In this document: positions 1 through 64,000 of the stretch, piece after piece
How positions within the stretch are numbered: the first letter of the stretch is position 1
Layout of the letters: each line of letters opens with the position of its first letter
Source of the DNA: an uncultured Gammaproteobacteria bacterium
GTDB lineage: Bacteria > Patescibacteriota > Microgenomatia > Daviesbacterales > UBA10151
DNA: 64,000 nt
Direction: 5' to 3'
NCBI GenBank assembly: GCA_964396715.1
Contig: CAYNFQ010000002.1
Location: 2,234 to 66,233, forward strand
Translations under genes and position numbers: made by a program
The notes under the pieces: model-generated
Told to the model about the DNA's origin: nothing
Seen by the model: the letters and a program-made list of their open reading frames with translations, nothing else
Databases searched by the model: none

Positions 1-43
1 AAGCAGGCACGAATTTCCGCAAAATTGCCGCAAAATTGCCGCA

Positions 44-811
44 CTATTTTGATTTTTCTTCAGGAGCAGCTTTTCCTCCAGCTTCAGCCGGAGCCTGACC
101 TTCAGCCGGAGCTTCAGCTCCAGGCGCGCCTTCAGCAACTGCTGCACCCTCTACAGCCTCACCTTCAGCAGGAGTACCTTCGGCAGTTTCAGCCGCCGCT
201 GCAGCTGTTTCAGCAGCTTGCTCTTCCATCAACTTCTCCATTTCTGCAGTGACAGCCGGAGCAAGCTTCACCACAATTTCCTCTGGCTCGGCCTGAAGTG
301 TCAGTTTTGCCCTATCATAATTTAACTGCCCCACAGTAATGGCATCATCAATTTGCTTAAGGGGTGTAATATCCACCTCAATTTTGGAAACCATTTCAGC
401 AGGAAGTGCTTCTACTTCAATCTCATTTAAGGTTTGCAAAACAATGGCCTCGCCCAGATGAACTGATTCCGGCTGTTCACCGATTAAAACCAAAGGCACA
501 CTCACTTTCACCTTCTCCTGCAAGTTTACTTGGTAAAAATCTATATGGATTAAATCTCCGCTGATAGGATCATGCTGGACTTCCCTGATCAACACCGGCC
601 TGACTTTCTCTGTACCGATTTTTAAATCAATTAAACCTGTTTCCCCTGCCAGATGAAAAGTTCTTAAGAATTCTTTTTGGTCAACAGCCACAGTCTCGCC
701 ATCTACCCTTTTGCCAAACACATGGCCTGGAAGCAACCCGTCTTTTCTTAGTCTTTTAACTTTTTTACCAAGGATTACCCGCTCCTGCGCCTGTAAACTT
801 AATCTGTCCAT
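44..811 (-). CDS. rplY: 50S ribosomal protein L25/general stress protein Ctc, with Ala/Glu/Pro-rich low-complexity C-terminal tail
   Basis: N-terminal L25/Ctc beta-barrel motifs (GKKVKRLRKDGLLPGHVFG...); low-complexity acidic tail. Confidence 0.8.
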   Translation of the reverse strand: MDRLSLQAQERVILGKKVKRLRKDGLLPGHVFGKRVDGETVAVDQKEFLRTFHLAGETGLIDLKIGTEKVRPVLIREVQHDPISGDLIHIDFYQVNLQEKVKVSVPLVLIGEQPESVHLGEAIVLQTLNEIEVEALPAEMVSKIEVDITPLKQIDDAITVGQLNYDRAKLTLQAEPEEIVVKLAPAVTAEMEKLMEEQAAETAAAAAETAEGTPAEGEAVEGAAVAEGAPGAEAPAEGQAPAEAGGKAAPEEKSK

Positions 812-888
812 GGTCTAGTAAGATACCACATTTGCCTTTTTTGTACAAGCAACCAAATAAAGCCCAGAGTACCCTCACGTGCGTGATT

Positions 889-1305
889 TCAGGCCAATCC
901 GAGAATGATCACTCCCATAACAAGGATAACTGCTCCCATTAACACCTGCAGCTTCTTTTGAGGCTGGGTGATTTCTTTAAAATAGAAAAGCCCCCATAAA
1001 AAAGAAGATAAAATTACCAGAGAAGAAATTATCGGTACGGCTTTTGAAATACCAAGGCTTAAGATGGCAACTAAAGAAATAGCGTTTGCCACAGCCCATA
1101 AAAATCCGCTGATTAGTCCGTATACATTTAGATTTAAAGGGTATCCTAAAATTAAAGAAAGAAAAAAACCTGAAGCAAGGATACCCAAACCCATTAGTGC
1201 CTGGAATTGAATTAACCGTGAAGATTGGGATAACTTAAACGGAACAGTATAAGAACCCCAGGCCAAAGCTGCCCCCAGTGCTGCTAAAAATCCTAATGAC
1301 TCCAT
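889..1305 (-). CDS. small 4-TM membrane protein (EamA/DMT-like half transporter?)
   Basis: 138 aa, four hydrophobic helices, no other motif. Confidence 0.35.
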   Translation of the reverse strand: MESLGFLAALGAALAWGSYTVPFKLSQSSRLIQFQALMGLGILASGFFLSLILGYPLNLNVYGLISGFLWAVANAISLVAILSLGISKAVPIISSLVILSSFLWGLFYFKEITQPQKKLQVLMGAVILVMGVIILGLA

Positions 1306-1374
1306 CTAACAAGTGTACCATGCCCTGCTGCAAGCTGGCCAAATAATGCCCGAGGTTTGCTCACGTCTTGGAAA

Positions 1375-4209
1375 TTATTTGTTAAATACCACCTCAAATG
1401 ACCGGTTGCGCGACAAATCTGTGGAGATGCTTTGCTCCTGCGGGCCAATCTCTATTCCCTGTTGGGAAGATAAACTGTAGTTTAACGGGTAGGTTAGACT
1501 CCACTCAAAAGGATCTTGTAAGGTGCCGGCCTGCTTGATAACATCCAGCCTGTATTGGGCTTTGCCCTCTTTAAAATCCAGTTTGGTAGGTATTTCATAA
1601 TCTAAAACCAAACTTTTTGCCTCTTTTGGCGAAAGTGAGATCAGGAAAGAATAACCTGACCTGCCGTAGTCCACAAAGCTCTCTACATCCTTGGTAATAT
1701 CACTCTCCCCCCACAAAACTCTCACTATTTTAGCCCCAAACGGCAGATAAACCCTCATCCTGTTTTTATATTTCCCGGCCGGCCAGCTGTTGGAGGGGCT
1801 TTTGTTAATATAACCAATCCGCAGTCTGTGCCTAAGATCCCCATCCTTGCCTACCACAGTTTCCAGGCGGTAATTTCTTTCCAGATAATAGTTGGCTTTA
1901 TTTGCCCCTAAATTGGCCTCTACAGGTGCTAGAAAATCCTGAAGCGTTCCGCCTGTTTCGCTGCCGGCCCTTGGCATAGCATTTGTCCAACCCTGGGAAA
2001 CAAGGTAGGAGAACAGTTTAGGATGATCCAGATAGATGCTCATATGCTTTTCCTCCAAAGATTTTCCCAAACTAGCTACAATCCCCGGCCAATTCTGGTT
2101 AGGCACAAAGATCAGTTTATTAAATAATTGGGAAGTCAGGGCTGTCAAAAAGTTTTTCTTGGCCTGGGAGCCCGGGAAAAAGCTTAACTCCGCATGAGCG
2201 ATGGCTTTTTCAAATAAGTTATCTGCAGTGATTTTTTCATTATAATCAGGCAAATCCAACGGCCCGATCGTCTCCAGTAAATTTTCCATAGCAGAAACAT
2301 CTAGGGCTAAAACTCCCTCCACTCTCTCCCCTGTTTCCTTATTGTAAAACCACTCTGATTGCCTGGCAGATGTGGGAAAATCCGGCTCCCAGTTGGCATC
2401 CCGCAGATACCAGTCTTTTTGTCCCAAATCCTCCCTGATCTCCTTTGGTGGTTCAACATGAAAGTTCAACTGTCCATCAATTGCATAGATATCCTCAACA
2501 TCCAATCTTTTCAGTTTTCCTCCCTCAAAAGTAATGAGGGCATATGAACCAATAAAACCGCCTGCTGGCCGAAGTTCCATATTATTTTGCAGCAGTACCA
2601 GATAGCTTTTAGCACCTTCCCAAGCCACCAGTCCGGGCAGTAAAACGCTCACGGCCCGGCCGTTTTTGACCAAATTTCTATAATGTGACAGTCTGCTTTC
2701 CAAACCATCCACTTGATCTTTTAAAATAGCGGGCAGACTCATTTTAAACTCCTCTGTATTTAATAAAGCGTAGGCTTTGGAAATTTGCTCATCAGCAAAG
2801 GTCAGCTGCAAATTAGCTTTCTCAAAATACTCTTTTGGTGAACCTGTTTCCTCCCCTGTGACGCTCCTAAGCCCCTGATAAAGCTCCTCCACTCCCAAAA
2901 CTGCTGACTTGGCTGACAGTATGGAATAAGTTGCCAGGGATGAAAGCCCGTCTCCAATACTGAAAGCCGGATCCAAAACTGGCATCTTTCTTAACGGTGC
3001 CAAAGATTTAAACATATTTTTCGCACCCCCAAGTCCGTATTCAGCCTGAGAAAGGTTGATTAAACTTTTGTCAAATTCCCCTTTTCCCAAATTTTTGGCA
3101 GCCTCAAGCAATTGGTACCTGAAAGTGAAAACTGCCCACCCGACTGAAACAGCCGGCCAAATCAGCGCATAAAAAATCAGCCCGATTGCCAAAGATAAAT
3201 AAATTTTGCCCAGAGGAAGTTTAAATTTTGGTAATTTAATTGCCCGCTTTGTTTTAGGTTTTGGTGCATCTTTTTTTTCTTCTCTTAAAACCTGCAGTTG
3301 TTCTTTCTTTTCATCTTCCATCTCAGGTACTTTTAACTCGTGGTCTTTAAAATAACTTAAAGTCTCCCTTAAGGCCTTCACAATGCCCACTCTTGGGCGC
3401 CAGTTTAAAAACCTGATGGTTTTTTCTGAGTTGGGAGTTGGCCAGGGCGGTAAAGATTGCGGGCTAAAACTTCTCTCCTCATACCACAAAGGGTCTAAAA
3501 GTATTTGTTTAATCTCCGCTACTTTGATTGGCGAAGATAAAACTCCGTCAAAGATTTTTTGGGCAGTTGCTCCTGAAAAGAGGCTTTTTACCATCAAATC
3601 CAGCGCATCCTCAATATACAAAGCCCTGGTGGAAAAATCCAAAGACACCTCTTTTTGTAAATCTTCCCTCAGGGCCTGCTGGATTAATTTCACCAGAGGA
3701 TCTTTAATCTGAAAGTGCATCCTTGGCCCGTACACCGGACCGAGCCTTAACACCCTGGCATTTAAATTATTCTCCTTGGCAAAGGCAGCCAGTTTAGCCT
3801 CTATTTTTTTAAGCCAGTCGTGCTCGCCCGACCCCCGATCATATAGCTCTATTGAGGAAAGCAGCAGGCACCTTGAACCTGTCTTTTTAAGTAGCTTTAA
3901 AATATTATCTATATTCCAATCTCTGCTGGTGGATAAAACCACATAATCCAGCCTGGGAATATCCAATTCCAAATTTTGAGCATTATCTACTATGAAATGA
4001 AAATTGTTGTCTTTGACAGCATTTTCCAGATTTTGCTTAAAACCTGTGGATAAGTTATCCACCCCGATCACCTGAATTCCTTTTTTCAGCAATTCATCAA
4101 CCAGAGAAGATCCTAAAAAACCCGCTGCTCCCACGACCAAAGCCACAGGAGTGTTTCGCGAAAGGCTTATACTATTTTTTTTGATGATATTTATCTCTGT
4201 TTCATCCAC
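1375..4209 (-). CDS. NAD-dependent epimerase/dehydratase-like Rossmann domain fused to a large membrane-anchored C-terminal domain (DUF4012-like), probable cell-envelope polysaccharide protein
   Basis: N-terminal VVGAAGFLGSSLVDELL GxxGxxG motif; central TM segment; approximately 550-aa C-terminal domain of unknown function. Confidence 0.5.
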   Translation of the reverse strand: MDETEINIIKKNSISLSRNTPVALVVGAAGFLGSSLVDELLKKGIQVIGVDNLSTGFKQNLENAVKDNNFHFIVDNAQNLELDIPRLDYVVLSTSRDWNIDNILKLLKKTGSRCLLLSSIELYDRGSGEHDWLKKIEAKLAAFAKENNLNARVLRLGPVYGPRMHFQIKDPLVKLIQQALREDLQKEVSLDFSTRALYIEDALDLMVKSLFSGATAQKIFDGVLSSPIKVAEIKQILLDPLWYEERSFSPQSLPPWPTPNSEKTIRFLNWRPRVGIVKALRETLSYFKDHELKVPEMEDEKKEQLQVLREEKKDAPKPKTKRAIKLPKFKLPLGKIYLSLAIGLIFYALIWPAVSVGWAVFTFRYQLLEAAKNLGKGEFDKSLINLSQAEYGLGGAKNMFKSLAPLRKMPVLDPAFSIGDGLSSLATYSILSAKSAVLGVEELYQGLRSVTGEETGSPKEYFEKANLQLTFADEQISKAYALLNTEEFKMSLPAILKDQVDGLESRLSHYRNLVKNGRAVSVLLPGLVAWEGAKSYLVLLQNNMELRPAGGFIGSYALITFEGGKLKRLDVEDIYAIDGQLNFHVEPPKEIREDLGQKDWYLRDANWEPDFPTSARQSEWFYNKETGERVEGVLALDVSAMENLLETIGPLDLPDYNEKITADNLFEKAIAHAELSFFPGSQAKKNFLTALTSQLFNKLIFVPNQNWPGIVASLGKSLEEKHMSIYLDHPKLFSYLVSQGWTNAMPRAGSETGGTLQDFLAPVEANLGANKANYYLERNYRLETVVGKDGDLRHRLRIGYINKSPSNSWPAGKYKNRMRVYLPFGAKIVRVLWGESDITKDVESFVDYGRSGYSFLISLSPKEAKSLVLDYEIPTKLDFKEGKAQYRLDVIKQAGTLQDPFEWSLTYPLNYSLSSQQGIEIGPQEQSISTDLSRNRSFEVVFNK

Positions 4210-4271
4210 GCGTAAATCGTAGCAGAGAAAAATAAGAATGCAATATGGAGGAAGTAGATCTTAATGGATAA

Positions 4272-4682
4272 TTATTGCTTATCAAGCGCCCAATTGGCCA
4301 GTTGGTCGGCTAAGGTATTTTGTGCGCGAGGAATGTGGCTGTAAACAACACCACCCAGCTCCATTGCTAAAATTTTAATTTGTTCAATCATTGGCTTAAG
4401 ATGTTTTGCTTTAACCTTAAACCTACCCGATAATTGTTCTGCCACCAGCTTTGAATCTGCAAAAAGTTCTATTTGAAGCTGTTCCTGCCCAGGTGCATAC
4501 TGCTTAATGTGTTTTAGCGCTGCCAAAACCGCAGTATATTCTGCTACATTGTTGGTGGTAATTCCAATTATTTTACCGACTTTGTGTAAAATATTGCCCT
4601 TCTCATCAGAAATCACAAAACCATAGGCTGCAGGTCCTGGATTACCGCGGGATGCTCCATCAGTAAATATGGTTAATTTCAT
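4272..4682 (-). CDS. rnhA: ribonuclease HI
   Basis: FTDGASRGNPGPAAYG signature and DEDD catalytic residues; 136 aa. Confidence 0.85.
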   Translation of the reverse strand: MKLTIFTDGASRGNPGPAAYGFVISDEKGNILHKVGKIIGITTNNVAEYTAVLAALKHIKQYAPGQEQLQIELFADSKLVAEQLSGRFKVKAKHLKPMIEQIKILAMELGGVVYSHIPRAQNTLADQLANWALDKQ

Positions 4683-5917
4683 CTTAACAGACTAACAAGC
4701 AGCATCAGCAAAATCAAGTACTCGGATACCACAGTGGTAGTGGCTGCTGCCATAAACGAATAAGCAGGGATGTAGATAAAATTTAAGACTAAGTTGATCG
4801 CCAAACCGAACGCGTAAATTATCAGCAATGTCTTATATCTACCCTTGCCAATTAAAATCCACATCAAAAGCGAGGACAAAAAATAGGCCGGGAAACCTGC
4901 GGATAATATTTGCAGGCTTTGAGAAGAACCGATAAATCCTCCTCCTGTCAAAAGATTTATCACGGTTGGCGCCAGCATGAGTGTTAGCGCCATACCCAAA
5001 CCAGCCAGCAACAATAAACCCAGTCCAATAATCTTGCTGCCTTGGTAAGATTTCAGCATCAGCGGATAATAAGCATTCATAATAAAGGTGGGCAAAACCA
5101 GGGCTGATTGGAAAATTGAATAGGCAATATTATATATTCCGGCATCAGATACACCTTTAAAATAGGCCACCATAAATGAATCTGCCCGAAAATAGATCAC
5201 ATTTAACCCTAAAGTTGCGGCAATGGGCCAACTGCTTGTGATAAGTTTTTTGGAAAAGGTCGCATCAAAAATAGGTGTCATTGTTTGAGTAATTTTCCTG
5301 GAAAATATTACAGCCAAAAAAACTACCAGTATCCAGTTTAAAACCTGGGCAAAGATTAAATACAAAAGGGGGAAGTTGGCATTAACAAACCAGATCACCA
5401 GCAATAAATTTAACACAGTGCCTGCTGATGTTGCCGCAACAGACAAATCATATCTTAATTTGGACTGAAACAACAAGTTAATGCTGACAAAAATGGCAGA
5501 TCCAAAAATGATCGGGCTGCCAAAGATAACCAGTTTTCTGAATACATCACCCCCGATAGGCAGAAGGGGGAGCACGATTATGGAAAGTGCCATTAGTATT
5601 GCTGCCCATACAATTCTTGTTCCTAAAAGTTTCCTAAACATCTGCTTCTGCAGACTGAAGACTGAAGACTGAAGACTTTTTAAAACATGCGCATTAAAAC
5701 CAAAATCGGAAAGCAGCATAAACATGGACAGGTAAGTCAGGGCCAGAGTAAAAATACCTGTTCCTTCCTCACCAAACTTTCTGGTGATAAGACCCAAGAT
5801 GATGATGGTGGAGAAAACAGACACGGCTTTGCCTGCAATCTGCCACATTGTTTGCTGGGAAATTTTTAAAATTTGACTCACGCTTTTAATTCTAACATGG
5901 AAAGGCTCAGTCCCCAA
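4679..5917 (-). CDS. polysaccharide biosynthesis flippase (MOP/Wzx-like), 12-14 TM
   Basis: Polytopic membrane protein with Wzx-like topology. The start is probably the internal Met near 5848, because the N-terminus overlaps the upstream gene. Contains an in-frame GACTGAA x3 tandem repeat at 5652-5676. Confidence 0.55.
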   Translation of the reverse strand: MGTEPFHVRIKSVSQILKISQQTMWQIAGKAVSVFSTIIILGLITRKFGEEGTGIFTLALTYLSMFMLLSDFGFNAHVLKSLQSSVFSLQKQMFRKLLGTRIVWAAILMALSIIVLPLLPIGGDVFRKLVIFGSPIIFGSAIFVSINLLFQSKLRYDLSVAATSAGTVLNLLLVIWFVNANFPLLYLIFAQVLNWILVVFLAVIFSRKITQTMTPIFDATFSKKLITSSWPIAATLGLNVIYFRADSFMVAYFKGVSDAGIYNIAYSIFQSALVLPTFIMNAYYPLMLKSYQGSKIIGLGLLLLAGLGMALTLMLAPTVINLLTGGGFIGSSQSLQILSAGFPAYFLSSLLMWILIGKGRYKTLLIIYAFGLAINLVLNFIYIPAYSFMAAATTTVVSEYLILLMLLVSLLR

Positions 5918-7155
5918 ATTAAAAATAGCAGTCTTATTCCTTGGGGCAGGGTTAAAAAGTAGTGATCAAATAATCCTAAAAATAGCATGGTTCCCCAAAT
6001 AATTGGAAATCTGTCTGCCGACAGGCAAGATTTGAGACCTGTCTGCCGACAGGCAAGATTGGAAATCTGTCTGCCGACAGGCAAGATTGGAAATTGTTTT
6101 AATATAGGATATCCCAAAAGCCCCAACCACCCTAACAGTCCCAACATCCCTGTTTCAGAAAGAGCCAAAAGGAAAATATTATGCACCGGCTGTAAAAAGC
6201 GGCTGGGGCCTGATATTAACTCAGACGACAAAGAGGGAATAAAGTTATTTAAACCTACTCCAGATACAGGATTTTTCCAAAATAGCTCCAGTGCTGATCT
6301 AGTCAATTCTTCTCTTCTCAAAAAAGTCAGCTGATCATAGTTAAATATGGCTGCAAAACGCGTATATAAAATGGGCATTAGCAAAAAAATAACCAAAAGC
6401 AACAGTAACCGTCCTCTGGTCTTAAGTATCAGCAGAGCAGATGCCAAGCCGGCAATTATGGCTGTTCTGGAAAAAGTAAGCAGTGTCGTCATTCCCGCGA
6501 AGGCGGGAATCCAATTAGCCGTTTTGTTTATGGATCCCTGCTTCCGCAGGGATGACAGGATCACAACTGTGATAACCATAAATGCAGCCAAAATATTAGG
6601 ATGGGGGAAGGTTCCATAAGGCCTTAAAAACTCACGTCCATAAAAATCAAACTTGGCAATACCAGGGGTGGAGAGAGAAAAACTGCGCTCACCCAGTATC
6701 CAAAGACCGATTGTGCCTTCTTTTAAAAACTGCAGGATTGCCAAGGTGGATTCAAAAAGAACCGCAAAAGCTAGCGGCGTATATAACTTTGCCCTCAGCA
6801 CTGCCCACTTTGTACTCGCTATATACACCCCAAACAGCCCTGCTATCAGATACTGCTCCAATCTGATAAACCCAACCCCCAATGCTTGCGGGTTAAAAAG
6901 CAGTGAAACAGTTTGAGTCAAAATAAAAAAATAAAAAAAAGTTAAGGCTAGTCTGTTGATGTGTTTACCGGAAAAAAGGCATACCACCCATAAAACAATT
7001 ACCAAAATATCCCAAAAATAAAGAGTGGGGGAAAGATAGTCAATTGGCAGGGAATAGATAAAAGAGAACTGGGGCCAGAAATGCCGTCCAAGCTGGGTGG
7101 GAAGGAAGAGCAGGACTAAAAATAGTAAGGTTCTTTCTAAATTCGCAAGAGTCAT
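5878..7155 (-). CDS. O-antigen ligase/Wzy-like polytopic membrane protein
   Basis: Multi-TM with a large periplasmic loop typical of the WaaL/Wzy family. The 3' end runs through a 28-bp x3 palindromic tandem repeat, so the true C-terminus is uncertain. Confidence 0.5.
   Translation of the reverse strand: MTLANLERTLLFLVLLFLPTQLGRHFWPQFSFIYSLPIDYLSPTLYFWDILVIVLWVVCLFSGKHINRLALTFFYFFILTQTVSLLFNPQALGVGFIRLEQYLIAGLFGVYIASTKWAVLRAKLYTPLAFAVLFESTLAILQFLKEGTIGLWILGERSFSLSTPGIAKFDFYGREFLRPYGTFPHPNILAAFMVITVVILSSLRKQGSINKTANWIPAFAGMTTLLTFSRTAIIAGLASALLILKTRGRLLLLLVIFLLMPILYTRFAAIFNYDQLTFLRREELTRSALELFWKNPVSGVGLNNFIPSLSSELISGPSRFLQPVHNIFLLALSETGMLGLLGWLGLLGYPILKQFPILPVGRQISNLACRQTGLKSCLSADRFPIIWGTMLFLGLFDHYFLTLPQGIRLLFLIWGLSLSMLELKA
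6003..6094. repeat. 28-bp tandem repeat x3, each unit containing hairpin CTGTCTGCCGACAGGCAAG
   Basis: Units at 6011-6030, 6039-6058 and 6067-6086, with TTGGAAAT/TTTGAGAC spacers. Confidence 0.8.
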
Positions 7156-7199
7156 TTCGTAACACTCGGAATGACTCGGAGGGCCAGAATTTCAGAATA

Positions 7200-7694
7200 T
7201 CAGACGGTCTGACTTTCTGATTTATCTGAGTCTTCCTGAGTTTTCTGGATCACTGGTTTTATCACCACATGCCTATCTCTTCCCTCGCCCACACTCTCAG
7301 TCATCAGTCCCTCTATCTCACCCACCACCATATGTACCACCCTTCTTTGCCAGGGAGATTGCGGCTCAAGTTCAATTTCCTTGCCTGTTGCCAAAACTTC
7401 CTTCCCCAATTCTTTTGAACGGGCAGCCAGTTCCTCTTCTTTTTGCTTTCTCCAGCCTGAAACATCCAAGATCACCCTTTTAAACCCTTCTTCTCCAGCT
7501 TTCTTGGAAATGATCTGGTTTATCAGAAGCTGCAATCCCTCCAAAGACTCGCCTCTTGTGCCAATCAGCCTTCCCGCATCTTTTGTTTCTATGGAAACCT
7601 CAAACCCCTGATCGGTTTCTTCAATCTCATAGCTTCCCTCCAAAAGAAGCAGCCCCAATATATTATCTAGTACATCTGATAGTTGTTTTTCCAT
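7200..7694 (-). CDS. jag: Jag/KhpB-like RNA-binding protein (KH + R3H domains)
   Basis: R3H-like C-terminus (QRRVVHMVV...); conserved position downstream of yidC. Confidence 0.7.
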   Translation of the reverse strand: MEKQLSDVLDNILGLLLLEGSYEIEETDQGFEVSIETKDAGRLIGTRGESLEGLQLLINQIISKKAGEEGFKRVILDVSGWRKQKEEELAARSKELGKEVLATGKEIELEPQSPWQRRVVHMVVGEIEGLMTESVGEGRDRHVVIKPVIQKTQEDSDKSESQTV

Positions 7695-7749
7695 AACTTA
7701 TTAAATTCGAAATCCTAATATAATTTTGGATTTTGATATTTGAATTTGT

Positions 7750-8607
7750 TTAGGATTTCGGGCTTCGAATTTTGAATTTTCCGACATAGTCGGATAATCC
7801 TCCCCAGCCGGAAATTTTATACTGCTGGATAATCCCCAGTATTGTATACGTATTCCAATAAATTGCAAGCCCTATGGGAAAAGTAAAGGCAAAATAACCG
7901 ATCATCACCGGCATTAGATATACCATTTGAGACTGAACCTGTCCCATACTCTCTTCCAAACCTTCTTTTTCTTTTTTCTCTTGCGGAGAATCCGCAGGAT
8001 AGGTTTTTACTGGTTTGGCAAGCATCATTTTGGACTGGACAAAGGTGAGGGCGGCGGTAATCAAAGGTATGGTCAAAAGAATTGGTCCGTAAGTTGTAAA
8101 CTCAGAGGGTTTGACTGCCAAGTTAATACCCAAAAAGCTCGGGTCCAGCCCTGGTGGAAGTTTTAAATTTGGAAAATAAAGCAGGGTATTAATCTTATCT
8201 ATCTGCCCGCCTGCGCCGGGAATAATATTTAACAGTGCCTGATATAAAGCAATAAAAATGGGGATTTGGATTAAGGCCGGCAAACAGCCGCCTGCCGGAT
8301 TAACACCGTGTTCTTTATATAAAGCCATTTGTGCTTGTGCCAAAGCCTGTTTATTGTCAGTGTGTTTTTTCTTAAGCTCGTCCATGTGCGGTTTTAAGTC
8401 TGCCATTTTTTTGGCTGATTTTATCTGGGAGCTCATAAAAGGCCAGACCAGGATTCTAATGATTACTGTTAAAAGAATTATTGATAATCCCAGGGCTCCG
8501 GGGATAGATACTGCTTGCAACCCCTGGAAAATTAGTACCAAAAGATTGACTGTCGGGCCGTAAAAAATCAGGTTAAAAATATCCCCTATTACCCCCATTA
8601 CCTGCAC
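7750..8607 (-). CDS. yidC: membrane protein insertase YidC/Oxa1 (short form)
   Basis: Conserved GCLPALIQIPIFIALYQAL motif; five TM segments; synteny with rnpA-yidD. Confidence 0.85.
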   Translation of the reverse strand: MQVMGVIGDIFNLIFYGPTVNLLVLIFQGLQAVSIPGALGLSIILLTVIIRILVWPFMSSQIKSAKKMADLKPHMDELKKKHTDNKQALAQAQMALYKEHGVNPAGGCLPALIQIPIFIALYQALLNIIPGAGGQIDKINTLLYFPNLKLPPGLDPSFLGINLAVKPSEFTTYGPILLTIPLITAALTFVQSKMMLAKPVKTYPADSPQEKKEKEGLEESMGQVQSQMVYLMPVMIGYFAFTFPIGLAIYWNTYTILGIIQQYKISGWGGLSDYVGKFKIRSPKS

Positions 8608-8798
8608 CTCCAGATTCTTTTTATACCCAGCCAGCTTCCCCTAAAAACCCCCCAATCCCTAATCGCTGTTTTAGTATATTCAGAGCAGGAGAGGGAGTAT
8701 TTGCAGGCACCGCCAGGGGCAAAAACACACAGTAACCCCCGATCAAAAGACAAAAATCTCTGATAAAAATTTATTAAACCTATTATTATTTTTTTCAT
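8598..8798 (-). CDS. yidD: membrane protein insertion efficiency factor YidD
   Basis: 66 aa with the conserved Cys pattern (CVFAPGGACKYSLSCSEY); overlaps yidC. Confidence 0.7.
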   Translation of the reverse strand: MKKIIIGLINFYQRFLSFDRGLLCVFAPGGACKYSLSCSEYTKTAIRDWGVFRGSWLGIKRIWRCR

Positions 8799-8877
8799 AG
8801 TTTTTATGGTGACTTCTCGCTTTGCTCGAAGAATAAATTATTGTTCGAACGAAAGTGAGAACATACCTTAAAGACTA

Positions 8878-9213
8878 CTATATAATTTTTTCATCTTTAA
8901 GTTTTGACTCCACATCCAATAAGACGTCTCCTGATTTTACATTAAGTATGCTCTGTTTGGGAAGAGCCACTATATTGATGGTAGATGGTAGGTCATGGAT
9001 GATAGATTGGACAGCTTGAGATACCAAGCGTTTTACCCTATTCCTCTCAGTAGCCTTTTTAAAAATCCTTGATGAAACAGCAATGCCAACTCTGGGAGTC
9101 TTGTTTTCCCCCCACCTAATAAATAGTTTCAGATACCTGCTTTCTATCTTTTTACCAGAGGCTACCCACTTAAAATCTGTTTTTAAATTAAGTCTTTGGG
9201 ATTTGGGAAGCAT
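8878..9213 (-). CDS. rnpA: ribonuclease P protein component
   Basis: Basic 111-aa protein with LKTDFKW...RNRVKRLVSQAV motifs; directly downstream of rpmH. Confidence 0.8.
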   Translation of the reverse strand: MLPKSQRLNLKTDFKWVASGKKIESRYLKLFIRWGENKTPRVGIAVSSRIFKKATERNRVKRLVSQAVQSIIHDLPSTINIVALPKQSILNVKSGDVLLDVESKLKDEKII

Positions 9214-9352
9214 CTAGATAGTAAGCCTTGTTCTGCCCTGAACTCTTCTTCTCTTAATTACCCCTCTTCCACCGGCAGTTGCAATTCTGGCTCTGTAACC
9301 ATGTTTTCTGACTCTTTTTAATTTTTTAGGCTGGTAAACTCTTTTTGGCATA
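9214..9352 (-). CDS. rpmH: 50S ribosomal protein L34
   Basis: Hand translation of the minus strand gives [45 protein letters not shown]. Not in the ORF track because it is below the length cut-off. Confidence 0.85.
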
Positions 9353-9488
9353 GAGAAATTTTATCGGCGCTTTGAGGGCTTAGATTGAATATCCTTCTTT
9401 ATCAGTGAAAGCCAAATTCCTAATGCTATAATTGCCAACAGGCCAAATACTATAGATGAATTAAAAACATCTAACCAATTTATTTGAC

Positions 9489-9698
9489 TCATAATTGATC
9501 CTCCAGTCTCGCTAAATACCAACTGGCGAGTAAAAATATTATAACAAACAACAACCCCTTAATCAACACAAATAATATCTCCCACCAATTTGTCAGACCA
9601 CTTAAGGCAGGAGTTACAAATGCAGCAACAAAATAGGCTTTTGCAATATCCAGGCAAAAATTAGATAAAATCCCAGCCAATTTTGAATCCAAAACCAT
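9489..9698 (-). CDS. hypothetical small membrane protein
   Basis: 69-aa ORF with two hydrophobic helices; no homology recognised. Confidence 0.25.
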   Translation of the reverse strand: MVLDSKLAGILSNFCLDIAKAYFVAAFVTPALSGLTNWWEILFVLIKGLLFVIIFLLASWYLARLEDQL

Positions 9699-9805
9699 AA
9701 ATTCATTATACAGCTAAGTCATGGTCTATTGTATCGTAACTTTTTAAACTTGATCTACTTTTTAATAGTTTCTCCATATTGTGGAAAGCCTGACAGTGGA
9801 TTAAA

Positions 9806-9818
9806 TTGTGGATAAGTT
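9806..9818. promoter_or_regulatory. DnaA box (TGTGGATAA) in the dnaA leader
   Basis: Perfect reverse DnaA box at 9809-9817, about 25 bp upstream of the dnaA start. Confidence 0.5.
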
Positions 9819-9839
9819 TTCCACTGCCTCCAAGCTCCT

Positions 9840-11159
9840 ATGGACAATTTAAGGCTCTGGCATAAATTTTTACAGCTCATCAAACCCGCAGTAGGCCCTG
9901 ATAATTTCAAGGCTTACTTTTTAAAAACCCTGCTAAAATCAATGACCGGAGATAGTCTTGTTTTAAGCACCAACTCAGCTTTTATAAAAGAGAGTTTGGA
10001 TCAAAAATATAGAACATTAATTGAGGAAACTTTTGCCAAGCTTTTAGAAAAAGCAGTGAAAGTTTCATTTATTGTCGCAGAGAGCGAAACTGAAAACCGG
10101 CAAATGGAGGAGGATTTTTTCTTGCCCTTGCAAACTCAAACAAATACGCTTAACCCCAAATATACCTTGGAAAATTTCGTGGTTGGGCCCACTAACAATT
10201 TAGCCTATGCCGCTGCCCAGGCTGTTGCTCAAAACCCCGGCACCTCTTATAACCCCTTGTTTATATACGGCGGGACCGGTGTGGGCAAAACTCACTTAAT
10301 GCTGGGGATTGGCAACGCCATAGTCAAAAAACACCCCAATTTTAAAGTTAATTTTTGTTCTTCGGAAAGATTCACCAATGATTATGTAGGCGCCCTTCAG
10401 ACCAAACAGTTTGCCTCTTTCCGTAACCGCTACAGAAACACAGATATTCTGCTGATTGATGATATCCAGTTTTTTTCCGGCAGGGAAGGCACCCAGGAGG
10501 AATTTTTTCACACCTTTAATGAATTAGCTTCTAAAAACTCGCAGATTGTGATCACTTCAGACAGACCCCCGTACGAAATTGCCAAACTGGAAGACAGGTT
10601 GAAAAGCCGCTTTCAGGGAGGATTGATGGTTGATATCCAGATTCCGGATTTCGATACCAGAGTGGCCATATTAAAAAACAAGTGCGCAGAACACCACAGC
10701 TTCCTTGGGGAGGGCTGTTTAAACATGATTGCCGCCTCAGTTGAAACAAATGCCCGAGATTTGGAAGGAAAACTGATCCAGATCCTGCAGTCTTTAAAAA
10801 CAAAGAATTTGCCCCCCACAGAGGAAAATATCACAATTTTACTTGGCGCAAAAGAGAATGGCCAGTTAAAAAATCTTACACCAAGGCAAGTAATTACCAA
10901 AATCTGTGAGTATTTTACCATTAAACAGAGTGATTTAAACGGACCCAAAAGACAAAAAGAACTGGTTTTACCCCGCCACCTCACCATGTATATTTTATCA
11001 GAAGAATTAGGTCTCACTGTGGAAAAAATAGGAGAATTGCTGGGAGGAAGGGATCATACCACGGTGATGCACGGAAGAGACAAAGTCAAAAGATTAATTC
11101 TTACCAATAAGGATGTCCAAAGAATTTTTATTGAAACCAAACAGAGTTTATCCACATAA
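9840..11159 (+). CDS. dnaA: chromosomal replication initiator protein DnaA
   Basis: AAA+ Walker A GGTGVGKTHL, sensor motifs and C-terminal HTH DNA-binding domain; 439 aa. Confidence 0.95.
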   Translation: MDNLRLWHKFLQLIKPAVGPDNFKAYFLKTLLKSMTGDSLVLSTNSAFIKESLDQKYRTLIEETFAKLLEKAVKVSFIVAESETENRQMEEDFFLPLQTQTNTLNPKYTLENFVVGPTNNLAYAAAQAVAQNPGTSYNPLFIYGGTGVGKTHLMLGIGNAIVKKHPNFKVNFCSSERFTNDYVGALQTKQFASFRNRYRNTDILLIDDIQFFSGREGTQEEFFHTFNELASKNSQIVITSDRPPYEIAKLEDRLKSRFQGGLMVDIQIPDFDTRVAILKNKCAEHHSFLGEGCLNMIAASVETNARDLEGKLIQILQSLKTKNLPPTEENITILLGAKENGQLKNLTPRQVITKICEYFTIKQSDLNGPKRQKELVLPRHLTMYILSEELGLTVEKIGELLGGRDHTTVMHGRDKVKRLILTNKDVQRIFIETKQSLST

Positions 11160-11314
11160 TCTTCCTGCTTATCCACATATTTTCCCACCAAAAATAACTG
11201 CTTATTCACACGAAATTCTCCCAAAAATAAGTTCAAAAATTAACTTTTACACATATCCACACCACATATTAATATGACTAGTATTTAGTACATTTATAGT
11301 ATAATCTACAAGCA
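11148..11314. promoter_or_regulatory. oriC core: DnaA-box cluster plus AT-rich DNA unwinding element
   Basis: Perfect TTATCCACA at 11148-11156 and 11169-11177. One-mismatch boxes TTATTCACA at 11202-11210 and ATATCCACA at 11252-11260. Reverse perfect box TGTGGATAA at 11306-11314. AT-rich stretch about 11262-11300. Confidence 0.75.
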
Positions 11315-11316
11315 CT

Positions 11317-11775
11317 GTGGATAACTTTAACTGGATTTTGGTTATTCTAATAATTACAAGTTTGTTAATTGCTTATTTAGTTGGTAGGCTTCAAGGTAGA
11401 AAACCAGCAGATATTCCTACTGATTTAATAGATCTTTACAAAGGAGTCCAGGATTTGCCCGCCAAAGTATTACAGGTGATCCAGGGCTCAATTAATCCTC
11501 AAAAAGGCAGGATGGCCGAACTTTTAACCTATGCCGAACTTCGCTATGATTATGATCGTATTATTCCCTTGGGATGGCCGATTGATTTTATCGGCATTAA
11601 AAACGGGGAGCGGATAGATTTTATAGAAGTAAAGAGCGGCCAAACTTACATCTTGACAGACGAGGAAAAACACATTAAAAACTTAATTGCTGCTGGCAGG
11701 GTTAATTTCAGATTAATTAAAGTATCTGAAGAAGACATCCACAATTTTGTGACTGCCAGAAAGGGAGAAGAATAG
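11317..11775 (+). CDS. membrane-anchored PD-(D/E)xK nuclease-like protein (Hjc/YraN-like fold), encoded inside the dnaA-dnaN origin spacer
   Basis: N-terminal TM helix; D...IDFIEVKSG E-x-K motif arrangement typical of restriction-endonuclease-fold proteins. Confidence 0.4.
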   Translation: MDNFNWILVILIITSLLIAYLVGRLQGRKPADIPTDLIDLYKGVQDLPAKVLQVIQGSINPQKGRMAELLTYAELRYDYDRIIPLGWPIDFIGIKNGERIDFIEVKSGQTYILTDEEKHIKNLIAAGRVNFRLIKVSEEDIHNFVTARKGEE

Positions 11776-11816
11776 ATTTCAGTCTTCAGCTATCAGCTTT
11801 CAGACTTTAAAATTGT

Positions 11817-11844
11817 CTGACGACTGACGACTGACGACTGACGA
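11817..11844. repeat. heptamer tandem repeat (CTGACGA)x4 abutting the dnaN start codon
   Basis: Direct reading. Confidence 0.85.
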
Positions 11845-11850
11845 CTGAAA

Positions 11851-12969
11851 ATGAAATTTACCATATTACAACAGGATTTTTTGCCCAAGTTGCAATCTGT
11901 TTCCAGGTCAGTGGGCGTGCGCTCCACCCTGCCTGTTTTGGATAATATTTTACTTTCGGTAGCAGGCTCGCCTCGCGGCGAAGCGGGCAAAAAACTGAAA
12001 ATTGCCGCCACCAATTTGGAAATAGGTGTTATTAAATATTTGCCTATTGAAGGAGGGGAAGACGGAGAAATTACTATTCCTGCCAAAACCATAGTAGAGC
12101 TAATTTCCGGCTTAGACCAATCCAAGGTGGAGCTTGCCACAACAGGGGAAGGCTTGACAGTCTCAAGCGGCAAACTCAAAGCCTTCATCAATGGTATCCC
12201 TGCCTCGGAATTTCCGGCCATACCTTTATCAGAGGAGAAAGGGATCAGTTTTTCCAAAGAAGCGCTTCAAGAGTGCTCTGGGATCCTTTTTGCCTCGGCT
12301 GTGGATGAGGGCAGACCGGTTTTGACGGGGATTTTAACAGAAGCCAAAGATGACAAATTGGATTTCGTAGCCACAGACGGCTTCAGACTGGCCCACCGCC
12401 AGGTAGCATTACCCAAAGGATCACCTCAGTTTAAAAGTTTAATCCCCAGGAGAACTTTTGAGGAAGTTTTACGCATTATGGGGGAGGAGGAAGCGGAGGA
12501 GATCAAGATTGCCACCACTGAAAACCAAAACCAGGTCATATTTTCCCTGGGAACAACAATTGTGTCCTCAAGGTTGATCGAAGGTCAATTTCCTGCCTGG
12601 GAAAAGATCATCCCCGCCTCCTCGGTGGCCAGGGTGGCGGTAGATAAAGAGGAATTTTTGCGGGCCATCAAACTGGCAGCTGTTTTTACCAAAAACGAAG
12701 CCAATATTTTGGTTTTAAATACCCAAAAAAACCTCTTAAAGCTTAAATCCTTTGCCAAAGAGCTGGGCAGCCAGGAGAATGAGATTGAGGCGGAGGTGGC
12801 AGGTGAAATTGAGGTGGCCTTCAATACCAGATTTTTACAGGAGGTTATCTCCAATGCTCCCTCAACTCAAGTCAGCATTGAATTTTCAGGCCCGCTTTCT
12901 GCCTCCTTAATCAAACCAATCGGAGTCGAAGGATTGGAATATATTGTCATGCCGGTGAGGCTGAGTTAA
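11851..12969 (+). CDS. dnaN: DNA polymerase III beta sliding clamp
   Basis: 372 aa with three-domain clamp architecture; position after dnaA. Confidence 0.9.
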   Translation: MKFTILQQDFLPKLQSVSRSVGVRSTLPVLDNILLSVAGSPRGEAGKKLKIAATNLEIGVIKYLPIEGGEDGEITIPAKTIVELISGLDQSKVELATTGEGLTVSSGKLKAFINGIPASEFPAIPLSEEKGISFSKEALQECSGILFASAVDEGRPVLTGILTEAKDDKLDFVATDGFRLAHRQVALPKGSPQFKSLIPRRTFEEVLRIMGEEEAEEIKIATTENQNQVIFSLGTTIVSSRLIEGQFPAWEKIIPASSVARVAVDKEEFLRAIKLAAVFTKNEANILVLNTQKNLLKLKSFAKELGSQENEIEAEVAGEIEVAFNTRFLQEVISNAPSTQVSIEFSGPLSASLIKPIGVEGLEYIVMPVRLS

Positions 12970-13081
12970 TGACTGCTTGAAGATTTGCGTTTGCGTTCCA
13001 TTAAAGTAGGTAAAGCCAATAAGATTAATGACAAAAGGACAACTCCTAAAGCAATATAAAAAAGAAATATATCTCCTGAGT

Positions 13082-13387
13082 TCATTGTTTCACTTTCCTC
13101 ATAATCAAAACACTAAACGACCATGAAGTTACGGTAAATAACAATCCTAATACTACTATATGTAGTTTATTATTGAACCAGAATACCTCGCAGCTCTGCT
13201 GCGGGGATGAATGGTTCGATAAGAACTTGTCCCGCTTGCGGGATACCCCGCTGCTTGCAGCGGGGAGGAATTCATTTTGGTCAAGACCGGGAACTATCAA
13301 GGGTAGAATCATAGAGCCAGCAAAAAGCTGTCCAGAAGCCACACCTATGTCAGCAAGTACTTTAAGCTGATAATGGTTAAGTTTCAT
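13082..13387 (-). CDS. hypothetical protein (uncertain)
   Basis: ATGA start/stop overlap with the upstream gene suggests coupling. However, the ORF body covers two strong GC hairpins on the plus strand at 13185-13285, so it may be non-coding. Confidence 0.25.
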   Translation of the reverse strand: MKLNHYQLKVLADIGVASGQLFAGSMILPLIVPGLDQNEFLPAASSGVSRKRDKFLSNHSSPQQSCEVFWFNNKLHIVVLGLLFTVTSWSFSVLIMRKVKQ

Positions 13388-13833
13388 ATCCCCCTAAATT
13401 TTATTGTTTGGAAATGATAGATTGCCTCTTTGCCCCAATTGCCTACGCCATCGAATTTAGTCTCCGGCCCGATAAATATAGTATAGGTTACCCCCAGTTC
13501 AAAGGGGGTTTGGGGGATAATTTTGGCGGTTTTGCGATCAGGTGACAGCTCTATTTTTATTTCTGCCTTAGGATCTATCCTGAATTTAAATTCTCCGATA
13601 TTCTCCAAGGGGCGGTTAAAAGTTATCTCCACCACCTCTGTTGCGGAAACCACCGCATTTTCCAAAGGATCTGGTTTGGTGGCGATAATTTGAGGAGGTT
13701 CTGTTTGCTCATTTGCAGAAGGTTGTGGTTTAGCTTCAAAAGCTAGATCCTTTTTATAAATTCCCTTATACAGCAAAAAAGCGATCAGTAGTGTCAGTAG
13801 GCAAATTAGAGGCAGTAATGTTTTTTTATTCAT
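13384..13833 (-). CDS. signal-anchored secreted protein with Ig-like beta-sandwich domain (possible VirB8/PrgL-position protein)
   Basis: N-terminal TM/signal anchor followed by a beta-rich approximately 100-aa domain; last gene of the T4SS-like operon. Confidence 0.4.
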   Translation of the reverse strand: MNKKTLLPLICLLTLLIAFLLYKGIYKKDLAFEAKPQPSANEQTEPPQIIATKPDPLENAVVSATEVVEITFNRPLENIGEFKFRIDPKAEIKIELSPDRKTAKIIPQTPFELGVTYTIFIGPETKFDGVGNWGKEAIYHFQTIKFRGI

Positions 13834-13835
13834 AT

Positions 13836-16670
13836 TTATTGAGAAGTTATCTTTACATCATCCAGATACACAGCTGTCGGAAAATCATTTGTCACTCCAA
13901 ATCCAATATATACTCTTTTTCCTGATATTCCAATTTTTGAAAGCCCGTCAGCGCTTAAATTTATATTAATCTTTTTCCAGCCGGAAAAAGCATCAGAACA
14001 ATCAAAAGCAGCGCCTCCATCAATAATACACTCATACCCGGAGGAAAAATTCCCCTTACCACATTCGCTGAAATCAGGAACACCGGGAACATAACCAAGA
14101 AAAATTTCTTTCCCCGGATAAGGAGGAGTCTCCTCATTTGCTATATAAATATAAAACGGAGCAGACCTATTTGTCCCGACCTGATAGGTACCCTCACTTT
14201 TTATCTTGAACCAGAATTCAATTGAAATTCCGCTATTCATATTTGAGCTTTCAATATATTGTCTTACTTCAGGAAATATACGGAAACTTCCAGGTGTTGG
14301 ATCGCCCCCGTTATATATTTTGGGAGCTTGGCAAAGAGCTGCATTTTCTCCTCCAATTAGTATTGCAGATTTTCCGCTGTGAGCATCTGTAGTAAAACTT
14401 AAATTATCACTGAATTGACCCGCTTTATAAGAAGCTGTATTTGTCCACCCGGACAAAGAACTTTCAAATCCGCAGTTTTGTATAAGATTATTGCTTGTTT
14501 GGCAGGAGGCGGTATTATTTTGAGCGGAAGAAGTGCTAGTTGAAGAAGAACACCTCCCCCAGTAATTGGTATTAGTTTTTTGTACTCCGGCATAGTTATT
14601 ATCAGACAGATTGTCAGAGGACTTTAAAAGAGAGGAGTCTGGATCGGTAATCCCGATAAATCTTAAAGGGTTTACCAATACTCCGTTAATTTTAATTTTA
14701 TAGTGGACATGAGAGCCTGTTGAACCACCGCCTGTTGAGCCGACGATTCCTACAATACTTCCCCTTGTTACATTATTTCCTTTATCAACCCTGGAAGTTT
14801 GCAGATGTTCTAAAGTTATAACCGTAGATTTATCCTGACTGGTAATCTCTACAAATCTTCCCTCGTCACCATTAGCATCTGCTGCGCTGACAGTCCCATC
14901 AATGGTTGATTTTACAGGAGTAATGCCCTCTGTCCCGGCAATATCTATGCCGTTGTGGCATTGCAGAAAGCTGGAAGGACAATCTTGGTTGCGAACATTA
15001 GGATATCCTGGAATATTATAGCCGTATGGTGTGGTAATAGTTTCCTCAACAGGACAACCCAGGGATTGGTTTTGGGAGGCAATAATTTGTTGGCAGCTTT
15101 GGATGCTGGTCCAGATGTCAGTACCGTAGTTATAAGGGCCGCTGCACTTTAGTGGGTCTCCACCCCCATACTCTAAACAGCCATAATAACCTGAAGCTAC
15201 CTTATAGATAACATTTTGATTGCTATTCCAAGAAGGATCCCATTTTGTTCCATCTCCGATACCATACCCCAACTCTAATCTTTTTAAGATAAACCCAGCT
15301 GATAAAATAATACTTGTTTTAGGATCACAAAAATCTGTCTCAGTAAGCTGATCCAGGGATTTACCCAGAAAACCTGCTCCTAATTCTAATCCTGCAGAAA
15401 ACCCCCCTCTTGTACCAGGAGGCTGAAGCTGCATAATTCCTAAGGCTCCTGTTTGGCTTCTTGGACAACCGGCAATTGAGCTTAAACTGGGTAAATCTGC
15501 ATCTGTTTTAGAGGTAATTGTGGGAGACTCCACCCTGGCTATGGCAGCCAAGACAGCTGCTGGAACAGAAGAGATGCGAGAGGCTTCTTGAAAGTAATTC
15601 AAAAGAAGAGGGCTTTTATAGCTTTCTTGAGCAGGAGTTCTATCTCCTCTTGTAAACTGGCAACTGTTTAAATTTGTGATTGGGTAACTTGCAACAGGTG
15701 CAGCTTCACCTGATGGGGTTGTTTGGGAAAGGCCGCCAATTAAGCCTACACCCAAAACAAGGAAGAAAAAAGCTCCAACTAGACCCCAGATTAGCTTTTT
15801 TGATCCGGAGGACACAAAGGATTTAGATGCACTTCTTAATTCGGGACTGGAAAGTCTTTCAAAAGCATTAAGGCCGTGGTTTGCTGCTTTCCCCAAAAGA
15901 TTGTATGTGCCGGTCAGCCCAGGACCGGCAATACCTCTGCCTACTCCTTTGGCTATTTCCCAAAGACCCCTGCCTATTCTACCTAAATTTATTTTGGTAA
16001 ATCTTTGGCTAGCAGAGCCAAAATTTTTGGCTGCATTTGTAAATGAATCAGGCATTTTAAAACTGCGCCAGTTAAACCTTTGGAGAGCAGCAGTTTGCGC
16101 GTTTAGCCGGTTTGTTTCAGCTTCCAGTCTGTTTGCTTTATTAGTAGCAGCCGTGCCTTGGCCTGTTCCTCCCTCCATGCCTCCAATAGACGGAGGAGCC
16201 TGGTTGGCAATAAAAATACGCCGGGGAGTGGAAGAAATAGCTGGACCAGCAGGCAAGCCCGGCACACCCATTGTGCCCCCTGCTTCGCCAACAGGTACCT
16301 GTGTGCTTACGCCTTGTCCGGCTGAAGCTTCCTGACTGCCTACTTGTTCGCCGCTCCACCCTGCCGCAACAGGCTTTTCCCCTAACACTTTTGTTAATTC
16401 AATTTGCTGTGCCTGGGTAAAGTTACCCAAGAGAAATTTTCTATTATTTGGATCGGATAAATATCTGATAATGGCATTGTCATCTTTGAATTTGTCTCCT
16501 TGAAACTGTGGGAATCTGCGAAGCAATGAAAGACAGTAAGGTTTATCTACAGGTGTTCTTTGCCCGTTGATCATAGCAGAAGAAGGGATTTGTTTTAAGT
16601 CTTGTTTGAAGCCGCTATCTTTTAATGCCGAAAAAAATGCTATGAGTTTTTGAATATCCCTATAATCCAT
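13836..16670 (-). CDS. PrgK/VirB1-like bifunctional peptidoglycan hydrolase: lytic transglycosylase (SLT) + M23/LytM peptidase, single TM, Cys-rich C-terminal domain
   Basis: SLT motif ...ARVESP...GALGIMQL; M23 motif HNGIDIAG...GSHVHYKI; TM helix LIWGLVGAFFFLVLGVGLIGGL; adjacent to VirB4. Confidence 0.75.
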   Translation of the reverse strand: MDYRDIQKLIAFFSALKDSGFKQDLKQIPSSAMINGQRTPVDKPYCLSLLRRFPQFQGDKFKDDNAIIRYLSDPNNRKFLLGNFTQAQQIELTKVLGEKPVAAGWSGEQVGSQEASAGQGVSTQVPVGEAGGTMGVPGLPAGPAISSTPRRIFIANQAPPSIGGMEGGTGQGTAATNKANRLEAETNRLNAQTAALQRFNWRSFKMPDSFTNAAKNFGSASQRFTKINLGRIGRGLWEIAKGVGRGIAGPGLTGTYNLLGKAANHGLNAFERLSSPELRSASKSFVSSGSKKLIWGLVGAFFFLVLGVGLIGGLSQTTPSGEAAPVASYPITNLNSCQFTRGDRTPAQESYKSPLLLNYFQEASRISSVPAAVLAAIARVESPTITSKTDADLPSLSSIAGCPRSQTGALGIMQLQPPGTRGGFSAGLELGAGFLGKSLDQLTETDFCDPKTSIILSAGFILKRLELGYGIGDGTKWDPSWNSNQNVIYKVASGYYGCLEYGGGDPLKCSGPYNYGTDIWTSIQSCQQIIASQNQSLGCPVEETITTPYGYNIPGYPNVRNQDCPSSFLQCHNGIDIAGTEGITPVKSTIDGTVSAADANGDEGRFVEITSQDKSTVITLEHLQTSRVDKGNNVTRGSIVGIVGSTGGGSTGSHVHYKIKINGVLVNPLRFIGITDPDSSLLKSSDNLSDNNYAGVQKTNTNYWGRCSSSTSTSSAQNNTASCQTSNNLIQNCGFESSLSGWTNTASYKAGQFSDNLSFTTDAHSGKSAILIGGENAALCQAPKIYNGGDPTPGSFRIFPEVRQYIESSNMNSGISIEFWFKIKSEGTYQVGTNRSAPFYIYIANEETPPYPGKEIFLGYVPGVPDFSECGKGNFSSGYECIIDGGAAFDCSDAFSGWKKININLSADGLSKIGISGKRVYIGFGVTNDFPTAVYLDDVKITSQ

Positions 16671-16685
16671 ATCATTAGTGTATCA

Positions 16686-18449
16686 TCAAACATTTTGCCG
16701 GGCCAATAATTCCTCCGGGTTTGAGGTGATTAACTGATGTTCGGAAGGCGAGGCTACCACTCTCATGGCCACATGGGTATTTCCGGCAAAAAACAATCCT
16801 TCCCCGATGCCCTCAGACATCAAAAGCCTTTGTTCCCCTTCCGACAAATTAAAAACCCGGCCCAACAGATCAATTGAGGCGGGAGCCTGTTTTAACAGGA
16901 TTTGGATTGAAGAGTTGGAGATAATTTCCTTGCCCCGGTCGGTTGATAAAAAATCCTCCACATCCTGGGTGATAGTGGTCAGCCCCAAATAATACTTTCT
17001 TGATCTTTTGGCAATATCCACCAAAAAATCAGCCGAATCCTGATTTCTCATCAAATACCAGGCTTCATCTACAATCAGGATGCGTTTTTTGAGTTTGCTG
17101 CGGATCTTGGTCCAAATAAAATCCAATATCAGATGAATTGCCAGAGGCCTTAGCTGATCAGCCAAATCCCTGACTGAAAAAACAGTGAATGAGTTGGATA
17201 AATCAATATTGGAGCGGGAGGAAAATATGCCTGCTAAAGAGCCCTTGATAAATCTTTCCAAGCGGGCAGCCAGCTCCATGGCAGAGGGTTCTTCCATGCC
17301 GATCAACACCTTATACAAATCCTCCATCAAAGGAGGGCCGGATGGCGGGTTAATTTGAGTTTTGGGATCATCGGTGATGCCTTTTTGTTGGTATGTTTGT
17401 TTTAAGCTTCTGTCCAAAATTGCCGCCTCGGTGGCGGAAAGCGTCCCCAGGACAATTTTTAAAAATGCGGTTAAGGATAAAATTTTTCTTCCCAGCTCAT
17501 TCTCACCTGAGGATACATCAAAAGATAAATCAAACGGATTAATTTTGGCAGGGGATGATGATGAAAAATTAATATATTCCCCCCCGACAGCCTGCGACAG
17601 TGTTAAATACTCCTGCTCAGGGTCAATCACAATAATTTCCGTGCCAAACATTAAAGAACGCATAGCTTCCAGTTTTACTAAATAACTTTTTCCCGCTCCT
17701 GATTTGGCGAAGACCACAGAATTGGCATTCTCTAAACTGAACCTATCAAACAAAATCAGCGAATCATTATGCTCATTGATGCCGTACATGATCCCCTCAT
17801 TGGCTGTTAGCTCAGATGAGGCAAAAGGGAAAGTGGTGGCCAAAGCCGTGGTGTCCATATTGTGGGTTAAATTTAACAGGTCTTCTCCCAAAGGCAGGGT
17901 GGATTTAAAACCATCCTCCATTTGCAGTGTGGTTGGTTTGGCGCTCATGGAGAGCGATGCCAGGGTTCCCTCAACCAGTTTGGAAGTATTGTGCAATTCT
18001 TCCAAATTAACGCTGGGGACAGTGATGTACAAAGCAAACTGGAAAAATCTTTCCACGCCTTTGACCAGTTGGTCCTGCAATCCTCTGGCATCTTCCAGCG
18101 CCACCTCAACAGAGGGATCAATAGCTCTGCCCCGTTCCAGATCTGTTTGGATGGTTGCCTCCATCTCGGCAATTTTTCTTTTCAACTCATCCAAAACCCC
18201 GGCGGACTGGGAAGGATAAATAAACATGGAGATTAAAAGAGAATGGTCAAAGGAGATGACCGGTTCCAGCCAGTTTGGTTCCACAAAGCGGGGGTAACTG
18301 GATACAAAATAAGTTCGGGAAAACCTGTTGTCTATTCTGATGTGGTTAAAATCAACTTCAATTTCCGCAGGAGCAATCACGTCCTCCAAAGTTAATTGGA
18401 TAGTGGTATCTTCTGTTTTATTTTTTTTACCAAACAGGTTAAATTTCAT
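16686..18449 (-). CDS. virB4: VirB4/TrbE/CagE-family ATPase, C-terminal ATPase portion
   Basis: Walker A FAKSGAGKSYLVK; Walker B LIVDEAWYLM; 587 aa. Confidence 0.85.
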   Translation of the reverse strand: MKFNLFGKKNKTEDTTIQLTLEDVIAPAEIEVDFNHIRIDNRFSRTYFVSSYPRFVEPNWLEPVISFDHSLLISMFIYPSQSAGVLDELKRKIAEMEATIQTDLERGRAIDPSVEVALEDARGLQDQLVKGVERFFQFALYITVPSVNLEELHNTSKLVEGTLASLSMSAKPTTLQMEDGFKSTLPLGEDLLNLTHNMDTTALATTFPFASSELTANEGIMYGINEHNDSLILFDRFSLENANSVVFAKSGAGKSYLVKLEAMRSLMFGTEIIVIDPEQEYLTLSQAVGGEYINFSSSSPAKINPFDLSFDVSSGENELGRKILSLTAFLKIVLGTLSATEAAILDRSLKQTYQQKGITDDPKTQINPPSGPPLMEDLYKVLIGMEEPSAMELAARLERFIKGSLAGIFSSRSNIDLSNSFTVFSVRDLADQLRPLAIHLILDFIWTKIRSKLKKRILIVDEAWYLMRNQDSADFLVDIAKRSRKYYLGLTTITQDVEDFLSTDRGKEIISNSSIQILLKQAPASIDLLGRVFNLSEGEQRLLMSEGIGEGLFFAGNTHVAMRVVASPSEHQLITSNPEELLARQNV

Positions 18450-19195
18450 ACTTCTGTTCCTAATTCTTCCACCACAAACGGGTGGTTTCTTGAGTACTGG
18501 GTGGTAAGTGGCGGTACAGGAGGCTGGTTGAGTTTTTGTTCGGGAAGTGCTGATTTTAAGTCCGGTTGCACAACTATCTTTTGCGGCTCCTTTAGGGTCA
18601 CCTCCATCTGCCGGCCGCTTATTGAGAGGGGTTGGCTGCTTTGGAAACTCTGACCATTGTAGATACTGTAAAAAAGCTCAAGCAATTCTTGGCCGGTCAG
18701 TTGTGAAGTCTTAAGTCCGACTCTTGACAGTTGTCTTAAGACTTGATCCCTTCTTGGCAGCAGCACGGTTTTAATTTTCTGCTGCAGCGACTCTGTTGAG
18801 GCAGTCAGTCCCAACTCTAAGGAAAAAAGAGGAATGACTACATAGAATTTTTTATCCAGGACATCATTTTCCTTAATGGTAGTTTGAATAAACTGGCGAT
18901 AACTGACAATCATTTTTGATAAAAGCAGATTAGTCTGTATTTTTTGGGCCTTGTCCAAAAGGGTGAGGTATGAGTTGATATTTAACCTTTGAGAGTGGAT
19001 GACGATTTGGATACTGAATGATAAGGAGTTTAGCATTTGGGCAAAGCTGCCAATGATGGCCATTTGCTCTCTTTGGGAAAGCAGGCCAAAATTAACTGCC
19101 CCCACTTGTAAAACCAGTGCCCCTCCGCCTCCTTTGAGGATTAAAATGTCCTCCCGAATATCCTTAATAGACAAATGCTGCTGTGTTGTGCTCAT
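18446..19195 (-). CDS. VirB4 N-terminal domain encoded as a separate ORF (split VirB4)
   Basis: 249-aa ORF with a VirB4/CagE N-domain-like pattern; 4-nt ATGA overlap with the ATPase ORF. Confidence 0.55.
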   Translation of the reverse strand: MSTTQQHLSIKDIREDILILKGGGGALVLQVGAVNFGLLSQREQMAIIGSFAQMLNSLSFSIQIVIHSQRLNINSYLTLLDKAQKIQTNLLLSKMIVSYRQFIQTTIKENDVLDKKFYVVIPLFSLELGLTASTESLQQKIKTVLLPRRDQVLRQLSRVGLKTSQLTGQELLELFYSIYNGQSFQSSQPLSISGRQMEVTLKEPQKIVVQPDLKSALPEQKLNQPPVPPLTTQYSRNHPFVVEELGTEV

Positions 19196-20214
19196 CCTAC
19201 TGCCTCCTTTGCTGTGATTGTCAAAGGTGAGATCACCTGTCCTGTTAGTTCAATTTGCAAGACATCAAAACCGAAAGTATCTTTTTCCAATTCAATTTTA
19301 TAGGTGCCGTTTGGCAAAGGCGTTGCCCCTGAGAATTGGCCCAATTTGTTAGTTTTTAAGGCTCGGACAGGCAACCCTTCTTTATCGTAAATAACCACCA
19401 CCACGCCTTCCAGGGAGTTTCCGCGGGCATCCTTGATAATGCCGTTAATCACATTGGGAAAAGAAGTCAGGGCAATTTGGGTCGCTTTGCTTTTTTGTGG
19501 GGTGATAACTTTTACCTCAGGTTTGGCCATAGGCACAGGTATGGTTTGAGATTTTAGCTCCTCCTCGCCGACAGTTTCCAGTTGTTGTTTAATCTGCGAT
19601 GCCTGGTTGACCAAATTTTGCAAATCAGCCAAAACCTGGTTGACCTGCCCACTGTAATCAACAGGGATAGGTTTTGGTTTTTGCGCTTCTTCCCTGATAT
19701 GACTTAAGGTCCGTTCGGTTTGGATGATCTTCCATTGCAAATTTTGTGCCTCTTTTGCCAAATCAACAGTTTTTTTCAGATCATCCGCAGTAGGTATGGG
19801 TTCTGGCGGTATGACAGCCTGGCTGGGGACGGTGGTGGCTTCAGCCGGAGCTGGGGGATAAAGACCGGAAACATAGGTGACAAAGCGAGAACCAAACAGC
19901 GGGTCATTAACAGCAGTTTTGTTGTTTTTCTGCCAGACTCTTTTGGTGGGAGAATAAACAGCTTTTAAAAATGCCCCCAGCCAATAATCCAGAGGTCTTG
20001 AATTTATAGGCAAAAAAGCAAACGCAAAGCCCAAAGAGGCGGAAATTACAATCAGCGGCCAGGCAATTAAGGGATAGGCAGAGGAGACAAACACAAACAA
20101 AACATAGGCAATAGTTGAACCTGCTGCCAGATACATAAATTGTTTTAAGGTCATATCCCCGATCAGATGAAACTCAAAAGTGGTCACATTTTGCGGAATA
20201 GGATGCGGTTCCAT
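19192..20214 (-). CDS. VirB3/PrgI-like membrane protein fused to C-terminal carboxypeptidase-regulatory-like beta-sandwich domain
   Basis: N-terminal two-TM PrgI-like segment (FEFHLIGDMTLKQFMYLAAGSTIAYVLF). C-terminal GVVVVIYDKEGLPV...GTYKIELEKDTFGF CarbopepD_reg-like domain. ATGA overlap with the downstream VirB4-N ORF. Confidence 0.5.
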   Translation of the reverse strand: MEPHPIPQNVTTFEFHLIGDMTLKQFMYLAAGSTIAYVLFVFVSSAYPLIAWPLIVISASLGFAFAFLPINSRPLDYWLGAFLKAVYSPTKRVWQKNNKTAVNDPLFGSRFVTYVSGLYPPAPAEATTVPSQAVIPPEPIPTADDLKKTVDLAKEAQNLQWKIIQTERTLSHIREEAQKPKPIPVDYSGQVNQVLADLQNLVNQASQIKQQLETVGEEELKSQTIPVPMAKPEVKVITPQKSKATQIALTSFPNVINGIIKDARGNSLEGVVVVIYDKEGLPVRALKTNKLGQFSGATPLPNGTYKIELEKDTFGFDVLQIELTGQVISPLTITAKEAVG

Positions 20215-20270
20215 TAGGTAGGGTATAGCGTATAGAGAATAGGGTATAGTTGAATCTTCATAACTATAAG

Positions 20271-20660
20271 CTAAACGCTACTGACTAAACGCTTACTAAT
20301 ACCTCCTTTCTCTCTGTATACCATGACGCATAACATCTTGATGACTTCTAATAGTAATTCCTCCGATTTGCTAAAGCTCTCAGTTGGCGCTAACTGGAGT
20401 TCTTTAGAAATAACAAGCTGAGTATCCAATTCTAAAGCAGATCCGTAAGCAATAGCGTAAAATTGTAAGTATTCTTTATGTGATCGTCTAGCATAACCCT
20501 CTGCTATATTAGAAGGAATAGAAATTACTGCTCTGTGAATCTGTGAAATAATAACAAATTGCTCATTTCTGGGAAACAACGATGTTAATTTATATACCTC
20601 TTTGACTAATTGTATAGATTTTTGCCAGACAATTAATTCTTTATATGATTGTATTTTCAT
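20271..20660 (-). CDS. four-helix-bundle protein of the 23S rRNA intervening-sequence family (TIGR02436-like), copy 1
   Basis: WQKS...IAEGYAR...EYLQFYAIAYGSALELDTQL motif pattern; flanked by CTATACGCTAAACGC-type inverted repeats. Confidence 0.75.
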   Translation of the reverse strand: MKIQSYKELIVWQKSIQLVKEVYKLTSLFPRNEQFVIISQIHRAVISIPSNIAEGYARRSHKEYLQFYAIAYGSALELDTQLVISKELQLAPTESFSKSEELLLEVIKMLCVMVYREKGGISKRLVSSV

Positions 20661-20865
20661 AACTATACGCTAAACGCTACTCTCTATACGCTTCGTTATA
20701 CAATGTGAAAAAAATAATGGCAAGCAGCACAAAGGGGATCATTATGGGACAAATATGGTTAAATGACAAAATCCAAATGCCAAATTACAAATGAAATCTT
20801 AATTTCAAATTTTAAATTTTAGTCATTTGATATTGGAAATTTGAAATTCTTATGTTATTCTTAAT

Positions 20866-21053
20866 TTGTGGTGCACTAGTCCGATGTCATATCGGACCAA
20901 GGTGCAAAAAGGGAATCCGGTTAAAATCCGGAGCTGTGCCGCAACTGTGATTAGTTAGAGAATAGTAAATAGCGTACAGCGTTTAGTTATAAACAACTAT
21001 ACGCTAAACGCTTCTCTCTATACCCTAACTTTAAGTCAGGAGACCGACCACAA
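20866..21053 (+). ncRNA. cobalamin (B12) riboswitch
   Basis: Core AAGGGAATCCGGTTAAAATCCGGAGCTGTGCCGCAACTGTGA. B12-box-like AGTCAGGAGACCGACC. P1 candidates TTGTGGT/ACCACAA. Lies in the 5' leader of 21078..21986. Confidence 0.6.
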
Positions 21054-21077
21054 TTTAGATCCCGTAGCAGGAAAAAT

Positions 21078-21986
21078 ATGTCAGTTCAACAACTTGAAAG
21101 AGAACAATTACCAACTTTTTATTCCCAGAAAGCTGAAGAGCATGCCTCCCGTGTTTTAGAAACCCACAGGATTCCTGATCCCTATTATTTTTTAATAGAT
21201 CAAGATGGTGATTTATTTTCTCCGTCAGCACACTTAAAGGTTAGGGAGAAAATAGATACCAGTACAAGAGTAGGGATGTTGGAAGCTCAAGCATTTCAGG
21301 AGACCTCTCATTGGGCATCTGGTGCCGAAGCTGGTGCAAGTGCCTGGGTTAGCCCACCAGGACATTATCCTGTCTCCAAAATTATTATAAGCGAGATTGA
21401 GAAAGTTAATGGAGTAAAAAGGATTTTTAATAGAGCAATAGTTTTGGATATTAATGAAAGCGAGTGTTTGGATTTAGGACGAAGGCTTAGTGCTTATTCA
21501 CTAAATCAGCCGTTTTTGACCTATTCAGACCAGTTAAGAAGTACTCCAATAATATTGGACACAAAAGAAAAAAATTGGCTTGAGATTATGGAAGAGGTAA
21601 TGCCTGATTCTTTTTTGTGGGAGAGTATTAGAAGAGGGGATGAGGTGATTGCCAAACAAGCAGCTTTAGCAGAAGCAGAAAGAATTTTTGCCAAATATAG
21701 AGTGCCTGGAAGAGATCACAATGACTATGCTGATAATAGAGAGATGCAGAGGGATATGCAAAGCATGCTGGGAGATAAACCGGAAAGCTGTCCTCCCAGA
21801 CTATCTTCTGGTGCGGGGCAAACTGCTTTTCAGGTTTTTTCTGAAAACGCCTTGACATTTAGTAGTTCAGCAAACAAAGACCCTGATTTTTGCGAGGTTT
21901 GTCCTGCCTGTGAAGAAATAATTAATTGTGTTGTTAAAACAGGTAGCAGTTGTCCTAAATGCGGAGCAGTCAAAAGATGTGGTTGA
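21078..21986 (+). CDS. hypothetical protein with C-terminal CxxC...CxxC zinc-ribbon; putative B12-riboswitch-controlled gene
   Basis: 302-aa ORF with AGGA RBS; C-terminal CEVCPACEE...CPKCG motif; no recognisable family. Confidence 0.5.
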   Translation: MSVQQLEREQLPTFYSQKAEEHASRVLETHRIPDPYYFLIDQDGDLFSPSAHLKVREKIDTSTRVGMLEAQAFQETSHWASGAEAGASAWVSPPGHYPVSKIIISEIEKVNGVKRIFNRAIVLDINESECLDLGRRLSAYSLNQPFLTYSDQLRSTPIILDTKEKNWLEIMEEVMPDSFLWESIRRGDEVIAKQAALAEAERIFAKYRVPGRDHNDYADNREMQRDMQSMLGDKPESCPPRLSSGAGQTAFQVFSENALTFSSSANKDPDFCEVCPACEEIINCVVKTGSSCPKCGAVKRCG

Positions 21987-22165
21987 CAAAGTTAGCTAAG
22001 TTAGAAACTTATAGAAATTGGTAGAAATAAATGGAAATACAGTAGATATATAATAGAAATTAACTGAACAATTTTATCGCTAGTACTTACAAATCTAAAG
22101 AAAAGCAATAAATTTCAATTTATTTCGCAAACTTTGTTTGCATATTTCTATCTGTTTCCGATCTC

Positions 22166-22300
22166 TTTTGTCAGAATTTTAAGACGCGCAAGCGTCGCAA
22201 GCTCCGCTTATCAGTTTAATATCAAGCACTTCGACTACGCTCAGTGTAAACTTTTTCCAAGAATTGACACCAGGTTTGGGAAATTCTATGCTGGTTTAGC
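22166..22300 (+). repeat. dispersed promoter-bearing repeat, copy A (short variant)
   Basis: Shares ATCAGTTTAATATCAAGCAC...TGTTTGGGAAATTCTATGCTGG with three other loci. Ends in TTGACA-17nt-TATGCT. Confidence 0.7.
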
Positions 22301-22963
22301 ATTAAGTAATAATTTATTTGCCTGATTAACAAAATATTCTATCATCCCTTCTTTATTAAAAGGCACCAGTATTTTCGGGAAATCCTTCAGGTTATTTACC
22401 TCAAGAAGCATATGCGCAAAATAAAATTCGGAAAGCCCTAAATCTTTCTTTTTTGCATCCTGTAAAAGTTTATCAAATGTAAATATTTTTCTTTGAATGA
22501 TGAAATATAAATCAATAAAATCTTTAGCTTCAGTTCTCCCTAAAATAGCCGTCATTTTATTGCTACCAATATTTTCAATTGAATCAACCCTTATTCTGCC
22601 GAAATTTTTTATCTGGCCAAAATGTACAGGCTGTTCTCTGACAAAGTCAATTTTTAACTCTTTACCCTTGCCGATTAGAAAAAAAAGGTGGAAGTTTACT
22701 GTAGCCACACGATGATCCAGTTTAGTATTTGTTTGTTTTGCTATATCTGTCAATACTGCCTTAATGGAATTAACTTCAATATCCTCAAAGGTGAAAAGAT
22801 CAAGATCAATACTTCTACGGTGTTTGAAATAAAAACCTGCAAGAGCAGTACCTCCTGTCAGGAAATACTTTTTCCCTATAGTTTTTTCGAAAAAAAGATC
22901 AAGGACAGTTTGTTGTAAATTAGTGAGAGGAGTGTCTTTTTTCATCTTTATTCCATAAATCAA
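22286..22963 (-). CDS. nucleotidyltransferase AbiEii/AbiGii-family toxin (DUF1814)
   Basis: GGTALAGFYFKHRRSIDLDLF motif. Confidence 0.7.
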   Translation of the reverse strand: MIYGIKMKKDTPLTNLQQTVLDLFFEKTIGKKYFLTGGTALAGFYFKHRRSIDLDLFTFEDIEVNSIKAVLTDIAKQTNTKLDHRVATVNFHLFFLIGKGKELKIDFVREQPVHFGQIKNFGRIRVDSIENIGSNKMTAILGRTEAKDFIDLYFIIQRKIFTFDKLLQDAKKKDLGLSEFYFAHMLLEVNNLKDFPKILVPFNKEGMIEYFVNQANKLLLNAKPA

Positions 22964-23195
22964 GTGTATAATCCCATATTTTTTTGATTTGTGGACGCAC
23001 TTTTAGATAAGGAAAGTAAGTTTTTAGCTGGGATAAGGTAACATAGCGCCAGATTGTTTCATAAGGAAGATTTTCAATAATTCTCCCAATAATCCAAATC
23101 TTTTGCTTTTTTGTACCAGACTTAAGTTTGGAAAGCAATTCATTTTCAGAAAAATTATAATCCCAGAATGCCTGGGCAATAGAAACCTGTTTCAT
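22920..23195 (-). CDS. hypothetical protein in antitoxin position upstream of AbiEii (short AbiEi-like partner?)
   Basis: 91-aa ORF overlapping the AbiEii start; no clear motif. Confidence 0.3.
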   Translation of the reverse strand: MKQVSIAQAFWDYNFSENELLSKLKSGTKKQKIWIIGRIIENLPYETIWRYVTLSQLKTYFPYLKVRPQIKKIWDYTLDLWNKDEKRHSSH

Positions 23196-23244
23196 ATAAA
23201 CTATTTTATCATAAGTGAGATCATTTTGTCTTCTAGCCTCCTTT

Positions 23245-23400
23245 CCGTCAGAATTTTATCAGTTTAATATCAAGCACATTATTAGTTTATCGTTTATCGT
23301 AAGATCGTTTATTGGTAACGATATCCGATATACAAAGAGGTCCGTTTTTTCGGACCGTTACGATAAACAATTTGACACAATGTTTGGGAAATTCTATTTT
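23245..23400 (+). repeat. dispersed promoter-bearing repeat, copy B (long variant)
   Basis: About 150 bp near-identical to copy C. Nested inverted repeats GTTTATCGTAA/TTACGATAAAC, GATCGTT/AACGATATC and GGTCCG/CGGACC. Ends in TTGACA-17-TATTTT. Confidence 0.7.
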
Positions 23401-23460
23401 GGTTCTTGACACCAGTCTTAACAATATACTAAAATCCGTATACTGGTAAGTGATGAATGG

Positions 23461-23817
23461 TTGGTAGTTTTTTATGTTGAGGAAAACGGTAATGAGCCAG
23501 TAAGGAAATTTCTTAGCAGCCTTGATTTAAAAACACAAGCCAGATTTAATTGGTCAATTGAACAGTTAAAGATAAGGAATGTGACTGCTAGGGAACCATT
23601 AGTCCGCCATCTTGAGGATAAGATTTGGGAGTTGCGTGAGGAGAGCAGCACCAATATCTTCAGATTGTTGTACTTTTTCTTTACCGGCAAGCAGATTGTA
23701 TTTGTTCATGGGTTTGTTAAGAAAAAACAGAAAACTTCTCGTAGTGAGATTAAAACCGCACTTGAACGAATGAAAGATTTTAGCAAAAGGTATGCAGAAT
23801 TAGAAGAGAGGAGGTGA
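23461..23817 (+). CDS. higB: HigB/Gp49-like (RelE/ParE superfamily) toxin
   Basis: ...IWELREES..FRLLYFF.GKQIVFVHGFVKKKQKT pattern. Confidence 0.65.
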   Translation: MVVFYVEENGNEPVRKFLSSLDLKTQARFNWSIEQLKIRNVTAREPLVRHLEDKIWELREESSTNIFRLLYFFFTGKQIVFVHGFVKKKQKTSRSEIKTALERMKDFSKRYAELEERR

Positions 23818-24167
23818 ATATAATGAAAAGCAAACATAATGTAGTAATGGAAGGTAAAAAGAGTTATCGTAATTGGCAAAGGAAGCTAGTGGAAAATCCG
23901 GGCTATTCAGCTATCTATCAAGAAGAGGCTGCCAAAAAGCAGTTATGGCTACAATTGGTAGAAGCTCGCCAAAAGGTAGGGTTAACCCAGCAAGAAATGG
24001 CTAGAAGGTTAGGTGTCTCACAAGCCCAAGTGGCCAGAATTGAAAAACGTGGCTATGAAACATACACCCTGACTAGTCTTCGTCGTTATATTCAGGCGTT
24101 GGGTAAGGGGTTCTCTTTACAAGTTACTATTTATAGACCTGCAGAATATACAACAGCATACCGTTAA
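23814..24167 (+). CDS. higA: HigA-like XRE-family HTH antitoxin
   Basis: HTH LTQQEMARRLGVSQAQVARIE; overlaps the toxin stop. Confidence 0.7.
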   Translation: MNIMKSKHNVVMEGKKSYRNWQRKLVENPGYSAIYQEEAAKKQLWLQLVEARQKVGLTQQEMARRLGVSQAQVARIEKRGYETYTLTSLRRYIQALGKGFSLQVTIYRPAEYTTAYR

Positions 24168-24196
24168 AGTAAGAGCACCAGAGAATAGTTTTATCC

Positions 24197-24362
24197 TGAA
24201 ATCCGTCAGGATTTAATCAGTTTAATATCAAGCACATTATTAGTTTATCGTTTATCGTAAGATCGTTTATTGGTAACGATATCCGATATACAAAGAGGTC
24301 CGTTTTTTCGGACCGTTACGATAAACAATTTGACACAATGTTTGGGAAATTCTATGCTGGAT
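24197..24362 (+). repeat. dispersed promoter-bearing repeat, copy C (long variant)
   Basis: Near-identical to copy B; ends in TTGACA-17-TATGCT. Confidence 0.7.
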
Positions 24363-24482
24363 ATATAGCTATCAGTCATCAGACGTCAGTCGTCAGACAA
24401 AAAATCTGAAAGCTGAAGACTGAAAGCTGAAAGCTAATTTAAGGCCATGGAATTTTCCAGACGGAAATGGTAAAATTGTTTC

Positions 24483-24737
24483 ATGAATACAGTAACATTA
24501 CCAATCTCTATTATTGAAAGAGTAGAAAAAAAGCTCTATTCTGCTTTAGAGGAAGTTCGTGCGCTTAAAAGAGTAAGCTCAAGAAGAAGCTCTAAACCAG
24601 TTCATTTCTGGACAAAAGCTCAATGGGAAAAGGCAGAAAAAGAAGCTGATGAAGATATTGCTGCCGGGCGGGTAGTAGGCCCATTTAAGAGCGCTAAAGA
24701 TTTAATCGAATCCTTGCATAGAGAAGCCGGGGTTTAG
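24483..24737 (+). CDS. putative antitoxin partner of the downstream RelE-family toxin
   Basis: 84 aa, acidic C-terminus, immediately upstream of a RelE-like ORF. Confidence 0.4.
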   Translation: MNTVTLPISIIERVEKKLYSALEEVRALKRVSSRRSSKPVHFWTKAQWEKAEKEADEDIAAGRVVGPFKSAKDLIESLHREAGV

Positions 24738-24749
24738 TCAAGTATTTTA

Positions 24750-25007
24750 ATGTTTCAGTCATACTTCAGTAAAAAATTCACAAAGCAGTATTCAAAATTA
24801 CCACTTTCTACCCGGAATAAATTTGACAAACAGATTCAATATCTTCTTTCGGACTTAAGACACCCCTCTATTCATGCCAAGAAAAAGCAAGGAGAAGTAG
24901 ATGTTTGGGAAGGGAGAGTTGATAGATTTTACAGATTCACCTTTACTCTTTCGGAGGATGTAATTACTCTACGTGCAATAGGTCCACATGATGAGGCACT
25001 AGATTAA
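24750..25007 (+). CDS. RelE/ParE (YafQ-like) mRNA interferase toxin
   Basis: K.F.K.....L......KQGEVDVWEGRVDRFYRFTF...DVITLRAIGPHD pattern. Confidence 0.6.
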   Translation: MFQSYFSKKFTKQYSKLPLSTRNKFDKQIQYLLSDLRHPSIHAKKKQGEVDVWEGRVDRFYRFTFTLSEDVITLRAIGPHDEALD

Positions 25008-25039
25008 TTTCAATTTTAGCCTTAAATTCATCAGGATTT

Positions 25040-25130
25040 TGTAAGGAATAAATCAAGCAGTTTGACTCCGCTCAATGTAAACTTATCCCGGACTTGCAAA
25101 GATGTTTGGGAAATTCTATGCTGAAGTTAG
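25040..25130 (+). repeat. dispersed promoter-bearing repeat, copy D (short variant)
   Basis: Same conserved ends; TTGCAA-17-TATGCT promoter pointing into the 1391-aa ORF. Confidence 0.65.
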
Positions 25131-25272
25131 GGACTAGGGATTAGCAACTAGGGTTTAGTAAAAACAAACTATACCCTAAACCCTACACCCTATACCCAAA
25201 AAAAGGCCATGGAATTTTCCCAAGTATAATTGTAGAAAGTTATAACCTTGAGCGAAGCCGAAAGGGAAAAAT

Positions 25273-28200
25273 ATGGCAGAAAGATTAAGCATGGCAGAAG
25301 CAACATCCGGCCCAGGGCCAGAAGCTACACCTCCTGTGGGTGAGGGTCAAGCTGTCCCTCAATCATCAGGTGAATTAAGTCCTCAAAGACCCTGGCATAT
25401 CTCAAAAGAGTTTGATCCTAAAAGGACAGATTATACTTCAAGGGAAGAAGGGAACTGGAATATTTTTGTTGACCCTAAAACAAACAAAGAAGTAGCAAGG
25501 GCAATAAAAATGTCAGGAGGGGCAGATAAAGAAGATGGTGAATACTATGATGGTTCGCAAGAAAAACCAAAAGAATGGTGGCCTTTCACAGAGGATGAAT
25601 GGAAAAATCTTGACATTAAGGATAGGATAGTTGAGGCTGCAGTTTTGGCAATGCGGCATTATTATGACATGGATAATGTAGATAGAGCAGCTAAAGAAAA
25701 AGAATTTTCCATGGCCTATCAAGATTTTTCAGAATACGCTTTGGGTAAAAAACTTTATGACGGAAAAGATACCCGGGTTATTGCACTAGAGTTAGAACTG
25801 GTGAGCTTTGATAAAACAGAAATAGAAAAATATAAAGCAGATCCCGAAAAACAAGGACAGATTGAAGAAGCTCTAAATAACCTGGATGCTCTTGAACATG
25901 AGCAAGCCGGTATTCAAAATGCCTGGAAGGATTACGGCATTACAGATCAAAATAAGAATGATGATCAGTTACGCCCCCCGCATGTTGCACAAGATGAATG
26001 GAAGAAGTATTTGGAAGGAAAGGATGAGATTAAGACAAGATTAGAAGCAGCAAAACAGGCACTTGTAGCTTTAACCAGCCAGGAATTTTTCAATAAAAGA
26101 GAAAAAATCAAAATAGAAGTTGGAGATAAAGTCAAAGAATTAAAAGAAGAAATGGAGAAAAAAGAAAAGGAAGCAAAAAAAGAAGGTGTCCGGGTTGATG
26201 CAGAACAATGGGAGATAGATGCATATAAATTGGAGAAAGAATTGGAAAGAAGCTTATTACAGGGGACAGAAGTCTCTTCGGATCCAGATAAATCGGATGC
26301 TGATGTACCAGTTGAAGAAATACTTAGGTTTATAAAAGAAGAAGGAGAAAAGCCTGTTGCCGAACAATATACAACTGGTTTGGAACGGGCAAAAAAAGTT
26401 CTGGAATGGAATTTTCATGAGGCAAGAAAGCTTGGCATTCTGGAAGATTTGGAAGAAAGGTTTGAGGAAAGATATAAGGAACTGGCAACAGCCGTATTTT
26501 CCAAAAGCAGGACTGATCAGGGTGATACGGAGATTGAAACAAGAAGAGGTCCTCGTAATCTGACCATTGCCGAGATAAAAGAAACATTAGCCAGAGAAGC
26601 AGATGAGCGTAATCCGAATTCGCTCTCAAATACGGCAGAATCAGATACTTTCTGGAAATATCTTGTTAGAGACGGTCTTGTACCCGGAGACAGAGTAAAT
26701 CATTTTAAGGGCATCAGAAAAGCCTTTGTTGACGGGACATATGATCAAATATATGATTCTTTGTCTAACTTATATAATCGCTATAGAGCGGATGAGCTAA
26801 GAGGAAAATTGCAGCAGCAGTTAGACCGGGATGTAATAACTCAACAGCAATATGACAGAAGAATCAATGAAATAAACAACCCAAGAAATATACAAAGGAT
26901 ATCCGGAGAATGGGATGTCCGGAAATATGAAAGAGATATAATGGCCGGTCTGGATAATGAAGAGAGGGCAGAAGCAGGAAGGTTATTTTATATAGACAGG
27001 TATTACCTTACTTTAACAGGCACAACAGAAGCGCAGATTGAACAGGGTGTAAATAATTATCTGACAAGCATTTTGGAAGGAGCGCATGTTTATGATGTTC
27101 AAACAATAATGCAGAAAATGCAATATTTATCTCAGGCTATCATGTCAAAAAAAGATGTTCTTATGCAGTCCGGTATGTCAGCAACTGATGCCCAGGCAGC
27201 CTTAACCAGAATCAATATACTCGCAGAAAACAGGGGAGAATTCTATGTTATGAATTTTTCCGCGCAGAATCTTTTGATGGATGAATACTTTATTCCTTTA
27301 TATGATAAATGGGGGGGAGTGAAAGGGATTGAAAAACTGAAAGAGAGTTTGGATATGAATGATGGTTTAATTGCACCGTGTATGCTTTTGTTTTTAGATA
27401 AAAAGAACCGTTTATTATTTCAACCGGCCGGATTTAAAGGGCAGGGCATGAAAAATATTTGGGCCCAGAGAACCCTGCGGGATAAAATTAAAGGGCAGAT
27501 AGCAGAAGAGCTGGTAAATTTTCAGGCTAAAAAAGCCAATTCTACGGAATTGATGGAACAAGCCACATGGCAGGATTTCTTAAGAATGAAGTTTGAAAAA
27601 AGGTGGGATAAAAAAGATGAACAAGATAATAAAATATTTTTTAAACCAAAAGAGGAAACAGATGCTGCTAAAAAAGCATATCAGGCTGAATATATGCGGG
27701 TTAAAACGGCAGCAAAGCCTGAAGATTTGGAAAGTCTAAAAAGGTTAAGGGAGGAGTACACAAAACAAAAGAATAGGTACGATAGATTGTTGGATCGGGC
27801 CAAAAGCGCTGTTGAGACTACTTGGCAGGTGTTCAATATTTTTGGAGAATCAGCCCGTCTTGGTGCCCCTTCAATAATCATGCGTAACGGTGACCATATC
27901 AGCATTGAGGATGCAACTTATTTCTATAAATTCGTTCTATTGGATGCAATGAAGAAAAGCGGAGATACCCCGGCAATGATGAGGTGGAGAGCCTATCAAT
28001 GGGTTAAGAACCACAGGCAAAGCGAAAAAAATCCAGTTATAAAAGACGGTGTGACTACTTATGAATTAGTTGCAGGACTTGAAGATACAGGGATAACAAA
28101 AGGGGAATACGATGAATTTTTGAAAGCAGTTAAGGAGTTGAGGCTAAACGGTTATAAAGCAGCATTTAGGGAATACAGTTTTGAAGAAATTATCAGCAGA

Positions 28201-29448
28201 AATGATGTCAGACCTGTTAGGAATAATTTTATCAGTAACTATAAATCATCCAGAGAGATATTTGCTAATCCAACAGCCATGAGAGAAGCCAAAAAAGGCA
28301 GACAGCCTTTCATAAAGAATATTCTGGAAAGGTTAGACCGTTCCGGCAGGGGTCAATTTACGGCCCTGGATAGGGCAAAGATAGATGGGAAGCCTTTAGA
28401 TGGGAAGCCTTTAGATGGGAAGCCTTTAGATAAAGTACCGGACGAAAGATTAAAAGAGATTTTTGAAGATGCAATCACGGATTCTTTTGTATTCCATATT
28501 ACTGCCAGGCAATTAGCTCTCTGGGAGGCAACCTTGGAATCTTCTGTGGATGCTCAAGATAATATTGTTTACACAGATAAATTTTCCACTGGCCGGATTT
28601 ACTATGGTAGTCAGGATATCCCCTGGGGAGTTAAGAGACTGCAATATCTGCCGGAATACTGGATGACTAATAAAAGGGAAAGAATAGGCAGGGCATGGAA
28701 ACTTTTGCCATTTGTCCCTCTTTTGAAATCCGGTCTTGCCCAGGAATGTGACGCAGAAAATCTGCCGGATCTGATTCTTAATGTTAATAAAGAACATATT
28801 GATGAGCCGGGACTTAAACAAATAGCAGCAGGTTATAAAGATGCGCAGGGTTGGAGACAGCGGGGGGAGACATCAGTGGATGAACAAAGAGGGGAAACAA
28901 ATTGGGCCTGGTGGGATAAGCTGACAGTAGATGCAGCTCAGATTCTTAAAACTTTACCACAATTAGACTTTCCTCCACAATCTAAAAATGATGCTACAAA
29001 ATTAGGCATATTTGATTATATTATTGATGTACCTAACCCAGAAGAATTTATGAAGAATCATCCAATCCCGTTTGCTTCTAGAAAGGTGCTTGTTGATACA
29101 GCTAGGGAAATACTTAAAAGAGAAGCACCATTAAATGTTTTCCTGGAGGCTCAACTGGGTTATAACCGGAGCGCAGGAGGTTCCGGAATAGGCCTTGAAA
29201 TGGGTGAGAGATGGCATTACAGGATATTAAACTGGTGGTTATCAGAAGTACCAGGTGATATAGATAATAAAAGAGGCACGGAAGGAGGATTAGAAGTTAA
29301 CAGTGATGCTGCAATATTCCTAAAGTTTATTACTATCAAAAATAGCTGGTCAGCAGGTGTATCTATTTTAGACGAGGCATGGAGGCAGGCGCGGGGTACT
29401 CGTGATGCCGGTGCTTCTGATAAATTGCCGCAGGAAATTATTACTTAA
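25273..29448 (+). CDS. giant hypothetical protein (1391 aa), K/E-rich, predicted alpha-helical/coiled-coil, no signal peptide
   Basis: Uninterrupted 4.2-kb ORF with AGGGAAAAATATG RBS. Contains a (DGKPL)x3 15-bp tandem repeat at 28384-28428. No catalytic motif recognised. Confidence 0.6.
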   Translation: MAERLSMAEATSGPGPEATPPVGEGQAVPQSSGELSPQRPWHISKEFDPKRTDYTSREEGNWNIFVDPKTNKEVARAIKMSGGADKEDGEYYDGSQEKPKEWWPFTEDEWKNLDIKDRIVEAAVLAMRHYYDMDNVDRAAKEKEFSMAYQDFSEYALGKKLYDGKDTRVIALELELVSFDKTEIEKYKADPEKQGQIEEALNNLDALEHEQAGIQNAWKDYGITDQNKNDDQLRPPHVAQDEWKKYLEGKDEIKTRLEAAKQALVALTSQEFFNKREKIKIEVGDKVKELKEEMEKKEKEAKKEGVRVDAEQWEIDAYKLEKELERSLLQGTEVSSDPDKSDADVPVEEILRFIKEEGEKPVAEQYTTGLERAKKVLEWNFHEARKLGILEDLEERFEERYKELATAVFSKSRTDQGDTEIETRRGPRNLTIAEIKETLAREADERNPNSLSNTAESDTFWKYLVRDGLVPGDRVNHFKGIRKAFVDGTYDQIYDSLSNLYNRYRADELRGKLQQQLDRDVITQQQYDRRINEINNPRNIQRISGEWDVRKYERDIMAGLDNEERAEAGRLFYIDRYYLTLTGTTEAQIEQGVNNYLTSILEGAHVYDVQTIMQKMQYLSQAIMSKKDVLMQSGMSATDAQAALTRINILAENRGEFYVMNFSAQNLLMDEYFIPLYDKWGGVKGIEKLKESLDMNDGLIAPCMLLFLDKKNRLLFQPAGFKGQGMKNIWAQRTLRDKIKGQIAEELVNFQAKKANSTELMEQATWQDFLRMKFEKRWDKKDEQDNKIFFKPKEETDAAKKAYQAEYMRVKTAAKPEDLESLKRLREEYTKQKNRYDRLLDRAKSAVETTWQVFNIFGESARLGAPSIIMRNGDHISIEDATYFYKFVLLDAMKKSGDTPAMMRWRAYQWVKNHRQSEKNPVIKDGVTTYELVAGLEDTGITKGEYDEFLKAVKELRLNGYKAAFREYSFEEIISRNDVRPVRNNFISNYKSSREIFANPTAMREAKKGRQPFIKNILERLDRSGRGQFTALDRAKIDGKPLDGKPLDGKPLDKVPDERLKEIFEDAITDSFVFHITARQLALWEATLESSVDAQDNIVYTDKFSTGRIYYGSQDIPWGVKRLQYLPEYWMTNKRERIGRAWKLLPFVPLLKSGLAQECDAENLPDLILNVNKEHIDEPGLKQIAAGYKDAQGWRQRGETSVDEQRGETNWAWWDKLTVDAAQILKTLPQLDFPPQSKNDATKLGIFDYIIDVPNPEEFMKNHPIPFASRKVLVDTAREILKREAPLNVFLEAQLGYNRSAGGSGIGLEMGERWHYRILNWWLSEVPGDIDNKRGTEGGLEVNSDAAIFLKFITIKNSWSAGVSILDEAWRQARGTRDAGASDKLPQEIIT
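28384..28428 (+). repeat. 15-bp in-frame tandem repeat x3 (DGKPL) within the 1391-aa ORF
   Basis: GATGGGAAGCCTTTA x3. Confidence 0.85.
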
Positions 29449-31252
29449 TTAATCCTGGTCTTCTTGGCCACGAAAAACCACCTTTCCATCCAACGAAATT
29501 GCCCGCTTTATCAAGTACTTGAGTATGTTGAGGGTTCCAAATAGGTCCTGATGTTTCTCCAAAAAGCGCTTTATTCCATCCGCCTAATTGTCCGCCTACG
29601 GCGCCTCGTCCTTGAGCAAAATATCCCTGACCGCTTCTGATACCTCCGGAAATTTCCTGACCAAGCAACTGTCCTGCCTGGCCCATTTTCCCAATAGCGC
29701 TAACAACGATATCCGGAATTTTAGGTAATGCCACCAATGCCCCGAAAGCCAAAAGAATTTTAATAAACTCCAAATCCATGCCACCCAAAAGAGGAAAGGT
29801 TGTGTTGCCTACAATTTGTATTGGTTCCGCAGCCAAAGCAACAGGCATAAAATTGTTGCCTGCAGGACTTACTGCATCAGTAACAACTTTAAGCGGTCCA
29901 AAATCCTTCCCCAAAATAAATGCTATAAAATAAAAGACAGCCAAGACTGCGGGAAAGATTAAAATATTACCCAGCATATTTAATACCCAGTTAGTGGCAA
30001 TTCCTTGTCTGCCGGGCAGGGAAGCAGCCAGAAATTGAAAGGGAGCGCTGATTGTTAGGAAAATAATGGTCAGATAAGCGGTGATTAAACGCAGGAGCAG
30101 TTTGAGCATAGCGTATATTAGCGCAATCATAGCAATGAAACTTAATATAAATCCTAACCAAAATTGAGTAGTGGCAGCTACGATACCTCCGGCTACTGCG
30201 GTTATTAGCGGACCCAGCCACAGCCCCAAAGGGGGAGGAATAGCCGATGTTAAGGGACTGACAAATTGAGCGGCGATAAAGCCTGTAAAAAGCCTTAGCC
30301 ATCCCTGGACCTCTCCGCTTAGTTTATCAAATATAGCTATCACTGCATTTTCTGCTTTTTCTTGGGTAACTATGCTCACAAATTCACTAAAAATACTTAA
30401 AACACTATCGCCTGATATTTGCTGTACCAAGTTTGTTCTTTGCGGGTCATCTAATTTTCCTTGAGCTGCTGCAAAATAATAGCCGACTGCGTTAGTACCA
30501 ATAAAAGCAGTATCAGAAATAAATCCTGCCAAAAAGTAGGAAAAAGTAATTAAAATTAAACCAATAACTAACCCAGGTAGTGCTGCCTGGGCTGTGATGA
30601 CTGTCTGTGGGTTAATCCTTTGCCGAAACATCACCATCAGCCCGATTATGACAAAAATTATTATCATCACCAGATAAGAAATATTTCTGGAAACCTGCCA
30701 GAGGGATAAAATTGGACTTAAGACACTGGCCCCTGATCCACCTACTTGAGCCCGGGCCTCTTTTACAACTCCCAGGCCTTCTCCCAAAGATGCCAGGTAA
30801 TCTGCTGTTCTGATAGGAGGGTTTGCATAAAGTCCTGCTATAAGGCCTGTGGTGGTCCCTAAAAGCCCTCCTGAAAGATTAGCTGAGGAAAGCACCGGAA
30901 TGGACTGAATTGCTCCCTGGGCATTCTGGGTCAGCTGATAAGTTAGACAGGGTTGGCCGATTACTGATGAACCAATAGAAAGACAGGAAAAGGTATGGAA
31001 TATGTTATGCACCAGAAGGTCTGTGTATAAAGGGGAGGTGGGGGGGATGGTAGGTGGTAGTGAGTAGGTTGTAGGTTGTAGGGAAGAAGGAGAAGGAGTA
31101 GAAGTTTGGGCAAAAACAGGAGTGGTGAATAATGTCAAAATCAAAATGACAAATAACAAATGAATGACAAAGCCAAAATGACAAATAACAAATTTTTTGA
31201 AATTTAGATTTGATTTGACATTTGACATTTGAGCTTTGAGTTTTCCAACCAT
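29441..31252 (-). CDS. VirB6/TrbL-like polytopic membrane protein (putative T4SS channel component) with Gly-rich C-terminus
   Basis: Signal peptide followed by at least six TM helices and large loops; location next to the pilin and VirB4 loci. The first approximately 20 codons are encoded by AAATGTCAAAT-type repeats, so the real start may be internal. Confidence 0.4.
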   Translation of the reverse strand: MVGKLKAQMSNVKSNLNFKKFVICHFGFVIHLLFVILILTLFTTPVFAQTSTPSPSSLQPTTYSLPPTIPPTSPLYTDLLVHNIFHTFSCLSIGSSVIGQPCLTYQLTQNAQGAIQSIPVLSSANLSGGLLGTTTGLIAGLYANPPIRTADYLASLGEGLGVVKEARAQVGGSGASVLSPILSLWQVSRNISYLVMIIIFVIIGLMVMFRQRINPQTVITAQAALPGLVIGLILITFSYFLAGFISDTAFIGTNAVGYYFAAAQGKLDDPQRTNLVQQISGDSVLSIFSEFVSIVTQEKAENAVIAIFDKLSGEVQGWLRLFTGFIAAQFVSPLTSAIPPPLGLWLGPLITAVAGGIVAATTQFWLGFILSFIAMIALIYAMLKLLLRLITAYLTIIFLTISAPFQFLAASLPGRQGIATNWVLNMLGNILIFPAVLAVFYFIAFILGKDFGPLKVVTDAVSPAGNNFMPVALAAEPIQIVGNTTFPLLGGMDLEFIKILLAFGALVALPKIPDIVVSAIGKMGQAGQLLGQEISGGIRSGQGYFAQGRGAVGGQLGGWNKALFGETSGPIWNPQHTQVLDKAGNFVGWKGGFSWPRRPGLIK

Positions 31253-31295
31253 ACTTTAACATTAAAACAAAGTGGCTATCTTTGCAACTCTCTTG

Positions 31296-31676
31296 TTATA
31301 CAAATTCCAAATCTTTAATTCCCTGAAAATCTTTTTTATTTAAAGTGGCAAAAGAGGCTTTGTTAATGATGGCTGTGGCGGCAATAGCCGCATCTGCAAG
31401 ATCTAACCTAGAGATACTGTCTCTGGCAATTTCGCCTGCAAGTTTGGCTACTTCATATGTATAGGATAGAATCTTAAACAAGGAAATTGTATTTATCAGT
31501 TTTTTGTGACGTACTTCATCTTTAATGCTTTTCCCTTCATAAAGTTCTTGGATAGTGATTATAGAAATTGTCAGGTTTTTTTGTGGGTACTTATTGGCAA
31601 GCTTTCTTAAATGTGTTAGTTTATCATCCGGCTGACGTAAATGATCAATAATAATGCTGGTATCTACGATTACCAT
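31296..31676 (-). CDS. vapC: PIN-domain toxin VapC
   Basis: IVDTSIIID...D...ATAI PIN acidic residue pattern; overlaps the upstream antitoxin. Confidence 0.7.
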   Translation of the reverse strand: MVIVDTSIIIDHLRQPDDKLTHLRKLANKYPQKNLTISIITIQELYEGKSIKDEVRHKKLINTISLFKILSYTYEVAKLAGEIARDSISRLDLADAAIAATAIINKASFATLNKKDFQGIKDLEFV

Positions 31677-31975
31677 GCCTTTTTTCTTTCTCTGGATGCT
31701 TTAAGCTCAATTTTCCTTCTTCTTTTTTCTGTTTCAGGCCAGTCATCTCCTGCCCAGGCTCCTTGTGTGCTTTTCAGAATTTCAAGGAAAACTTCTCTCT
31801 TATTGCTTTTTTCTTCCTCAGTCACCACCTCATTTACCGGGTACATATGTATTCCGCCATTGCTGACGATCACATTTAAAAGTTGACCTGCAGAAATATT
31901 TAAATCATCCCTGATTTTTTTAGGAATGACAATCTGACCTTTTATGTTTGGGGTGACTATTGTGCCAATATTCAT
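31670..31975 (-). CDS. vapB: AbrB/MazE/SpoVT-type antitoxin VapB
   Basis: KGQIVIPKKIRDDLNISAGQLL swapped-hairpin motif. Confidence 0.6.
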   Translation of the reverse strand: MNIGTIVTPNIKGQIVIPKKIRDDLNISAGQLLNVIVSNGGIHMYPVNEVVTEEEKSNKREVFLEILKSTQGAWAGDDWPETEKRRRKIELKASRERKKAW

Positions 31976-32082
31976 AAGTCATTATGAATACAAGATTTTC
32001 TTATATTCATACTGGTAATATTTTACTACTTTCGTTAGAAAATAGCAAGCTTTGCTTATTACTTTTACCACAATTTGTCAAC

Positions 32083-32181
32083 CTATTGCGGCAAAATTTT
32101 AATGTTAAAGGTAGTTACATCTATTCCGGTAAAGGCTTTTATAAGTTGTAAAATCAGCCAGGCCAGGGCCATAAAGACCAT
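32083..32181 (-). pseudogene. C-terminal remnant of a VirB2/TrbC-like pilin paralog
   Basis: Encodes MVFMALAWLILQLIKAFTGIDVTTFNIKILPQ*. About 94% DNA identity over 68 bp with the 3' end of pilin gene 33970..34290. Confidence 0.5.
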
Positions 32182-32187
32182 AGGCGG

Positions 32188-33960
32188 TTAGCGGCGGAAT
32201 GGGTTGGGGGCGTTTCGACTTTGCTCAGATCCTATAAACTCACAGCCCTGTATGGGAAAAGGTTTTGTAGTTTTGAGTGCACCATCTGTAAGCGTCACTA
32301 CCGCTTCGGTAAAGTCTAGTACCTCTCCTTCTACGAGATTGTAGCCCCCACGGCCTACTCCGATATCCCCCCTACCCTGTGATCCTAGAGACTGAATGAA
32401 AACCCATGTGGCTAGTGGAGGGAAAATGCTCTCTCGTGGCTCTCTCGTACGTCCTACGATACCTTTTCCTGGAACGAGTTCGCCGGTGTATGACCATGAT
32501 ATTCTTGATGATCTTTCGTCTCCACGATCGACTCTTTTGTATATTCCATTAAACTCTGCAGTGAACCTTAGGTAGTCGCCTCCCGTATATTGCGTTGATA
32601 CCTCACATATCATTATGCCTTTCTCGAACGACGCTTTGCCAGTGGTAGCAATCATGATAGTTTTCCACCAGATTTCTGGATTTTTAATACTCTGTCCGTC
32701 GACTGTGTATATCTCAACACCGGTTTTTTGGACAAAGTCGATATTTACTTCCCCTGTTTGATACCGGCCTCGGAAAATGGTATCTGGTGGGAATCGCCGT
32801 AGGTTTTCAGCTGATGAGCGGGTGCACCATTCTGTATTGTCCGCTGTCGGGTCGCAGTACTTACTAAGGCCAATCTTGACTACTGTATCTTCAAAAGGTG
32901 AAACTGTAAATTCCTCAGGACGATATTGGAAGGTAGGTTGAGGTTTTAGGCGCACTGCTACCTTGTGGGGTTGTGGAGTGTTATTTTCTAATGTAATAGG
33001 CCACCAATATTCTGCCTGATCCTCTCCCCGTATACCTACCTGTTTAATAGCTACTGCAAGTTTGGCTTCTACCCCCAAAACAGCCCCCTTATCCAAATCA
33101 TTCCTTATTCCCCCACAAGCCTTTATAGAATCTTCATTAGGCCCGCATCTTCTTTTATCAGCAGTTCTGACTAAATTATCAGGGCCGATTAATGTACCAT
33201 CTTTATTTGTTGGGCTGGCTTTGATCTGTCCCTGGGGAAACTTTATTCCATCAGCAGGCAGAAATTTCCCATCCTTTTTGGCATACCAATGAAGATGAAT
33301 ACCAGAGGTATCTCCTCCAGATGGTTTTTCACAAGAAGGATTGCCCAACCTTTCCCCCTGTTTCACTTCTTGACCAACGTTTACTAACATGTTGGCAAGA
33401 TGCATATAACCGGTTCTTAAGCCTTGGCCGTGATCTATCTCCACAAGGCTGTGATTTTTATCAGTGGGATCTTTTTCATTTCCCACAACAGCTATCTTTC
33501 CAGAGGCTGATGCTTCCACAAACCTATTTTCCACAGGTTTACCACCAGGACAAGCCACCACCTCTGGTTGAGCAAAATCCAAAGCAGCGCGTACCCCGTT
33601 GGTTGAACCATCCGAGTGAGGACCAGCACTTAAATACCACAAGCCACTGAAAGGATAATCAAAACTGATTTCGCTTCTTGATTCAGCTGACTGGGCAGAT
33701 ACATTTGGCTGTGAGGGGGGCTTGGCTTCAGGGCCACAGGCAGCAGCTAGCAGACTCAAAGATGTTACACCTACAGCGTAAAGTGTTTTGACAGGTCTTG
33801 GTAAGATTTTTAACCAAGCTCTATGTCCTGGTTTAGGATCAGCAAGAGGGAGATCAACAATTCTTGCAACAGAGGCTATTCTTGCTTGTTCAAGTAACAT
33901 TTTTCTTGCTTGACTACCTTGTTCAAGTCTTTGGAAGATATTAGGCCCAAATTCTTTCAT
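32188..33960 (-). CDS. secreted/lipoprotein M23 (LytM) family metallopeptidase with large C-terminal domain of unknown function
   Basis: Lipobox-like LLAAAC; M23 motifs HGQGLRTGYMHL...GIHLHW. Confidence 0.7.
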   Translation of the reverse strand: MKEFGPNIFQRLEQGSQARKMLLEQARIASVARIVDLPLADPKPGHRAWLKILPRPVKTLYAVGVTSLSLLAAACGPEAKPPSQPNVSAQSAESRSEISFDYPFSGLWYLSAGPHSDGSTNGVRAALDFAQPEVVACPGGKPVENRFVEASASGKIAVVGNEKDPTDKNHSLVEIDHGQGLRTGYMHLANMLVNVGQEVKQGERLGNPSCEKPSGGDTSGIHLHWYAKKDGKFLPADGIKFPQGQIKASPTNKDGTLIGPDNLVRTADKRRCGPNEDSIKACGGIRNDLDKGAVLGVEAKLAVAIKQVGIRGEDQAEYWWPITLENNTPQPHKVAVRLKPQPTFQYRPEEFTVSPFEDTVVKIGLSKYCDPTADNTEWCTRSSAENLRRFPPDTIFRGRYQTGEVNIDFVQKTGVEIYTVDGQSIKNPEIWWKTIMIATTGKASFEKGIMICEVSTQYTGGDYLRFTAEFNGIYKRVDRGDERSSRISWSYTGELVPGKGIVGRTREPRESIFPPLATWVFIQSLGSQGRGDIGVGRGGYNLVEGEVLDFTEAVVTLTDGALKTTKPFPIQGCEFIGSEQSRNAPNPFRR

Positions 33961-33969
33961 AGTTAATCT

Positions 33970-34290
33970 TTAAGGTTGGCATATATTTTTTCCATTAGGA
34001 AGGACACACAAAGTTTTTATATCAAAAAAAGTTACATCTATTCCGGTAAAGGCTTTTATAAGTTGCAGTATCAGCCAGGCCAGGGCCATAAAAACCATTC
34101 CCAGAAGGGCCCAGGTGACTGTCTGGTGGGCTGCTGATACTGCCTTGGGTTCCCCTCCGGACATTAAATACTTAAAACCCGCCCAAATAAGCATAACCAA
34201 AAGGACAATAAATCCTAAGCCAACTATTACAGAAACCACGCTACTAAACACTTGTTCGATTTGTTCTAAGCCGGCTGGAGGTGGACCCAT
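33970..34290 (-). CDS. VirB2/TrbC-like T4SS pilin paralog 1
   Basis: Hydrophobic N-terminal helix, W.GFKYLMSGGEPKA...ALLGMVFMALAWLI two-helix pilin signature shared by five neighbouring genes. Confidence 0.55.
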   Translation of the reverse strand: MGPPPAGLEQIEQVFSSVVSVIVGLGFIVLLVMLIWAGFKYLMSGGEPKAVSAAHQTVTWALLGMVFMALAWLILQLIKAFTGIDVTFFDIKTLCVLPNGKNICQP

Positions 34291-34332
34291 ACTTTTAACT
34301 TAGCATGAAGAAGGACTAAAGATCAAATAGTG

Positions 34333-34746
34333 CTAGGGGGTCGGGGTCTTGAATTCCGCTGGGGTCGGGATAGGTAACGTGGTGAGGTCGGTAAATCCTA
34401 AAATTTGTGCTCCCACTCTCGCCAAAGCAAAGGCCACAGCCAAAACAGCCAGGCCGATTAAGGCGTTAATAATCCTGTTTCGCGCCTTTCCAACAGCTTC
34501 CTTATCCCCGCCTGAGACAATCCACTCAAACGCCCCCCAAATCAGCATCACCAAAACTACCAGCAGGGCAACAGCAAAAGAAATAGAAACAATGTTGGTC
34601 ACAAAGTCGCCAATCTGTTTATAGCCTTGGGGAGGAGGACTGATGGTGATGTCTGCTGCTGCCAGAGCTTGAACAGGCTGAAGTAAAGAGGCAATTGATG
34701 CACCGATAAAGGTAATTTTTTTCATTACTGACTTAACTATATCCAA
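34333..34746 (-). CDS. VirB2/TrbC-like T4SS pilin paralog 2
   Basis: Signal peptide with AAADI cleavage region; WGAFEWIVSGGDKEAVGKARNRIINALIGLAVLAVAFAL. Confidence 0.55.
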   Translation of the reverse strand: MDIVKSVMKKITFIGASIASLLQPVQALAAADITISPPPQGYKQIGDFVTNIVSISFAVALLVVLVMLIWGAFEWIVSGGDKEAVGKARNRIINALIGLAVLAVAFALARVGAQILGFTDLTTLPIPTPAEFKTPTP

Positions 34747-34779
34747 ATAATAACTGATTTGTCAAGAGGGGCAAAAATG

Positions 34780-35115
34780 TTACTGCTGCTGGTCGACAAA
34801 AAATGTGAATCCAGTAAATTGTCCCAAAACTTGGATTACCGCAAAAGCCACGGCAAAAAGCAGTATGCCGATGATGGCATTAATTATTTTTCTTTTGGCA
34901 GACTCCAGCTTTTCCTTATCCCCCTCAGATGTCAGCCAGTCCCATGCCCCCCAAAGCAGCATCAAGATTAAAACCACAGCTGCCAGAGAATAAATTAAGG
35001 CAATCAGGTTGTTTAAAAATTTAGAAATCCCCTCAGCCCCAAAACCAAATCTTTGAATTTCGGGAGGAGGACTAATAGTGCCAAAAGTATCTTTTATATC
35101 AGCAATAAGTTTCAT
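34780..35115 (-). CDS. VirB2/TrbC-like T4SS pilin paralog 3
   Basis: WGAWDWLTSEGDKEKLESAKRKIINAIIGILLFAVAFAV. Confidence 0.55.
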   Translation of the reverse strand: MKLIADIKDTFGTISPPPEIQRFGFGAEGISKFLNNLIALIYSLAAVVLILMLLWGAWDWLTSEGDKEKLESAKRKIINAIIGILLFAVAFAVIQVLGQFTGFTFFVDQQQ

Positions 35116-35546
35116 CCGATTATTTTTAAATCACTAATATTAAGTAGTCTTGCCAATAAAAACTGTAATATTAAAAATGCAAACATCAGTATTATAAACC
35201 CTACTATAGCATGGGTGATCATCTGTCTTGCCGAATCCATATCTTCTTTATTCCCTCCGGCCTTTAAAAACCTGAATGCTCCCAGCAGGAAATAAAGTAT
35301 TACCAAAAATGCGGCTACTTGAAATAAAGGCTTGACTAGCCTGGAGGTTCCACAACCTAAAGAGGTTATATCTCCAAAACCAAATTTAGAACCAATATCA
35401 ACCCCCTTTGCAGTTGTAGAGGCTGTATTTACCTCACTCTTGCATGGATCTTGTTCTTGGTCCGCGGCAAAGACAGGAGTAACAAGCAGTAGATAACTTG
35501 TAAGCAAAACTGTAAACTGTAAACTGTAAACTGTAACCTTTCTCAA
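35112..35546 (-). CDS. VirB2/TrbC-like T4SS pilin paralog 4
   Basis: Same signature (GAFRFLKAGGNKEDMDSARQMITHAIVGFIILMFAF). Probable TTG start at 35546 after a GGAGG RBS. The ORF track's ATG at 35639 would overlap the upstream gene by 97 bp. The signal peptide contains an (AAACTGT)x4 tandem repeat. Confidence 0.45.
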   Translation of the reverse strand: MRKVTVYSLQFTVLLTSYLLLVTPVFAADQEQDPCKSEVNTASTTAKGVDIGSKFGFGDITSLGCGTSRLVKPLFQVAAFLVILYFLLGAFRFLKAGGNKEDMDSARQMITHAIVGFIILMFAFLILQFLLARLLNISDLKIIG

Positions 35547-35875
35547 AATGGCGAGCCTCCTTTTGGTGGTAATATTTGAGCAGCAAAGGTGGCAATCAGG
35601 TAGGCTGTCAGTATCACCATCAGTCCGATTATGGCCCATTTAATTCTTTCTCTGGCTTTGGCCAGCTCTTCTTTTTTGCCTGAGGCTAAAATGTACTGGA
35701 ACGCCCCCCAAAGCAGCCAGTAAAAAGCCATAAAGATGGCAATATAAAAAGCAATATTTAAAAGACCGGATAAAACATCAGCCAGTTTAGCATTTTCGAA
35801 TTTAAAATTAAGGGCTTTTAAGCCGGAATCTTTTAGTAAATCGTTTAACATAAGTTTAGTAATGCCAAAGCTCAA
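35543..35875 (-). CDS. VirB2/TrbC-like T4SS pilin paralog 5
   Basis: WGAFQYILASGKKEELAKARERIKWAIIGLMVILTAYLI. Confidence 0.55.
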   Translation of the reverse strand: MSFGITKLMLNDLLKDSGLKALNFKFENAKLADVLSGLLNIAFYIAIFMAFYWLLWGAFQYILASGKKEELAKARERIKWAIIGLMVILTAYLIATFAAQILPPKGGSPF

Positions 35876-35977
35876 AGTCCAAATGTCAAATGAATTTCAA
35901 AGCCTAAATGACAAATTTTTTGTCTTTGGCATTTAGATTTGATTTGTCATTTGTAATTTGGATTTTGACATTTTACT

Positions 35978-36376
35978 TTACTTTCTGATAATTGCCGAAA
36001 AAATTAAAGTCAATTCCTGAGCTTCTTGCCAATGCTTCCTTGCTTCCGGTGCAAGGTTTGGTACAGCTTTTGCCACCATCCTGAGCCAATGTTTGGTTTC
36101 CTTGGCTTCTTTTTTACAAATGCCTATTTTATGTTTGAAGTCTTTTTTGCTTTCCGCCCCGTCTGCTTCGCAATAGTTAGCTCCTATACTGGTGCCTGAT
36201 CGGACTAGTTGGCTGATAACAGGCAGTGTTACGGGATTTTGCGGTATTTTTTTAGCAAACTCCAGAGTCTTTTCCCCAAACTTGGCAGTCCTTTCCTCAA
36301 GATCATATTTCTTTTTAGTATTTGGATTTTGACCTTCATTTGTAATTTGAAATTTGTAATTTGACATTGTCATCAT
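35978..36376 (-). CDS. four-helix-bundle protein of the 23S rRNA intervening-sequence family, copy 2, embedded in the pilin operon
   Basis: GTSIGANYCEADGAESKKDFKHKIGICKKEAKETKHWL motif. ATGA overlap with the upstream pilin-adhesin gene. N-terminus is encoded by AAATGTCAAAT repeats. Confidence 0.7.
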   Translation of the reverse strand: MMTMSNYKFQITNEGQNPNTKKKYDLEERTAKFGEKTLEFAKKIPQNPVTLPVISQLVRSGTSIGANYCEADGAESKKDFKHKIGICKKEAKETKHWLRMVAKAVPNLAPEARKHWQEAQELTLIFSAIIRK

Positions 36377-37875
36377 GGTTCTCCAAACTGTTCCCCCAGT
36401 CCCAGTATACCAACTCCAATAATCTGAAGCAGCAAAACTGCAAAAATAACAAACAACAGTCCAATTATGGCAGATTGGAACCTGTCTCTTCCTGTCTGTA
36501 AAGTTTCCGGGTTTCCGGCAGAAGTGACCATCTGGAATGCTCCCAAAAGCATCATTAAAAAAGCCAACCCTCCGGAAATTCCCAGAATAAACTTTAAAAA
36601 GTCCTTAATGAATCCCACCGGTGAGGTATGTATACAGCCAATGGCTGTTTGGATGCCTGGATTTTTTGGATCTGCTGTATCACATGGCGTCCCTCCTGCT
36701 GTGGTTGGCGGACCTTGTGGTGTGGTTGTGGTTGGGGTTTGTTGCCCTGATCCTGGTTGAGTTATAACTCCTGTTGGAGCTGGTTGATCAGACACAACTG
36801 TTAGTTGAGCTCCTCCCTGAATGCTTGAGTTACTTAAACTTGTGACAATGATAGAATAAGAACCACCGCTTAACCCGTCTCCGAGTTGTAAATTATAAGT
36901 ACATCCTGGCCCTGAACAACTAAAAGTATTAGCCAGTAGCTTGCTGCTTATTTCAACTTTATAGGTTTCATTTGTTGAGCCGTCAACTAGCTTGATCTGT
37001 ATTGTTCTATTTTTAGAAGCACTTGCTTGTATAGTAGAAGGGTTAATTTCTACTTTTAAAGCAGTTGGAACAGGACCTTTGACTGTGAATGTTTTTTGAA
37101 TTTTATCTGATATTTCTTTTGGTATTGAGAGCGAAGTTACACCAACAACGTATGATTGATTTTCAATAAGGTTACTGCCACTAAGCTCGAATGTAACTAA
37201 TTTAGTTCCGGATACGTAGTCTAAATTTTCATCACCCTTTGTCTCACCTTTTAAAATAGTGCAAGTTTCTTTGTTAGGATCACAAAACAACTTAATATAC
37301 ACAATTGCAGCAGACCCGCCAGCCATTGTTATTCTAATTTCATAATTTGAAGCCAGAGGTTTTGTGAGTGCTACTACTACAATTACTTTTTCTGCTTTAG
37401 TAATTTCTGTTGAGGATAGTTGTATTGTTGGTATACCGATTAGTTTCTCCCAAGCGTAAGAAACCCAACCCGTTTGACCTCCTGCCCTCAGGTCCCAAGT
37501 GTCTTTGTACCCATCTCTTAAAAAAACCCTTGCGGATGTATCAGGTTGTCCATTAATCCACCTGACTACGTTCTTGATCAGAATGTTAGTATTGCCTGTT
37601 GTGCTAGCGTCAAGTTCCCTGACTCCTATACAAGGTCCGTAAGTAAATGGTCCTCTTCTTGGACAATCTCCGTCATGGGGAGTTTCAAATGTATATTTTT
37701 TATCAGGATTTTTTGTTTCAACAGTAATTTGCATATCACTATTGCTCCCGAAACTTGCATTCTCCAAGAGCTCTACTGGTCCGAACAGAATTTTGTCAGC
37801 AGCCATGACAGTGGTAGGTCTAAAAGAAACGAGAGTTAAAAAAATAGCAATTGCAGAAATAAGTATTTTGGACAT
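36373..37875 (-). CDS. large secreted protein with N-terminal Ig-like/adhesin-like region, Thr/Pro-rich linker and C-terminal VirB2/TrbC-like pilin domain
   Basis: Signal peptide; beta-rich 350 aa; PTTTTPQGPPTTAGG linker; C-terminal LGAFQMVTSAGNPETLQTGRDRFQSAIIGLLFVIFAVLLL matches the neighbouring pilins. Confidence 0.5.
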   Translation of the reverse strand: MSKILISAIAIFLTLVSFRPTTVMAADKILFGPVELLENASFGSNSDMQITVETKNPDKKYTFETPHDGDCPRRGPFTYGPCIGVRELDASTTGNTNILIKNVVRWINGQPDTSARVFLRDGYKDTWDLRAGGQTGWVSYAWEKLIGIPTIQLSSTEITKAEKVIVVVALTKPLASNYEIRITMAGGSAAIVYIKLFCDPNKETCTILKGETKGDENLDYVSGTKLVTFELSGSNLIENQSYVVGVTSLSIPKEISDKIQKTFTVKGPVPTALKVEINPSTIQASASKNRTIQIKLVDGSTNETYKVEISSKLLANTFSCSGPGCTYNLQLGDGLSGGSYSIIVTSLSNSSIQGGAQLTVVSDQPAPTGVITQPGSGQQTPTTTTPQGPPTTAGGTPCDTADPKNPGIQTAIGCIHTSPVGFIKDFLKFILGISGGLAFLMMLLGAFQMVTSAGNPETLQTGRDRFQSAIIGLLFVIFAVLLLQIIGVGILGLGEQFGEP

Positions 37876-37952
37876 TAGTTTCAGCTTACCACAATTATGT
37901 AACTAATTGTGGCTTAGCACATTTTGGCTGGAAATGGTAAAATTTTAAGATT

Positions 37953-39659
37953 ATGCCCCGTTTTCTTGCTGTATTTTTACTTGTTACTTTTGCCTTGTTA
38001 CTTGTTACTTTTCCTGTCCATGCTGATGAAATAGAGGATTTACAAAAGCAAATAAATTCTCTGAATGAGGAATATCAAAGAGTAGAGAAAGCCAAAGCTC
38101 CTTTGGAAGGACAGCTGGATTCCTTAAAAAGGCAGCTGGCCCAAATTCAAGCCACCTTAGACAATTTATCAGCCAATATAACAATAAAACAGCAGGAGCT
38201 GGATTTAAGAGAAGATAAATTGGCTTTCCAGCAGGCCCTTTTGGAGGAAAGAGTCAGGGCATATTATATCCGCTCATACCTGACAGATCCCCTTTTGGTG
38301 ATTCTTTCCTCCTTTAAGGCCGGTGATTTATTCCGCGAGCTATCCTACAGACAAACCGTGACCAGGGAAGACAAACAGGTGATCACCTCCATTACCAACC
38401 AGGTCTTAGATCTTTTAACTGAAAAAGAAAAACTGGAAAAAGATAAAGCCAGGCTCGCTCTTTTACAAGCTGATGTTGATAAAAATGCCAAGTTTTTGGG
38501 AGGGGAAATCACCAAGGCAAAGGTGTATCAGCAAGAATTATCCACAAAAATTGCTCAACTGACTGCCCGCCAGCAGGCAATCATTGCCCAAAGGCAGGCT
38601 GCTTTGGGTCTGCCTACCTCATTAGGTGCAGGTCCACTTTTCTGCACTGATGATAGAAAACTTGACCCGGGCTTTAGACCGGCCTTTGCCTTTTTCACTT
38701 ACGGTATTCCTCACAGAGTGGGTATGAACCAATACGGAGCATACGGCAGATCCCAGGCAGGCCAAAATCATGAAGATATCTTAAGAGCCTACTTTCAGGA
38801 TTTTTCTTTTGAGCAAAGACCTAACATCAATATTTCTGTTTCCGGCTACGGTTCAATGCCTTTGGAAACATATCTTTTGGGGATCTATGAAATGCCGGAC
38901 TCCTGGCCGGCTGAATCCCTCAAAGCTCAAGCTATTGCTGCCCGCTCTTATGCCTTATCCTATACCAACAACGGTTCCAAGGAAATTTGTACCACTCAAC
39001 AGTGTCAGGTTTACAAGGGTGGCAATAAAGGAGGCAATTGGGAACAGGCAGTAAAAGCAACTGAAGGCAAAACTATGATCTCAGGTGGCTCGCCTGTTAC
39101 TGCCTGGTATTCTTCAACAGACGGCGGGTACACATACACAGCCTCGGATATTGGCTGGGGAGGACGCTCTTTTACCAAAAGGTTAAGGGATACAAGCGGG
39201 GATATAGGTAGTTTTGGGGATCTTTCTTCCAAAGCTTATGACCGTGATTCCCCTTGTTTTTATGCGGCCCAGGGCTTTAGGCCTGAGTATGCAAAGTCTG
39301 CCTGGCTAAAATCAGAAGAGGTAGCGGATATTGCCAATGTGGTAATGCTTGTCAAAAGAGATAGCGGGGTTTCTGCGCATATTTACCAGACAGATAAACC
39401 TAATCCCGAGGGAGGGGAAACATGGAATGCGGATAGGGTCAAGGAGGAGTTAAGAAATAAAGGGGGCACTCCCTTTAACAGCGTATCAGGGGTATCTGTG
39501 GGGGTGGATTTCGGATCCGGCATGGTCACATCTGTCACAGTTTCAGGGGACAGGGGCTCTGAAACATTTAACGGGTCAGAATTTAAAAACTTCTTTAATC
39601 TTCGTGCCCCTGCCAATATCCAAATAGTAGGACCGCTCTTCAACGTTGAGACAAAATAA
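37953..39659 (+). CDS. SpoIID/LytB-domain peptidoglycan-remodelling protein with N-terminal coiled-coil
   Basis: Signal peptide, coiled-coil (approximately 35-200), then the SpoIID/LytB motif region YLLGIYEMPDSWPAESLKAQAIAARSYAL...QQCQVYKG. Confidence 0.65.
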   Translation: MPRFLAVFLLVTFALLLVTFPVHADEIEDLQKQINSLNEEYQRVEKAKAPLEGQLDSLKRQLAQIQATLDNLSANITIKQQELDLREDKLAFQQALLEERVRAYYIRSYLTDPLLVILSSFKAGDLFRELSYRQTVTREDKQVITSITNQVLDLLTEKEKLEKDKARLALLQADVDKNAKFLGGEITKAKVYQQELSTKIAQLTARQQAIIAQRQAALGLPTSLGAGPLFCTDDRKLDPGFRPAFAFFTYGIPHRVGMNQYGAYGRSQAGQNHEDILRAYFQDFSFEQRPNINISVSGYGSMPLETYLLGIYEMPDSWPAESLKAQAIAARSYALSYTNNGSKEICTTQQCQVYKGGNKGGNWEQAVKATEGKTMISGGSPVTAWYSSTDGGYTYTASDIGWGGRSFTKRLRDTSGDIGSFGDLSSKAYDRDSPCFYAAQGFRPEYAKSAWLKSEEVADIANVVMLVKRDSGVSAHIYQTDKPNPEGGETWNADRVKEELRNKGGTPFNSVSGVSVGVDFGSGMVTSVTVSGDRGSETFNGSEFKNFFNLRAPANIQIVGPLFNVETK

Positions 39660-39724
39660 ATTTCAAATATCAAATGTCAAATGAAATCTAAATGCCAAAT
39701 TTTTAAAATATTTGGATTTTAACA

Positions 39725-40333
39725 TTGATTTGTCATTTGGATTTTGTCATTTGGATTTTTATGGAGTATACTCCAATCATCATGTTCTCATCCTATGTTG
39801 AAAATCCCTCAAACTGCCGTTTTGAGGGCCAGGACACTGATGAAAAGATTCTTTTGCTTTTAAGGGCCCACCCCATCACCAATTTAAGATGGATAATGCC
39901 TGCGATTTTACTTTTCTTTGCCCCATTTTTTATACAGGAAATTTTTTTACTTCTGAATTTAGATTTATCAAAAGTACCGGAAACTTTTGCCATAGTTTTT
40001 TTAATCATTAACTATCTTCTGGTTTTAACTATTGTATTTGAAGGATTTTTATACTGGTACTTTAATGTCTACATTGTCACTGATAAAAATATTGTGGATG
40101 TGGATTTTCACTCCATTCTATTTAAAAATATTGATGTGGCCCCCTTAAGAAACATTGAGGATACCTCATCATCAATGGGTGGAATTTTGCATGCCGTCTT
40201 TCACTATGGTGATGTTTTTATTCAAACAGCCGGAGCATCCAGAAATATTGATTTCATATCTGTGCCAAGACCGCACCATGTGGCTGATTTTATCTTGGAT
40301 GAAGCACACAAAATTTATGGAAGGGGGACGTGA
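39725..40333 (+). CDS. hypothetical membrane protein (bPH/YdbS-like?)
   Basis: Two or three TM helices followed by a soluble domain; start may be the Met at 39758. Confidence 0.35.
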   Translation: MICHLDFVIWIFMEYTPIIMFSSYVENPSNCRFEGQDTDEKILLLLRAHPITNLRWIMPAILLFFAPFFIQEIFLLLNLDLSKVPETFAIVFLIINYLLVLTIVFEGFLYWYFNVYIVTDKNIVDVDFHSILFKNIDVAPLRNIEDTSSSMGGILHAVFHYGDVFIQTAGASRNIDFISVPRPHHVADFILDEAHKIYGRGT

Positions 40334-40569
40334 TGCCTACTACCACCCCGATTAATTTTTTTGATTCAGAGGCAGTTTTGATATTTTTAAAGATCGCCAT
40401 TTTGATAATTTTGCTTTTTTACGCTATATTTGCTCTGATGGTTGTCAGACAAGTGGATTTGATGAATCAGACTTTGATTACTAAAATATCAGCTATCCTT
40501 AAAGTCTTTTCTATAGTTCATGCCGGAGTTGCCATCGGGCTAATTATTTTAGCCTGGGGAATACTATGA
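40330..40569 (+). CDS. hypothetical small two-TM membrane protein
   Basis: 79 aa, overlaps both neighbours by 4 bp. Confidence 0.35.
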   Translation: MMPTTTPINFFDSEAVLIFLKIAILIILLFYAIFALMVVRQVDLMNQTLITKISAILKVFSIVHAGVAIGLIILAWGIL

Positions 40570-42374
40570 ACTTAAAGATAGCTCAAGTTATTGGGCTCAA
40601 CACTGACCAGAAAGCTGCCCAGGTGCTTTCTTCGCAACAGGAAGAAAAGGGCACTTTTTTGGCAGTTTGCGAACTGGTCTGTGATGATGCTTTTACCCGC
40701 GGCAGGCAGATTCTGTCCGATCTTTTGGATTTCTATTTTGAATTTGAAGGTTCAATACCGGAAAAACTGAATGCTGCTTTCAAGGAGGCTGAAGCGAAAC
40801 TTTTAGAAATTGACGGTGTTAATTTGGTGCTTTCGGCAATTTCAGGTAAAGCTTTATACTTAATAGCCCGCGGGCAGGTTGAGGTTTACCTGAAAAGAGA
40901 GGACAAACTCTCGTCACTGTTGTCTGTCGGAAGGCAGGCTCAGTTAATCTCGGGTTTTCTCAAGGAAGGCGACAGGCTGCTTTTTGCCACAAAAAACCTA
41001 ATCACTTTTTTAGGTGCGGATTTAGCCAAATCTTTGGATCTGCCGATAGAAACGTTTGAGGAAGAGATTTCGGATAGGGTGGGGGCTTCTGATTTGGAGA
41101 ATCAGGGACTGGCAGCTCTGGCTTTGGAGGTTGAAGCGGATCAAGAGGCGGCCATTGAAAATTTGGAAGAGAAGGAAACTGCCGGTATTCAGAAATCTTC
41201 TAAAATTTCAATAGTTAAAAATATCGGCTTCAATCTTGTCGGTTTTATCTTAAAATCCGGAAAATATTTCCCCAAAGGGGGCAGGGAAAGGCTGATTTTG
41301 GCGGTAGTTTTGATCATGATATTAGTGGCTGGTTTGGGCTTTAAATATATCAGTTCCAAAAATGAGCAAAAACAGGCTCAATTTCAAAAAATTTTACAAG
41401 AGGCACAAGATGATTTTAATGGGGCCAAGGGTTTAACCACACTTTCTCCTGCCGAGGCCAAAGCAAGATTGGATGCTGCCAAAGAAAAAATTAACAAAGC
41501 GCTCAATCTGGATGCCAAGAACAAAAATGCCCTGGATTTAAAACAGCAAATAGAAGAACAGTCAAGCTCAATTTTACAGCAGGTTTCCGTTGCCCAGTTC
41601 CCGGAATTTTTAGATATGGATTTGGTTAAAAAAAACTTCAGGGCTAAGAGTTTGAGTTTGTCGGCAGGCAAACTGCTGCTTTTAGATCCTGCGGTTAAAA
41701 CCTTAGGTTTAGTGGATACTGCCAAAAAAAGCAACCAGATTCTGGCAGGAGAAAGCCAGCTTGGGGATGGGCTTTTTGCTTCTTTGAATGGTGAAATGGC
41801 CTTTGTCTACTCCCAGGATAAGGGTTTACTCAGGATTGATTCTACCAATCAAAAAGTGACAACTGTTTCCCAAAATGATGAAGGCTGGGGGGATATCTTG
41901 GATATGTATGGTTTTGCCGGCAATATTTACTTGTTAGACTCTCTCAAAAACCAAATATGGAAATACTTGCCAACTGCTGAGGGATATTCGGATAAGAGAG
42001 AATACTTGACGAAAGATACGAAGGTAGATTTGGCAAATGCCCTCAGAATGCAGATTGAATCTTCTGTCTATATTTTGAAGCAAGGTGGAGAAATTTTAAG
42101 ATTTACCAGGGGGGCAAAAGACAACTTTGGTTTAGAGGGTTTACCTTCAGGAGTAAAAGACCCAAAAAGTTTCTTTGTTTCATCAGACACAGATAATTTA
42201 TATGTCTTGGATTCGGGTAATTCCAGGCTGCTGATCTTGACCAAAATTGGAGCTTACAAAGGGCAGATGGCAGGAGAAAAATTTGGTTCAGCTTCTGATT
42301 TGGTGGTGGATGAGAAGGGGAAGAAAGTGTATCTTTTAGAAGGAAGCAAGATATTTCAAGTGGACTTGAAATAG
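40566..42374 (+). CDS. hypothetical membrane-anchored protein with C-terminal beta-propeller-like region
   Basis: 602 aa, central TM LILAVVLIMILVAGLGF, repetitive beta-strand-rich C-terminus. Confidence 0.4.
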   Translation: MNLKIAQVIGLNTDQKAAQVLSSQQEEKGTFLAVCELVCDDAFTRGRQILSDLLDFYFEFEGSIPEKLNAAFKEAEAKLLEIDGVNLVLSAISGKALYLIARGQVEVYLKREDKLSSLLSVGRQAQLISGFLKEGDRLLFATKNLITFLGADLAKSLDLPIETFEEEISDRVGASDLENQGLAALALEVEADQEAAIENLEEKETAGIQKSSKISIVKNIGFNLVGFILKSGKYFPKGGRERLILAVVLIMILVAGLGFKYISSKNEQKQAQFQKILQEAQDDFNGAKGLTTLSPAEAKARLDAAKEKINKALNLDAKNKNALDLKQQIEEQSSSILQQVSVAQFPEFLDMDLVKKNFRAKSLSLSAGKLLLLDPAVKTLGLVDTAKKSNQILAGESQLGDGLFASLNGEMAFVYSQDKGLLRIDSTNQKVTTVSQNDEGWGDILDMYGFAGNIYLLDSLKNQIWKYLPTAEGYSDKREYLTKDTKVDLANALRMQIESSVYILKQGGEILRFTRGAKDNFGLEGLPSGVKDPKSFFVSSDTDNLYVLDSGNSRLLILTKIGAYKGQMAGEKFGSASDLVVDEKGKKVYLLEGSKIFQVDLK

Positions 42375-42447
42375 TGATTAGCGTTTAGGGTACAGCGTAT
42401 AGTTGAATTTGAATAACTAAACGCTATACGCTATTCTCTATACGCTT

Positions 42448-42885
42448 ATGAAGATAATTAACAAAAAAGCCCTTCATAATTATCATATCCTGGAATCTCT
42501 GGAAGCAGGTATAGTTCTATCCGGAGGAGAAGTGAAATCTATCAGGGGTGGAAGGTTGGATTTAGGGGAATCTCATGTCAGAGTTTTAGGGTCTGAAGCT
42601 TTTTTAATAAATGCCCACATTCCTCCATATCAGGGATCATATGAAGGTTACGATCCGCAAAGATCAAGAAAACTGCTTTTGCATAAAACTCAAATAAACT
42701 CACTTATTGGTAAGGTATCAAAAGGGGGAATAACTTTAGTTCCAGTCTCAATTTATGAAAAAAACAACAGGTTTAAGGTGGAAATAGGTTTAGCAAAGAG
42801 CAAAAAAGAGTTTGACAAGCGCCGGGGGATTAAAGAAAAAGATCAGATAAGACGTGTGGAGCAGGAGCTTCGCGGTAAAGAATAA
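42448..42885 (+). CDS. smpB: SsrA-binding protein SmpB
   Basis: Characteristic SmpB sequence (NKKALHNY...GGEVKSIR...LLLHKTQI). Confidence 0.9.
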   Translation: MKIINKKALHNYHILESLEAGIVLSGGEVKSIRGGRLDLGESHVRVLGSEAFLINAHIPPYQGSYEGYDPQRSRKLLLHKTQINSLIGKVSKGGITLVPVSIYEKNNRFKVEIGLAKSKKEFDKRRGIKEKDQIRRVEQELRGKE

Positions 42886-42966
42886 ATTTAGTATAAAAGT
42901 AAGTTGTACTTGATGCAATTATTATATTACTCTATAATATAGAAAGTTAGAAAGGAGGAAATTCTT

Positions 42967-43224
42967 ATGCAGCAATTTTATCAGGAGGAAATTGTCAAAA
43001 TTCAACCAAAGGGTTTAGTAACTATCCCCAAAAAATTCCGTAATGAATTAGGTTTTGCAGAAAATAGTTTGGTGAGAATTAAAGAAGAGAAAGGAAGATT
43101 AGTGATGGAGGCTGTGCGTACTCTCTCCTATCCTGTTAGAAGTTATACAGATTCGGAGATTGATCAGTTTTTTGAGCTTGATGAAAAAGAATCAAAGGAT
43201 TTGAGAAAAAAGGGGTTGTTGTAG
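42967..43224 (+). CDS. AbrB/SpoVT-type antitoxin
   Basis: KGLVTIPKKFRNELGF motif; RBS GGAGGAAAT. Confidence 0.5.
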   Translation: MQQFYQEEIVKIQPKGLVTIPKKFRNELGFAENSLVRIKEEKGRLVMEAVRTLSYPVRSYTDSEIDQFFELDEKESKDLRKKGLL

Positions 43225-43649
43225 TGGCGAAGAGAACCCCGTCTGTCTTATTTAATGCCTCAGTTATTTTAGCAGGTTTTAAATCTCCAACAGGTGGTTC
43301 AGCTAAGGTGATCTCATGGGTTGAAGAAGGAAAAATCAAAGGGGTAATCTCCGAAGTAATCTTAGATGAAATTTTAAGAAATGCTCAAAAAATTAGCTTT
43401 GATAGAATGAAATTGAATAAAAAAATTGAGAAAAATTTTAAGATAAGGACAGCACCAAAACAAGAAACTGTAGATCAATTTAAAAGTATTGTTTTGAATT
43501 TTGGAGATGCTCATGTATTGGCATCATGTCAAGAATCCAAAGCAGATTTTCTGGTGACACTAGATCGAAAACATCTGTTAGTTTTAAAAAATCAAATAAA
43601 AAAATTTAAGATATTTACTCCCGGGCAGTTAATTGAGATTTTAAGTTAG
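43224..43649 (+). CDS. PIN-domain toxin (PIN_3-like)
   Basis: 141 aa, overlapping the antitoxin stop; conserved acidic residues (LDEIL..., VTLDRKHL). Confidence 0.55.
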   Translation: MAKRTPSVLFNASVILAGFKSPTGGSAKVISWVEEGKIKGVISEVILDEILRNAQKISFDRMKLNKKIEKNFKIRTAPKQETVDQFKSIVLNFGDAHVLASCQESKADFLVTLDRKHLLVLKNQIKKFKIFTPGQLIEILS

Positions 43650-43669
43650 GTAATAACACTGACTTAGAA

Positions 43670-44107
43670 TAATGGGTGGAGATGGGCGGTTTGAACCGCC
43701 GTCCAAAATTGTGACTTTTAAAACTTCTACAAGCTTATCTTTACTATATTTTTGAGTGTTAATTTGTAACCGTAAAGAAGGAAGATTAACACTTAATCCA
43801 AATTTCTTGGTTCTGATTATGGATTAGATATCAGAAGCTGCATCCTGACTGGGTACATTACTTTAGGTTCTAGCCAGAAAAAGAATTCTAAAATAGATGC
43901 TTTAAGTTCTAGCGTATGCAACAGGAGTAAATACTCCAGTTACACCTGCAAAAAGTTTTGCAACTTCTTGCTCTGCCATTGCTTTGGCATCACGGACAAG
44001 TTTATTGCCGTTTGTTGTTTGAAACAGTATTTTACGTTTAATGTTTCCTTAACAGCTTGCAGTTTTTAAAGAGCAATCCTGTCGAGACTATACATCCCCA
44101 GGTCATT
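43670..44107 (-). ncRNA. ssrA: tmRNA (SsrA)
   Basis: 5' end GGGGAUGUAUAGUCUCGACAGGAU matches the tmRNA consensus GGGGcUGauUcuGGAUUCGACGGGAU. 3' tRNA-like end GGACGGCGGUUCAAACCGCCCAUCUCCACC(CA). Adjacent to smpB. Confidence 0.7.
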
Positions 44108-44142
44108 ATATTACCATATGATCAGATCAGAAGCAAATTTTA

Positions 44143-44841
44143 ATGAACTTTTTATTAGATATTTTATTTTCCAAAAAATGCGTAGGCTGTAAAAAAGAGG
44201 GTAGCTATTTTTGTCAGGGTTGTGTCTTAAATATTTTGCAAACAGATTTGGTTTGTCCAAGATGCGAAAAATTGGCAGTCGGAGGCCAGACCCACCCTAT
44301 TTGCCAAAGAAAATATGGTTTAGACGGGCTTTGGAGTTTAGGGATTTATAAGGATCCTCTGCGATCCGCCATCCAGCAGCTTAAATATAAAGGGGTTAAA
44401 GAGCTGGCAGAAATTCTGGTCAATATAACCTTGGAGTATTGGGCAAAATACCAGCCTTTTATTTTAGACCAAATAAAAAGGGACAGAGGAAAAGGCTGGG
44501 TGGTGATACCTGTTCCTTTGCATTGGTGGAGAGCTAACAGCAGGGGATTTAACCAGGCATCTCTTATAGGACAAATTTTATCCAAAAAATTAGGTTTGGA
44601 CTATTGTGATGGGTTAAAACGTATTCGTTACACCAGGTCTCAGGTAAAACTAAAAGGCAAACAGAGAAAGAAAAATATTTCTGGTGCTTTTGGGGTGACT
44701 TCTAACTATACCCTATACCCTAAACCCTACACCCTACTCATTGACGATGTCTGGACTACTGGTTCAACTTTAAAAGAATGCTGCTATGTTTTAAAAAGAA
44801 ACGGTGCCAAAAAGGTTTGGGCCCTAACTTTGGCTAGATAG
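44143..44841 (+). CDS. comFC: competence protein ComFC (double zinc ribbon + phosphoribosyltransferase)
   Basis: N-terminal CxxC x4; C-terminal LLIDDVWTTGSTL PRTase motif; contains an in-frame dispersed-repeat insertion. Confidence 0.8.
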   Translation: MNFLLDILFSKKCVGCKKEGSYFCQGCVLNILQTDLVCPRCEKLAVGGQTHPICQRKYGLDGLWSLGIYKDPLRSAIQQLKYKGVKELAEILVNITLEYWAKYQPFILDQIKRDRGKGWVVIPVPLHWWRANSRGFNQASLIGQILSKKLGLDYCDGLKRIRYTRSQVKLKGKQRKKNISGAFGVTSNYTLYPKPYTLLIDDVWTTGSTLKECCYVLKRNGAKKVWALTLAR

Positions 44842-44872
44842 TGAATCCCCGTTCTGGTAAAATGAGGCAATT

Positions 44873-44962
44873 GGAGGAGTCGCATAGTGGCCGAGTGCCG
44901 CGCAGTGCTAATGCGCTATACCTGTAAGGGTATCGTGGGTTCGAATCCCACCTCCTCCGCCA
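44873..44962 (+). tRNA. tRNA-Ser(GCU), CCA encoded
   Basis: Hand fold: acceptor GGAGGAG/CTCCTCC, anticodon loop GTGCTAA, long variable arm, T-loop TTCGAAT. Confidence 0.8.
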
Positions 44963-44989
44963 GGTTATAACCCTGAGTGTAATCGAAGG

Positions 44990-45077
44990 GGAGAGGTCGC
45001 CTAGCGGTTTTATGGCGGAAGTCTTGAAAACTTCTAGGGGCGCAAGTCCCTCGTGGGTTCGAATCCCACCCTCTCCG
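44990..45077 (+). tRNA. tRNA-Ser(UGA)
   Basis: Acceptor GGAGAGG/CCTCTCC, anticodon loop CTTGAAA, long variable arm, T-loop TTCGAAT. Confidence 0.8.
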
Positions 45078-45125
45078 CAGATTCAGATACTTGACTGGTT
45101 ATCCGCCAGGGCGTACAGTAAAATC

Positions 45126-45710
45126 ATGAGGCAAACGTCTGTCCTGGTGCCGATCAGTTTGTCGGCTGTAGTCGTTGCAACCTATGTTCTTCGCAGAACA
45201 CTTCAAGAAACCGGCTTTCCAATTGACCCTTATTACGCCATTCTTTTTGCCTTACCAATTTTCCTTATTCTTTTCAAAAAATTCTCTTTCGCTGATTTAG
45301 GGTTTAGAGTAGGTAAACCCCTTGTTGGAATATTTTTTATATTCTTAATTCCGGTAATTTTATATTTAAGATGGTATTTTATGGGACGTCAATTCATTTT
45401 GCCTGTGGATTTACCATTAATGCTTTTGATTGGTTCTTTTGCCGAAGAATTTTTCTTCCGGGGGTACCTGCAGGAAGATTTTAAAAAAAGATTTGGCGGG
45501 AATATCTGGATCAGTTTGGTTATTACCAATATTATTTTTGCCTCGGTTCACTTGGTTAAAGGTTATTCTTTGCCGGCTGCTGGTATAACTGGGCTGATAG
45601 GTACTTATTTTGGGATTACCAAAGATGAGCAAGGAGGAAATTCTTTGTTTTACTCCATGGCTGCTCATGGTTTATATAACTTAATTGCTATTTCTGTAAT
45701 GCCATTATAG
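45126..45710 (+). CDS. CPBP-family (CAAX/Abi) intramembrane glutamic protease
   Basis: EEFFFRGYLQ and FASVHL motifs. Start moved to 45126 because the track ORF start at 45012 overlaps tRNA-Ser. Confidence 0.7.
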   Translation: MRQTSVLVPISLSAVVVATYVLRRTLQETGFPIDPYYAILFALPIFLILFKKFSFADLGFRVGKPLVGIFFIFLIPVILYLRWYFMGRQFILPVDLPLMLLIGSFAEEFFFRGYLQEDFKKRFGGNIWISLVITNIIFASVHLVKGYSLPAAGITGLIGTYFGITKDEQGGNSLFYSMAAHGLYNLIAISVMPL

Positions 45711-45711
45711 T

Positions 45712-47550
45712 ATGAAAATAAGCGAAGCTTTTCTACGAATAAACAAATTCTCTCCTTTAGTAATTATTGTTGCTTTACTGGGTATAGTTTGGCCTTCAAC
45801 TATTAAGGCTAACTTGTCGCAATGGCCGGCGTTTCATGGAGATTCGGCCCGAACCGGTTTTTCCGATTCCAAAATTCCCTCCTCCCCAAATGTGTTATGG
45901 GAAATAACCACCGGCCAGCTGAAAGAATATGGCGTTGATAATTTTGAAATTCACTCGCCTATAATTGATCAGAATAAGGTTTTTTTCTCCTCTGTCCAGG
46001 TATTTGCCGCTGATTTATCTTCCGGGAAAATTCTTTGGAATTATAAGGGAGACAGGCCGGATTTTTTTGCTGATACAGTCGCTGCAGGAGACGGCAAAAT
46101 TTTTGTCAGGGTGACTAATAGCAGCCTGCTTAAAAATATGTTTTCCGGCTTTATTTACGCTTTTGATGAGGAAACAGGCAAACTTCTTTGGAAATATCAA
46201 ACTAAAAAACAAATTTCTCACTCCAATCCGCTCTTTGCTGAAGGTAAGGTGTTTGTTGGTGACGAGTCAGGCACTGTGTATGCCATTGAGGCTAACAGCG
46301 GTAAGTTAGTCTGGCAAAAGCAACTAGAGGCGTTGTGGATTCATTCTTCCCCGGCTTATGAGCAAGGAGTAATTTATGTGGGAACTGAAACATCAGATAT
46401 AGGAGACGGAAAGACAGGCAGAGGATCTTTCCTTTATGCTCTGGGTGCCAAAGACGGCAGGGTGCTTTGGCGTTTTGAGAGTGACTGGAGGGGTTATGAC
46501 ATGGCTAATTTTATTCATGGCACACCGGCGGTTTTAGATGATGCAGTTTATTTTGGGTCGGAAAACGGCTATTTTTATGCCTTGAACAAAGATAGCGGAC
46601 AACTCATCTGGAAAAAGATTATTACCAAAGGGACAAGGACTTTTGCTCGGGAAGCAGAAGGGTCAGGTCTGGTCGGAGTCTCAACCGCGCCTGCTTTGGG
46701 ATATGGGAAGATTTTTGTCGGAACCTGGGAGGGAAATTTTCTGGCACTCTCACAAAAAGACGGGGCAACTGTTTGGGAATACCCATATGGTACAGAAGGG
46801 ACTGATTCTTCAGCAGTGGTAGCTGATAAAAAAGTTTGCTTGGGTTCACACTATGAATACTTTTACTGTTTTAATGAAGGTAACGGTAAAGTCTTATGGA
46901 AAGAAAAATTAGGCGGGCCTTCAGCAGCTCTGTCAGGTGGAATCTTGGTTGTCCCCAATGCTTTGGCTGGTGAGAGTCCGGGAAGCATTCTTGTTGCCTT
47001 TTCTGATAGGGGCATACCGGGAGCTTCTAATCCAATTGTATCAATATTCTCTTTTGATAACCCGAATTTTCAAAAAGCAGTTGCCGCTATTTTGGGTTTA
47101 GTTTTAGTAGTAATTTTTTACAAGCTGTTACAATCCAGAAAAATTACCGTTAAACAGTTGTTAATTTATGGGGGAATACCTCTGGTACTTGTTGTTGCAG
47201 GATATGTCATTTATTCAAATTACATGGGGTCAAAAAAGACCGAGCAACAAGATGCTTTGATCAAAGAAGGTAAAATTGATCCAGCAACAGGTAGTTTTAT
47301 TGCAAATGACGGTTCACCCAAACATATAGAATACCAAGGCAGAAAATACTTTTTGGATGGAGGTTTCTGCTCCAGGTCAGGCCTAGAGCGTTTTAGTATT
47401 CAAGTCAAAAGGGTCAATGGAGCAGCAGGGGCAGAGGGAGGAGATGGTAATACCATGTATGCTATAGGCAGTAAAAATAACCCCGAGTATATCGGCAGCT
47501 CTAAGGCGAGCGATACCAAAAAAGATTGCTGGAAGGGAGAACCTCAATGA
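45712..47550 (+). CDS. PQQ-like beta-propeller repeat protein with C-terminal TM and Cys-containing tail
   Basis: At least seven G(K/R)(L/V)LW..... repeats. Confidence 0.6.
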   Translation: MKISEAFLRINKFSPLVIIVALLGIVWPSTIKANLSQWPAFHGDSARTGFSDSKIPSSPNVLWEITTGQLKEYGVDNFEIHSPIIDQNKVFFSSVQVFAADLSSGKILWNYKGDRPDFFADTVAAGDGKIFVRVTNSSLLKNMFSGFIYAFDEETGKLLWKYQTKKQISHSNPLFAEGKVFVGDESGTVYAIEANSGKLVWQKQLEALWIHSSPAYEQGVIYVGTETSDIGDGKTGRGSFLYALGAKDGRVLWRFESDWRGYDMANFIHGTPAVLDDAVYFGSENGYFYALNKDSGQLIWKKIITKGTRTFAREAEGSGLVGVSTAPALGYGKIFVGTWEGNFLALSQKDGATVWEYPYGTEGTDSSAVVADKKVCLGSHYEYFYCFNEGNGKVLWKEKLGGPSAALSGGILVVPNALAGESPGSILVAFSDRGIPGASNPIVSIFSFDNPNFQKAVAAILGLVLVVIFYKLLQSRKITVKQLLIYGGIPLVLVVAGYVIYSNYMGSKKTEQQDALIKEGKIDPATGSFIANDGSPKHIEYQGRKYFLDGGFCSRSGLERFSIQVKRVNGAAGAEGGDGNTMYAIGSKNNPEYIGSSKASDTKKDCWKGEPQ

Positions 47551-48239
47551 TGCGAAAGGAAAAAGGGGTTACTCCGGTTGTGATAGTACTTAGCATAGCT
47601 TTGGTGGTAGCTTTAGCCGGAGTCGGTTATTTTTATCTCCAAACACAAAAATCCGGGTCTTCGAAAGATAATATCAAAACAGCCAAAGATGTACCTCCTC
47701 CCAAAAGGGAAGCGCCTACTCCTTTAGTAGCCCAACCTCCGGCAGACCAGATGGTTTATAAAACATTCAAAAGTGCTGATAGTCAATTCTCTTTTGACTA
47801 TCCCGTGAGTTGGACACAAATTGATATTAAAAATTTGGAAAGTATTGTTCCAAAGGAAATGATTGACAAAAATGAACTGAAAATGCCGCTTCTTTTAACA
47901 GACCCAACAGGGGGGAGACTGGTTTTTAGTACATACCGTTTTGATTCCAAGATGGATCTGGACCAGGTGATGGATTCACTAAAGGCAGATTCAGAGAGGA
48001 TGGGAGCACCATATGAGGAAATCAGCCGTAAGACAGAAGAAGAAAGTCTAGTGGTAGACGCAAAAATAAGAGCAGGCGGAGTTATCGTGATGAATAGAGA
48101 TATTGTTTTTATGGTTGCAGACAGTCCTACAAACAGTGTTTATGTTATTAGCTTAGCATCACCTGAAAATGTTTGGACAAAATTTGAAACGATTTTTGCC
48201 AAAGTTCAGTCATCTGCAAAACTAACTGTTTCGCAATAG
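47547..48239 (+). CDS. hypothetical membrane-anchored protein
   Basis: Start at MMRKEK; N-terminal TM; approximately 200-aa extracellular domain. Confidence 0.45.
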   Translation: MMRKEKGVTPVVIVLSIALVVALAGVGYFYLQTQKSGSSKDNIKTAKDVPPPKREAPTPLVAQPPADQMVYKTFKSADSQFSFDYPVSWTQIDIKNLESIVPKEMIDKNELKMPLLLTDPTGGRLVFSTYRFDSKMDLDQVMDSLKADSERMGAPYEEISRKTEEESLVVDAKIRAGGVIVMNRDIVFMVADSPTNSVYVISLASPENVWTKFETIFAKVQSSAKLTVSQ

Positions 48240-48240
48240 T

Positions 48241-50064
48241 ATGAAACTGAAAAAACTCATTGTTTTGAGTCTCCTCTTATTTAGCTTTTTCTATTCCCCC
48301 GAATCAATTTTTGCTGAAGCCAAAATTGATTCATCTTTAGGCCCTCCGGCAGGCATAATACCTAAACTGCCACAAACTGCCAATGATCCTGAACTTCTGA
48401 ATGGCCGTGTTTATCCTAATTGGGGCCCTCCTTGCCAAAGATACACTTACTCGGTTGTTTACCGCGACAAAGAGGGAAGAAAGCCGGAGTATATGAAGAT
48501 TTACTTTAACGGCAAAATGATTGACATGCAAAAGGAAAACCAAAGCGACAATGATTACAAAAAAGGGGTGAAATATATTTATAAATATGTGCCCAATAAA
48601 ATCGATTCCAACTTTTACTATTTTGAGGCCTCAAATGGGCTGGGGAAAGCTCGCGCCTCAATTATTGATTCACCTGACAATGGCCCGGTACTATTTGAGA
48701 GTGCTTTTGATAAAAACGAAATTGCCGTTGTTGATAAGCAAACAGGTAAAAAAGTGTTAAGTTTTCCTACAGGAAAAGAGTGGATTGGAGGGGTAGCTTT
48801 ATCTGATGATGGAAAGTTATTGGCAGTTAAAACTTCACAGCATGTTTATCTTTTTGATACTTCAAAACCAAATAAGCCTTTATGGCAGTTTAACTGCGAA
48901 CAATGCAGAATTGGTGAAGATGTCAAGGGCGGGGTTGATATTTCCGGCGATGGGTCAAAAATCATTGCCGCTTTTGGGGAAAAGGTGGCGCTTTTTTATA
49001 AATCAAGCAGTAAACCCATCTGGATATATTCCGGCGGAAATTCTTATAATGTGGCCATCTCCAAAGATGGAAAATACATGGCCGCAGCCACAGCTGGAGA
49101 TGAAGCAGACCTTAATGCAAACCTGATTATTTTATGGAATGGCAAAAGCGAAAAACCGCTTTGGCAATACCATGCTGCCGGCAATTTCCATGATGTTTCA
49201 CTGTCTGATGATGGCAGTTTTATCACCGGATCAACCGGTTGTCCGGACAGACGTTTTTACCTTTTTTCTAAAGACTCCAATAAGCCGATAATAAGAACAG
49301 AACCATTAACCCGCGACTCGCCTGTTCATCGGGCAAAAATATCAGCTGATGGAATGCTGACGGCAGTTGGCAGTGAGGCAGATGACGGCGCGGTGTTTCT
49401 TTTTTCCAAAGATTCCAAAAATCCGGTTTGGAAATTCTCAACACCCCAGCGGAGTTCTGTCAGAGCCTTAAACTTTACTCCCAATGGTAAATATATCGGG
49501 GCGGCCACTTTTGGCGGAGATGCCTATATTTTTGACAAAGATAAAAATAGCCCGATTGCTTCTTGGAAAGTAAATGCATCTTTGGGGGGTATAGATATTG
49601 CCGATGATGGCAGTTTCATTGCAACAGGCGGAACCGACAGCAAGCTTCACATTTTTGATAAAAATTCAAAAAAAGAGATAACAATTCCTTTTAGCGAATA
49701 CATTGAAGAAATAGATATTTCGGCAAACGGCAAATATATTGCGGCAGGAACAGGTGGATCTGTTTACTTTTTTGAGACCTACATATCCCAAGACCGGGAA
49801 CAGGTTTTTGACTGCTCAAAAGTAATTGAGCCCACTTCGGAAAGCCAAATGATAGGTGGAGGGAGTTTCGGTGAACCAGGCCAATTAAGTTTTTGGGGAA
49901 GAATTGTCAGGTTTGTTAAAAATTTATTTGTAAAGAGTGAGAACTCCCCACCAGAACAGGCATTTCCCAAAGGCGAAGAAAGTGTCTGCGGCAATGATCT
50001 GTGTGAACCTTCCTTGGGTGAGACGAGGGAAAATTGTCCTAAGGATTGTACAGGTGAAGATTAA
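48241..50064 (+). CDS. secreted beta-propeller (WD40/PQQ-like) repeat protein with Cys-rich C-terminus
   Basis: Signal peptide; repeated GKY(I/M)AA.T / DGSFI.TGG units; C-terminal CGNDLCEPS...CPKDCTG. Confidence 0.5.
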   Translation: MKLKKLIVLSLLLFSFFYSPESIFAEAKIDSSLGPPAGIIPKLPQTANDPELLNGRVYPNWGPPCQRYTYSVVYRDKEGRKPEYMKIYFNGKMIDMQKENQSDNDYKKGVKYIYKYVPNKIDSNFYYFEASNGLGKARASIIDSPDNGPVLFESAFDKNEIAVVDKQTGKKVLSFPTGKEWIGGVALSDDGKLLAVKTSQHVYLFDTSKPNKPLWQFNCEQCRIGEDVKGGVDISGDGSKIIAAFGEKVALFYKSSSKPIWIYSGGNSYNVAISKDGKYMAAATAGDEADLNANLIILWNGKSEKPLWQYHAAGNFHDVSLSDDGSFITGSTGCPDRRFYLFSKDSNKPIIRTEPLTRDSPVHRAKISADGMLTAVGSEADDGAVFLFSKDSKNPVWKFSTPQRSSVRALNFTPNGKYIGAATFGGDAYIFDKDKNSPIASWKVNASLGGIDIADDGSFIATGGTDSKLHIFDKNSKKEITIPFSEYIEEIDISANGKYIAAGTGGSVYFFETYISQDREQVFDCSKVIEPTSESQMIGGGSFGEPGQLSFWGRIVRFVKNLFVKSENSPPEQAFPKGEESVCGNDLCEPSLGETRENCPKDCTGED

Positions 50065-50477
50065 ACTTTTCCTTTGCGCCTCAAATATTCAAACCAAAGG
50101 TTATAGATAACTATCGGTACTGCCAACACCAACAGTATGCTGTAGTGGCTACGAGAACCTAAATATCCAAAATACGGCAACAGAAAGGTGATATATAAAT
50201 CATAAGTGGCAAAAGCGATAACCAAATTAGTCAGAACTATCTCTTCCCCTTTTGGCAGGTGCTCAAACCTTTCTGTTATCCAACCAAAGATTCTGACTGC
50301 CAAATAAAAAATAGCCAAAGCTATTGGCGCCAGAACCCATAAAGCATTAATACCGAACGTTTCCACCACAGGTCTCCATAAAGGATTACCCTCTGCTCCT
50401 TTTTGATAAGTCAGAAAAGCATCCCAGAAGACAAGGAGTGTTAGCAGTAGCCAGCCGATACTTTTGGGCAGTACCAT
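50061..50477 (-). CDS. hypothetical 4-TM membrane protein
   Basis: 138 aa, hydrophobic. Confidence 0.35.
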   Translation of the reverse strand: MVLPKSIGWLLLTLLVFWDAFLTYQKGAEGNPLWRPVVETFGINALWVLAPIALAIFYLAVRIFGWITERFEHLPKGEEIVLTNLVIAFATYDLYITFLLPYFGYLGSRSHYSILLVLAVPIVIYNLWFEYLRRKGKV

Positions 50478-50686
50478 AATATTCTTTTATTATATCCTAT
50501 TTTGCTATAATTTAGAGTAAACAAGTGCCGGTTTGACCTGTCGTACGTCGCCAAAGGCTATGCCGACGGCGCGAGAGAGAGGAGCAACAAGTTGTTCTAA
50601 TTGCTCCTTGAAATAATTTCCAACATAGTCAACCAGGCACCGCCACTTTACACATTTAATTTTTAGAGTTACACTTTAAAAAGATT

Positions 50687-51262
50687 ATGCCCCAAGCAAC
50701 TAAAAAAGTTCAGGCAAAAAAACAGCCGGCTGATACAGGTCCTCTCCACCCCAAAATCATGGAGGCAGGAGAGGTCAGAACCTTACTTTCCTGGGAAGCG
50801 CCATCCAGGCCTTTCAGAAAAAAAGACCGTTCCTACTATACCACCATTGCCATTATTGTCATGTTACTAATCCTGATAGCCTTTCTTTTTAGGGAATTTC
50901 TGCTGATCGGTGCCATTTTGGCTTTAATGTTTGTAGCATATGTTTTGGCCTTTGTTCCCCCGCACAATATCAAATATAGAATCTCCACCCAAGGAGTAAC
51001 TATTGGTAATGATTTTTACTTCTGGCATTTTTTAGATGCTTTTTGGTTTAAGGAAAAAGAAGGTGCAAAAATTTTAATTATTCAGACCAGGTTTAGATTT
51101 CCCGGTCAGCTGATGCTGGTACTGGCGGATCAGGACGAAGAGAAGGTGAAAAAGATTGTGGCTCGCTTTTTGCCATTTGTGGAAGTGCCGTATAAATCCT
51201 GGATGGAAAAATGGTCAGAATCTTTGCAGAAAAACTTCCCGCTGGAAAATATTCACCGTTGA
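50687..51262 (+). CDS. hypothetical two-TM membrane protein
   Basis: 191 aa. Confidence 0.35.
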   Translation: MPQATKKVQAKKQPADTGPLHPKIMEAGEVRTLLSWEAPSRPFRKKDRSYYTTIAIIVMLLILIAFLFREFLLIGAILALMFVAYVLAFVPPHNIKYRISTQGVTIGNDFYFWHFLDAFWFKEKEGAKILIIQTRFRFPGQLMLVLADQDEEKVKKIVARFLPFVEVPYKSWMEKWSESLQKNFPLENIHR

Positions 51263-51328
51263 CTTTATTAAGATCTTTTGCTAGACTAATTATTAGACCA
51301 ATAACTAGACTAATAATAGACTGATTCT

Positions 51329-52546
51329 ATGAATAACATAGCTACACAAAAACCATTTGTACACACCTTTTTATCCCAACTGGTATTTACACCCAGTTTA
51401 TTGCCATTTACCGATGAGGAAATTAAAAAAGTAGATAGTCAGTTAGGGGAGTATGAGCAGGTGTTTTTAAACCCGGATATTGAAAGAAACCTGATTAGCA
51501 GAAATGAATTATTAGCCTCATTTGCCATCTCTAAAGCAGAGAATTCCTCCTTAACCTTACAAGAAGCTAAAGATGTCTATAATGTGATCTTGGCTAACAA
51601 AGAATACACTTTTATCAGTGATAAACTCAAAGCAAATCAAAAACTAACAAGGAAAGATTATGAGAAACTGGAGTTTTTCAATATCGCTAAAACCTTCCGC
51701 AGTTTAAACCAATCGACGCTAAAAATTGATGATGTCGCACCGGATACATTGCGGGATATTCATCACAGTTTAAGTAAAGGGTTAGATATTTTTGCCAAGT
51801 ATCTACCCGAGTTTACTGTCTATAAAGCTGGTAGATATAGGGATAATGATTTAATCAGGGTAGGCACATATATTCCAGCCCCGTACAAAGAAATTGAAAA
51901 AGGCGTAGAGGAATTACTAAGCTGGTTTAAAGAACATAAAACAATTACTGGTGTGGCGCTGTTTCATACTGCGCTTTATGCACTCCATGCCTTTAATAAT
52001 GGGAATAAAAGGGTTTGTAGGGTTTTAGAGCACCTTTTTTTCCGTGATCTGGGTATTAATCAAAAAAACCTTTATAGCACCTCATACTATTACCATAAGC
52101 AGAAAGAGAGGTATTATAAATACCTGTTATATTCCCTTGAGAGGAAGAACCTAAACCACTTTGTTTCTTTTGTCCAGGAAGCACTGGTACTGTCTATGAT
52201 TGATGTGGTGAAACTGAGTCTTGAAGCAAAACGGAATGAGTTTCTTGAAAGACAAGATGCTGAAACCCAAATTAAATCAATTCTTAAGCCATTAATAAAA
52301 CGGTCTGAGCTGCAGTTTAAGAATCTCTTCAAACACAGTAAAGGCAAAATTGCCAGACAAACATTTGTTAATTACCTACAAAGGGTAACTAATGAGGGAA
52401 TAATTACAAAACGGGAAGCAGGTAGAACTACATATTATGGTTTTAATCTCAAGACTCCACAGCCAGAGGAAGAAACATTGAAAGAATGGCTTACGTTTGC
52501 CAAAGAAAGACTCCCCTTTATACCTGATGATATAAAATTAATGTGA
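51329..52546 (+). CDS. Fic/DOC-family protein with degenerate Fic motif
   Basis: HAFNNGNKRVCR resembles HPFx(D/E)GNGR. Confidence 0.5.
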   Translation: MNNIATQKPFVHTFLSQLVFTPSLLPFTDEEIKKVDSQLGEYEQVFLNPDIERNLISRNELLASFAISKAENSSLTLQEAKDVYNVILANKEYTFISDKLKANQKLTRKDYEKLEFFNIAKTFRSLNQSTLKIDDVAPDTLRDIHHSLSKGLDIFAKYLPEFTVYKAGRYRDNDLIRVGTYIPAPYKEIEKGVEELLSWFKEHKTITGVALFHTALYALHAFNNGNKRVCRVLEHLFFRDLGINQKNLYSTSYYYHKQKERYYKYLLYSLERKNLNHFVSFVQEALVLSMIDVVKLSLEAKRNEFLERQDAETQIKSILKPLIKRSELQFKNLFKHSKGKIARQTFVNYLQRVTNEGIITKREAGRTTYYGFNLKTPQPEEETLKEWLTFAKERLPFIPDDIKLM

Positions 52547-52616
52547 TTTCACGGAAAAAATTTAGTCCGGAAAATTGTTTAAAGTTTCCAGCTACAGTAT
52601 AATCTACAGCGTATAA

Positions 52617-52688
52617 GCCCTCGTAGGCTAACGGATAAACCTCGAGCTTGCGGAGTTCGTAATGTGGGTTCGATTCCCGCCGAGGGCG
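52617..52688 (+). tRNA. probable tRNA-Arg (anticodon GCG by hand fold; weak D-stem)
   Basis: Acceptor GCCCTCG/CGAGGGC, T-arm GTGGG-TTCGATT-CCCGC, anticodon stem CGAGC/GTTCG with loop TTGCGGA. D-stem only 3/4 pairs, so the isotype is uncertain. Confidence 0.45.
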
Positions 52689-52693
52689 CTTAA

Positions 52694-52775
52694 GGAGGGT
52701 GGACTGGACGGTAAAGTAATGGTTTCGAAAACCATCGGGCGTAAGCCCTAGCAGGTTCGACTCCTGCACCCTCCG
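52694..52775 (+). tRNA. tRNA-Ser(CGA)
   Basis: Acceptor GGAGGGT/ACCCTCC, anticodon arm ATGGT-TTCGAAA-ACCAT, long variable arm, T-arm GCAGG-TTCGACT-CCTGC; position 8 is G (unusual). Confidence 0.55.
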
Positions 52776-52792
52776 CTACATCAGCTAAGTGA

Positions 52793-53017
52793 TTAAAATG
52801 TGGTGGTTTGCGAATATATGGGATTTAACAATAAAATTAGTATGAGAGAAATAACCATTAAAACTAATGGTAGAGAAATAACAATTTTAACCCATGTTGG
52901 CCATCTTATCTTCCAAAACCACATCACGATTATCCCAATAGGATAAAGAAATACCAACAGTAATACTGTCACTAGCATTCTGGTATCTGTAGATACTTCA
53001 TTTTGTGGCTGTGTCAT
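52793..53017 (-). CDS. hypothetical small two-TM membrane protein
   Basis: 74 aa. Confidence 0.3.
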   Translation of the reverse strand: MTQPQNEVSTDTRMLVTVLLLVFLYPIGIIVMWFWKIRWPTWVKIVISLPLVLMVISLILILLLNPIYSQTTTF

Positions 53018-53124
53018 TTAAGTTTAATTATCGATTAAGCGTAACCTAATGTCAAACATGATTTTGTCCAGTAATCTGTAATCAGAATCCTTGACAAGCT
53101 GTAATAATCCTGTAATTATTATAT

Positions 53125-53319
53125 ATGAAACAACTGATTGCTGATGAAGAATTTGTTAGTATCCAGCAAGCTCAAGCTCGTTTAACTAGAATAATTAAAG
53201 AGGCAGAGAGAAAAGGTAAAATACTTAGGATTATGAGAAATAATGAATCTTTAGGGGTACTTATTCCAAATAAAATCTTCTTAAAATTTGTTAAACTTCT
53301 GGAGACTTTATCCGTATAA
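53125..53319 (+). CDS. Phd/YefM-like antitoxin-family small protein, copy 1
   Basis: 64 aa. About 90% identical to 54226..54417. Preceded by TTGACA...TATTATAT promoter-like sequence. Confidence 0.45.
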   Translation: MKQLIADEEFVSIQQAQARLTRIIKEAERKGKILRIMRNNESLGVLIPNKIFLKFVKLLETLSV

Positions 53320-53348
53320 AATGAAAAGAGAATTTTCTGCCAGTGGGT

Positions 53349-53750
53349 TTATTTTTCCAGTCTTTCAATTTGGGGAAATTTATCAAAATCCTCATCAAAA
53401 GAATAAATTTGCTTGACTTTTTTCTTCTGCATAAAGACTGCATTATAGGCATCAGTTAAACTAATATTTTTCTCAACATAGTATTCAAAGATGATATCTA
53501 AAAGACCTTTTTGCTCTACAAGCACATTTTCCAAATGAAAAATAGGCAGCAATTTCTCGGCAATTTCTTTTTTGGGTAATTTAATGGAATTTTGCAATAC
53601 AAATACTACCTCAAGAATAGTGGGCCAGGAAATATAAACTTTGACCTCGCCCCTGTCAATTTTTTCAATAATCTCTTCTGCTTTAGGAGAATAAATAGGG
53701 TGATCTTTGAGAATAAACCTAAGAATGATGTTTGTGTCTAAAAATATCAT
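53349..53750 (-). CDS. vapC: PIN-domain toxin VapC
   Basis: IFLDTNIIL...D PIN motifs. Confidence 0.7.
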   Translation of the reverse strand: MIFLDTNIILRFILKDHPIYSPKAEEIIEKIDRGEVKVYISWPTILEVVFVLQNSIKLPKKEIAEKLLPIFHLENVLVEQKGLLDIIFEYYVEKNISLTDAYNAVFMQKKKVKQIYSFDEDFDKFPQIERLEK

Positions 53751-54037
53751 CTATTTTTACTTTTTAAATCTCTCTCCACAGCAGCTTCAGGCCAAACCTG
53801 TTCTTCCTTTTTGATAATTTTATAAATGTCATCTGTTTTCTTATATTTAATCCTTGGTTTTAAAGAGCCATAAAGCGACATGATGGAGAATTTTTTAGCC
53901 GGTTTTAATTGAGCTGCTTTCTTGCCTGTTAGACTGAATTTAACCTGATCGCCTCTTTTTAAGCCTAAGGTTCTTCTAATGAGAGAGGGAATTGTGACTT
54001 GCCCTTTTTGAGTAACGGTGGTAAGTTGTATCTGCAT
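53747..54037 (-). CDS. vapB: AbrB/MazE-type antitoxin VapB
   Basis: KGQVTIPSLIRRTLGLKRGDQV. Confidence 0.6.
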   Translation of the reverse strand: MQIQLTTVTQKGQVTIPSLIRRTLGLKRGDQVKFSLTGKKAAQLKPAKKFSIMSLYGSLKPRIKYKKTDDIYKIIKKEEQVWPEAAVERDLKSKNR

Positions 54038-54225
54038 AGTAATACCTATTTTATAGTAATACTAAATGTTTGTCAATCCTTCAACCCTTCAATAAAATTC
54101 AGGGTTGTCCTGAGGGATTCGAAGGACAACAAGTTCAGGATTGACCCTGAGTGGAATCGAATGGGTCAATGGTATAATGCTTGGATGCTTGACAAACTGT
54201 AAGGATTCTGTAATAATTATTACAT

Positions 54226-54417
54226 ATGAGACAATTAATCGCTGATGAAGAATTTATCAGTATACAGCAAGCTCAAGCTGGTTTAACAAAAATAATTAAA
54301 GAAGCAGAGAGAAAAGGTAAGATATTGAGGATTATGAGAAATAATGAATCTTTAGGGGTACTTATTCCAAATAAAATCTTCTTAAAATTTGTAAAACTTC
54401 TGGAATCTTTATCTTAA
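54226..54417 (+). CDS. Phd/YefM-like antitoxin-family small protein, copy 2
   Basis: Paralog of 53125..53319 with the same upstream promoter-like sequence. Confidence 0.45.
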   Translation: MRQLIADEEFISIQQAQAGLTKIIKEAERKGKILRIMRNNESLGVLIPNKIFLKFVKLLESLS

Positions 54418-54418
54418 T

Positions 54419-54823
54419 ATGAAACGGGAATTTTCTGCTGGTGGAATAGTTTTTAATGAGGCTGGTCAAGTGCTTTTGACCAAGCATTCTCAAAATCACC
54501 ACTGGAGTTTTCCCAAGGGTTTAATTGACCCCGGACAAACTTCCGAGCAGGCAGCCTTAAGAGAGGTCAAAGAAGAAGGTGGGGTGGAAGCGCAAATTTT
54601 AGGCAAAGTTGGTTATTCAAAGTATGTTTATAGCCATAAAGGTGAGAAGATCTTTAAAGTGGTGACTTATTTTTTAATGAAATATTTATCCGGTGATCCC
54701 AAGGATCATGACTGGGAAGTTGAGGAAGCTGGTTGGTTTGAGGTTGATGAAGCGTTAAAGCAACTAACTTTTTCTCAAGACAAAGCATTATTTAAAAAAG
54801 CTCTTCAAATATATGGCAAGTGA
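54419..54823 (+). CDS. NUDIX hydrolase
   Basis: Nudix box ...GLIDPGQTSEQAALREVKEEGGV... Confidence 0.8.
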   Translation: MKREFSAGGIVFNEAGQVLLTKHSQNHHWSFPKGLIDPGQTSEQAALREVKEEGGVEAQILGKVGYSKYVYSHKGEKIFKVVTYFLMKYLSGDPKDHDWEVEEAGWFEVDEALKQLTFSQDKALFKKALQIYGK

Positions 54824-55451
54824 CCAATTTGTATCTCGTGGTGGGGAGAAGCTTCAGGCAGCAATTGAAAATTGGAAGCTAAATTTGGAAAATTTGACTT
54901 GTTTGGATGTGGGTTCCTCTACTGGCGGATTTGTGGATTGCCTTTTGCAAAATGGGGCCAAAAAAGTTTATGCCCTGGATACTGCATATGGGGAATTAGC
55001 CTGGAAACTTCGCAATGATGAAAGAGTGGTAGTAATGGAGCGAGTCAATATCCTGCATCTTGAAAGCCTTCCTTCTTCCGTCATGGCGAGGAGTATAGCG
55101 ACGAAGCAATCTAGAAAAGAGATTACCACGCTTCCTGTGGTCGCTCGCAATGACAATGTGAGAGTGGACTTAATTACTATAGATGCTGGCTGGACAAAAT
55201 TAGAGTTGGTTTTACCTGTTGTAAAAAAGTTTTTAAAGCCAGGTGGCACAATTATTGCATTAGTTAAACCGCACTATGAAGCTGATAAGAAGTTGCTGGT
55301 AAAAGGGGTTTTGACTCCAGAAATTGCAGAACAAGTTAAAAATGAGGTTTTGAAATGGTTACAGGTTTTAGGTTTTAGGTTACAGGGTGAAATGGAATCT
55401 CCGATTTTAGGTGGGGGAGGGAATAAGGAATATTTACTTCTAATTAGCTAG
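54813..55451 (+). CDS. TlyA-like FtsJ-family rRNA 2'-O-methyltransferase (no S4 domain) with about 25-aa insertion
   Basis: FVSRGGEKL...LDVGSSTGGFVDCLLQNGAKKVYALDTAYGEL matches TlyA. A palindromic DNA segment at about 55066-55165 adds an extra peptide between conserved blocks. Confidence 0.65.
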   Translation: MASDQFVSRGGEKLQAAIENWKLNLENLTCLDVGSSTGGFVDCLLQNGAKKVYALDTAYGELAWKLRNDERVVVMERVNILHLESLPSSVMARSIATKQSRKEITTLPVVARNDNVRVDLITIDAGWTKLELVLPVVKKFLKPGGTIIALVKPHYEADKKLLVKGVLTPEIAEQVKNEVLKWLQVLGFRLQGEMESPILGGGGNKEYLLLIS

Positions 55452-55538
55452 CGGAGAGGGAGGGATTTGAACCCTCGATACCCTTGCGGATATGCGATCT
55501 TTCCAAGATCGTGCACTAGGCCACTATGCGACCTCTCC
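55452..55538 (-). tRNA. tRNA-Ser(GGA)
   Basis: Minus strand: acceptor GGAGAGG/CCTCTCC, anticodon arm CGATC-TTGGAAA-GATCG, long variable arm, T-loop TTCAAAT. Confidence 0.75.
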
Positions 55539-55619
55539 AGGTTTCCATATTATACCAATCCAAGGCTTGACAAGCTAGAATGCATATATTAGTATGTACA
55601 TACCAAAGATGTACTAGAT

Positions 55620-55910
55620 ATGCCAAAAAAGAAACAGCGTTTTGAATGGGACTTTGGAAATGTAGCGCATTTATGGGAGCGGCATCAGGTTCGACCGTTT
55701 GAGGCGGAAGAAGCAATGAAAGACCCTAATGCCATCAAAGGCCCGGATGAACCTCATTCCCAAATTGAAGCCCGTTTTTCAGTAATTGGTAAAACGCGAA
55801 AATCAAGAATACTCTTTTTGGTATTTACTACCAGATTCGGCCGTATAAGGATACTTCATGCACGGGACGTAAAACGAAAGGAGGTAAAAATTTATAAGCA
55901 AAGCTTGTAA
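55620..55910 (+). CDS. brnT: BrnT-like (DUF497) ribonuclease toxin
   Basis: FEWD..N..H...H.V...E.EE pattern. Confidence 0.6.
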   Translation: MPKKKQRFEWDFGNVAHLWERHQVRPFEAEEAMKDPNAIKGPDEPHSQIEARFSVIGKTRKSRILFLVFTTRFGRIRILHARDVKRKEVKIYKQSL

Positions 55911-55919
55911 ATAAGATTT

Positions 55920-56189
55920 ATGAAGAAAAAATTAATAGTACCTAAATTTAAAACTGAAGAAAAGGAGCATCAATTCTGGATGGAGATCGACCTGTCTGAT
56001 TATTTTGCTTCATCCGATTTTAAACATTTTGATTTGGAACAATTTCTAAAAGTTCATGGTGAGCAAAAAACAACCAGGGTAACGATGCGCATACCAACAA
56101 AGATTGTTAAACGCTATAAAGAGAGAGCTTCTGAACTTGATGTGCCATATCAAAGTTTGATGAAGCAACAACTGGCAAAAGGTATATAA
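55920..56189 (+). CDS. brnA: BrnA-like antitoxin
   Basis: 89 aa immediately downstream of BrnT; C-terminal RHH-like. Confidence 0.5.
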   Translation: MKKKLIVPKFKTEEKEHQFWMEIDLSDYFASSDFKHFDLEQFLKVHGEQKTTRVTMRIPTKIVKRYKERASELDVPYQSLMKQQLAKGI

Positions 56190-56314
56190 AAAGTTTTCAA
56201 CCAGCAGGATTTTGGTCTGGAGTTGTTTTCGGGATCTTTTTGGTGTATTATTTGCCCAGCAATCTCTAGTGGTAACCATTAGCTTGGAACGACTGGATGA
56301 ATTACTGATAAAGA

Positions 56315-58090
56315 ATGGATGACAAAGATTTAATCAAAGAGAAAATTAATATTGTAGATCTGATCTCCGAGTATTTAACCTTAAAAAAATCAGGTATTAA
56401 CTTTAAGGCTAATTGCCCATTCCATAACGAGAAGACCCCGTCATTTGTAGTTTCACCGGAACGTCAAATCTGGCATTGTTTTGGATGTTCCAAGGGCGGC
56501 GACATTTATACCTTTTTAATGGAAAAAGAGGGGATGGAGTTTAAAGAAGCATTAGAGATTTTAGCAAAGAAAGCAGGAATTACCTTAACAAGAATTGAGG
56601 GCAAAAAAGATTTTCGGGATAGGCTATTTGAGATTAACCTGAAAGCCCAGGAATTTTTTCACTACATTTTAACCAAACACCCTTTAGGTAAAAGAGCCTT
56701 AAAATATTTGCAAGATAGGGGAGTGTCAGATTCTGCTGTTGAAGAATTCTGTCTAGGTTATGCCCCCAATTCCTGGGAGTCTTTGACAAAATTTTTACTC
56801 AAAAGACACTTTACCTTGAAGGAGATTATCGATTCTGGTTTAGGGGTGCCTGCAAAATCAGGCTGTTATGACAGATTCAGAGGCAGGATAACATACCCTT
56901 TAATTGATGGAAAAGAAAAATTAAGGGGTTTTTCCGGCAGGGTTTTGACCCACCAAGAGCCAAAATATATCAATACTCCCCAAACCCCCATTTTCGACAA
57001 AGGCAGTTTCCTTTTTGGCATGAATTTGGCAAGAGGAGAAATCAGGAATAAAAAGGAAGCTGTTTTGGTGGAGGGTGAGATGGATGTAATTTTATCCCAT
57101 CAGGCGGGCTTTAAAAACGTGGTTGCCTCAAAAGGTACTGCTCTAACAGAGGGTCAAATAGAACTGATTAAAAAATACACTCCAACTATCACCTTGGGAT
57201 TTGATATGGATTTGGCAGGAGATAGTGCCTGCCGGAGGGGTATTGAGATGGCAGATAAAGCAGGGTTGGATATAAAAGTTATTCAACTGATGGGCGGAAA
57301 AGATGCGGCTGATGCGGTACTGGAGGATGTGCAGGTTTGGCAAAAAGCCATAGAGGGGGCTGTACCGATTTATGATTATTATCTGGTATCCGTATCCAAA
57401 AGATTGGACAGCAAAAATCCGCAAGATCTGAAAAAAATCGGAGAAGAACTGATACCTGTTTGGGCAAAAATTACCAATGATTTGGTTCGTGAGCACTATA
57501 TTCAAAAGTTATCGGCATTTTTAAAAACCGATGAAAAAATAATCAGGGAAAATATTGATCAGACAAGAAAGGCGGGAATAAGCACTTTTACTCAGGTATT
57601 AAAACAGCATCCTGCTCAGGATAATGTGGTAGCTGTCAAAAACAGACGGGAGCTTTTGGAAGATTATCTAATAGCCCTCCTGCTTCATCCGCCTGCCGGA
57701 CTTAACTTTGTACCTAACTTTCCTGAAACGCTCTTTTTAAGAGAATACTTCAGACAGATTTATGTGCTGCTGTTTTTATATTTGGACTCAATATCGTTCA
57801 AAAGCCAGTCTTTTAATATTAATGAGTTTATTAAGGAATTGCCGAAAGAGTTACTTTCAGAAGTTGACAGGTTGTATTTAACGGAAATTGACAGTAAACT
57901 TCTCGATGGTAAACTTTGGCAGCAAGAGATAGAAAGTGTGGTTTCCGAACTTAAGAAAGCTTTAATCAAAGCTTCTTTGGAAAAACTCTCTTTGGAGATT
58001 AAAAATGCCCAGGAGTTTGGTAAGATGGAAGTGGTGGAGTCTTTGAACAAAAGATTTAGGGATTTATCAGTGAAGCTCAAGAATTTATAA
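56315..58090 (+). CDS. dnaG: DNA primase
   Basis: Zinc finger CPFHNEKTPSF...WHCFGC; TOPRIM domain. Confidence 0.9.
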   Translation: MDDKDLIKEKINIVDLISEYLTLKKSGINFKANCPFHNEKTPSFVVSPERQIWHCFGCSKGGDIYTFLMEKEGMEFKEALEILAKKAGITLTRIEGKKDFRDRLFEINLKAQEFFHYILTKHPLGKRALKYLQDRGVSDSAVEEFCLGYAPNSWESLTKFLLKRHFTLKEIIDSGLGVPAKSGCYDRFRGRITYPLIDGKEKLRGFSGRVLTHQEPKYINTPQTPIFDKGSFLFGMNLARGEIRNKKEAVLVEGEMDVILSHQAGFKNVVASKGTALTEGQIELIKKYTPTITLGFDMDLAGDSACRRGIEMADKAGLDIKVIQLMGGKDAADAVLEDVQVWQKAIEGAVPIYDYYLVSVSKRLDSKNPQDLKKIGEELIPVWAKITNDLVREHYIQKLSAFLKTDEKIIRENIDQTRKAGISTFTQVLKQHPAQDNVVAVKNRRELLEDYLIALLLHPPAGLNFVPNFPETLFLREYFRQIYVLLFLYLDSISFKSQSFNINEFIKELPKELLSEVDRLYLTEIDSKLLDGKLWQQEIESVVSELKKALIKASLEKLSLEIKNAQEFGKMEVVESLNKRFRDLSVKLKNL

Positions 58091-58155
58091 GGTAACAGGT
58101 AACTAGTGACAAGTAACAAGTTATAAATACTTGTGCCTGGTTACCTTTACTGTAC

Positions 58156-59262
58156 TTGTTACTAACCATTATGGCTAAACACAAGAAAGAAGTACAACTG
58201 GATGCTAAAAAATTATTAAAACTCGGTCAGGAACGGGGTTTCATTACCCAGGAGGAAATTTTGCAAATTTTCCCCAAGCCTGAAGAGGAAATTGAGAGTT
58301 TAGATGAATTCTATATTAAATTGATCAATGAAAACATTGATGTTTTTGAAACAACAGCAGAGGAGCTGGATGCCGATTCTAAAACCGCCACAGAGCTGGA
58401 GAAAGAATTGGAGCTGTTGTCCACTTTGGAAGAAGGCTCAGTGACAGATCCGGTCAGGCAATATTTGCGGGATATTGGCAAAATTCCTCTGCTAACAGCT
58501 ACTGATGAGATAGAATTGGCCAAAAAAGCGGAAAAAGGGGAGAAAAAAGCCAGAGACAGATTAACCTCTGCCAATTTGAGGCTGGTTGTCTCCATTGCCA
58601 AAAAATATGTCGGACGCGGCATGAGTCTTTTGGATTTGATTGAGGAGGGGAATATCGGGTTGATGAGGGCGGTTGATAAATACGACTGGAGAAGAGGCTA
58701 TAAATTCTCCACCTATGCCACCTGGTGGATTAGACAGGCTATCACCAGGGCCATTGCAGACCAGGCCAGGACCATCAGGATTCCGGTTCACATGGTGGAA
58801 ACCATCAACCGTTTTAATAGGACGCAAAGGAGGCTGATGCAGGAATTGGGTAGGGAACCGGCCCCTGAGGAGGTTGCCAAAGCTTTGGAAATTGACCCCA
58901 GCAAAGCCCGTGAGATTATCAAAGTTTCCCAAGAACCTACTTCTTTGGAAACGCCAGTGGGGGATGAGGAGGATTCTCATTTAGGGGATTTTATTGCTGA
59001 CCAGGGTTTACAGCCGGATGAGCAGGCCACTCGTGAGCTTTTAAAAATTCATTTAGATGAGGTGTTGGATTCGCTTTCCCCCAGGGAAAAAAGAGTGCTG
59101 CAGCTAAGATTTGGTTTGGAGGATGGGAAACAAAGGACATTGGAGGAGGTGGGGAAAGAGTTTGGGGTTACCAGGGAAAGAATCAGACAAATTGAGGCCA
59201 AAGCCATCAGGAAATTAAAGCACCCCACCAGGGCCAAAAAACTGCGGGACTACTTAGAATAA
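58156..59262 (+). CDS. rpoD: RNA polymerase sigma-70 factor RpoD
   Basis: Region 2.4 [25 protein letters not shown]; region 4.2 HTH. Confidence 0.9.
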
Positions 59263-59282
59263 TGTAAAATGTACAATGTAGA

Positions 59283-59648
59283 ATGTACAAAGAAGCTCCA
59301 ATTTATCACATCCGAGAGCGAAGCCTAAAATTCAGTATTCGAATAGTTCAACTAGTACGAACTTTCCCAAAAGACACTTCAGGATTCGCTATTGGCAATC
59401 AAATTATCAGGTCTGGAACAAGCGTGGGTGCAAATATAGAAGAGGCTCAAAACTGTGGATCTAAAAAGGAATTTATCCATACCATGACGATTGCTTTAAA
59501 AGAAGCTAGGGAAACAGAATATTGGCTTAAAATTACAAATGAGGTAAAATTAACCGATAAAGATTTGGTAAGTAACTTACTTTTAGAAGTAAACGAACTT
59601 ATCAAAATCTTAACTTCGATTATTAAGAAGTCAAAACTTAATAGTTGA
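59283..59648 (+). CDS. four-helix-bundle protein of the 23S rRNA intervening-sequence family, copy 3
   Basis: GTSVGANIEEAQNCGSKKEFIHTMTIALKEARETEYWL; flanked by inverted GTACAATGT/TGTACAAAG-type repeats. Confidence 0.75.
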   Translation: MYKEAPIYHIRERSLKFSIRIVQLVRTFPKDTSGFAIGNQIIRSGTSVGANIEEAQNCGSKKEFIHTMTIALKEARETEYWLKITNEVKLTDKDLVSNLLLEVNELIKILTSIIKKSKLNS

Positions 59649-59733
59649 TCGCACCTTAAATTTTATTTCTTTGTACAGTTTATATATTGTATTTTTATAC
59701 ATTTTACATTGTAAATTGTACATTGACCTATAT

Positions 59734-59997
59734 TCCCCTGTAGCTCAACGGTAGAGCGGGATCCTGTAAAATATTGCAGCTTCTTCGAAAAATCGGAGTT
59801 GAAAAATTGGGTTAATTGTCGGGAAACCTTTAAAATGGTAATCCGCAGCCAAGGTCCGATGTAATATCGGACAAGGTTCAGAGACTATACGCCTGAAGCC
59901 TAAAGCGAAAGCAATGGTTATGAGATAGTCCAAGTCCTGATGAAAATCGGGAGCACTTGTAAGATCAAGGTTCGTGGTTCGAATCCACGCGGGGGAG
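59734..59997 (+). tRNA. tRNA-Asn(GUU) interrupted by a 192-nt group-I-like intron (exons 59734-59767 and 59960-59997)
   Basis: Exons assemble to TCCCCTG-TA-GCTC-AACGGTA-GAGC-G-GGATC-CTGT^TAA-GATCA-AGGTT-CGTGG-TTCGAAT-CCACG-CGGGGGA-G, closely resembling E. coli tRNA-Asn. 5' exon ends in U and the intron ends in G. Confidence 0.6.
59768..59959 (+). ncRNA. group-I-like intron in the tRNA-Asn anticodon loop
   Basis: AAUCCGCAGCCAAG...AAGGUUCAGAGACUAUAC ... GAUAGUCC P7 pairing. Candidate P1 between exon CUGU and intron GCAG. Confidence 0.55.
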
Positions 59998-60023
59998 CTG
60001 AGTGGCACTTAATATACCCAAAA

Positions 60024-61700
60024 TTAGGCAATAGCGGGAATAAGGGAGGGTCTGACTTTCTCTATGTCTTCTCTTATCTGTTGTACTAGTCTAAAATCCT
60101 CAAATGTTTTGATAGTACATGCTAATTGTGCAGTTGTATTAAAGTTATGATTCTCGGCACTTGTTACACCAAGGTGAGCCTCATTAAGAACCTGAAGTGC
60201 CGGTGTATATTCAACTTCCACGATTTTCTTGTCTTTTGCCCATATCTTTTGAAAGAAGAAGTGCAGGTAGGCCCTTTTATGGTCTATATCAGCTTTAGCA
60301 TAGCTTCTAGCGATATTTCTAGTTAATTCCAATACGTCATTTACTACCGATATATCAACTGTTCTTATCTTCTCTACCTCTGCTAATTCCTTTTGAATAG
60401 CAAGCATTTCTGCATCTAATTTAGCATTAAGCCTTAGCAGTAATTCAGCAGGTATCTTGTTATTACCATAATCGGTTTCTATCTTTTCTTTTCTCATTTC
60501 AATAGCATCGCGCCTGTTACAGATACCCTTTCTGAAAACTTTTACTCTCTCAATACTGTCTGTATAAACCTCATTTATGTATTTATTAACTGCATCAATG
60601 AAATCTTGCTTAAATTCCAGTTTTTCAACTTGATCCTGTACTTGCTGTTCGAGATCAGTTAGCAATACATACCTTGAGGGACACTTGCCACGTTTCCCAG
60701 TTTGACTGCAGTGGTACATTCCAATTCGGCCATTACCTGTTTTATATTTTTCGTGATAGTGCCATTCAGCCACATACCTGCGACCACAGTCTTTACAAAA
60801 TACAATTCCCCTAAGCAGAAAGTTGTGTTTTCTTTTTCTCAATCCAAAAGCACCCTTTTCATCCAGGATTTTCTGTACTAAATCAAAAGTTTCTTTATCA
60901 ATTATTGGCTCATGCTTACCCATACCCTCCAAACCTCCATGATGCATCCAACCCCAATGAAATTTGTTTCTTAACATTGTGTGAGTAACTGAAAATTGTA
61001 ATGGTCTTCCTTTCTTGCCCAAAACACCATGCTTATTTAGATACTGCCGAATATCGTAAATTGAATAGTTACGAGTTGCATACATTTTAAATGCTTGAGT
61101 AATAAACGGAGCAGAGTTAGGGTCAGGGACTACAATTTTTTTATCATAAGAACCACTTGGGTTAGGATTAAGTATGTTTTTATAGCCTAAAGGAGCAACG
61201 GAAGGATAATAACCTGCTTTGAATTTCTCTGCGGCTGTTTGTTTGACTTTGAAGCTGGTCATTCGTGGATGCAGGGCATTTACGACCGCCATCATTTCAT
61301 CCATTGTCTGGCTTATTGGATCGTCATCAACTATTCCTGTGAGGGGAATGACTTTAACTCCGAATTTTTTCAACTCACTTTTGATATATAGGTATTCGAA
61401 AGTATTGCGGGAGATACGGGAGCTATCTTGAACGATTAAATAGTCAATGTCTTTTTTAGAACACCTAGCTAAAAGAGCTTGGAGTCCTGGCCTATTCATC
61501 GAAGTTCCCGATATGCCATTATCAATGTAACAATCTTCGGCAAGATAACCACCTAAATCTTCTATCTTTTCGAGTATCTTTATCTGCTGGGTTTCAATGC
61601 TTAGATTATCCTTTTGTTCCAACGTAGATACCCGGCAATATGAAAGACAGGCAGGTTTTTTATTGTTTTCGCTGATTGTTTGGTTATCTGATGATCGCAT
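60024..61700 (-). CDS. large serine recombinase (resolvase/invertase N-domain + recombinase + zinc-ribbon domains)
   Basis: Catalytic CLSYCRVSTLEQ...; approximately 560 aa typical of phage/ICE serine integrases. Confidence 0.85.
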   Translation of the reverse strand: MRSSDNQTISENNKKPACLSYCRVSTLEQKDNLSIETQQIKILEKIEDLGGYLAEDCYIDNGISGTSMNRPGLQALLARCSKKDIDYLIVQDSSRISRNTFEYLYIKSELKKFGVKVIPLTGIVDDDPISQTMDEMMAVVNALHPRMTSFKVKQTAAEKFKAGYYPSVAPLGYKNILNPNPSGSYDKKIVVPDPNSAPFITQAFKMYATRNYSIYDIRQYLNKHGVLGKKGRPLQFSVTHTMLRNKFHWGWMHHGGLEGMGKHEPIIDKETFDLVQKILDEKGAFGLRKRKHNFLLRGIVFCKDCGRRYVAEWHYHEKYKTGNGRIGMYHCSQTGKRGKCPSRYVLLTDLEQQVQDQVEKLEFKQDFIDAVNKYINEVYTDSIERVKVFRKGICNRRDAIEMRKEKIETDYGNNKIPAELLLRLNAKLDAEMLAIQKELAEVEKIRTVDISVVNDVLELTRNIARSYAKADIDHKRAYLHFFFQKIWAKDKKIVEVEYTPALQVLNEAHLGVTSAENHNFNTTAQLACTIKTFEDFRLVQQIREDIEKVRPSLIPAIA

Positions 61701-61751
61701 AGTTTAATGATTTATTAGTGATCTATATCTATATTTTCAATGGTTTTAGGT

Positions 61752-62030
61752 TCAATGGCACCGATCAATTCCTGTTAATTGTGCTTCTTGCATCTGGTTG
61801 AGCAATAGCTCACACCAAGCCTTAGCCAACTTTTCTACTTCTTTATTAGCTTGACCGGGGGTAGTATCTTTCCTTTGAACCAACTTTCTATCTAGCCCAT
61901 TTCCTTTTATGGAATTATTAGTTCTTGATGATATCTCTCCTTTTGATATTGAGGCACCCGACAAAAGAGCCAGCCGATCCATCTGATTTTTTAAGATTGA
62001 TTTGTTTGGCTGGCTCCTTCGGGTATTCAT
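61752..62030 (-). CDS. hypothetical protein (island cargo)
   Basis: 92-aa ORF. Confidence 0.3.
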   Translation of the reverse strand: MNTRRSQPNKSILKNQMDRLALLSGASISKGEISSRTNNSIKGNGLDRKLVQRKDTTPGQANKEVEKLAKAWCELLLNQMQEAQLTGIDRCH

Positions 62031-62204
62031 AGTTATTGAAGGACTAATACTTTCCCTTCGAATTCACTTGAATCCAGAAAGTTATCTCCCTGTGATCTAA
62101 CGATGCTATTGTCTGCAAGATAAAAGACATCACCAATAAACCACGTTTTCCCGCCATCCTCAGTGTATAAAGAACACTTTAGTTTCATATCGTCGGGTAA
62201 ATTT

Positions 62205-62513
62205 TTATTCACTTTTGTCCACCTCCCTTCTTTGGGGATTTGAAATCATAAGGGCGGTATTCAATTCATTCCCATTACTATTAACTTTTAAATTAGAGTC
62301 TTGAACTTCGAAGCTAAATGAGTCTTTAATACTCTTTATTTGATTATTTGTATTCCTAGTAAAAATGGTTAAAAACTGATACTTTTCTTTTAATTTTCTA
62401 GTTAATCTTAAATAATCATTACTAATACCTAATTCCCTATGTGTACTTATGTATACATAAGTTAAGTAAACATCTAGTCCATATAAGTCAAAGTTAATAT
62501 AAGTGTTGTTCAT
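62205..62513 (-). CDS. hypothetical protein (island cargo)
   Basis: 102-aa ORF; ATGA overlap with the upstream ORF. Confidence 0.3.
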   Translation of the reverse strand: MNNTYINFDLYGLDVYLTYVYISTHRELGISNDYLRLTRKLKEKYQFLTIFTRNTNNQIKSIKDSFSFEVQDSNLKVNSNGNELNTALMISNPQRREVDKSE

Positions 62514-62872
62514 ATTGGTAATTCATCAATGTTTAATTCTTCTTCTTTTTCTTTATTTACGGCGGCTTCAATTTTTTTAAATTCGTCAGGATAGTAGTGT
62601 TCTTTAGCGGCTTGAATGAATTCTTGTATTACTTTTTCTTGAAGCTCTTTGTAATCGTTTTCGTTTAAAATGACGACACAGTTCTGAAAACCATTGGATT
62701 TAAGAGATGGCATCGTGAAGAAAAGACCAGTATGACTTTGTTTCCAGAGTATAGGGCAAAATCTAAGCTCGATTTCGTCATTTAAGTTCAGAGTAACTAT
62801 AGCCAAGGGATTTTCGTCAATTCCTTTGAGCTTTATTTTAATTTTTACGGTATCTAGTATTTTCATATTCAT
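62510..62872 (-). CDS. hypothetical protein (island cargo)
   Basis: 120-aa ORF. Confidence 0.35.
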   Translation of the reverse strand: MNMKILDTVKIKIKLKGIDENPLAIVTLNLNDEIELRFCPILWKQSHTGLFFTMPSLKSNGFQNCVVILNENDYKELQEKVIQEFIQAAKEHYYPDEFKKIEAAVNKEKEEELNIDELPI

Positions 62873-62888
62873 ATTTGATTGGTTACTA

Positions 62889-63137
62889 CTATTTTTGATA
62901 AATGATCTGTTTTAGCCTTTTTTGGGCCGCAAAGAAAGCCATAGGTTCAACCATGGCTTGCATCTGAAAATATTTATCGATAAGTAAACTCAATTCGTTG
63001 GAGGTTTGGTAAACAAAGGTAACTCTGTTATTCTCTTCTCTTACTGTTCCTGTTAAGGGGATATTTTTTGCCAGCAGGTATGCTGCTAAGCAGAAATCTG
63101 ATGTTTTATAATTCTTATCGTTCATTTCCATATTCAT
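62889..63137 (-). CDS. hypothetical protein (island cargo)
   Basis: 82-aa ORF. Confidence 0.3.
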   Translation of the reverse strand: MNMEMNDKNYKTSDFCLAAYLLAKNIPLTGTVREENNRVTFVYQTSNELSLLIDKYFQMQAMVEPMAFFAAQKRLKQIIYQK

Positions 63138-63217
63138 TGAGTTTTTGAATAACTAGCTATATTTTCGCTCAATGCACAGGAAAGATTAATGAAAGTTACA
63201 GGCCTGTAAAATGCACC

Positions 63218-63802
63218 TTACAGCTCAAGAAGTCTTTTGTAGGTTTGTATCCCTTTTAAAACAACATTTTCGTCTGCTCCAGAGTCAGATTCTTCCGCTA
63301 AAGGATTGACCATCCATTCGTCAGCAATAGTGGTATATTTTTTTCCTGATAAATGTTCCCAATGCCAATGGCGATATTTTCTGATATTCGGTGCAGTATC
63401 AGTCCGTGGTTTATAGTACGATAACCTTTCTTCGGTTTTCATCAATTCTTTCGCTTTCCTAAACTCTTCTTTAACATCTTCGTAGGTTGAAGTCGGAGAA
63501 ACAAATATAGCTATTTGCTCTAATGCTGGCCATGCAGTAACCACGGAAAAATTGACAGTTCTAACCTGAGTTGGTTCAAAGAAGGAAGCATCAGTAGCTC
63601 CGCAATAAATGGCTTGCTTTATGGGTTCAAGAAAGTACGGGGGTCTGTTAAACTCGTAACATATCAAATCGCACTCTGCATCCATAGTTTCAGGTAAGAC
63701 ATGAGAAGTTTTAATATGGTCATAAAATTCAGAAAAAGATTCTTTGACTTCCTCAATCTTGGTATACTTTGATAGGTCGATTTTTACTTTTGTATCTTCC
63801 AT
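63218..63802 (-). CDS. hypothetical protein (island cargo)
   Basis: 194-aa ORF. Confidence 0.35.
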   Translation of the reverse strand: MEDTKVKIDLSKYTKIEEVKESFSEFYDHIKTSHVLPETMDAECDLICYEFNRPPYFLEPIKQAIYCGATDASFFEPTQVRTVNFSVVTAWPALEQIAIFVSPTSTYEDVKEEFRKAKELMKTEERLSYYKPRTDTAPNIRKYRHWHWEHLSGKKYTTIADEWMVNPLAEESDSGADENVVLKGIQTYKRLLEL

Positions 63803-64000
63803 ATAATAGCCTCTTTCGTAATAATTAAGTTCTTCATCATAATCGCTGAGAGGGAGAAGAGTGGTAACATGGTATGTTTTACGTAGGACTGGTAGTAAAT
63901 TCAGAAATTCAGGTTTATCAAATAATAAAGCAAGCTCTTGATAGTAAATGTCGTTATCGGTTTGAATATCAATTTTTAATTCTAATAAATCTTCATTTTG

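Follow-up and report, generated by a model that had tools for sequence, protein, structure and literature searches.

Copies of a giant-gene leader separate toxin-antitoxin modules at a putative recombination hot spot in Daviesbacteria-like genomes

Introduction

In sedentary integrons and in CALINs, small modules lie co-linearly, each of them followed by a repeat with conserved ends and a variable middle; self-promoted toxin-antitoxin modules are found in the array, and its content varies between relatives. An IntI adjoining the array is not required for a CALIN. The locus analyzed here, located in a window of 64 kb (the whole stretch of DNA that was analyzed) from an uncultured Daviesbacteria (CPR) genome, shares these features, as its modules lie between copies of one repeat, named U, and vary in content in related genomes. 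However, the array has neither an IntI nor the R''/R' attC consensus, and two of its U copies (A and D) lack an overall hairpin. In addition, U, at 125-190 nt, bears a promoter and serves the next gene as its leader, and the junction positions vary.

Tandem integrative elements sharing one att site (CIME-type elements and SCC composite islands) are comparable in that direct repeats made of a piece of the target flank the inserts, that the replacement copy keeps the target gene intact, and that the remnants are devoid of recombination genes. In the present locus, part of the target is likewise duplicated and the target restored, the direct repeat corresponding to the leader of the big gene behind it (LG) together with at most some 8 codons of that gene. 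Nevertheless, the inserts are here only one toxin-antitoxin pair long, the array has no integrase, and the repeats are much longer than the usual att cores. Rhs/CDI orphan toxin-immunity arrays resemble the locus in that a stored module keeps a fragment, of variable length, of the conserved part of the main gene, in that modules are thought to enter via one homologous and one illegitimate junction, and in that the main gene is hypervariable past its conserved part. The conserved fragment is in our case a 5' leader with a few codons, with the modules upstream, and these modules are independent toxin-antitoxin operons with their own start codons instead of alternative C-terminal ends. Finally, the pdif modules of Acinetobacter plasmids are small toxin-antitoxin or accessory modules placed between copies of a short site in varied contexts, also lacking a recombinase of their own, but pdif sites are 28-bp XerC/D sites of alternating orientation, whereas the U repeats are direct and long; no pdif-type XerC/D site was recognised at the U array. 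Literature searches returned no published description of a leader-bounded array.

Results

The window contains four copies of U (A to D), all in one orientation. The features of the locus, with positions in the window, are as follows:

20852-21986, plus strand: cobalamin riboswitch (20852-21066) and a 302-aa ORF with a C-terminal zinc ribbon; left border of the putative hot spot
21975-22165, plus strand: decayed remnant of an older module, starting with TTGACAAAGTTAGCTAAGTTAG, the promoter of a Phd-VapC module
22170-22294, plus strand: U copy A; GTCAGAATTTT; TTATCAGTTTAATATCAAGCAC; short core; TTGACA (22264)-N17-TATGCT (22287-22292); GG
22286-23195, minus strand: module 1; AbiEii-family nucleotidyltransferase toxin (22286-22945/22963) and an overlapping 91-aa partner (22920-23195)
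23233-23402, plus strand: U copy B; CCGTCAGAATTTT; ATCAGTTTAATATCAAGCAC; heptamer-hairpin core of about 90 nt (23278-23368); TTGACA (23372)-N17-TATTTT; GG
23403-24190, plus strand: module 2; Gp49/HigB-like toxin (23461-23817) and HTH (HigA-like) antitoxin (23814/23847-24167)
24191-24360, with 5'UTR to 24472, plus strand: U copy C; TTGACA (24330)-N17-TATGCT (24353-24358)
24483-25007, plus strand: module 3; 84-aa ORF (24483-24737) and 85-aa ORF (24750-25007)
25017-25123, with 5'UTR to 25272, plus strand: U copy D; CATCAGGATTTT; GTAAGGAATAAATCAAGCAG; short core; TTGCAA (25094)-N17-TATGCT (25117-25122)
25273-29448, plus strand: LG, 1391 aa, starting MAERLSMAE

All four copies proposed in an earlier, sequence-only reading of this DNA were recovered, and so was their common 3' end. 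The repeats are genuine and far above chance: the 3' 20-mer GTTTGGGAAATTCTATGCTG matches in each of the four copies at up to 2 mismatches, and in none of the shuffled sequences (0/100). No further copies were found in the 64 kb by the 20-mer search or by nhmmer, and in every other genome matched U was likewise found at this locus only. The common 5' end described in the same reading stands for A, B and C, which carry the 19-mer ATCAGTTTAATATCAAGCA, but D has GTAAGGAATAAATCAAGCA, and only ATCAAGCA and the upstream (C)ATCAGGATTTT box, which is present in D as well, are common to all.

The copies differ mainly by insertions. Copy A has a 27-nt GC-hairpin insert at 22181-22207 and stops after GG, without the 5'UTR part. 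Over 140 nt (23258-23397 and 24216-24355), copies B and C do not differ at all; the three-stem structure attributed to this pair does exist as a block restricted to B and C, but it is really a heptamer-repeat insert of about 90 nt in place of the short core. In C and D the repeat is longer than was first stated: beyond a heptamer hairpin insert, both copies resume with AAGGCCATGGAATTTTCC (24441 in C, 25203 in D), the 5'UTR of LG. In copy C, the heptamer-repeat hairpin insert occupies approximately 24364-24436 and is followed by the 5'UTR block AAGGCCATGGAATTTTCCAGACGGAAATGGTA (24441-24472), while in copy D the insert (approximately 25127-25198) is followed by the 5'UTR GGCCATGGAATTTTCC...GGGAAAAAT, which reaches the ATG of LG. 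Copy D is the resident leader of the big gene.

U is the conserved leader of LG and not a free-standing modular element; the "promoter-plus-insulator unit" of the sequence-only reading gives way to a leader of the downstream large gene that is confined to one locus and not dispersed. From 5' to 3', it comprises a GTCAGGATTTT box, a ATCAAGCA box, a variable core, a promoter within an inverted repeat and, as its 3' part, the 5'UTR with the first codons of the gene, up to about 8 (ATGGCAGAAAGAcTTATGGCAGAA). The GTCAGGATTTT and ATCAAGCA(C) boxes lie about 11 nt apart and in register. The spacer of U tolerates insertions, and GTCAGGATTTT is a recurrent target of small hairpin insertions with target duplication. 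An invariant 16-mer, GTTTGGGAAATTCTAT, divides the variable -35/core side from the module-linked side. U is more conserved than the big gene behind it and than any neighbouring gene, and it could thus help to trace, in metagenomes, the cargo of this secretion-like system, which is variable. As for LG itself, no match was obtained in Pfam, NCBIfam or PDB sequence searches, its homologues form just 6 clusters, and the AlphaFold model of its C-terminal 741 aa is poor (pLDDT 49.8). In Daviesbacteria, LG closes a type-IV-secretion-like cluster near dnaA, and its first approximately 8 codons are part of the repeated unit in other genomes.

The predicted sigma-70-type promoter, TTGACA-N17-TATGCT, sits within the conserved inverted repeat GGGAAATTCTATG / CATGGAATTTTCC, which is kept with compensatory changes among orthologues. 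A promoter-like site with a 17-nt spacer is present as had been claimed, with A, B and C scoring 10/12 in the promoter scan, but the -10 of B is TATTTT and not TATGCT, and D, which has TTGCAA, falls under the threshold of 9/12. Across the region, 13 promoter-like matches were counted against a shuffled expectation of 11.4, i.e., their total is not raised. Orthologues retain the TTGACA-N17/18-TAnnnT geometry despite altered spacer sequence, for instance TTGACA-N18-TAAACT in locus L022.

Regarding structure, copy B folds better than its shuffles on both strands (z about -3.9) due to the inserted heptamer hairpin, which is common to C, whereas for A and D neither strand outperforms its shuffles (z from -0.6 to +0.6). 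None of the U copies belongs to an Rfam family. A terminator or insulator role of the 5' box was also considered but found no support: AAATCC-GTCA-GGATTT forms a hairpin in some of the copies, but the left hairpin arm changes in A, B, D, L007-1 and L010 with no compensating substitutions, and nothing was flagged at the box by the terminator scan. Moreover, the attC boxes (R'' RYYYAAC and R' GTTRRRY) were absent from 4/4 copies in a regex search of both strands, in agreement with the earlier description of an integron-like layout without attC; with this result, the lack of folding in A and D and the absence of an Rfam family, membership of U among integron attC sites was rejected.

The gene content is as previously described, namely AbiEii with a partner, a HigBA-like pair, and the 84-aa and 85-aa ORFs. 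Adjacent toxin and antitoxin genes with type II family signatures are present through AbiEii (Pfam E 9e-15) and Gp49/HigB (3e-26, partner HTH_3/HTH_37); the 91-aa partner of AbiEii has no family match, and the 84/85-aa pair has only a weak ParE/RelE-like match (E 0.05) for the 85-aa ORF. Module 1 lies on the strand opposite to the repeats, with AbiE antisense to copy A, and is also found upstream of a U copy in L016. Module 2 has its own predicted promoter (TTGACA-N18-TAAAAT, 23406-23435) and recurs in L012, L013 and L016, where it is 81-92% identical and placed behind different U variants. Module 3 has no promoter of its own, uses the 5'UTR of U and is probably read from copy C; in L022 it likewise adjoins the big gene. 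As HigBA and most modules in other genomes carry their own TTGACA promoters, it is plausible, judging from the predicted promoters, that only the 84+85-aa module and the big gene rely on the U promoter, which would be incidental for the other modules. The Phd-VapC module, of which the window keeps a remnant, survives intact in L011 and L007, and L008 and L012 have partly decayed versions.

U precedes the large gene in eight related Daviesbacteria-like loci (L007, L008, L010/L017, L011, L012, L016, L022 and L025), and exact-pattern scans of those genomes found it in the same syntenic position only, that is, between the riboswitch-controlled zinc-ribbon gene and the large gene, inside the type-IV-secretion-like cluster. 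The riboswitch/zinc-ribbon pair forms the border in every related locus. Most of these loci have 2-5 U copies, and the toxin-antitoxin or ATPase modules lying between the copies differ: the array is AbiE, HigBA, 84+85 in the window; AbiE, HigBA in L016; RelB-YafQ, MazE, HigBA, 84+85 in L022; four PIN modules in L011; and ATPase plus toxin-antitoxin modules in L007. Arrays differ between genomes by whole modules, in both set and order, and the modules measure 0.6-1.3 kb and consist of cargo only. The idea of a cassette array is, hence, borne out as far as the same repeats with different modules in relatives are concerned, but not as regards an independent unit. U alleles can differ within one array (A, B/C and D in the window, and in L007), meaning that the copies are not all local duplicates; in L022, U2 and U4 have one diverged promoter block in common. 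Carriage of U by phages or plasmids was rejected, since the 5'-box pattern gave 0 matches on viral contigs and the five matches of a 17-mer were all due to chance.

Ahead of more than 10 different modules, U begins at a sharply defined left edge, and the downstream edge is constant. Upstream copies stop at different points, namely behind the -35, TCTAT or TATGCTGG, within the second arm, or past codon ~8. Such variable upstream ends combined with a constant downstream edge are the pattern predicted from truncation or illegitimate joining. Many copies extend through the 5'UTR into the codons ATGGCAGAA..., where homology ends, and at least four unrelated modules have almost the same far junction, which lies around codon ~8-12 of LG. 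The junction ..TTATGGCAGAAG is directly followed by the module's own TTGACA in L007 (three modules), in L008 and L022, and at copy C of the window. Furthermore, a 725-nt tract is 100% identical between L008 and L011, although these derive from one co-assembly and the identity could in principle be an assembly artefact; it runs from within the phd gene into U, where it stops, and its flanks are 67-86% identical, with 67-80% identity for the flanking genes. The repeated unit is the leader, the arrays vary between genomes, and copies exchange by homology, as seen in this tract, in the 140 nt common to B and C and in the diverged promoter block of U2 and U4 in L022.

Discussion

We favor, with a probability of roughly one half, the interpretation that the locus is a recombination hot spot, with homology-anchored insertions into the LG leader whose copies then drive exchange and deletion. 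Accessory modules, in most cases promoter-bearing type II toxin-antitoxin pairs, would have recombined repeatedly into the leader, each insertion leaving a leader copy, whole or 3'-truncated, upstream of the insert and a whole one downstream. As the downstream copy is complete, the big gene would keep its promoter, and the outcome would be U-module-U-module-U-gene. The insertion step itself may be homology-anchored in one of two ways, either by single-crossover (Campbell-type) entry of a U-bearing DNA circle, or by an event in which one junction is homologous and the other illegitimate, following the proposal for Rhs/CDI orphan modules; as in that model, one-sided homology-facilitated recombination can duplicate U. 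The differing U alleles within one array speak against this interpretation. Later deletions would shorten the upstream copies, addiction is proposed as the reason why toxin-antitoxin modules are retained, and the U copies would then offer portable homology through which modules are deleted, converted or exchanged laterally. In this manner, an uncultured CPR bacterium with a tiny genome would store and exchange accessory genes without a visible integrase or transposase, one conserved leader in a secretion-system locus serving as both landing pad and portable homology. If the process were purely homology-driven, it would be a clear natural case of promoter-region repeats building and reshuffling toxin-antitoxin arrays, and would also account for the short-read assembly breaks at the locus.

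A possible, though on the whole doubtful, alternative is a dedicated site-specific cassette system, integron-like, in which the mobile unit is a module plus a U attachment site and circles enter at the resident U, the enzyme being a recombinase encoded elsewhere, such as the serine recombinase at 60024-61700, or an unrecognised one. The topology equals that of gene-attC arrays, and modules of 0.6-1.3 kb with cargo alone make whole-element decay an unlikely origin. The maximal repeat is sharp and recurrent at both edges, and recurrent junctions are predicted by a site-specific process and not by random illegitimate joining. The invariant GTTTGGGAAATTCTAT between the variable and module-linked sides, the compensatory changes in the inverted repeat, the conservation of U above all neighbouring genes and the insertion hot spot at GTCAGGATTTT point in the same direction, the target-duplicating hairpin insertions at this box being a hint of an enzyme acting there, and so does the large serine recombinase in the window. 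On the other hand, upstream junctions fall at five or more different positions, the single mappable recent exchange tract starts inside a gene, as in homologous recombination, and identities of 125-190 nt are neither needed nor created by serine or tyrosine recombinases; the attC consensus is also missing.

The search for an enzyme weighs against this alternative as well. An integrase or recombinase recognising the nested hairpins had been envisaged, but no integron integrase was found, and the sole recombinase in the window is the large serine recombinase mentioned above, 35 kb away. Tyrosine recombinases (Phage_integrase) were absent from the called genes of the contig at 1-35 kb and from all ORFs of 150 aa or longer as far as 64 kb, no integrase was found in the arrays of the window, L007, L011 and L022, and no recombinase was found within 30 kb of any array examined, nor in L022 +/-10 kb or the L011 context. 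Transfer between tandem nick sites by an oriT/relaxase system was set aside as pure speculation, as the window contains no relaxase or coupling protein and no array has a relaxase in it or nearby.

An unlikely elaboration of site-specific entry would be a Daviesbacteria cassette platform, integron-like but built differently. A hypervariable, secretion-associated giant gene would lend its 125-190-nt leader as the attachment site, and the unit would be a module together with one copy of this leader. The enzyme, either an unrecognised one or the distant serine recombinase, would work on the GTCAGGATTTT box and/or the GTTTGGGAAATTCTAT block, and the leader would also swap the giant gene between lineages. 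Were insertion site-specific, the locus would represent a second, independent answer to the problem that integrons solve.

It seems improbable that the arrangement is mainly a selected regulatory architecture, with leader copies supplying one regulated promoter/operator that co-regulates the modules with the big gene, and duplication being secondary. The promoter geometry and inverted repeat kept in orthologues, and module 3 with no promoter of its own on the U 5'UTR, would suit such a role, yet the -10, the second arm or the -35 is missing from many copies (mini-U and U3 in L011, U1 and U3 in L022), AbiE is antisense to copy A, most modules have their own promoter-operator, and copies decay.

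That U is a small non-autonomous MITE-like element with an outward promoter, bracketing genes by chance or as composite transposons, is very improbable: the weak 6-7-bp complementarity of its ends (AGAATTT / AAATTCT) and the promoter on board, as in Correia-type repeats, are outweighed by the lack of copies elsewhere in the 64 kb and on viral contigs, by the extension of U into the start codon of the big gene, by whole copies without target-site duplications, and by five other genomes and metagenome matches with U at this locus only and in one orientation; a dispersed repeat was rejected on the same ground, U being confined to one locus in the window and in every genome matched.

Hardly credible, finally, is an assembly artefact of the metagenome-assembled genome, through repeat-induced mis-joins or collapsed strains. 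Short-read assemblies do break at U, and L008 and L011 come from one co-assembly; independent assemblies breaking within U is, in fact, what a repeated leader is expected to cause. However, assemblies from NCBI, ENA, JGI and Logan, which derive from different samples and have different module sets, independently show the same architecture.

The repeats are copies of the large-gene leader

In agreement with the sequence-only reading, which had proposed that a promoter-bearing structured repeat delimits toxin-antitoxin mini-cassettes in an integron-like layout, the window contains four direct copies of one element (A to D) ahead of a large gene. The 3' 20-mer of the element matches four times in the window and never in shuffles, and profile searches of the whole window returned no further copies.

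22170-22294, copy A
23233-23402, copy B
24191-24360, copy C
25017-25123, copy D
25273-29448 (+), large gene, 1391 aa

Other parts of that description needed amendment. The 19-mer proposed as a common 5' end is absent from D. The sigma70 promoter was recovered in A, B and C (score 10/12, 17-nt spacer), but TATGCT is not universal, as B reads TATTTT, and the TTGCAA/TATGCT pair of D falls under the promoter-scan threshold. B and C do carry an extra block, although what had been taken for a three-stem structure is a heptamer-repeat insert of approximately 90 nt, present in these two copies only. B and C are identical across 140 nt; on folding, B was significant and A and D were not. C and D run on, past another heptamer-hairpin insert, into AAGGCCATGGAATTTTCC.

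Related loci were collected by scanning a single genome of each species for the exact pattern (four genuine loci: L007, L008, L010 and L011), by a metagenome-contig scan (five more: L012, L013, L015, L016 and L017, the last with the same sequence as L010), and through homologues of the large gene (L022, L025 and L032-L034), while L009, L014 and L018 were discarded as chance matches. In every locus, the repeated unit (U) lies directly 5' of a large gene, in a syntenic position common to all of them, and downstream of a zinc-ribbon gene controlled by a cobalamin riboswitch. The window repeats are copies of this leader.

Parts of U in the aligned copies
Part 1: (TAnCCTCAAAT)CCGTCAGGATTTT
Part 2: ATCAGGATTAAATCAAGCAC, with TCAGGATT-like direct repeats ~11 nt apart
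Part 3: variable core
Part 4: TTGACA-N17-TATGCT, including the invariant GTTTGGGAAATTCTAT
Part 5: ATAAAAGGCCATGGAATTTTCC...GGAAAAT
Part 6: ATGGCAGAAAGAcTTATGGCAGA, the start of the large gene (MAERLMAD/E)

An inverted repeat surrounds the -10 (GGGAAATTCTATG and CATGGAATTTTCC); it is kept with both arms changed in L022 and L033 (CCAAAGCTC / GAGTTTTTGG) and in L034 (TAGAAGTTCTATG / CATAGATTTCTA), and RNAalifold reported three pairs changed on both sides. These changes fit either a hairpin or an operator bound by a dimeric protein; an RNA hairpin of the transcript from the U promoter is ruled out, since that transcript would begin downstream of the first arm. Regulatory architecture as an explanation of the array is a weak alternative, which we consider doubtful. 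No Rfam family was detected in the U copies, nor was U detected on viral contigs.

Copy A has a 16-nt segment in its core, CTTCGACTACGCTCAG (window 22230-22245), which L013 also has and D has with base changes. Its exact reverse complement CTGAGCGTAGTCGAAG is present in L007 (1989-2004, 3424-3439 and 6642-6657) and in U4 of L022 (9811-9826), flanked by CA..TG, and represents a small inversion within the repeat.

Conserved leader and variable cargo

No other DNA of the locus is as well conserved as U. When the window was compared with L007 or L015 by blastn, only U copies matched in the array and large-gene region (78-82% identity over 93-114 nt), the secretion genes being 64-76% identical. Behind U, the large genes of the related genomes fall into three or more protein families that are not recognisable from one another.

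Families of the large gene
Family 1: window, L022 and L032-L034; L025 distantly
Family 2: L008 and L016; like the window protein in the first ~80 residues only
Family 3: L007 and L017; no significant similarity to the window protein

Leader and first codons are nearly identical despite these differing families, and U thus behaves as a conserved leader before variable cargo. Inside the large gene, window 28382-28431 holds three perfect tandem 15-nt units (DGKPL x3); the five homologues carry a single unit or lack it.

Profile searches revealed extra U copies, some degenerate, between the modules of other loci; modules measure 0.6-1.3 kb and contain cargo only. The zinc-ribbon gene borders the arrays on the left.

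Order of U copies and modules
Window: remnant, A, AbiE (reverse strand), B, HigBA, C, 84+85 aa, D, large gene
L016: AbiE, U, HigBA, U, large gene
L012: Phd remnant, U, HigBA, U, large gene
L022: zinc ribbon, RelB-YafQ, U, MazE pair, U, HigBA, degenerate U, 84+85-aa module (toxin decayed), U, large gene
L011: zinc ribbon, VapBC, mini-U, Phd-PIN, mini-U, third PIN pair, U, Phd-VapC, U, large gene
L007: ATPase, U, ATPase, U, toxin-antitoxin, U, Phd-VapC, U, ATPase, U, large gene

Module content undergoes turnover at this hot spot. Logan contigs with large-gene homologues start inside U (L033 exactly at CGTCAGGATTTT), and contigs from the window's own population also end at B or C; such breaks are a signature of the repeated leader, and an assembly artefact as the source of the array is extremely improbable.

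The two identical mini-U copies of L011 (2610-2655 and 1732-1780) have the GTCAGGATTTT box fused straight to TTGGGAAATTCTATGCTG, box 2, core and -35 being deleted, and this deleted form was evidently itself propagated within the array.

Junctions, recombination and small insertions

The U edge facing the upstream module stays constant in more than 15 junctions, which involve over 10 different modules, whereas the edge facing the downstream module is variable.

Downstream-facing junctions
After the -35 (CTTGCA joined to CTTGACA): L011 U3
In the promoter spacer: L022 U1
After TCTAT + 8 nt: HigBA in four genomes
After TATGCTGG: window A, L015, L022 U2
Inside the second arm: L011
After ..TTATGGCAGAAG, codon ~8-12, the module's own TTGACA following at once: L007 (three times), L008, first L022 module; in degenerate form, window C and L022 U3

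Because of the ..TTATGGCAGAAG junctions, the longest U extends from the left edge to approximately codon 8-12 of the large gene; the shorter ones seem to result from later deletion, or from joining at other points.

U copies recombine homologously. L008 and L011 have in common a 100% identical tract of 725 nt, which starts inside a phd gene (~80% identity before it) and ends at CCCGTCAGGATT in U, in genomes whose secretion genes are 67-80% identical; the module with this tract is the last of the L008 array and the second of four in L011. The tract reflects a recent homologous exchange, with the caveat that both bins come from one co-assembly. In addition, U2 and U4 of L022 have a diverged promoter block in common, and L007 has three similar copies (1, 2 and 3) besides two that represent different alleles. 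Together with the B/C identity, these patterns show that local duplication or conversion and the import of foreign U copies both occur.

GTCAGGATTTT is a hot spot of small hairpin insertions with target duplication.

Insertions at GTCAGGATTTT
28-nt unit: L007 (once), L016 (four times)
CCCCGATTCTATCGGGG: L007
~85-nt element: common to L012 and L025
GC hairpin: window A, L013, L022

Heptamer inserts, which resemble cyanobacterial STRR repeats, consist of serial 7-nt repeats and, after these, the inverted counterpart, giving long hairpins (for example CTGAAAG..., TAGGGAC.../CTAnACC and TTTATCG.../CGATAAA), and they occupy the two insertion-tolerant spacers of U.

Heptamer inserts
Window: 24364-24436; 25127-25198; 23278-23368 (= 24236-24326); 20216-20252 / 20994-21030
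L011: 110-185
L022: 9840-9920

Origin of the array and known systems

The most likely reading, to which we assign a probability of about 0.5, is that module insertion would be anchored by homology, that a complete downstream U copy would keep the large gene expressed, and that toxin-antitoxin addiction would bias which modules persist. Its main rival, a dedicated site-specific system with U as attachment site, draws on the sharp and recurrent U edges, the invariant 16-mer and the insertion hot spot, but we regard it as rather unlikely given that upstream junctions are scattered, that the mapped exchange tract ends gene-internally and that no recombinase lies nearby. In the window, neither an integron integrase nor any tyrosine recombinase was detected, nor a relaxase or coupling protein, and no transposase lies in or beside the array. 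A MITE origin is weak and very unlikely.

The array has a working layout similar to that of a chromosomal integron or attC cluster, but did not qualify as one in integron membership tests, and the repeat holds no attC consensus, as the sequence-only reading had noted. It shares target-segment duplication with att-site accretion, though without an integrase, and, as in Rhs/CDI orphan arrays, a fragment of a conserved region is kept beside a hypervariable main gene, although here the modules are independent operons located upstream of the gene. Since each of these systems fits only in part, the U array is classed as a repeat-bounded cassette array or hot spot.

A large serine recombinase (558 aa; Resolvase, Recombinase and Zn_ribbon_recom) is encoded 35 kb from the array, and no link between it and U was found.

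59671-59952, group I intron match (82 bits), just after rpoD, no tRNA called around it
60024-61700, serine recombinase, strand opposite the intron match

As G+C falls to 0.34-0.37 from 60 kb onward, an integrated element may have one of its ends in this region.

Setting of the locus

The locus is chromosomal, with dnaA and dnaN at ~9.8-13 kb of the window, and the array is surrounded by a type-IV-secretion-like cluster, comprising M23 peptidase, VirB4-like ATPase, TraC-like and PrgI-like genes on one side, and a 603-aa gene, a PIN-MazE pair, a second M23 peptidase and several T4SS_pilin genes on the other.

20271-20660, 23S_rRNA_IVP / bAvd-like four-helix-bundle gene
20852-21066, cobalamin riboswitch
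21078-21986, zinc-ribbon ORF
31296-31975 (-), MazE-PIN pair

Within this cluster, the riboswitch lies upstream of the gene for a protein without family assignment (302-487 aa), whose zinc ribbon is C-terminal (riboswitch in relatives: L008 2423-2599; L011 4810-5021; L016 4408-4610; L017 6806-6934; L022 5150-5229). The gene appears to be under B12 control, as the riboswitch-gene pair is kept in all related loci.

Extra toxin-antitoxin pairs are wedged among other genes of the cluster, namely the MazE-PIN pair of the window and the Phd-PIN and ParE pairs of L022 (20704-22190), and no U-like repeats were found around them. The 23S_rRNA_IVP / bAvd-like gene, near which no reverse transcriptase was found, is flanked by heptamer-repeat blocks arranged as an inverted pair.

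Follow-up and report, generated by a model that had tools for sequence, protein, structure and literature searches.

Gene content of the locus

The window, that is, the whole 64-kb stretch of DNA analysed here, contains a very large gene (the big ORF) among the genes of a T4SS. Its source is a Candidatus Daviesbacteria chromosome, where the locus is origin-proximal and adjoins dnaA/dnaN. The main features are the following.

13836..20214, minus strand: T4SS core operon, divergently oriented, with genes for a PrgI/VirB3-like protein (19192-20214), a TraC-like protein (18446-19195), VirB4 with a P-loop_TraG domain (16686-18449) and an M23/SLT cell-wall hydrolase (13836-16670)
21078..21986, plus strand: upstream soluble protein (302 aa) ending in a Cys-rich tail that resembles a zinc ribbon
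25273..29448, plus strand: big ORF, ATG start, 1391 aa; family A allele of a polymorphic 'big protein' slot in the Daviesbacteria/Microgenomatia T4SS locus
29441..31252, minus strand: polytopic VirB6-position membrane protein of 603 aa (the 'constant partner'), converging on the big ORF
33970..37875, minus strand: pilin array downstream of the partner, with five T4SS_pilin (VirB2-like) genes

The preliminary description had called a single very large ORF of 1391 aa, which was recovered at the same position and on the same strand. The big ORF is a real gene: independent assemblies contain full-length homologues, which the family profile matches over their entire length. VirB4 is located about 7 kb upstream and the pilins about 4.5 kb downstream. 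TA cassettes (AbiEii, Gp49/HTH and a ParE-like pair) precede the big gene, while the partner and then the pilin array follow it, in agreement with the original placement between a TA island and T4SS/pilin loci. The neighbouring VirB6-like gene reported earlier is likewise present, and the two genes are convergent with 3′ ends that overlap by 8 nt (29441-29448). The partner is predicted to have a signal/TM segment followed by some 6-7 TM segments (about 7-8 hydrophobic segments in all) and has no match in Pfam, even at E <= 1. Its homologues form at least 367 clusters, the best 120 of which are 51-71% identical to it. According to PMC12102498, VirB6 is unrecognisable by HMM in Microgenomatia. 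No T4CP (VirD4) was found among the ORFs of at least 500 aa in the window, and no relaxase near the T4SS locus; a T4CP gene may lie further away in the genome.

Promoter and 5′ leader

A 41-nt promoter-like unit occurs four times, at 22253, 23361, 24319 and 25083, and the copy at 25083-25123 (TTGCAA-N17-TATGCT) is located about 150 nt upstream of the big-gene ATG. The region preceding the gene is organized as follows.

25074..25123, plus strand: promoter-like unit with a AATGTAAACT box (25074-25083), a -35-like TTGCAA (25094-25099), a 17-nt spacer and a -10-like TATGCT (25117-25122)
25124..25202, plus strand: palindromic insertion of about 78 nt, composed of heptamer repeats, that separates the -10 from the leader box
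25203..25272, plus strand: conserved leader box AAGGCCATGGAATTTTCC (25203-25220) and SD-like AAAGGGA (25261-25267)

The big-gene copy is weaker than those of the TA cassettes, matching 8/12 consensus positions and falling under the scan threshold. The unit is conserved upstream of the orthologues at L013, L014 and L002, which belong to other Daviesbacteria genomes, and is therefore a native promoter type and not one borrowed from the TA cassettes. Hence, the repeated element described earlier as a cassette promoter (repeat D) is real and does lie upstream of the big gene, but its attribution to the cassettes does not stand. The palindromic element folds into a 5′-UTR hairpin (z = -3.5) and is absent from L013 and L014, and the SD-like sequence is positioned 6 nt upstream of the ATG.

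Composition and predicted fold of the big protein

The big protein is acidic and soluble, with a net charge of -31 and 32.9% charged residues. It had been described as K/E-rich, which applies to two patches (aa ~250-330 and ~750-825) and only moderately to the protein overall (K+E 18.8%). As noted before, neither a TM segment nor a signal peptide is present: the 19-aa Kyte-Doolittle profile peaks at 1.13, and the N-terminal end is polar and disordered. A motif scan for Walker A, HExxH, Fic, GxSxG, PLD, CxxC and LPxTG detected none of these, consistent with the earlier statement that no enzymatic motif is recognisable, and revealed no NTPase or nuclease motif.

No match to the big protein was obtained in Pfam, NCBIfam, PADLOC, PHROGs or PDB sequences, and 0/24 family members match Pfam, NCBIfam or PDB sequences. 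Its relatives amount to only 27 cluster representatives among 1.84 billion proteins, a pattern scan of 185,579 GTDB species representatives gave a match in only one, and none was found in the plasmids and phages searched. Structure prediction in segments, which the preliminary description had proposed together with remote-homology searches, yielded an elongated N-terminal helical region and a compact C-terminal body, with no significant match to a known fold. The regions of the protein are listed below.

25273..25545, plus strand: N-terminal module (aa 1-91), consisting of the short tag MAERLSMAEATSGPGPE, a linker predicted to be disordered and a small beta unit; 43% identity to L013
25570..26892, plus strand: elongated helical region (aa ~100-540); long helices, with the first K/E-rich patch at aa 250-330
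26590..29445, plus strand: compact, mainly alpha-helical C-terminal body (aa 440-1391)
28382..28431, plus strand: perfect 15-nt x 3.3 tandem encoding (DGKPL)x3; lineage-specific expansion in a variable, low-confidence loop
29374..29445, plus strand: non-helical C-terminal tail with a family-A-conserved W-R-x3-R-x2-R...P motif

Within the N-terminal module, a Pro/Gly-rich linker (aa 1-40) is predicted to be disordered (pLDDT <40) and is followed by a three-stranded beta unit (aa 55-78). The region of aa ~100-540 has high local confidence and an uncertain overall arrangement (pTM 0.43). The AlphaFold2 model of the C-terminal 952 aa is confident and compact (pLDDT 85.6, pTM 0.81). The strongly charged, helical character claimed initially is thus borne out in that the models are mostly helical, but a coiled picture undersells the compact globular C-terminal two-thirds. 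The C-terminal body also contains the best-conserved family motifs, FxPxGFxGQ (~aa 716-724), GESAxLG...NGD (~858-874), PxxNNF (~981-986) and GSGxGxE (~1303-1309), and conservation in family A mainly concerns Gly and structural residues, with almost no invariant polar residues. Foldseek searches with this body against PDB and BFVD (viral) returned no significant match; the weak top matches were the alpha-solenoids condensin, cohesin and importin (E >= 0.04, TM <= 0.12, not significant). As modelled, the body of about 950 aa is a fold without a detectable known relative in the searched libraries. A housekeeping ATPase of the SMC/coiled-coil type was considered and rejected, given the lack of a Walker A motif, of a family match and of a significant fold match.

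The (DGKPL)x3 repeat noted earlier is indeed a perfect tandem. Homologues have one copy of DGKPL, and the repeat region is family-variable (65% gaps) and modelled as a loop with a pLDDT of 56. Since it lies in a variable, low-confidence loop, the repeat reflects recent slippage and does not form a functional repeat domain.

A polymorphic slot beside a conserved partner

In 13/13 loci, a soluble, Pfam-less ORF of 1165-1581 aa is arranged tail-to-tail with the conserved polytopic VirB6-position protein, and in all of them it lies between PrgI/TraC-like/VirB4 and the pilin array, wherever the contig extends that far. Five of the 13 loci were chosen via the partner protein alone, and therefore provide an unbiased test of linkage; the big ORF is present in 5/5. 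The same arrangement of VirB4, pilins and big ORF is seen in L002, L006, L008, L013 and L014. The co-occurrence with VirB4 that the preliminary description had suggested examining is thus borne out, a big ORF with its T4SS partner being found at every locus. Gene order and conservation strongly support a T4SS link and place the big ORF within the MPF-FATA-related T4SS gene cluster of Patescibacteria. Its fixed position, constant size and presence in a single copy would be expected of a machine subunit no less than of a cargo.

The components of the machine and the big protein differ markedly in conservation. Identities to the window are 81-88% for VirB4, 55-71% for the TraC-like protein, 55-69% for PrgI, 50-70% for the partner and 47-68% for orthologous pilins, whereas those of the big protein are 61, 30, 28, 25 and 22% or limited to a local match. 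Judged from these values, the big protein evolves several-fold faster than every machine component. The big proteins of L013 and L016 constitute a second family (family B), with 34% identity between the two over 1571 aa; neither the family-A HMM nor hhalign detects this family (probabilities 5% and 0.4%). The slot of L017 is occupied by a third family (family C), also without a detectable sequence relationship. L013 encodes a chimera, in which aa 7-98 match aa 1-91 of the window protein at 43% identity and aa 79-1534 match L016; its partner is 65% identical to that of the window, yet the body of its big protein is unrelated by sequence. All 12 positional equivalents (12/12) are nevertheless of one physical type, with 1165-1581 aa, no TM segment, 29-33% charged residues, a net charge of -17 to -45 and Cys <=0.26%, and one fold may be common to families A, B and C.

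A zinc-ribbon-type gene, itself polymorphic, precedes the big gene in most loci, and zinc-ribbon and big proteins assort independently of the machine and of each other. The small ORFs upstream of the big gene differ from locus to locus. Just upstream of its big gene, L005 encodes a separate 82-aa protein paralogous to the C-terminal tail of the partner, a hint that the big protein and the partner are physically linked. The interval from PrgI to the partner is a hotspot with AbiEii, Gp49/HTH, ParE-like, PIN/VapBC and AAA_14/DUF4143 genes and an IS, in combinations that differ by genome, and these TA/Abi cassettes vary or are absent (L006, L008) while the big gene stays beside the partner. No toxin or enzyme domain, obvious immunity gene or conserved small downstream gene was found for members of the big slot.

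Features of the termini

An N-terminal tag is common to families A and B, reading MLNIERPIMAEGTSGPEG in L016, MAEGTSGPETG in P0003 and MANVERIMAEGNSGPGPEG in P0007. A relaxed form of the tag motif had six matches among 358 ORFs in 250 kb, all of them big-slot genes, with no false positives. The first part of the tag is encoded by GAR-AGA codons, and these might at the same time act as a Shine-Dalgarno sequence for the second ATG, so that some of the tag may be a translation signal. Together with the L013 chimera, the tag illustrates a conserved module combined with interchangeable bodies. At the other end, the C-terminal 25 aa are net basic in 27/33 members (mean +2.1 versus -0.59, for sequences that are not independent) and the bodies are acidic; the window protein's own tail is non-helical, with a net charge of -1. 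Known T4SS signals are C-terminal, the classical effector signal being unstructured and positively charged, and classical T4SS substrates are recruited by a T4CP. The absence of a T4CP from the window (among ORFs of at least 500 aa), the charge of the protein's own tail and the lack of a toxin/immunity pair count against a substrate.

Possible functions

We tentatively propose, at somewhat less than even odds, that the big protein is a dedicated, polymorphic protein associated with the T4SS and that its most likely role is that of a translocated substrate or host-specificity factor. A fast-changing, swappable protein that is always found beside a T4SS is a candidate cargo or specificity factor, and the substrate option is favoured because of the fast divergence, the family replacement, the N-terminal module on a swapped body and the basic C-tails. 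The preliminary description had listed a T4SS substrate or effector among its candidate roles; the link to the T4SS is strongly supported and the evolutionary pattern favours a substrate, but translocation itself is a step that we infer. The big protein is made without a Sec signal or TM segment; the T4SS would engage it through its termini, and it would then be translocated via the T4SS towards the host cell as substrate/effector, or would set host/partner specificity; its divergence may represent adaptation to different hosts. A more detailed version, to which we assign a low probability, is that the big slot encodes the cargo of the Patescibacteria T4SS, namely polymorphic proteins of about 150 kDa that the N-terminal tag, in place of a C-terminal signal, would target to a coupling-protein-less, pilus-bearing monoderm T4SS for delivery into the host bacterium, with whole-body allele replacement tracking host range and the L005 tail copy and the zinc-ribbon protein serving as chaperone/adaptor.

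The main rival, somewhat unlikely in our estimate, is a cytoplasmic structural or adaptor subunit that docks on the VirB6-position protein and/or VirB4 and replaces the missing coupling protein. This would account for the invariant position, copy number and size class in 13/13 loci, for a physical character that is the same across all three families and for family-A homology over the full length, in which mainly Gly and structural residues are conserved and hardly any polar ones are invariant. The alpha-solenoids among the weak Foldseek matches, the mimic of the partner's C-tail encoded in L005 and the lack of a T4CP among the larger ORFs of the window also speak for it. Alpha-helical scaffolds evolve fast for structural reasons alone. 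However, a subunit touching VirB4 and the partner would not be expected to drop to 22% identity while these remain at 81-88% and 50-70%, nor to be replaced by sequence-unrelated families between loci as close as L013 and the window. Independent assortment of the big and zinc-ribbon proteins from the machine and from each other, and a big gene that converges on the partner gene and is not co-transcribed with it, argue in the same direction. In a variant of the adaptor proposal, the protein has the same role as the ARM-repeat-annotated hydrophilic regions of SEML1_0011 and SEML1_0013 in Saccharibacteria, and its fast change reflects weak constraint on a helical scaffold. In favour of this, the genes between PrgI and the pilin array of S. 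epibionticum include SEML1_0011 (998 aa, essential, with a permease-like KEGG assignment and an ARM-repeat annotation) and SEML1_0013 (1088 aa, with VirB6-like and ARM-repeat annotations) (PMC10633639 Tables S1/S2).

A defence or accessory cargo of the variable TA/Abi island, present in the T4SS locus by chance, is very improbable. The PrgI-partner interval is a hotspot of TA/Abi genes and an IS, and defence islands often contain large polymorphic proteins; against this, PADLOC and PHROGs match 0/6 representatives (the PADLOC set covering families A and B), no relative was found in plasmids or phages, NTPase and nuclease motifs are lacking, and the big gene is fixed beside the partner, with a T4SS partner at every locus found, while the cassettes come and go. 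The defence protein suggested initially thus finds no support. A divergent housekeeping family (SMC-like, ribosome-associated or similar) missed by sequence methods, to which the large, charged and helical protein and the condensin/cohesin HEAT subunits among the weak Foldseek matches might point, is extremely improbable, as those matches are not significant, Walker A and any Pfam, NCBIfam or PDB-sequence match in the 24 members are missing, the C-terminal 952 aa are compact, no sequence or fold search of the remote-homology kind first envisaged identified an SMC-like or housekeeping family, and the rarity of the family (27 representatives; one GTDB species) is incompatible with a housekeeping role.

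Relation to known systems

Large soluble proteins encoded beside secretion machines are known from other bacteria. CagA of the Helicobacter pylori cag T4SS island is a soluble, largely alpha-helical protein of ~120-145 kDa with no Sec signal and an unprecedented fold, and is strain-polymorphic while the machine is conserved. The likeness to the big protein, also a large, soluble, helical and polymorphic protein encoded within a T4SS locus without a Sec signal, is one of analogy only: no sequence or structural similarity was found (Foldseek versus PDB, nothing significant), and CagA is delivered into eukaryotic cells by a diderm T4SS with a coupling protein and varies in a C-terminal repeat segment, not in its whole body. 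The X-Tfe effectors of the bacteria-killing T4SS of Xanthomonadales have a C-terminal XVIPCD domain that binds VirD4, toxin domains and adjacent immunity genes. X-Tfe, LXG/T7SS and Rhs proteins resemble the big slot in combining a conserved recognition module with interchangeable bodies beside a conserved secretion machine in bacterium-bacterium interactions. In contrast to X-Tfe, the shared module here is N-terminal, VirD4 is not encoded nearby, and neither a toxin domain nor an immunity gene could be recognised.

Among Patescibacteria, the MPF-FATA-related T4SS outlined in the available text of PMC12102498 is also chromosomal and next to dnaA/dnaN, with VirB4, TrsD/TraC-like and PrgI proteins, cell-wall hydrolases, a divergent VirB2-like pilin array and no relaxase/T4CP nearby; that text, an account of the T4SS gene repertoire, makes no mention of the zinc-ribbon protein or of a large soluble protein and its polymorphism. 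By annotation, SEML1_0011/SEML1_0013 and the 'extended VirB6' can be set beside the big protein, as they are likewise helical, hydrophilic, without an assigned function and located between PrgI and the pilin array of a T4SS without a recognisable relaxase (PMC10633639, PMC12857230). Unlike these, which are regions inside membrane-annotated proteins, the present locus encodes a VirB6-position protein of 603 aa and a separate, convergent, soluble polypeptide of 1391 aa.

According to PMC10633639, PMC12102498 and PMC12857230, Southlakia epibionticum is the one Patescibacterium with genetics, its T4SS is essential for epibiotic growth, and the T4SS of Patescibacteria is usually without a relaxase, with its cargo unknown. 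The available parts of these papers contain no description of the big protein, which would make it an additional component of this T4SS. Experimental handles are offered by the N-terminal tag, the basic tail, the partner-tail mimic and the zinc-ribbon neighbour. Should the protein be a cytoplasmic adaptor, it would show how the cytoplasmic face of a T4SS without a coupling protein is organized; on the comparative basis presented here, it is a concrete candidate for a cargo or host-specificity determinant in Microgenomatia.

The large ORF and its product

The open reading frame (ORF) at 25273..29448 (+) encodes 1391 amino acids, as previously described, with an SD-like AAAGGGA 6 nt 5' of the ATG, and its product is identical to NCBI HYZ05_00985 from a Candidatus Daviesbacteria MAG. 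The absence of transmembrane segments is borne out by a maximum Kyte-Doolittle 19-residue mean of 1.13, compared with 1.8-2.9 in the neighbouring membrane protein, and none of the catalytic motifs scanned for (Walker A, HExxH, Fic, GxSxG, PLD, CxxC and LPxTG) is present. The preliminary description of the protein as K/E-rich applies only to the stretches of residues ~250-330 and ~750-825; overall, K+E amounts to 18.8%, charged residues account for 32.9% and the net charge is -31. Neither internal repeats in the ORF nor a paralogue elsewhere within the window were found. The reported (DGKPL)x3 is encoded at 28382-28431 by 3.3 perfect tandem copies of a 15-nt unit. Since close homologues have a single DGKPL copy and the site is a loop that is variable in the family (65% gaps) and modelled with a pLDDT of 56, it reflects recent lineage-specific slippage of no evident functional weight, which rules it out as a functional repeat domain.

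AlphaFold2, using a 31-row alignment, predicts residues 440-1391 to form a compact, chiefly helical body with a few small beta elements (mean pLDDT 85.6, pTM 0.81). In the model of residues 1-560 (pLDDT 79.9, pTM 0.43), a disordered segment (1-40) is followed by a three-stranded beta unit (55-78) and long helices. G720, G858 and G960 are invariant across the family and D874 is the sole near-invariant acidic residue; because the conserved positions are mostly glycines or structural residues, the pattern does not look like that of an enzyme active site. Foldseek searches of the PDB with both models, and of BFVD with the C-terminal model, gave nothing below E = 0.04 and TM-scores of at most 0.12.

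Sequence searches with the protein against Pfam, NCBIfam and PDB sequences were likewise without matches, as were scans of 24 family members singly and of the family profile against the PDB. PADLOC and PHROGs searches with six representatives found no match, and tblastn against 72,556 plasmid and 50,697 phage records found no relative. A known housekeeping family such as SMC, an assignment that would have spoken against the preliminary description, was thus found neither by sequence nor by fold search. Among 5.8 billion clusters, a word-indexed search detected six proteins, and the same six with a 24-sequence alignment as query. When 1.84 billion cluster representatives were scanned exhaustively by HMMER with a profile of residues 440-1391, 27 matched at E <= 1e-3 (22 at E <= 1e-10); these are mostly 1165-1579 residues long, the shorter ones mostly covering only the C-terminal part of the profile. 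Pattern scans, which are blind to divergent members, detected one of 185,579 GTDB species representatives and one JGI metagenome contig, both from the same Daviesbacteria MAG (RIFCSPHIGHO2_02_FULL_39_12). The family, here termed A, is rare and lineage-restricted.

A conserved T4SS locus surrounds the large gene

The large gene lies within the following arrangement.

Features of the T4SS locus in the window
9840-11159: dnaA, immediately upstream of the T4SS operon
11851-12969: dnaN, immediately upstream of the T4SS operon
13836-16670 (-): M23/SLT hydrolase, T4SS operon
16686-18449 (-): VirB4 (P-loop_TraG), T4SS operon
18446-19195 (-): TraC-like protein, T4SS operon
19192-20214 (-): PrgI/VirB3-like protein, T4SS operon
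21078-21986 (+): 302-aa protein with a Cys-rich, zinc-ribbon-like tail
25273..29448 (+): large ORF, 1391 aa
29441..31252: convergent polytopic protein, 603 aa, hereafter the partner
33970-37875: five T4SS_pilin genes

After PrgI, the order is an Avd-like gene, the zinc-ribbon protein, three toxin-antitoxin (TA) cassettes (AbiEii, Gp49/HTH and a ParE-like pair), the large ORF, the partner, VapBC, M23, the five T4SS_pilin genes and SpoIID. Adjacency to a VirB6-like gene, noted earlier, takes the form of convergent genes whose 3' ends share 8 nt. A published survey describes Patescibacteria T4SSs as chromosomal, located beside dnaA/dnaN, MPF-FATA-related, equipped with pilin arrays and usually lacking a relaxase, with VirB6 unrecognisable in Microgenomatia (PMC12102498), and the window locus fits this description. 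In L008, one of the loci of other genomes compared with the window (each designated by L and a number), dnaN is likewise beside the cluster, in agreement with the published origin-proximal location.

The same arrangement, with pilins downstream and PrgI, TraC-like and VirB4 genes upstream, is found in every relative with a readable contig, and the large gene is directly followed by a convergent 580-655-aa homologue of the partner (70% identical in L002, 50% in L005). Homologues of the partner fall into at least 367 clusters, with 51-71% identity for the best 120 of those listed; where a listed match names its source, this is mostly Daviesbacteria or Microgenomates. An unbiased test of linkage comes from loci selected through the partner alone, and all five carry a 1221-1581-aa Pfam-less ORF convergent to it. 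TA cassettes are wholly absent from L006 and L008, and the TA island of the window is therefore a secondary insertion.

Other insertions and accessory genes were observed. In L002, a DDE transposase (DDE_Tnp_1/DDE_Tnp_4; 14216-15136) lies exactly between the large gene and the VirB6-position gene; this insertion belongs to the RIFCSPHIGHO2_02_FULL_39_12 lineage (L001, L002, L003 and L004), the two genes otherwise abutting at their 3' ends. In the window, the stretch that separates the VirB6-position gene from the pilin array (31296-33960 (-)) encodes a VapBC-like pair, consisting of a PIN-domain gene with the partner ORF upstream of it, and an M23 peptidase of 590 aa; the latter is without a homologue in the six compared loci. 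The pilin/VirB6-position cluster of L016, from a Microgenomates genome, includes a 395-aa Fic-domain protein (6836-8023 (-)); in other bacteria, proteins of the Fic type are classic T4SS effectors. Downstream of the T4SS region are genes for two beta-propeller (PQQ/WD40-like) proteins of ~610 aa (45712-50064 (+)), and a large serine recombinase (Resolvase/Recombinase/Zn_ribbon_recom) is encoded near the window end (60024-61700 (-)). Genes for 23S_rRNA_IVP/bAvd-like four-helix bundles recur in the T4SS/pilin cluster, mostly beside the first pilin-domain gene, a large one.

Avd-like genes
Window: 20271-20660 (-) and 35978-36376 (-)
L012: 7557-7946
L014: 5839-6195 and 7464-7820
L016: 4304-4711

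These genes prompted consideration of diversification of the large ORF by a diversity-generating retroelement, but no template/variable repeat pair was found in or near it or elsewhere in the window, and no reverse transcriptase among the scanned window ORFs.

Divergence and replacement of the large protein

Identity to the window across loci is 81-88% for VirB4, 55-71% for the TraC-like protein, 55-69% for PrgI, 50-70% for the partner and 47-68% for four small orthologous pilins. For the large protein it is 61% in L002, 30% in L014, 28% in L006, 25% in L005 and 22% over a third of the length in L008, and L012 gives a weak profile match only. Although L013 has a 65% identical partner, the match of its large protein is limited to residues 1-91 (43%). 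To judge from BLAST, an HMM and hhalign (the last with probabilities of 5% and 0.4%), the remaining ~1450 residues are unrelated to the window protein; they are instead 34% identical to the L016 protein over 1571 residues, defining family B. The L013 protein had no match among PDB sequences. L013 is thus a chimera of a family-B body and a window-type N-terminal module. The L017 protein at this position represents a third family, C. All 12 positional equivalents conform to one physical type: none has a transmembrane segment, charged residues make up 29-33%, the net charge lies between -17 and -45, and Cys does not exceed 0.26%. An origin by gene fission from an extended VirB6 is unlikely because the large and partner genes converge. 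These comparisons show the large gene as a dedicated member of the T4SS locus and as by far its fastest-changing, modular and replaceable component.

The zinc-ribbon protein is soluble, Pfam-less and 296-478 residues long, lies between PrgI and the large gene in most loci and closes with its Cys-rich tail, e.g. CEVCPACEEIINCVVKTGSSCPKCGAVKRCG.

Zinc-ribbon protein genes
Window: 21078-21986 (+)
L002: 5341-6777
L006: 5328-6719
L010: 343-1704
L008: 7571-8623 (-)
L013: 17542-18468 (-)
L014: 16768-17658 (-)
L017: 15051-15965 (-)

It is 47-50% identical to the window protein in L013 and L014 and homologous in L017, and a sequence match is undetectable in L002, L006 and L008. It too is polymorphic, and it assorts independently of the large-protein family. 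A 74-82-aa ORF was also observed just 5' of the large gene in L005 (2250-2498 (+)), L009 (3-227) and L010 (3420-3659). In L005 this ORF is free-standing and paralogous to the C-terminal tail of the partner (residues 476-540; 38% over 65 aa, E = 7e-12); it may be a mimic, chaperone or regulator, and has no equivalent in the window.

Conserved termini

Most N-termini of families A and B read [I/V]-E-[R/K]-x0-3-M-[A/P]-[E/G] and continue into a stretch rich in Ser, Gly and Pro, as with MLNIERPIMAEGTSGPEG in L016 (family B) and MAEGTSGPETG in P0003 and MANVERIMAEGNSGPGPEG in P0007 (both family A). Sought in the first 16 residues of 358 ORFs from 250 kb of loci, a relaxed motif matched six times, always in genes at the large-gene position. 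The E-R pair is encoded throughout by GAR-AGA, which in L005, L009 and L012 is positioned as an SD for the second ATG. The tag's first half may thus serve as a translation signal, and translation may begin at the second Met (25291 in the window). For this reason, and because its codons are purine-rich, the 'ER..M' stretch was downgraded as a clean peptide signal; what is conserved as protein sequence is the MAEG(T/N)SGPE that comes next, together with the 91-aa module. At the C-terminus, 27 of 33 members have a net basic final 25 residues, with a mean of +2.1 against -0.59 for an average sequence window (Wilcoxon p ~ 2e-5, for sequences that are non-independent), and the tail of the protein under study has a net charge of -1.

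Promoter-like unit and palindromes

A composite unit consisting, in order, of a GTGTAAACT box, TTGACA-N17-TATGCTG, a GCCATAGAATTTCC leader box and SD plus ATG lies 5' of the large gene in L013, L014 and partly L002, and also precedes the TA cassettes of the window. The window copy before the large gene falls below the scan threshold because its -35 is degenerate (TTGCAA), and carries an inserted ~78-nt heptamer-repeat palindrome (25124-25202) that folds as a 5'-UTR hairpin (z = -3.5). The proposal that a cassette promoter drives the gene is fair as far as the sequence goes, the unit being common to the TA cassettes, but this putative promoter is of the large gene's own native type.

Intergenic ~70-80-nt palindromes of tandem heptamers also occur at 24360-24440, 11777-11850, 42377-42449 and 20245-21035; their sequences differ (e.g. 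TAGGGAC.../...CCCTAAA and CAGTCAT.../...CTGAAAG) and their design is the same. Two lie between a -10 box and a conserved leader box. The palindromes may act as 5'-UTR hairpins or insulators, or may constitute a MITE-like family. Two different TA cassettes are each preceded by a copy of a 172-nt direct repeat (23231-23402 and 24189-24360; 94% identity), which, together with the common promoter unit, suggests that the cassettes were assembled via duplication of one promoter-leader module.

A candidate substrate or specificity factor

Conserved termini and interchangeable bodies beside a conserved secretion machine point to a secreted polymorphic cargo, of which X-Tfe effectors, LXG toxins and Rhs toxins are examples. 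We tentatively hypothesize that the large protein is a T4SS-dependent substrate or a host-specificity factor. CagA, a single large effector encoded in its secretion locus, offers a further analogy. The main rival reading, a cytoplasmic adaptor or scaffold, is somewhat less likely; it would suit the invariant position, size and copy number of the gene, the absence of a coupling protein (T4CP, VirD4) among the large ORFs of the window, the ARM-repeat annotation of SEML1_0011 and SEML1_0013 in the T4SS cluster of Southlakia epibionticum, and the partner-tail paralogue encoded just upstream of the large gene in L005. Defence cargo, which is very improbable, and a hidden housekeeping protein, which is scarcely credible, are poorly supported.

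The T4SS itself was already known; what is new is a polymorphic protein associated with it, whose fold is unmatched in the libraries searched. A large soluble polymorphic protein at this position goes unmentioned in the text examined of the 2025 survey (PMC12102498), of a 2025 T4SS review and of the S. epibionticum paper (PMC10633639) with its tables. As a putative substrate or host-specificity factor, the protein would be a concrete candidate for what this essential Patescibacteria machine transports or for what determines its specificity.

Follow-up and report, generated by a model that had tools for sequence, protein, structure and literature searches.

A tandem array of six VirB2/TrbC-like pilin genes with fixed positions and a mosaic first member in Candidatus Daviesbacteria

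The window analysed in this work, a stretch of 64,000 nucleotides from Candidatus Daviesbacteria, contains between positions 33970 and 37875 six minus-strand ORFs (here P1 to P6), each of which carries a C-terminal two-helix module. Profile searches support the identification of the six proteins as pilin paralogs of the VirB2/TrbC type of type IV secretion systems (T4SS), and sequence comparisons indicate that each position in the array forms its own orthogroup; the best reading is that the six pilins are ancient and non-interchangeable. The diversification in this locus is real, and it resides in the ectodomain of P1, between genomes. We consider it reasonably probable that the locus represents the pilin operon of a Patescibacteria monoderm-type (MPF-FATA-like) T4SS, which would form a heteromeric pilus or conduit with P1 as its display subunit.

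The six genes and their genome setting

The first gene of the array, P1 (HYZ05_01040; 36373..37875, on the minus strand like all features described here), encodes a long pilin of 500 aa comprising a signal peptide (residues 1-25; 37801-37875), three beta-sandwich domains (residues ~26-362; 36790-37800), a disordered linker rich in Thr, Pro, Gly and Gln (residues 363-396; 36688-36789), and a Cys398-Cys414 neck with the two-helix pilin module (residues 397-500; 36376-36687), the neck pair C398 and C414 being invariant in the orthologs. Its start codon is abutted by the motif TGTG[CG]TAAGCTGAAAnTA (37876..37912), which with base variants precedes the P1 ATG in most related loci compared, is embedded here in the palindrome CCACAATTATGTAACTAATTGTGG (37889-37912), and looks like an extended -10 box, which would be its putative role. 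The array is then interrupted by a gene for a four-helix-bundle protein of the 23S_rRNA_IVP type (35978..36376; PF05635, 53.6 bits), whose start shares 4 nt with the P1 stop (36373-36376); a homolog is found at the same site in many relatives and at other sites in others.

The five remaining genes, all intact like P1, encode short pilins. P2 (110 aa; 35543..35875) matches the T4SS_pilin family PF18895 with 43.7 bits, and the N-termini compared for position 2 (orthogroup mean identity 57%) have no hydrophobic signal sequence. P3 (144 aa; 35112..35546; 31.7 bits; orthogroup 60%) starts with a TTG at 35546 that is preceded by a GGAGG Shine-Dalgarno sequence and overlaps the P2 stop, the longest possible ORF being one of 175 aa starting at 35639; its signal peptide ends in LLLVTPVFA, before AD. 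At P4 (111 aa; 34780..35115; 43.2 bits; orthogroup 58.5%) the ATG and the P3 stop share 4 nt (35112-35115); P4 lacks a signal peptide, which together with a Cys-rich N-terminal extension is present at position 4 in other species. Upstream of P5 (137 aa, or 130 aa if the ATG at 34725 is used; 34333..34746; 34.7 bits; orthogroup 61%), the signal peptide of which is MKKITFIGASIASLLQPVQALA followed by AAD, there is a promoter-like site TTGACA-18-TATAGT (34765-34736; 11/12 matches). P6 (HYZ05_01010; 106 aa; 33970..34290; 43.5 bits), the most TrbC/VirB2-like member, has no signal peptide and ends in a tail with a conserved pair of cysteines (Cys-x10-Cys); its orthologs, 64-85% identical, occur both with and without a signal peptide.

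The array lies in an origin-proximal region of monoderm-type T4SS genes, adjoined by dnaA and dnaN, which matches the origin-proximal T4SS described in Patescibacteria (PMC12102498). The core genes (13836..20214) encode a cell-wall hydrolase with M23 and SLT domain matches (13836-16670), a VirB4 ATPase (16686-18449; NCBIfam CD1110-family VirB4, 385 bits where the cut-off is 325, with the TraG P-loop among the core matches), a TrsD-like/VirB4 N-domain protein (18446-19195; TrsD, E 7.8e-7) and a PrgI/VirB3-like protein (19192-20214; PrgI, PF12666). A 603-aa polytopic membrane protein (29441..31252), with at least six hydrophobic segments by hydropathy and no Pfam or NCBIfam match, is retained in synteny in 24 loci (47-65% identity) and in most relatives follows P6 at a distance of between a few tens and a few hundred bases; in one locus (L025) the T4SS core genes are within about 3 kb of it. 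It is a candidate for the VirB6/PrgH-like platform.

The preliminary description had placed six ORFs at these coordinates and taken them as a tandem array of VirB2/TrbC-like pilin paralogs, and both points hold in view of the T4SS neighbourhood and of PF18895, for which all six proteins are above the gathering cut-off of 26.6 bits (31.7-43.7 bits; E 1.6e-7 to 2.8e-11). Further, an HMM built from the six modules recovers exactly those six among the 647 ORFs of the window (stop-to-stop, at least 40 aa), which is not attributable to chance. The TrbC/VirB2 profile PF04956 is reached by 17/45 members of the P6 orthogroup (best E 4.6e-8) but not by the proteins of this stretch (P6, 22.3 bits against 27.9), and by sequence a profile of the P6 orthogroup together with the other five modules of the window retrieves no solved VirB2, TraA or TrbC structure. 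The shared motif that had been proposed is approximately right and was overstated, as its Trp is missing in two of the six modules and the first Gly of its Gly-Gly pair in three; only G46, A61, G64 and A71 (P6 numbering) are invariant in all six. The two-helix topology, as well as the proposed P1 architecture of beta-rich domain, Thr/Pro linker and pilin module, is confirmed by AlphaFold2 models. In that of P1 (mean pLDDT 75.3, with low confidence at residues 20-145) a signal helix is followed by three beta-rich domains, by the linker, which is disordered (362-396), and by two long C-terminal helices (419-451 and 456-490), and that of P6 shows helices at 6-43 and 48-82; in both, the pilin module is predicted to be a two-helix hairpin.

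The array is of a kind already known, since tandem VirB2-like pilin arrays in Patescibacteria have been published (PMC10633639, PMC12102498). Quinonero-Coronel et al. (2025) report 441 arrays of 2-11 genes (PMC12102498), and the text of Wang et al. (2023) calls predicted T4SS-cluster pilin subunits of Southlakia epibionticum essential, the supplement giving PF18895 matches in SEML1_0014-0019 and scoring SEML1_0017-0019, the three rows compared for this, as essential (PMC10633639); six pilins are counted in PMC12857230. Like the arrays in Southlakia and PMC12102498, the present one consists of six tandem PF18895 genes with about 25% identity between paralogs. According to the same three sources, such arrays may be interrupted by one non-pilin gene, adjoin an MPF-FATA-like virB4/trsD/prgI cluster near dnaA, and are especially abundant in Microgenomatia (PMC12102498, PMC10633639, PMC12857230). 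However, unlike in Southlakia, the first member here is a 500-aa protein with an ectodomain of roughly 340 residues; in the Southlakia array rows compared there is no long fusion, the latest PF18895 match ending at residue 180 (PMC10633639), and therefore a P1-type subunit is not universal. Neither fixed positional orthology nor ectodomain mosaicism was found by term searches of PMC10633639 and PMC12102498.

The mosaic structure of P1 and the proposed assembly

The pilin module of P1 is better conserved than those of the other five pilins (about 70% identity), and within the protein conservation is 77-79% in this module and 8-15% in the ectodomain. The C-terminal modules align in all 465 ortholog pairs (mean identity 67%), whereas the N-terminal domains align in just 35 pairs and are unrelated in the other 430. 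At the DNA level, the identity to the related locus L004 is 84.5% over the P1 module and the IVP gene (95% aa identity for the IVP protein) and about 70% in the flanks, but across the P1 ectodomain no similarity to L004 is detectable; the breakpoint, at 36648, is common to the comparisons with L004 and L005. The ectodomain, predicted to consist of tandem Ig/MG-like beta-sandwiches, has a generic fold in which no binding site is recognisable, and a search of 5.8 billion proteins with it alone yielded 3 clusters, which are without exception pilin fusions.

In the assembly that we propose, each pilin would be a membrane helical hairpin whose two termini face outwards and whose short loop, Gly-rich and basic, faces inwards. 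P1, P3 and P5 would enter by way of cleavable Sec signal peptides, and P2, P4 and P6 without any. The VirB4 ATPase, on a VirB6-like platform (for which the 603-aa protein is the candidate), would extract and polymerise the pilins into one heteromeric pilus or wall-spanning conduit with the six at distinct positions. The three Ig/MG-like beta-sandwiches of P1, joined ahead of helix 1 through the flexible Thr/Pro linker, would come to lie on the filament exterior, and the stoichiometry would be one in which P1 is a minor or tip subunit touching the host cell. In line with the adhesin display on a T4SS pilus suggested in the preliminary description, P1 would present a host-recognition domain, and the wholesale replacement of its ectodomain between lineages would tune host recognition.

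The small, classical VirB2/TrbC pilins of diderm T4SS (Agrobacterium T-pilus VirB2, RP4 TrbC; PF04956) likewise have a leader peptide, two hydrophobic helices and a short basic loop, and are encoded alongside VirB4, VirB3 and VirB6; the PF04956 matches among P6 orthologs agree with this likeness. They are cyclised, and usually there is one such gene per system, with no ectodomain fusion, whereas six are present here, in a monoderm host, with an ectodomain on P1 and with scores below the PF04956 cut-off. An analogy to P1 is offered by those minor or tip pilins of type IV pili that have large additional domains, the initiator pilins of the TcpB/CofB type, and by the VirB5/PrgB adhesins of T4SS, in which a conserved assembly module, fitting into the filament or capping it, is combined with a distal contact domain. 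However, their folds and families are unrelated to P1, the extra domains of which are N-terminal to a VirB2-type hairpin, and no PrgB-like adhesin was detected in Patescibacteria (PMC12102498).

A possible, though clearly less probable, arrangement is that the six hairpins stay in the membrane, where they would build a hetero-oligomeric ring or a short stalk in the T4SS channel, or simply serve as two-TM anchors, P1 then being a surface protein beside the machine that is tethered by its C-terminal hairpin. Monoderm MPF-FATA systems are normally without pili (PMC12102498), and for Patescibacteria T4SS no pilus has been seen in any and reviews treat it as a possibility only (PMC12857230). On its own, the hairpin fold does not mark a protein as a filament subunit, and the similarity of P6 (32.5 bits, E 5e-8) and P5 (25.4 bits, E 8e-6) to the two-helix, pilin-like Mbov_0395 protein of a Mycoplasma ICE, a monoderm MPF-FATA-type element (NCBIfam NF045849), hints that monoderm ICEs lacking pili may have VirB2-like proteins, the relationship being distant at best with both scores under the cut-off of 40. 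Pilin modules also occur in tandem within one chain, in numbers of 2 to 17, and such chains would be polytopic membrane proteins; those with 6 to 17 modules are hard to fit with a classical filament of extracted monomers, and a membrane-embedded assembly accounts for them no less well. However, both termini of the hairpin are predicted to be outside, and tandem fusions with external linkers are therefore compatible with a filament. The homology to true pilins (PF18895 and, in part, PF04956) also argues against permanent residence in the membrane, as do the stalk of several domains and the long, flexible linker in P1, which look designed to project from the surface.

Positional orthology of the six pilins

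It had also been suggested that the locus is a rapidly diversifying pilin-variant library. On such a reading, alternative pilins would provide antigenic, phase or host-range variation through the use of different copies, and the truncated copy described below would be a silent cassette. The paralogs are indeed highly divergent (18-33% identity to P6), one truncated copy is present, and PMC12102498 speculates that variability might help adaptation to different host strains. However, of the 29 related loci in which pilin order could be scored, 21 have the six genes in identical order, and the copy-number variation looked for across related genomes is not seen, as number and order are constant across species-level relatives and lower counts are found where contigs end. 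Identity averages 57-70% within a position across species and 25-44% between positions, and the best match in another genome is at the same position in 128/144 cases. Departures are occasional and lineage-specific, viz. one additional long pilin in L024, the module of which is P6-like, and a 323-aa protein at position 2 in L014. Between the paralogs there are no DNA-level repeats suited to gene conversion, the sole long one being a 90-nt remnant that flanks an inserted M23 gene.

Further, natural single-chain P2-P3 fusions in array order are known (P0258 and P0259; 98-122 bits to the position-2 and then the position-3 HMMs), and like the several end-to-start overlaps (P1/IVP gene, P2/P3 and P3/P4) among intact genes they speak against a library, the P2-P3 fusions and gene overlaps counting as evidence for co-assembly of the pilins. 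Other fusions, likewise evidence for co-assembly, join a P1-type module to two further modules (P0245 and P0249), and L025 has after P1 a 223-aa ORF with two modules that lack an orthogroup assignment. With the Southlakia pilins reported as essential (PMC10633639), which also counts for co-assembly, the library interpretation is largely refuted here and most improbable. Several divergent virB2 genes in tandem also occur in the T4SS of Anaplasma and Bartonella, an analogy drawn in PMC12102498. However, those copies are read as antigenic variation or varied host-surface interaction, whereas the six copies here are conserved one-to-one across species, which argues for a division of labour.

That the ORFs are unrelated small hydrophobic proteins (holin-like or transporter fragments) matching PF18895 by TM composition only is hardly credible. 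Weak sub-threshold matches to many unrelated TM families (MatE, DctQ, Yip1) do accompany PF18895, and some of the 87,278 representatives of a broad pilin profile search (E<=0.001) may be compositional, but all six exceed a curated cut-off with matches that extend over both helices and the conserved loop motif. Synteny with the VirB4, PrgI and TrsD genes is conserved, and in the essential cluster of Southlakia members of this family carry the annotation T4SS pilin (PMC10633639).

The remnant and the insertion downstream of P6

The pilin remnant noted earlier at 32083..32181 is real and is a duplicated P6 3' end (last ~32 codons; translation MVFMALAWLILQLIKAFTGIDVTTFNIKILPQ and a stop), as 32092-32181 and 34009-34098 are 88% identical over 90 nt. 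It is closest to the resident P6, the P6 genes of other species reaching at most 82%. It comes directly after the stop of a gene for a 590-aa M23 peptidase (32188..33960; PF01551, 49.7 bits), and its interpretation as a silent cassette was rejected, as it accompanies this inserted gene and is the sole repeat of its kind. Next to it are a MazE/AbrB-type antitoxin (31670-31975; PF04014) and a PIN toxin (31296-31676; PF01850), a pair (31296..31975) without a homolog in any of the 29 related loci, which belongs to the same insertion as the peptidase; the insertion separates P6 from the next conserved gene, and the remnant is a by-product of it. The M23 gene itself, located between P6 and the conserved downstream membrane-protein gene, is a lineage-specific insertion, absent from this site in most relatives and present in L005.

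The six pilin genes and their positional orthologs

The array consists of six ORFs arranged head to tail on the minus strand at 33970-37875. In array order these are P1 (36373-37875, 500 aa), P2 (35543-35875, 110 aa), P3 (35112-35546, 144 aa), P4 (34780-35115, 111 aa), P5 (34333-34746, 137 aa) and P6 (33970-34290, 106 aa), and the sole non-pilin interruption is a gene for a four-helix-bundle protein of the 23S_rRNA_IVP type (35978-36376; IVP gene). P1 and P6 are identical to the NCBI proteins HYZ05_01040 and HYZ05_01010, respectively, from a Candidatus Daviesbacteria MAG. For P3, the TTG at 35546, with GGAGG in front of it, is judged the most likely start, and the longest ORF of this gene (175 aa) is probably unused. 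By eye, Sec-type signal peptides ending in AxA before A are present only in P1, P3 and P5, and P2, P4 and P6 begin right at the mature N-terminus. The stop of one gene overlaps the start of the next for P1 and the IVP gene, P2 and P3, and P3 and P4; spacers of 33 and 42 nt lie ahead of P5 and P6, respectively, and a sigma-70-like site (11/12 match) precedes P5.

All six proteins score above the gathering cut-off of PF18895 (T4SS_pilin; 31.7-43.7 bits against 26.6 bits), and each shows two segments in its hydropathy profile; all 45 members of the P6 alignment match this family as well; for P6 the fold predicted by AlphaFold2 consists of two helices (6-43 and 48-82). The pilin array reported in the preliminary description is real, with two-helix folds predicted for P1 and P6. 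The shared motif proposed there was right in spirit but too strict, as only four alignment columns are invariant across the six modules, and the identity of the other paralogs to P6 is 18-33%. A profile made from the six modules found no seventh copy among the 647 ORFs of the window. For PF04956 (TrbC/VirB2; gathering cut-off 27.9 bits), P6 is the only window protein with a match, and it falls under the cut-off (22.3 bits, E 1.6e-4); matches at E<=0.01 are seen in 17 of the 45 sequences of the P6 alignment (best E 4.6e-8). These profile scores indicate a distant superfamily relationship of P6 to PF04956, not family membership, and the tie to the classical pilins is one of sequence. When the P6-alignment profile was searched against PDB sequences no solved pilin was found, the matches (E>0.04) being designed helical proteins and light-harvesting chains.

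The array was initially interpreted as a rapidly diversifying library of pilin variants. However, of the 29 Daviesbacteria/Microgenomates loci obtained by scanning one genome per species, 21 contain these six genes in an unchanged order, viz. a long pilin of 269-515 aa and then five short ones. Two further six-gene loci are atypical, one (L024) having an extra long pilin and the other (L029) beginning inside P1. This speaks against a copy number and content that vary among close relatives, and the lower counts coincide with the contig ends that cut most of the loci with fewer pilin genes. Comparison of the modules, all against all, gave mean identities of 57-70% for the same position versus 25-44% for different positions, and in 128 of 144 cases the best match in another genome was to the same position. 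Each position also has a signature of its own and a signal-peptide status that is typical of it. The constant gene order and the positional orthology argue that the six genes are ancient, individually conserved paralogs, which make up a fixed six-part kit of one-to-one orthologs across species, and do not support the reading as a diversifying library with varying copy number. A search for DNA homology blocks between the pilin genes that could serve gene conversion yielded only weak repeats of 22-35 nt.

The partial copy of P6 at 32083-32181 had been counted as part of such a library. Two elements, the M23 peptidase gene at 32188-33960 and the MazE/PIN pair at 31296-31975, separate P6 from the gene for a 603-aa protein in the window; both are missing at this place in most relatives, and the M23 gene is found there in L005. 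The remnant, which follows the M23 stop directly, corresponds to the last ~32 codons of P6 (90 nt, 88% DNA identity). It is best read as a scar of this insertion and not as a silent cassette. Its origin as a foreign recombined allele was rejected, as it is closer to the resident P6 than to that of any other species (<=82%); a local partial duplication linked to the M23 insertion is the simpler explanation.

The first pilin and its ectodomain

In the AlphaFold2 model of P1 (54 homologs; mean pLDDT 75.3), a signal helix is followed by a low-confidence beta domain (~46-145), two high-confidence beta-sandwiches (~150-265 and ~270-361), a disordered Thr/Pro/Gly/Gln linker (362-396), a neck with a small beta-hairpin closed by the invariant Cys398 and Cys414, and the two helices of the pilin module (419-451 and 456-490). 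The fusion architecture originally suggested for this protein holds, as does the identification of the six proteins as pilins; that the P1 ectodomain may act as an adhesin is plausible.

In the 31 long pilins compared, every one of the 465 pairs can be aligned in the C-terminal module (mean identity 67%), whereas the N-terminal ectodomains align in only 35 of the 465 pairs and form 13 unrelated groups. Similarly, 53 database homologs are 77-79% identical to P1 in the helices and 100% in the loop, and 8-15% identical in three ectodomain segments; some of these proteins, such as P0009, share >90% of the helix residues with P1 and have an unrelated ectodomain. At the DNA level, the identity between the window and the related locus L004 is ~70% in the flanks and 84.5% over the P1 module and IVP gene, but no identity is detectable over the P1 ectodomain. 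The break lies at 36648, i.e. at about residue 409 in the neck, and the same break is seen against L005. The conserved modules, the unrelated ectodomains and the sharp break argue that P1 is a mosaic of a highly conserved assembly module and a replaceable distal domain, the part that varies being one specific region, viz. the first pilin's ectodomain, which meets the module at a sharp and conserved breakpoint. A search with the ectodomain only, of limited word-index sensitivity, found three clusters in 5.8 billion proteins, all of them fused to PF18895, and no donor family. A term search of PMC12102498 and PMC10633639 found no mention of such a long pilin fusion.

Extended proteins also occur at other positions. 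In one locus (L014, 10284-11255) the position-2 protein has 323 aa and an additional domain predicted at its N-terminus, the extra long pilin of L024 (7243-8157, 304 aa) has a P6-like module, and the position-6 protein of L019 (12291-12887, 198 aa) has a Cys-rich extension. Ectodomain fusions are hence not confined to position 1.

Four-helix-bundle genes of the 23S_rRNA_IVP/bAvd-like kind are found twice inside the T4SS and pilin region (35978-36376 and 20271-20660). In L001-L028 this gene is located between P1 and P2 in many loci, between P2 and P3 in L002 and L013, and upstream of P1 in L003, L016, L018 and L023. The array copy shares 4 nt with the end of P1 and, at 95% identity to the L004 copy, is the best-conserved gene of the locus. 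The IVP gene behaves like a mobile or selfish gene, and it may still have some role together with P1. These genes are the sole, and weak, link to DGRs, and they prompted the hypothesis that a DGR generated the ectodomain variability; this was rejected, as the scanned ORFs include no RVT_1-type reverse transcriptase (only an RNase H/RVT_3 protein, 4272-4682) and no TR/VR-like repeat is present in 31000-38500. Degenerate heptamer tracts resembling TGACAAA/TTTGTCA, as direct and inverted repeats, are seen at 31130-31244, 35860-35972 and 36312-36368; the tracts lie on either side of the IVP gene, and the N-termini of both the IVP protein and the 603-aa membrane protein are encoded by them. In relatives, tracts resembling CCCTAAA/CCCTAGA are found upstream of P1.

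Upstream of P1, a motif near TGTG[CG]TAAGCTGAAAnTA (37876-37895) abuts the ATG of the long pilin, with base variants, in most of L001-L029. It resembles an extended -10 box and, because it is so close to the ATG, the P1 mRNA may be leaderless or nearly so. The palindrome CCACAATT-N8-AATTGTGG upstream of P1 was rejected as a conserved operator, since its exact form occurs only in the window and L025; its conserved part is the half-site TGTG[CG]TAAGCT beside the start codon. A related palindromic copy is present at 32068-32091.

Proposed co-assembly of the pilins and comparison with known arrays

An exhaustive profile search retrieved 87,278 representative proteins at E<=0.001 (15,404 at E<=1e-10), and many of the top matches have 2 to 17 pilin modules in one chain, as continuous ORFs in which short linkers join the hairpins. 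Scoring with the positional HMMs (one per pilin, six in all) showed P0258 and P0259 to be clean fusions of P2 to P3, in the order of the array (98-122 bits), and in P0245 and P0249 a P1-type module precedes two others. In L025, P1 is directly followed by an ORF of 223 aa that contains two pilin modules. These fusions argue, at the level of sequence, that different pilins stand side by side in one assembly, the natural P2-P3 fusions in particular pointing to co-assembly. They are topologically sensible because both termini are predicted to be outside. Such an N-out/C-out membrane insertion would agree with the extracytoplasmic Cys pairs, the Lys/Arg residues in or just after the loop, and the existence of orthologs with and without signal peptides.

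In diderm T4SSs, VirB4 drives the extraction of pilins and their polymerisation on a VirB6 platform. By analogy, the pilins considered here would be extracted by VirB4 and polymerised on a VirB6-like platform, giving a heteromeric filament or a wall-spanning conduit, in which P1 would be a minor or tip subunit with its ectodomain directed outward for host contact. Our tentative reading, which we regard as possible but short of probable, is that the six are obligate partners in a single, ordered and heteromeric filament or conduit of a monoderm T4SS, that P1 is its VirB2-fold tip or initiator and carries, in its exchangeable Ig-like ectodomain, the determinant by which these epibionts recognise their hosts, and that wholesale ectodomain replacement at the fixed neck breakpoint sets host range across Daviesbacteria. 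If true, a tip pilin of this kind would be a novel way of serving the function that VirB5, PrgB or the tip pilins of type IV pili have elsewhere. The main rival to the mechanism proposed by analogy, which we consider rather unlikely, is that the pilins stay in the membrane as a hetero-oligomer or anchor and at no time build a long pilus. It is kept alive by the fact that no pilus has been observed and by the poly-pilin proteins. The latter (P0242-P0249 and others), found outside the window, have a signal peptide and then 3-17 tandem PF18895-like hairpins; P0242 has six modules in 552 aa and P0246 has 17 matched stretches in 1775 aa. Literature searches aimed at other questions found no description of them. 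The fixed kit, the natural fusions and the one variable region predict a heteromeric filament or conduit with a defined order or stoichiometry of subunits, and make P1 a candidate host-specificity determinant.

As a kind, the T4SS pilin array of Patescibacteria is already known. The definition stated in PMC12102498, viz. two to eleven PF18895/VirB2 genes in tandem or with one non-pilin gene between them, fits the array described here, which has six genes and one interruption. The array account of that work covers 441 VirB2 arrays of 2-11 genes, commonest in Microgenomatia and Saccharimonadia, with a mean identity of ~25% between array members (54% maximum); the array described here has similarly low identities (18-33% to P6) and, among the scanned ORFs, the same chromosomal, virB4- and dnaA-proximal and relaxase-free setting. 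Within the published accounts cited here, the sequence variability of pilin arrays is read as possibly reflecting host adaptation. For Southlakia, the SEML1 entries of the supplement of Wang et al. (PMC10633639) record PF18895 matches across SEML1_0014-0019; the entries covered here, SEML1_0017-0019, are scored essential, and PMC12857230 counts six pilins. The latest PF18895 match in the entries covered ends at residue 180, implying short proteins, whereas the P1-type protein here has 500 aa. The single species that has been tested cannot live as an epibiont without its Patescibacteria T4SS (PMC10633639, PMC11665869); that the pilin array is essential for epibiotic growth is known for Southlakia only, the Daviesbacteria being uncultivated. 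The kind of system itself is not new, and what is new here is a VirB2-type pilin that bears an ectodomain and belongs to a six-gene kit of fixed positions.

The T4SS neighbourhood

The window also contains dnaA (9840-11159), rnpA, yidC and dnaN (11851-12969), and next to dnaA/dnaN is a monoderm-type T4SS set comprising an M23+SLT hydrolase (13836-16670), VirB4 (16686-18449; NCBIfam CD1110 family, 385 bits vs 325), a TrsD-like protein (18446-19195) and a PrgI/VirB3-like protein (19192-20214). These genes lie 14-20 kb from the pilin array; in L025 the T4SS core genes are less than ~3 kb from the VirB6 candidate. No relaxase or coupling-protein domain was found among the scanned ORFs, a subset of the window ORFs. 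The set is the MPF-FATA-like T4SS near the origin that PMC12102498 describes from Patescibacteria.

On one side, the conserved flank of the array consists of smpB and genes for an NHL-repeat protein, a bPH protein and SpoIID, running divergently. The tmRNA (RF00023, 100.1 bits) adjoins smpB, and the two (43674-44099, minus, and 42448-42885, plus) are an ordinary housekeeping pair that marks this flank of the pilin operon. On the other side, downstream of P6, is the 603-aa polytopic membrane protein (29441-31252, minus; at least 6 hydrophobic segments), which was found in 24 relatives; in most of these the distance to P6 is between a few tens and a few hundred bases. PMC12102498 reports VirB6 as scarce in Microgenomatia, where HMM surveys failed to find it. 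By synteny and hydropathy, the 603-aa protein is a candidate for this missing VirB6, in a highly divergent form. Convergent with it is a 1391-aa ORF (25273-29448, plus), kept at the same place in L003, L005, L007, L010, L018 and L021 with 24-44% identity, which could be another surface or channel protein associated with the T4SS; neither neighbour has a Pfam or NCBIfam match.

Inside the T4SS neighbourhood, a cobalamin riboswitch (20852-21066, plus; Rfam RF00174, 63.6 bits) is located directly 5' of a 302-aa ORF (21078-21986) that has no Pfam or NCBIfam match. Homologs of this ORF are found downstream of the VirB6 candidate in the fetched flanks of L007, L012, L018, L025 and L029. As a guess, it could be a B12-regulated uptake or binding protein, and the organism is, by a similar guess, probably auxotrophic. 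Elsewhere in the window, a group I intron (59671-59952, plus; RF00028, 81.9 bits) sits between a 121-aa ORF (59283-59648) and the gene for a large serine recombinase (60024-61700, minus).
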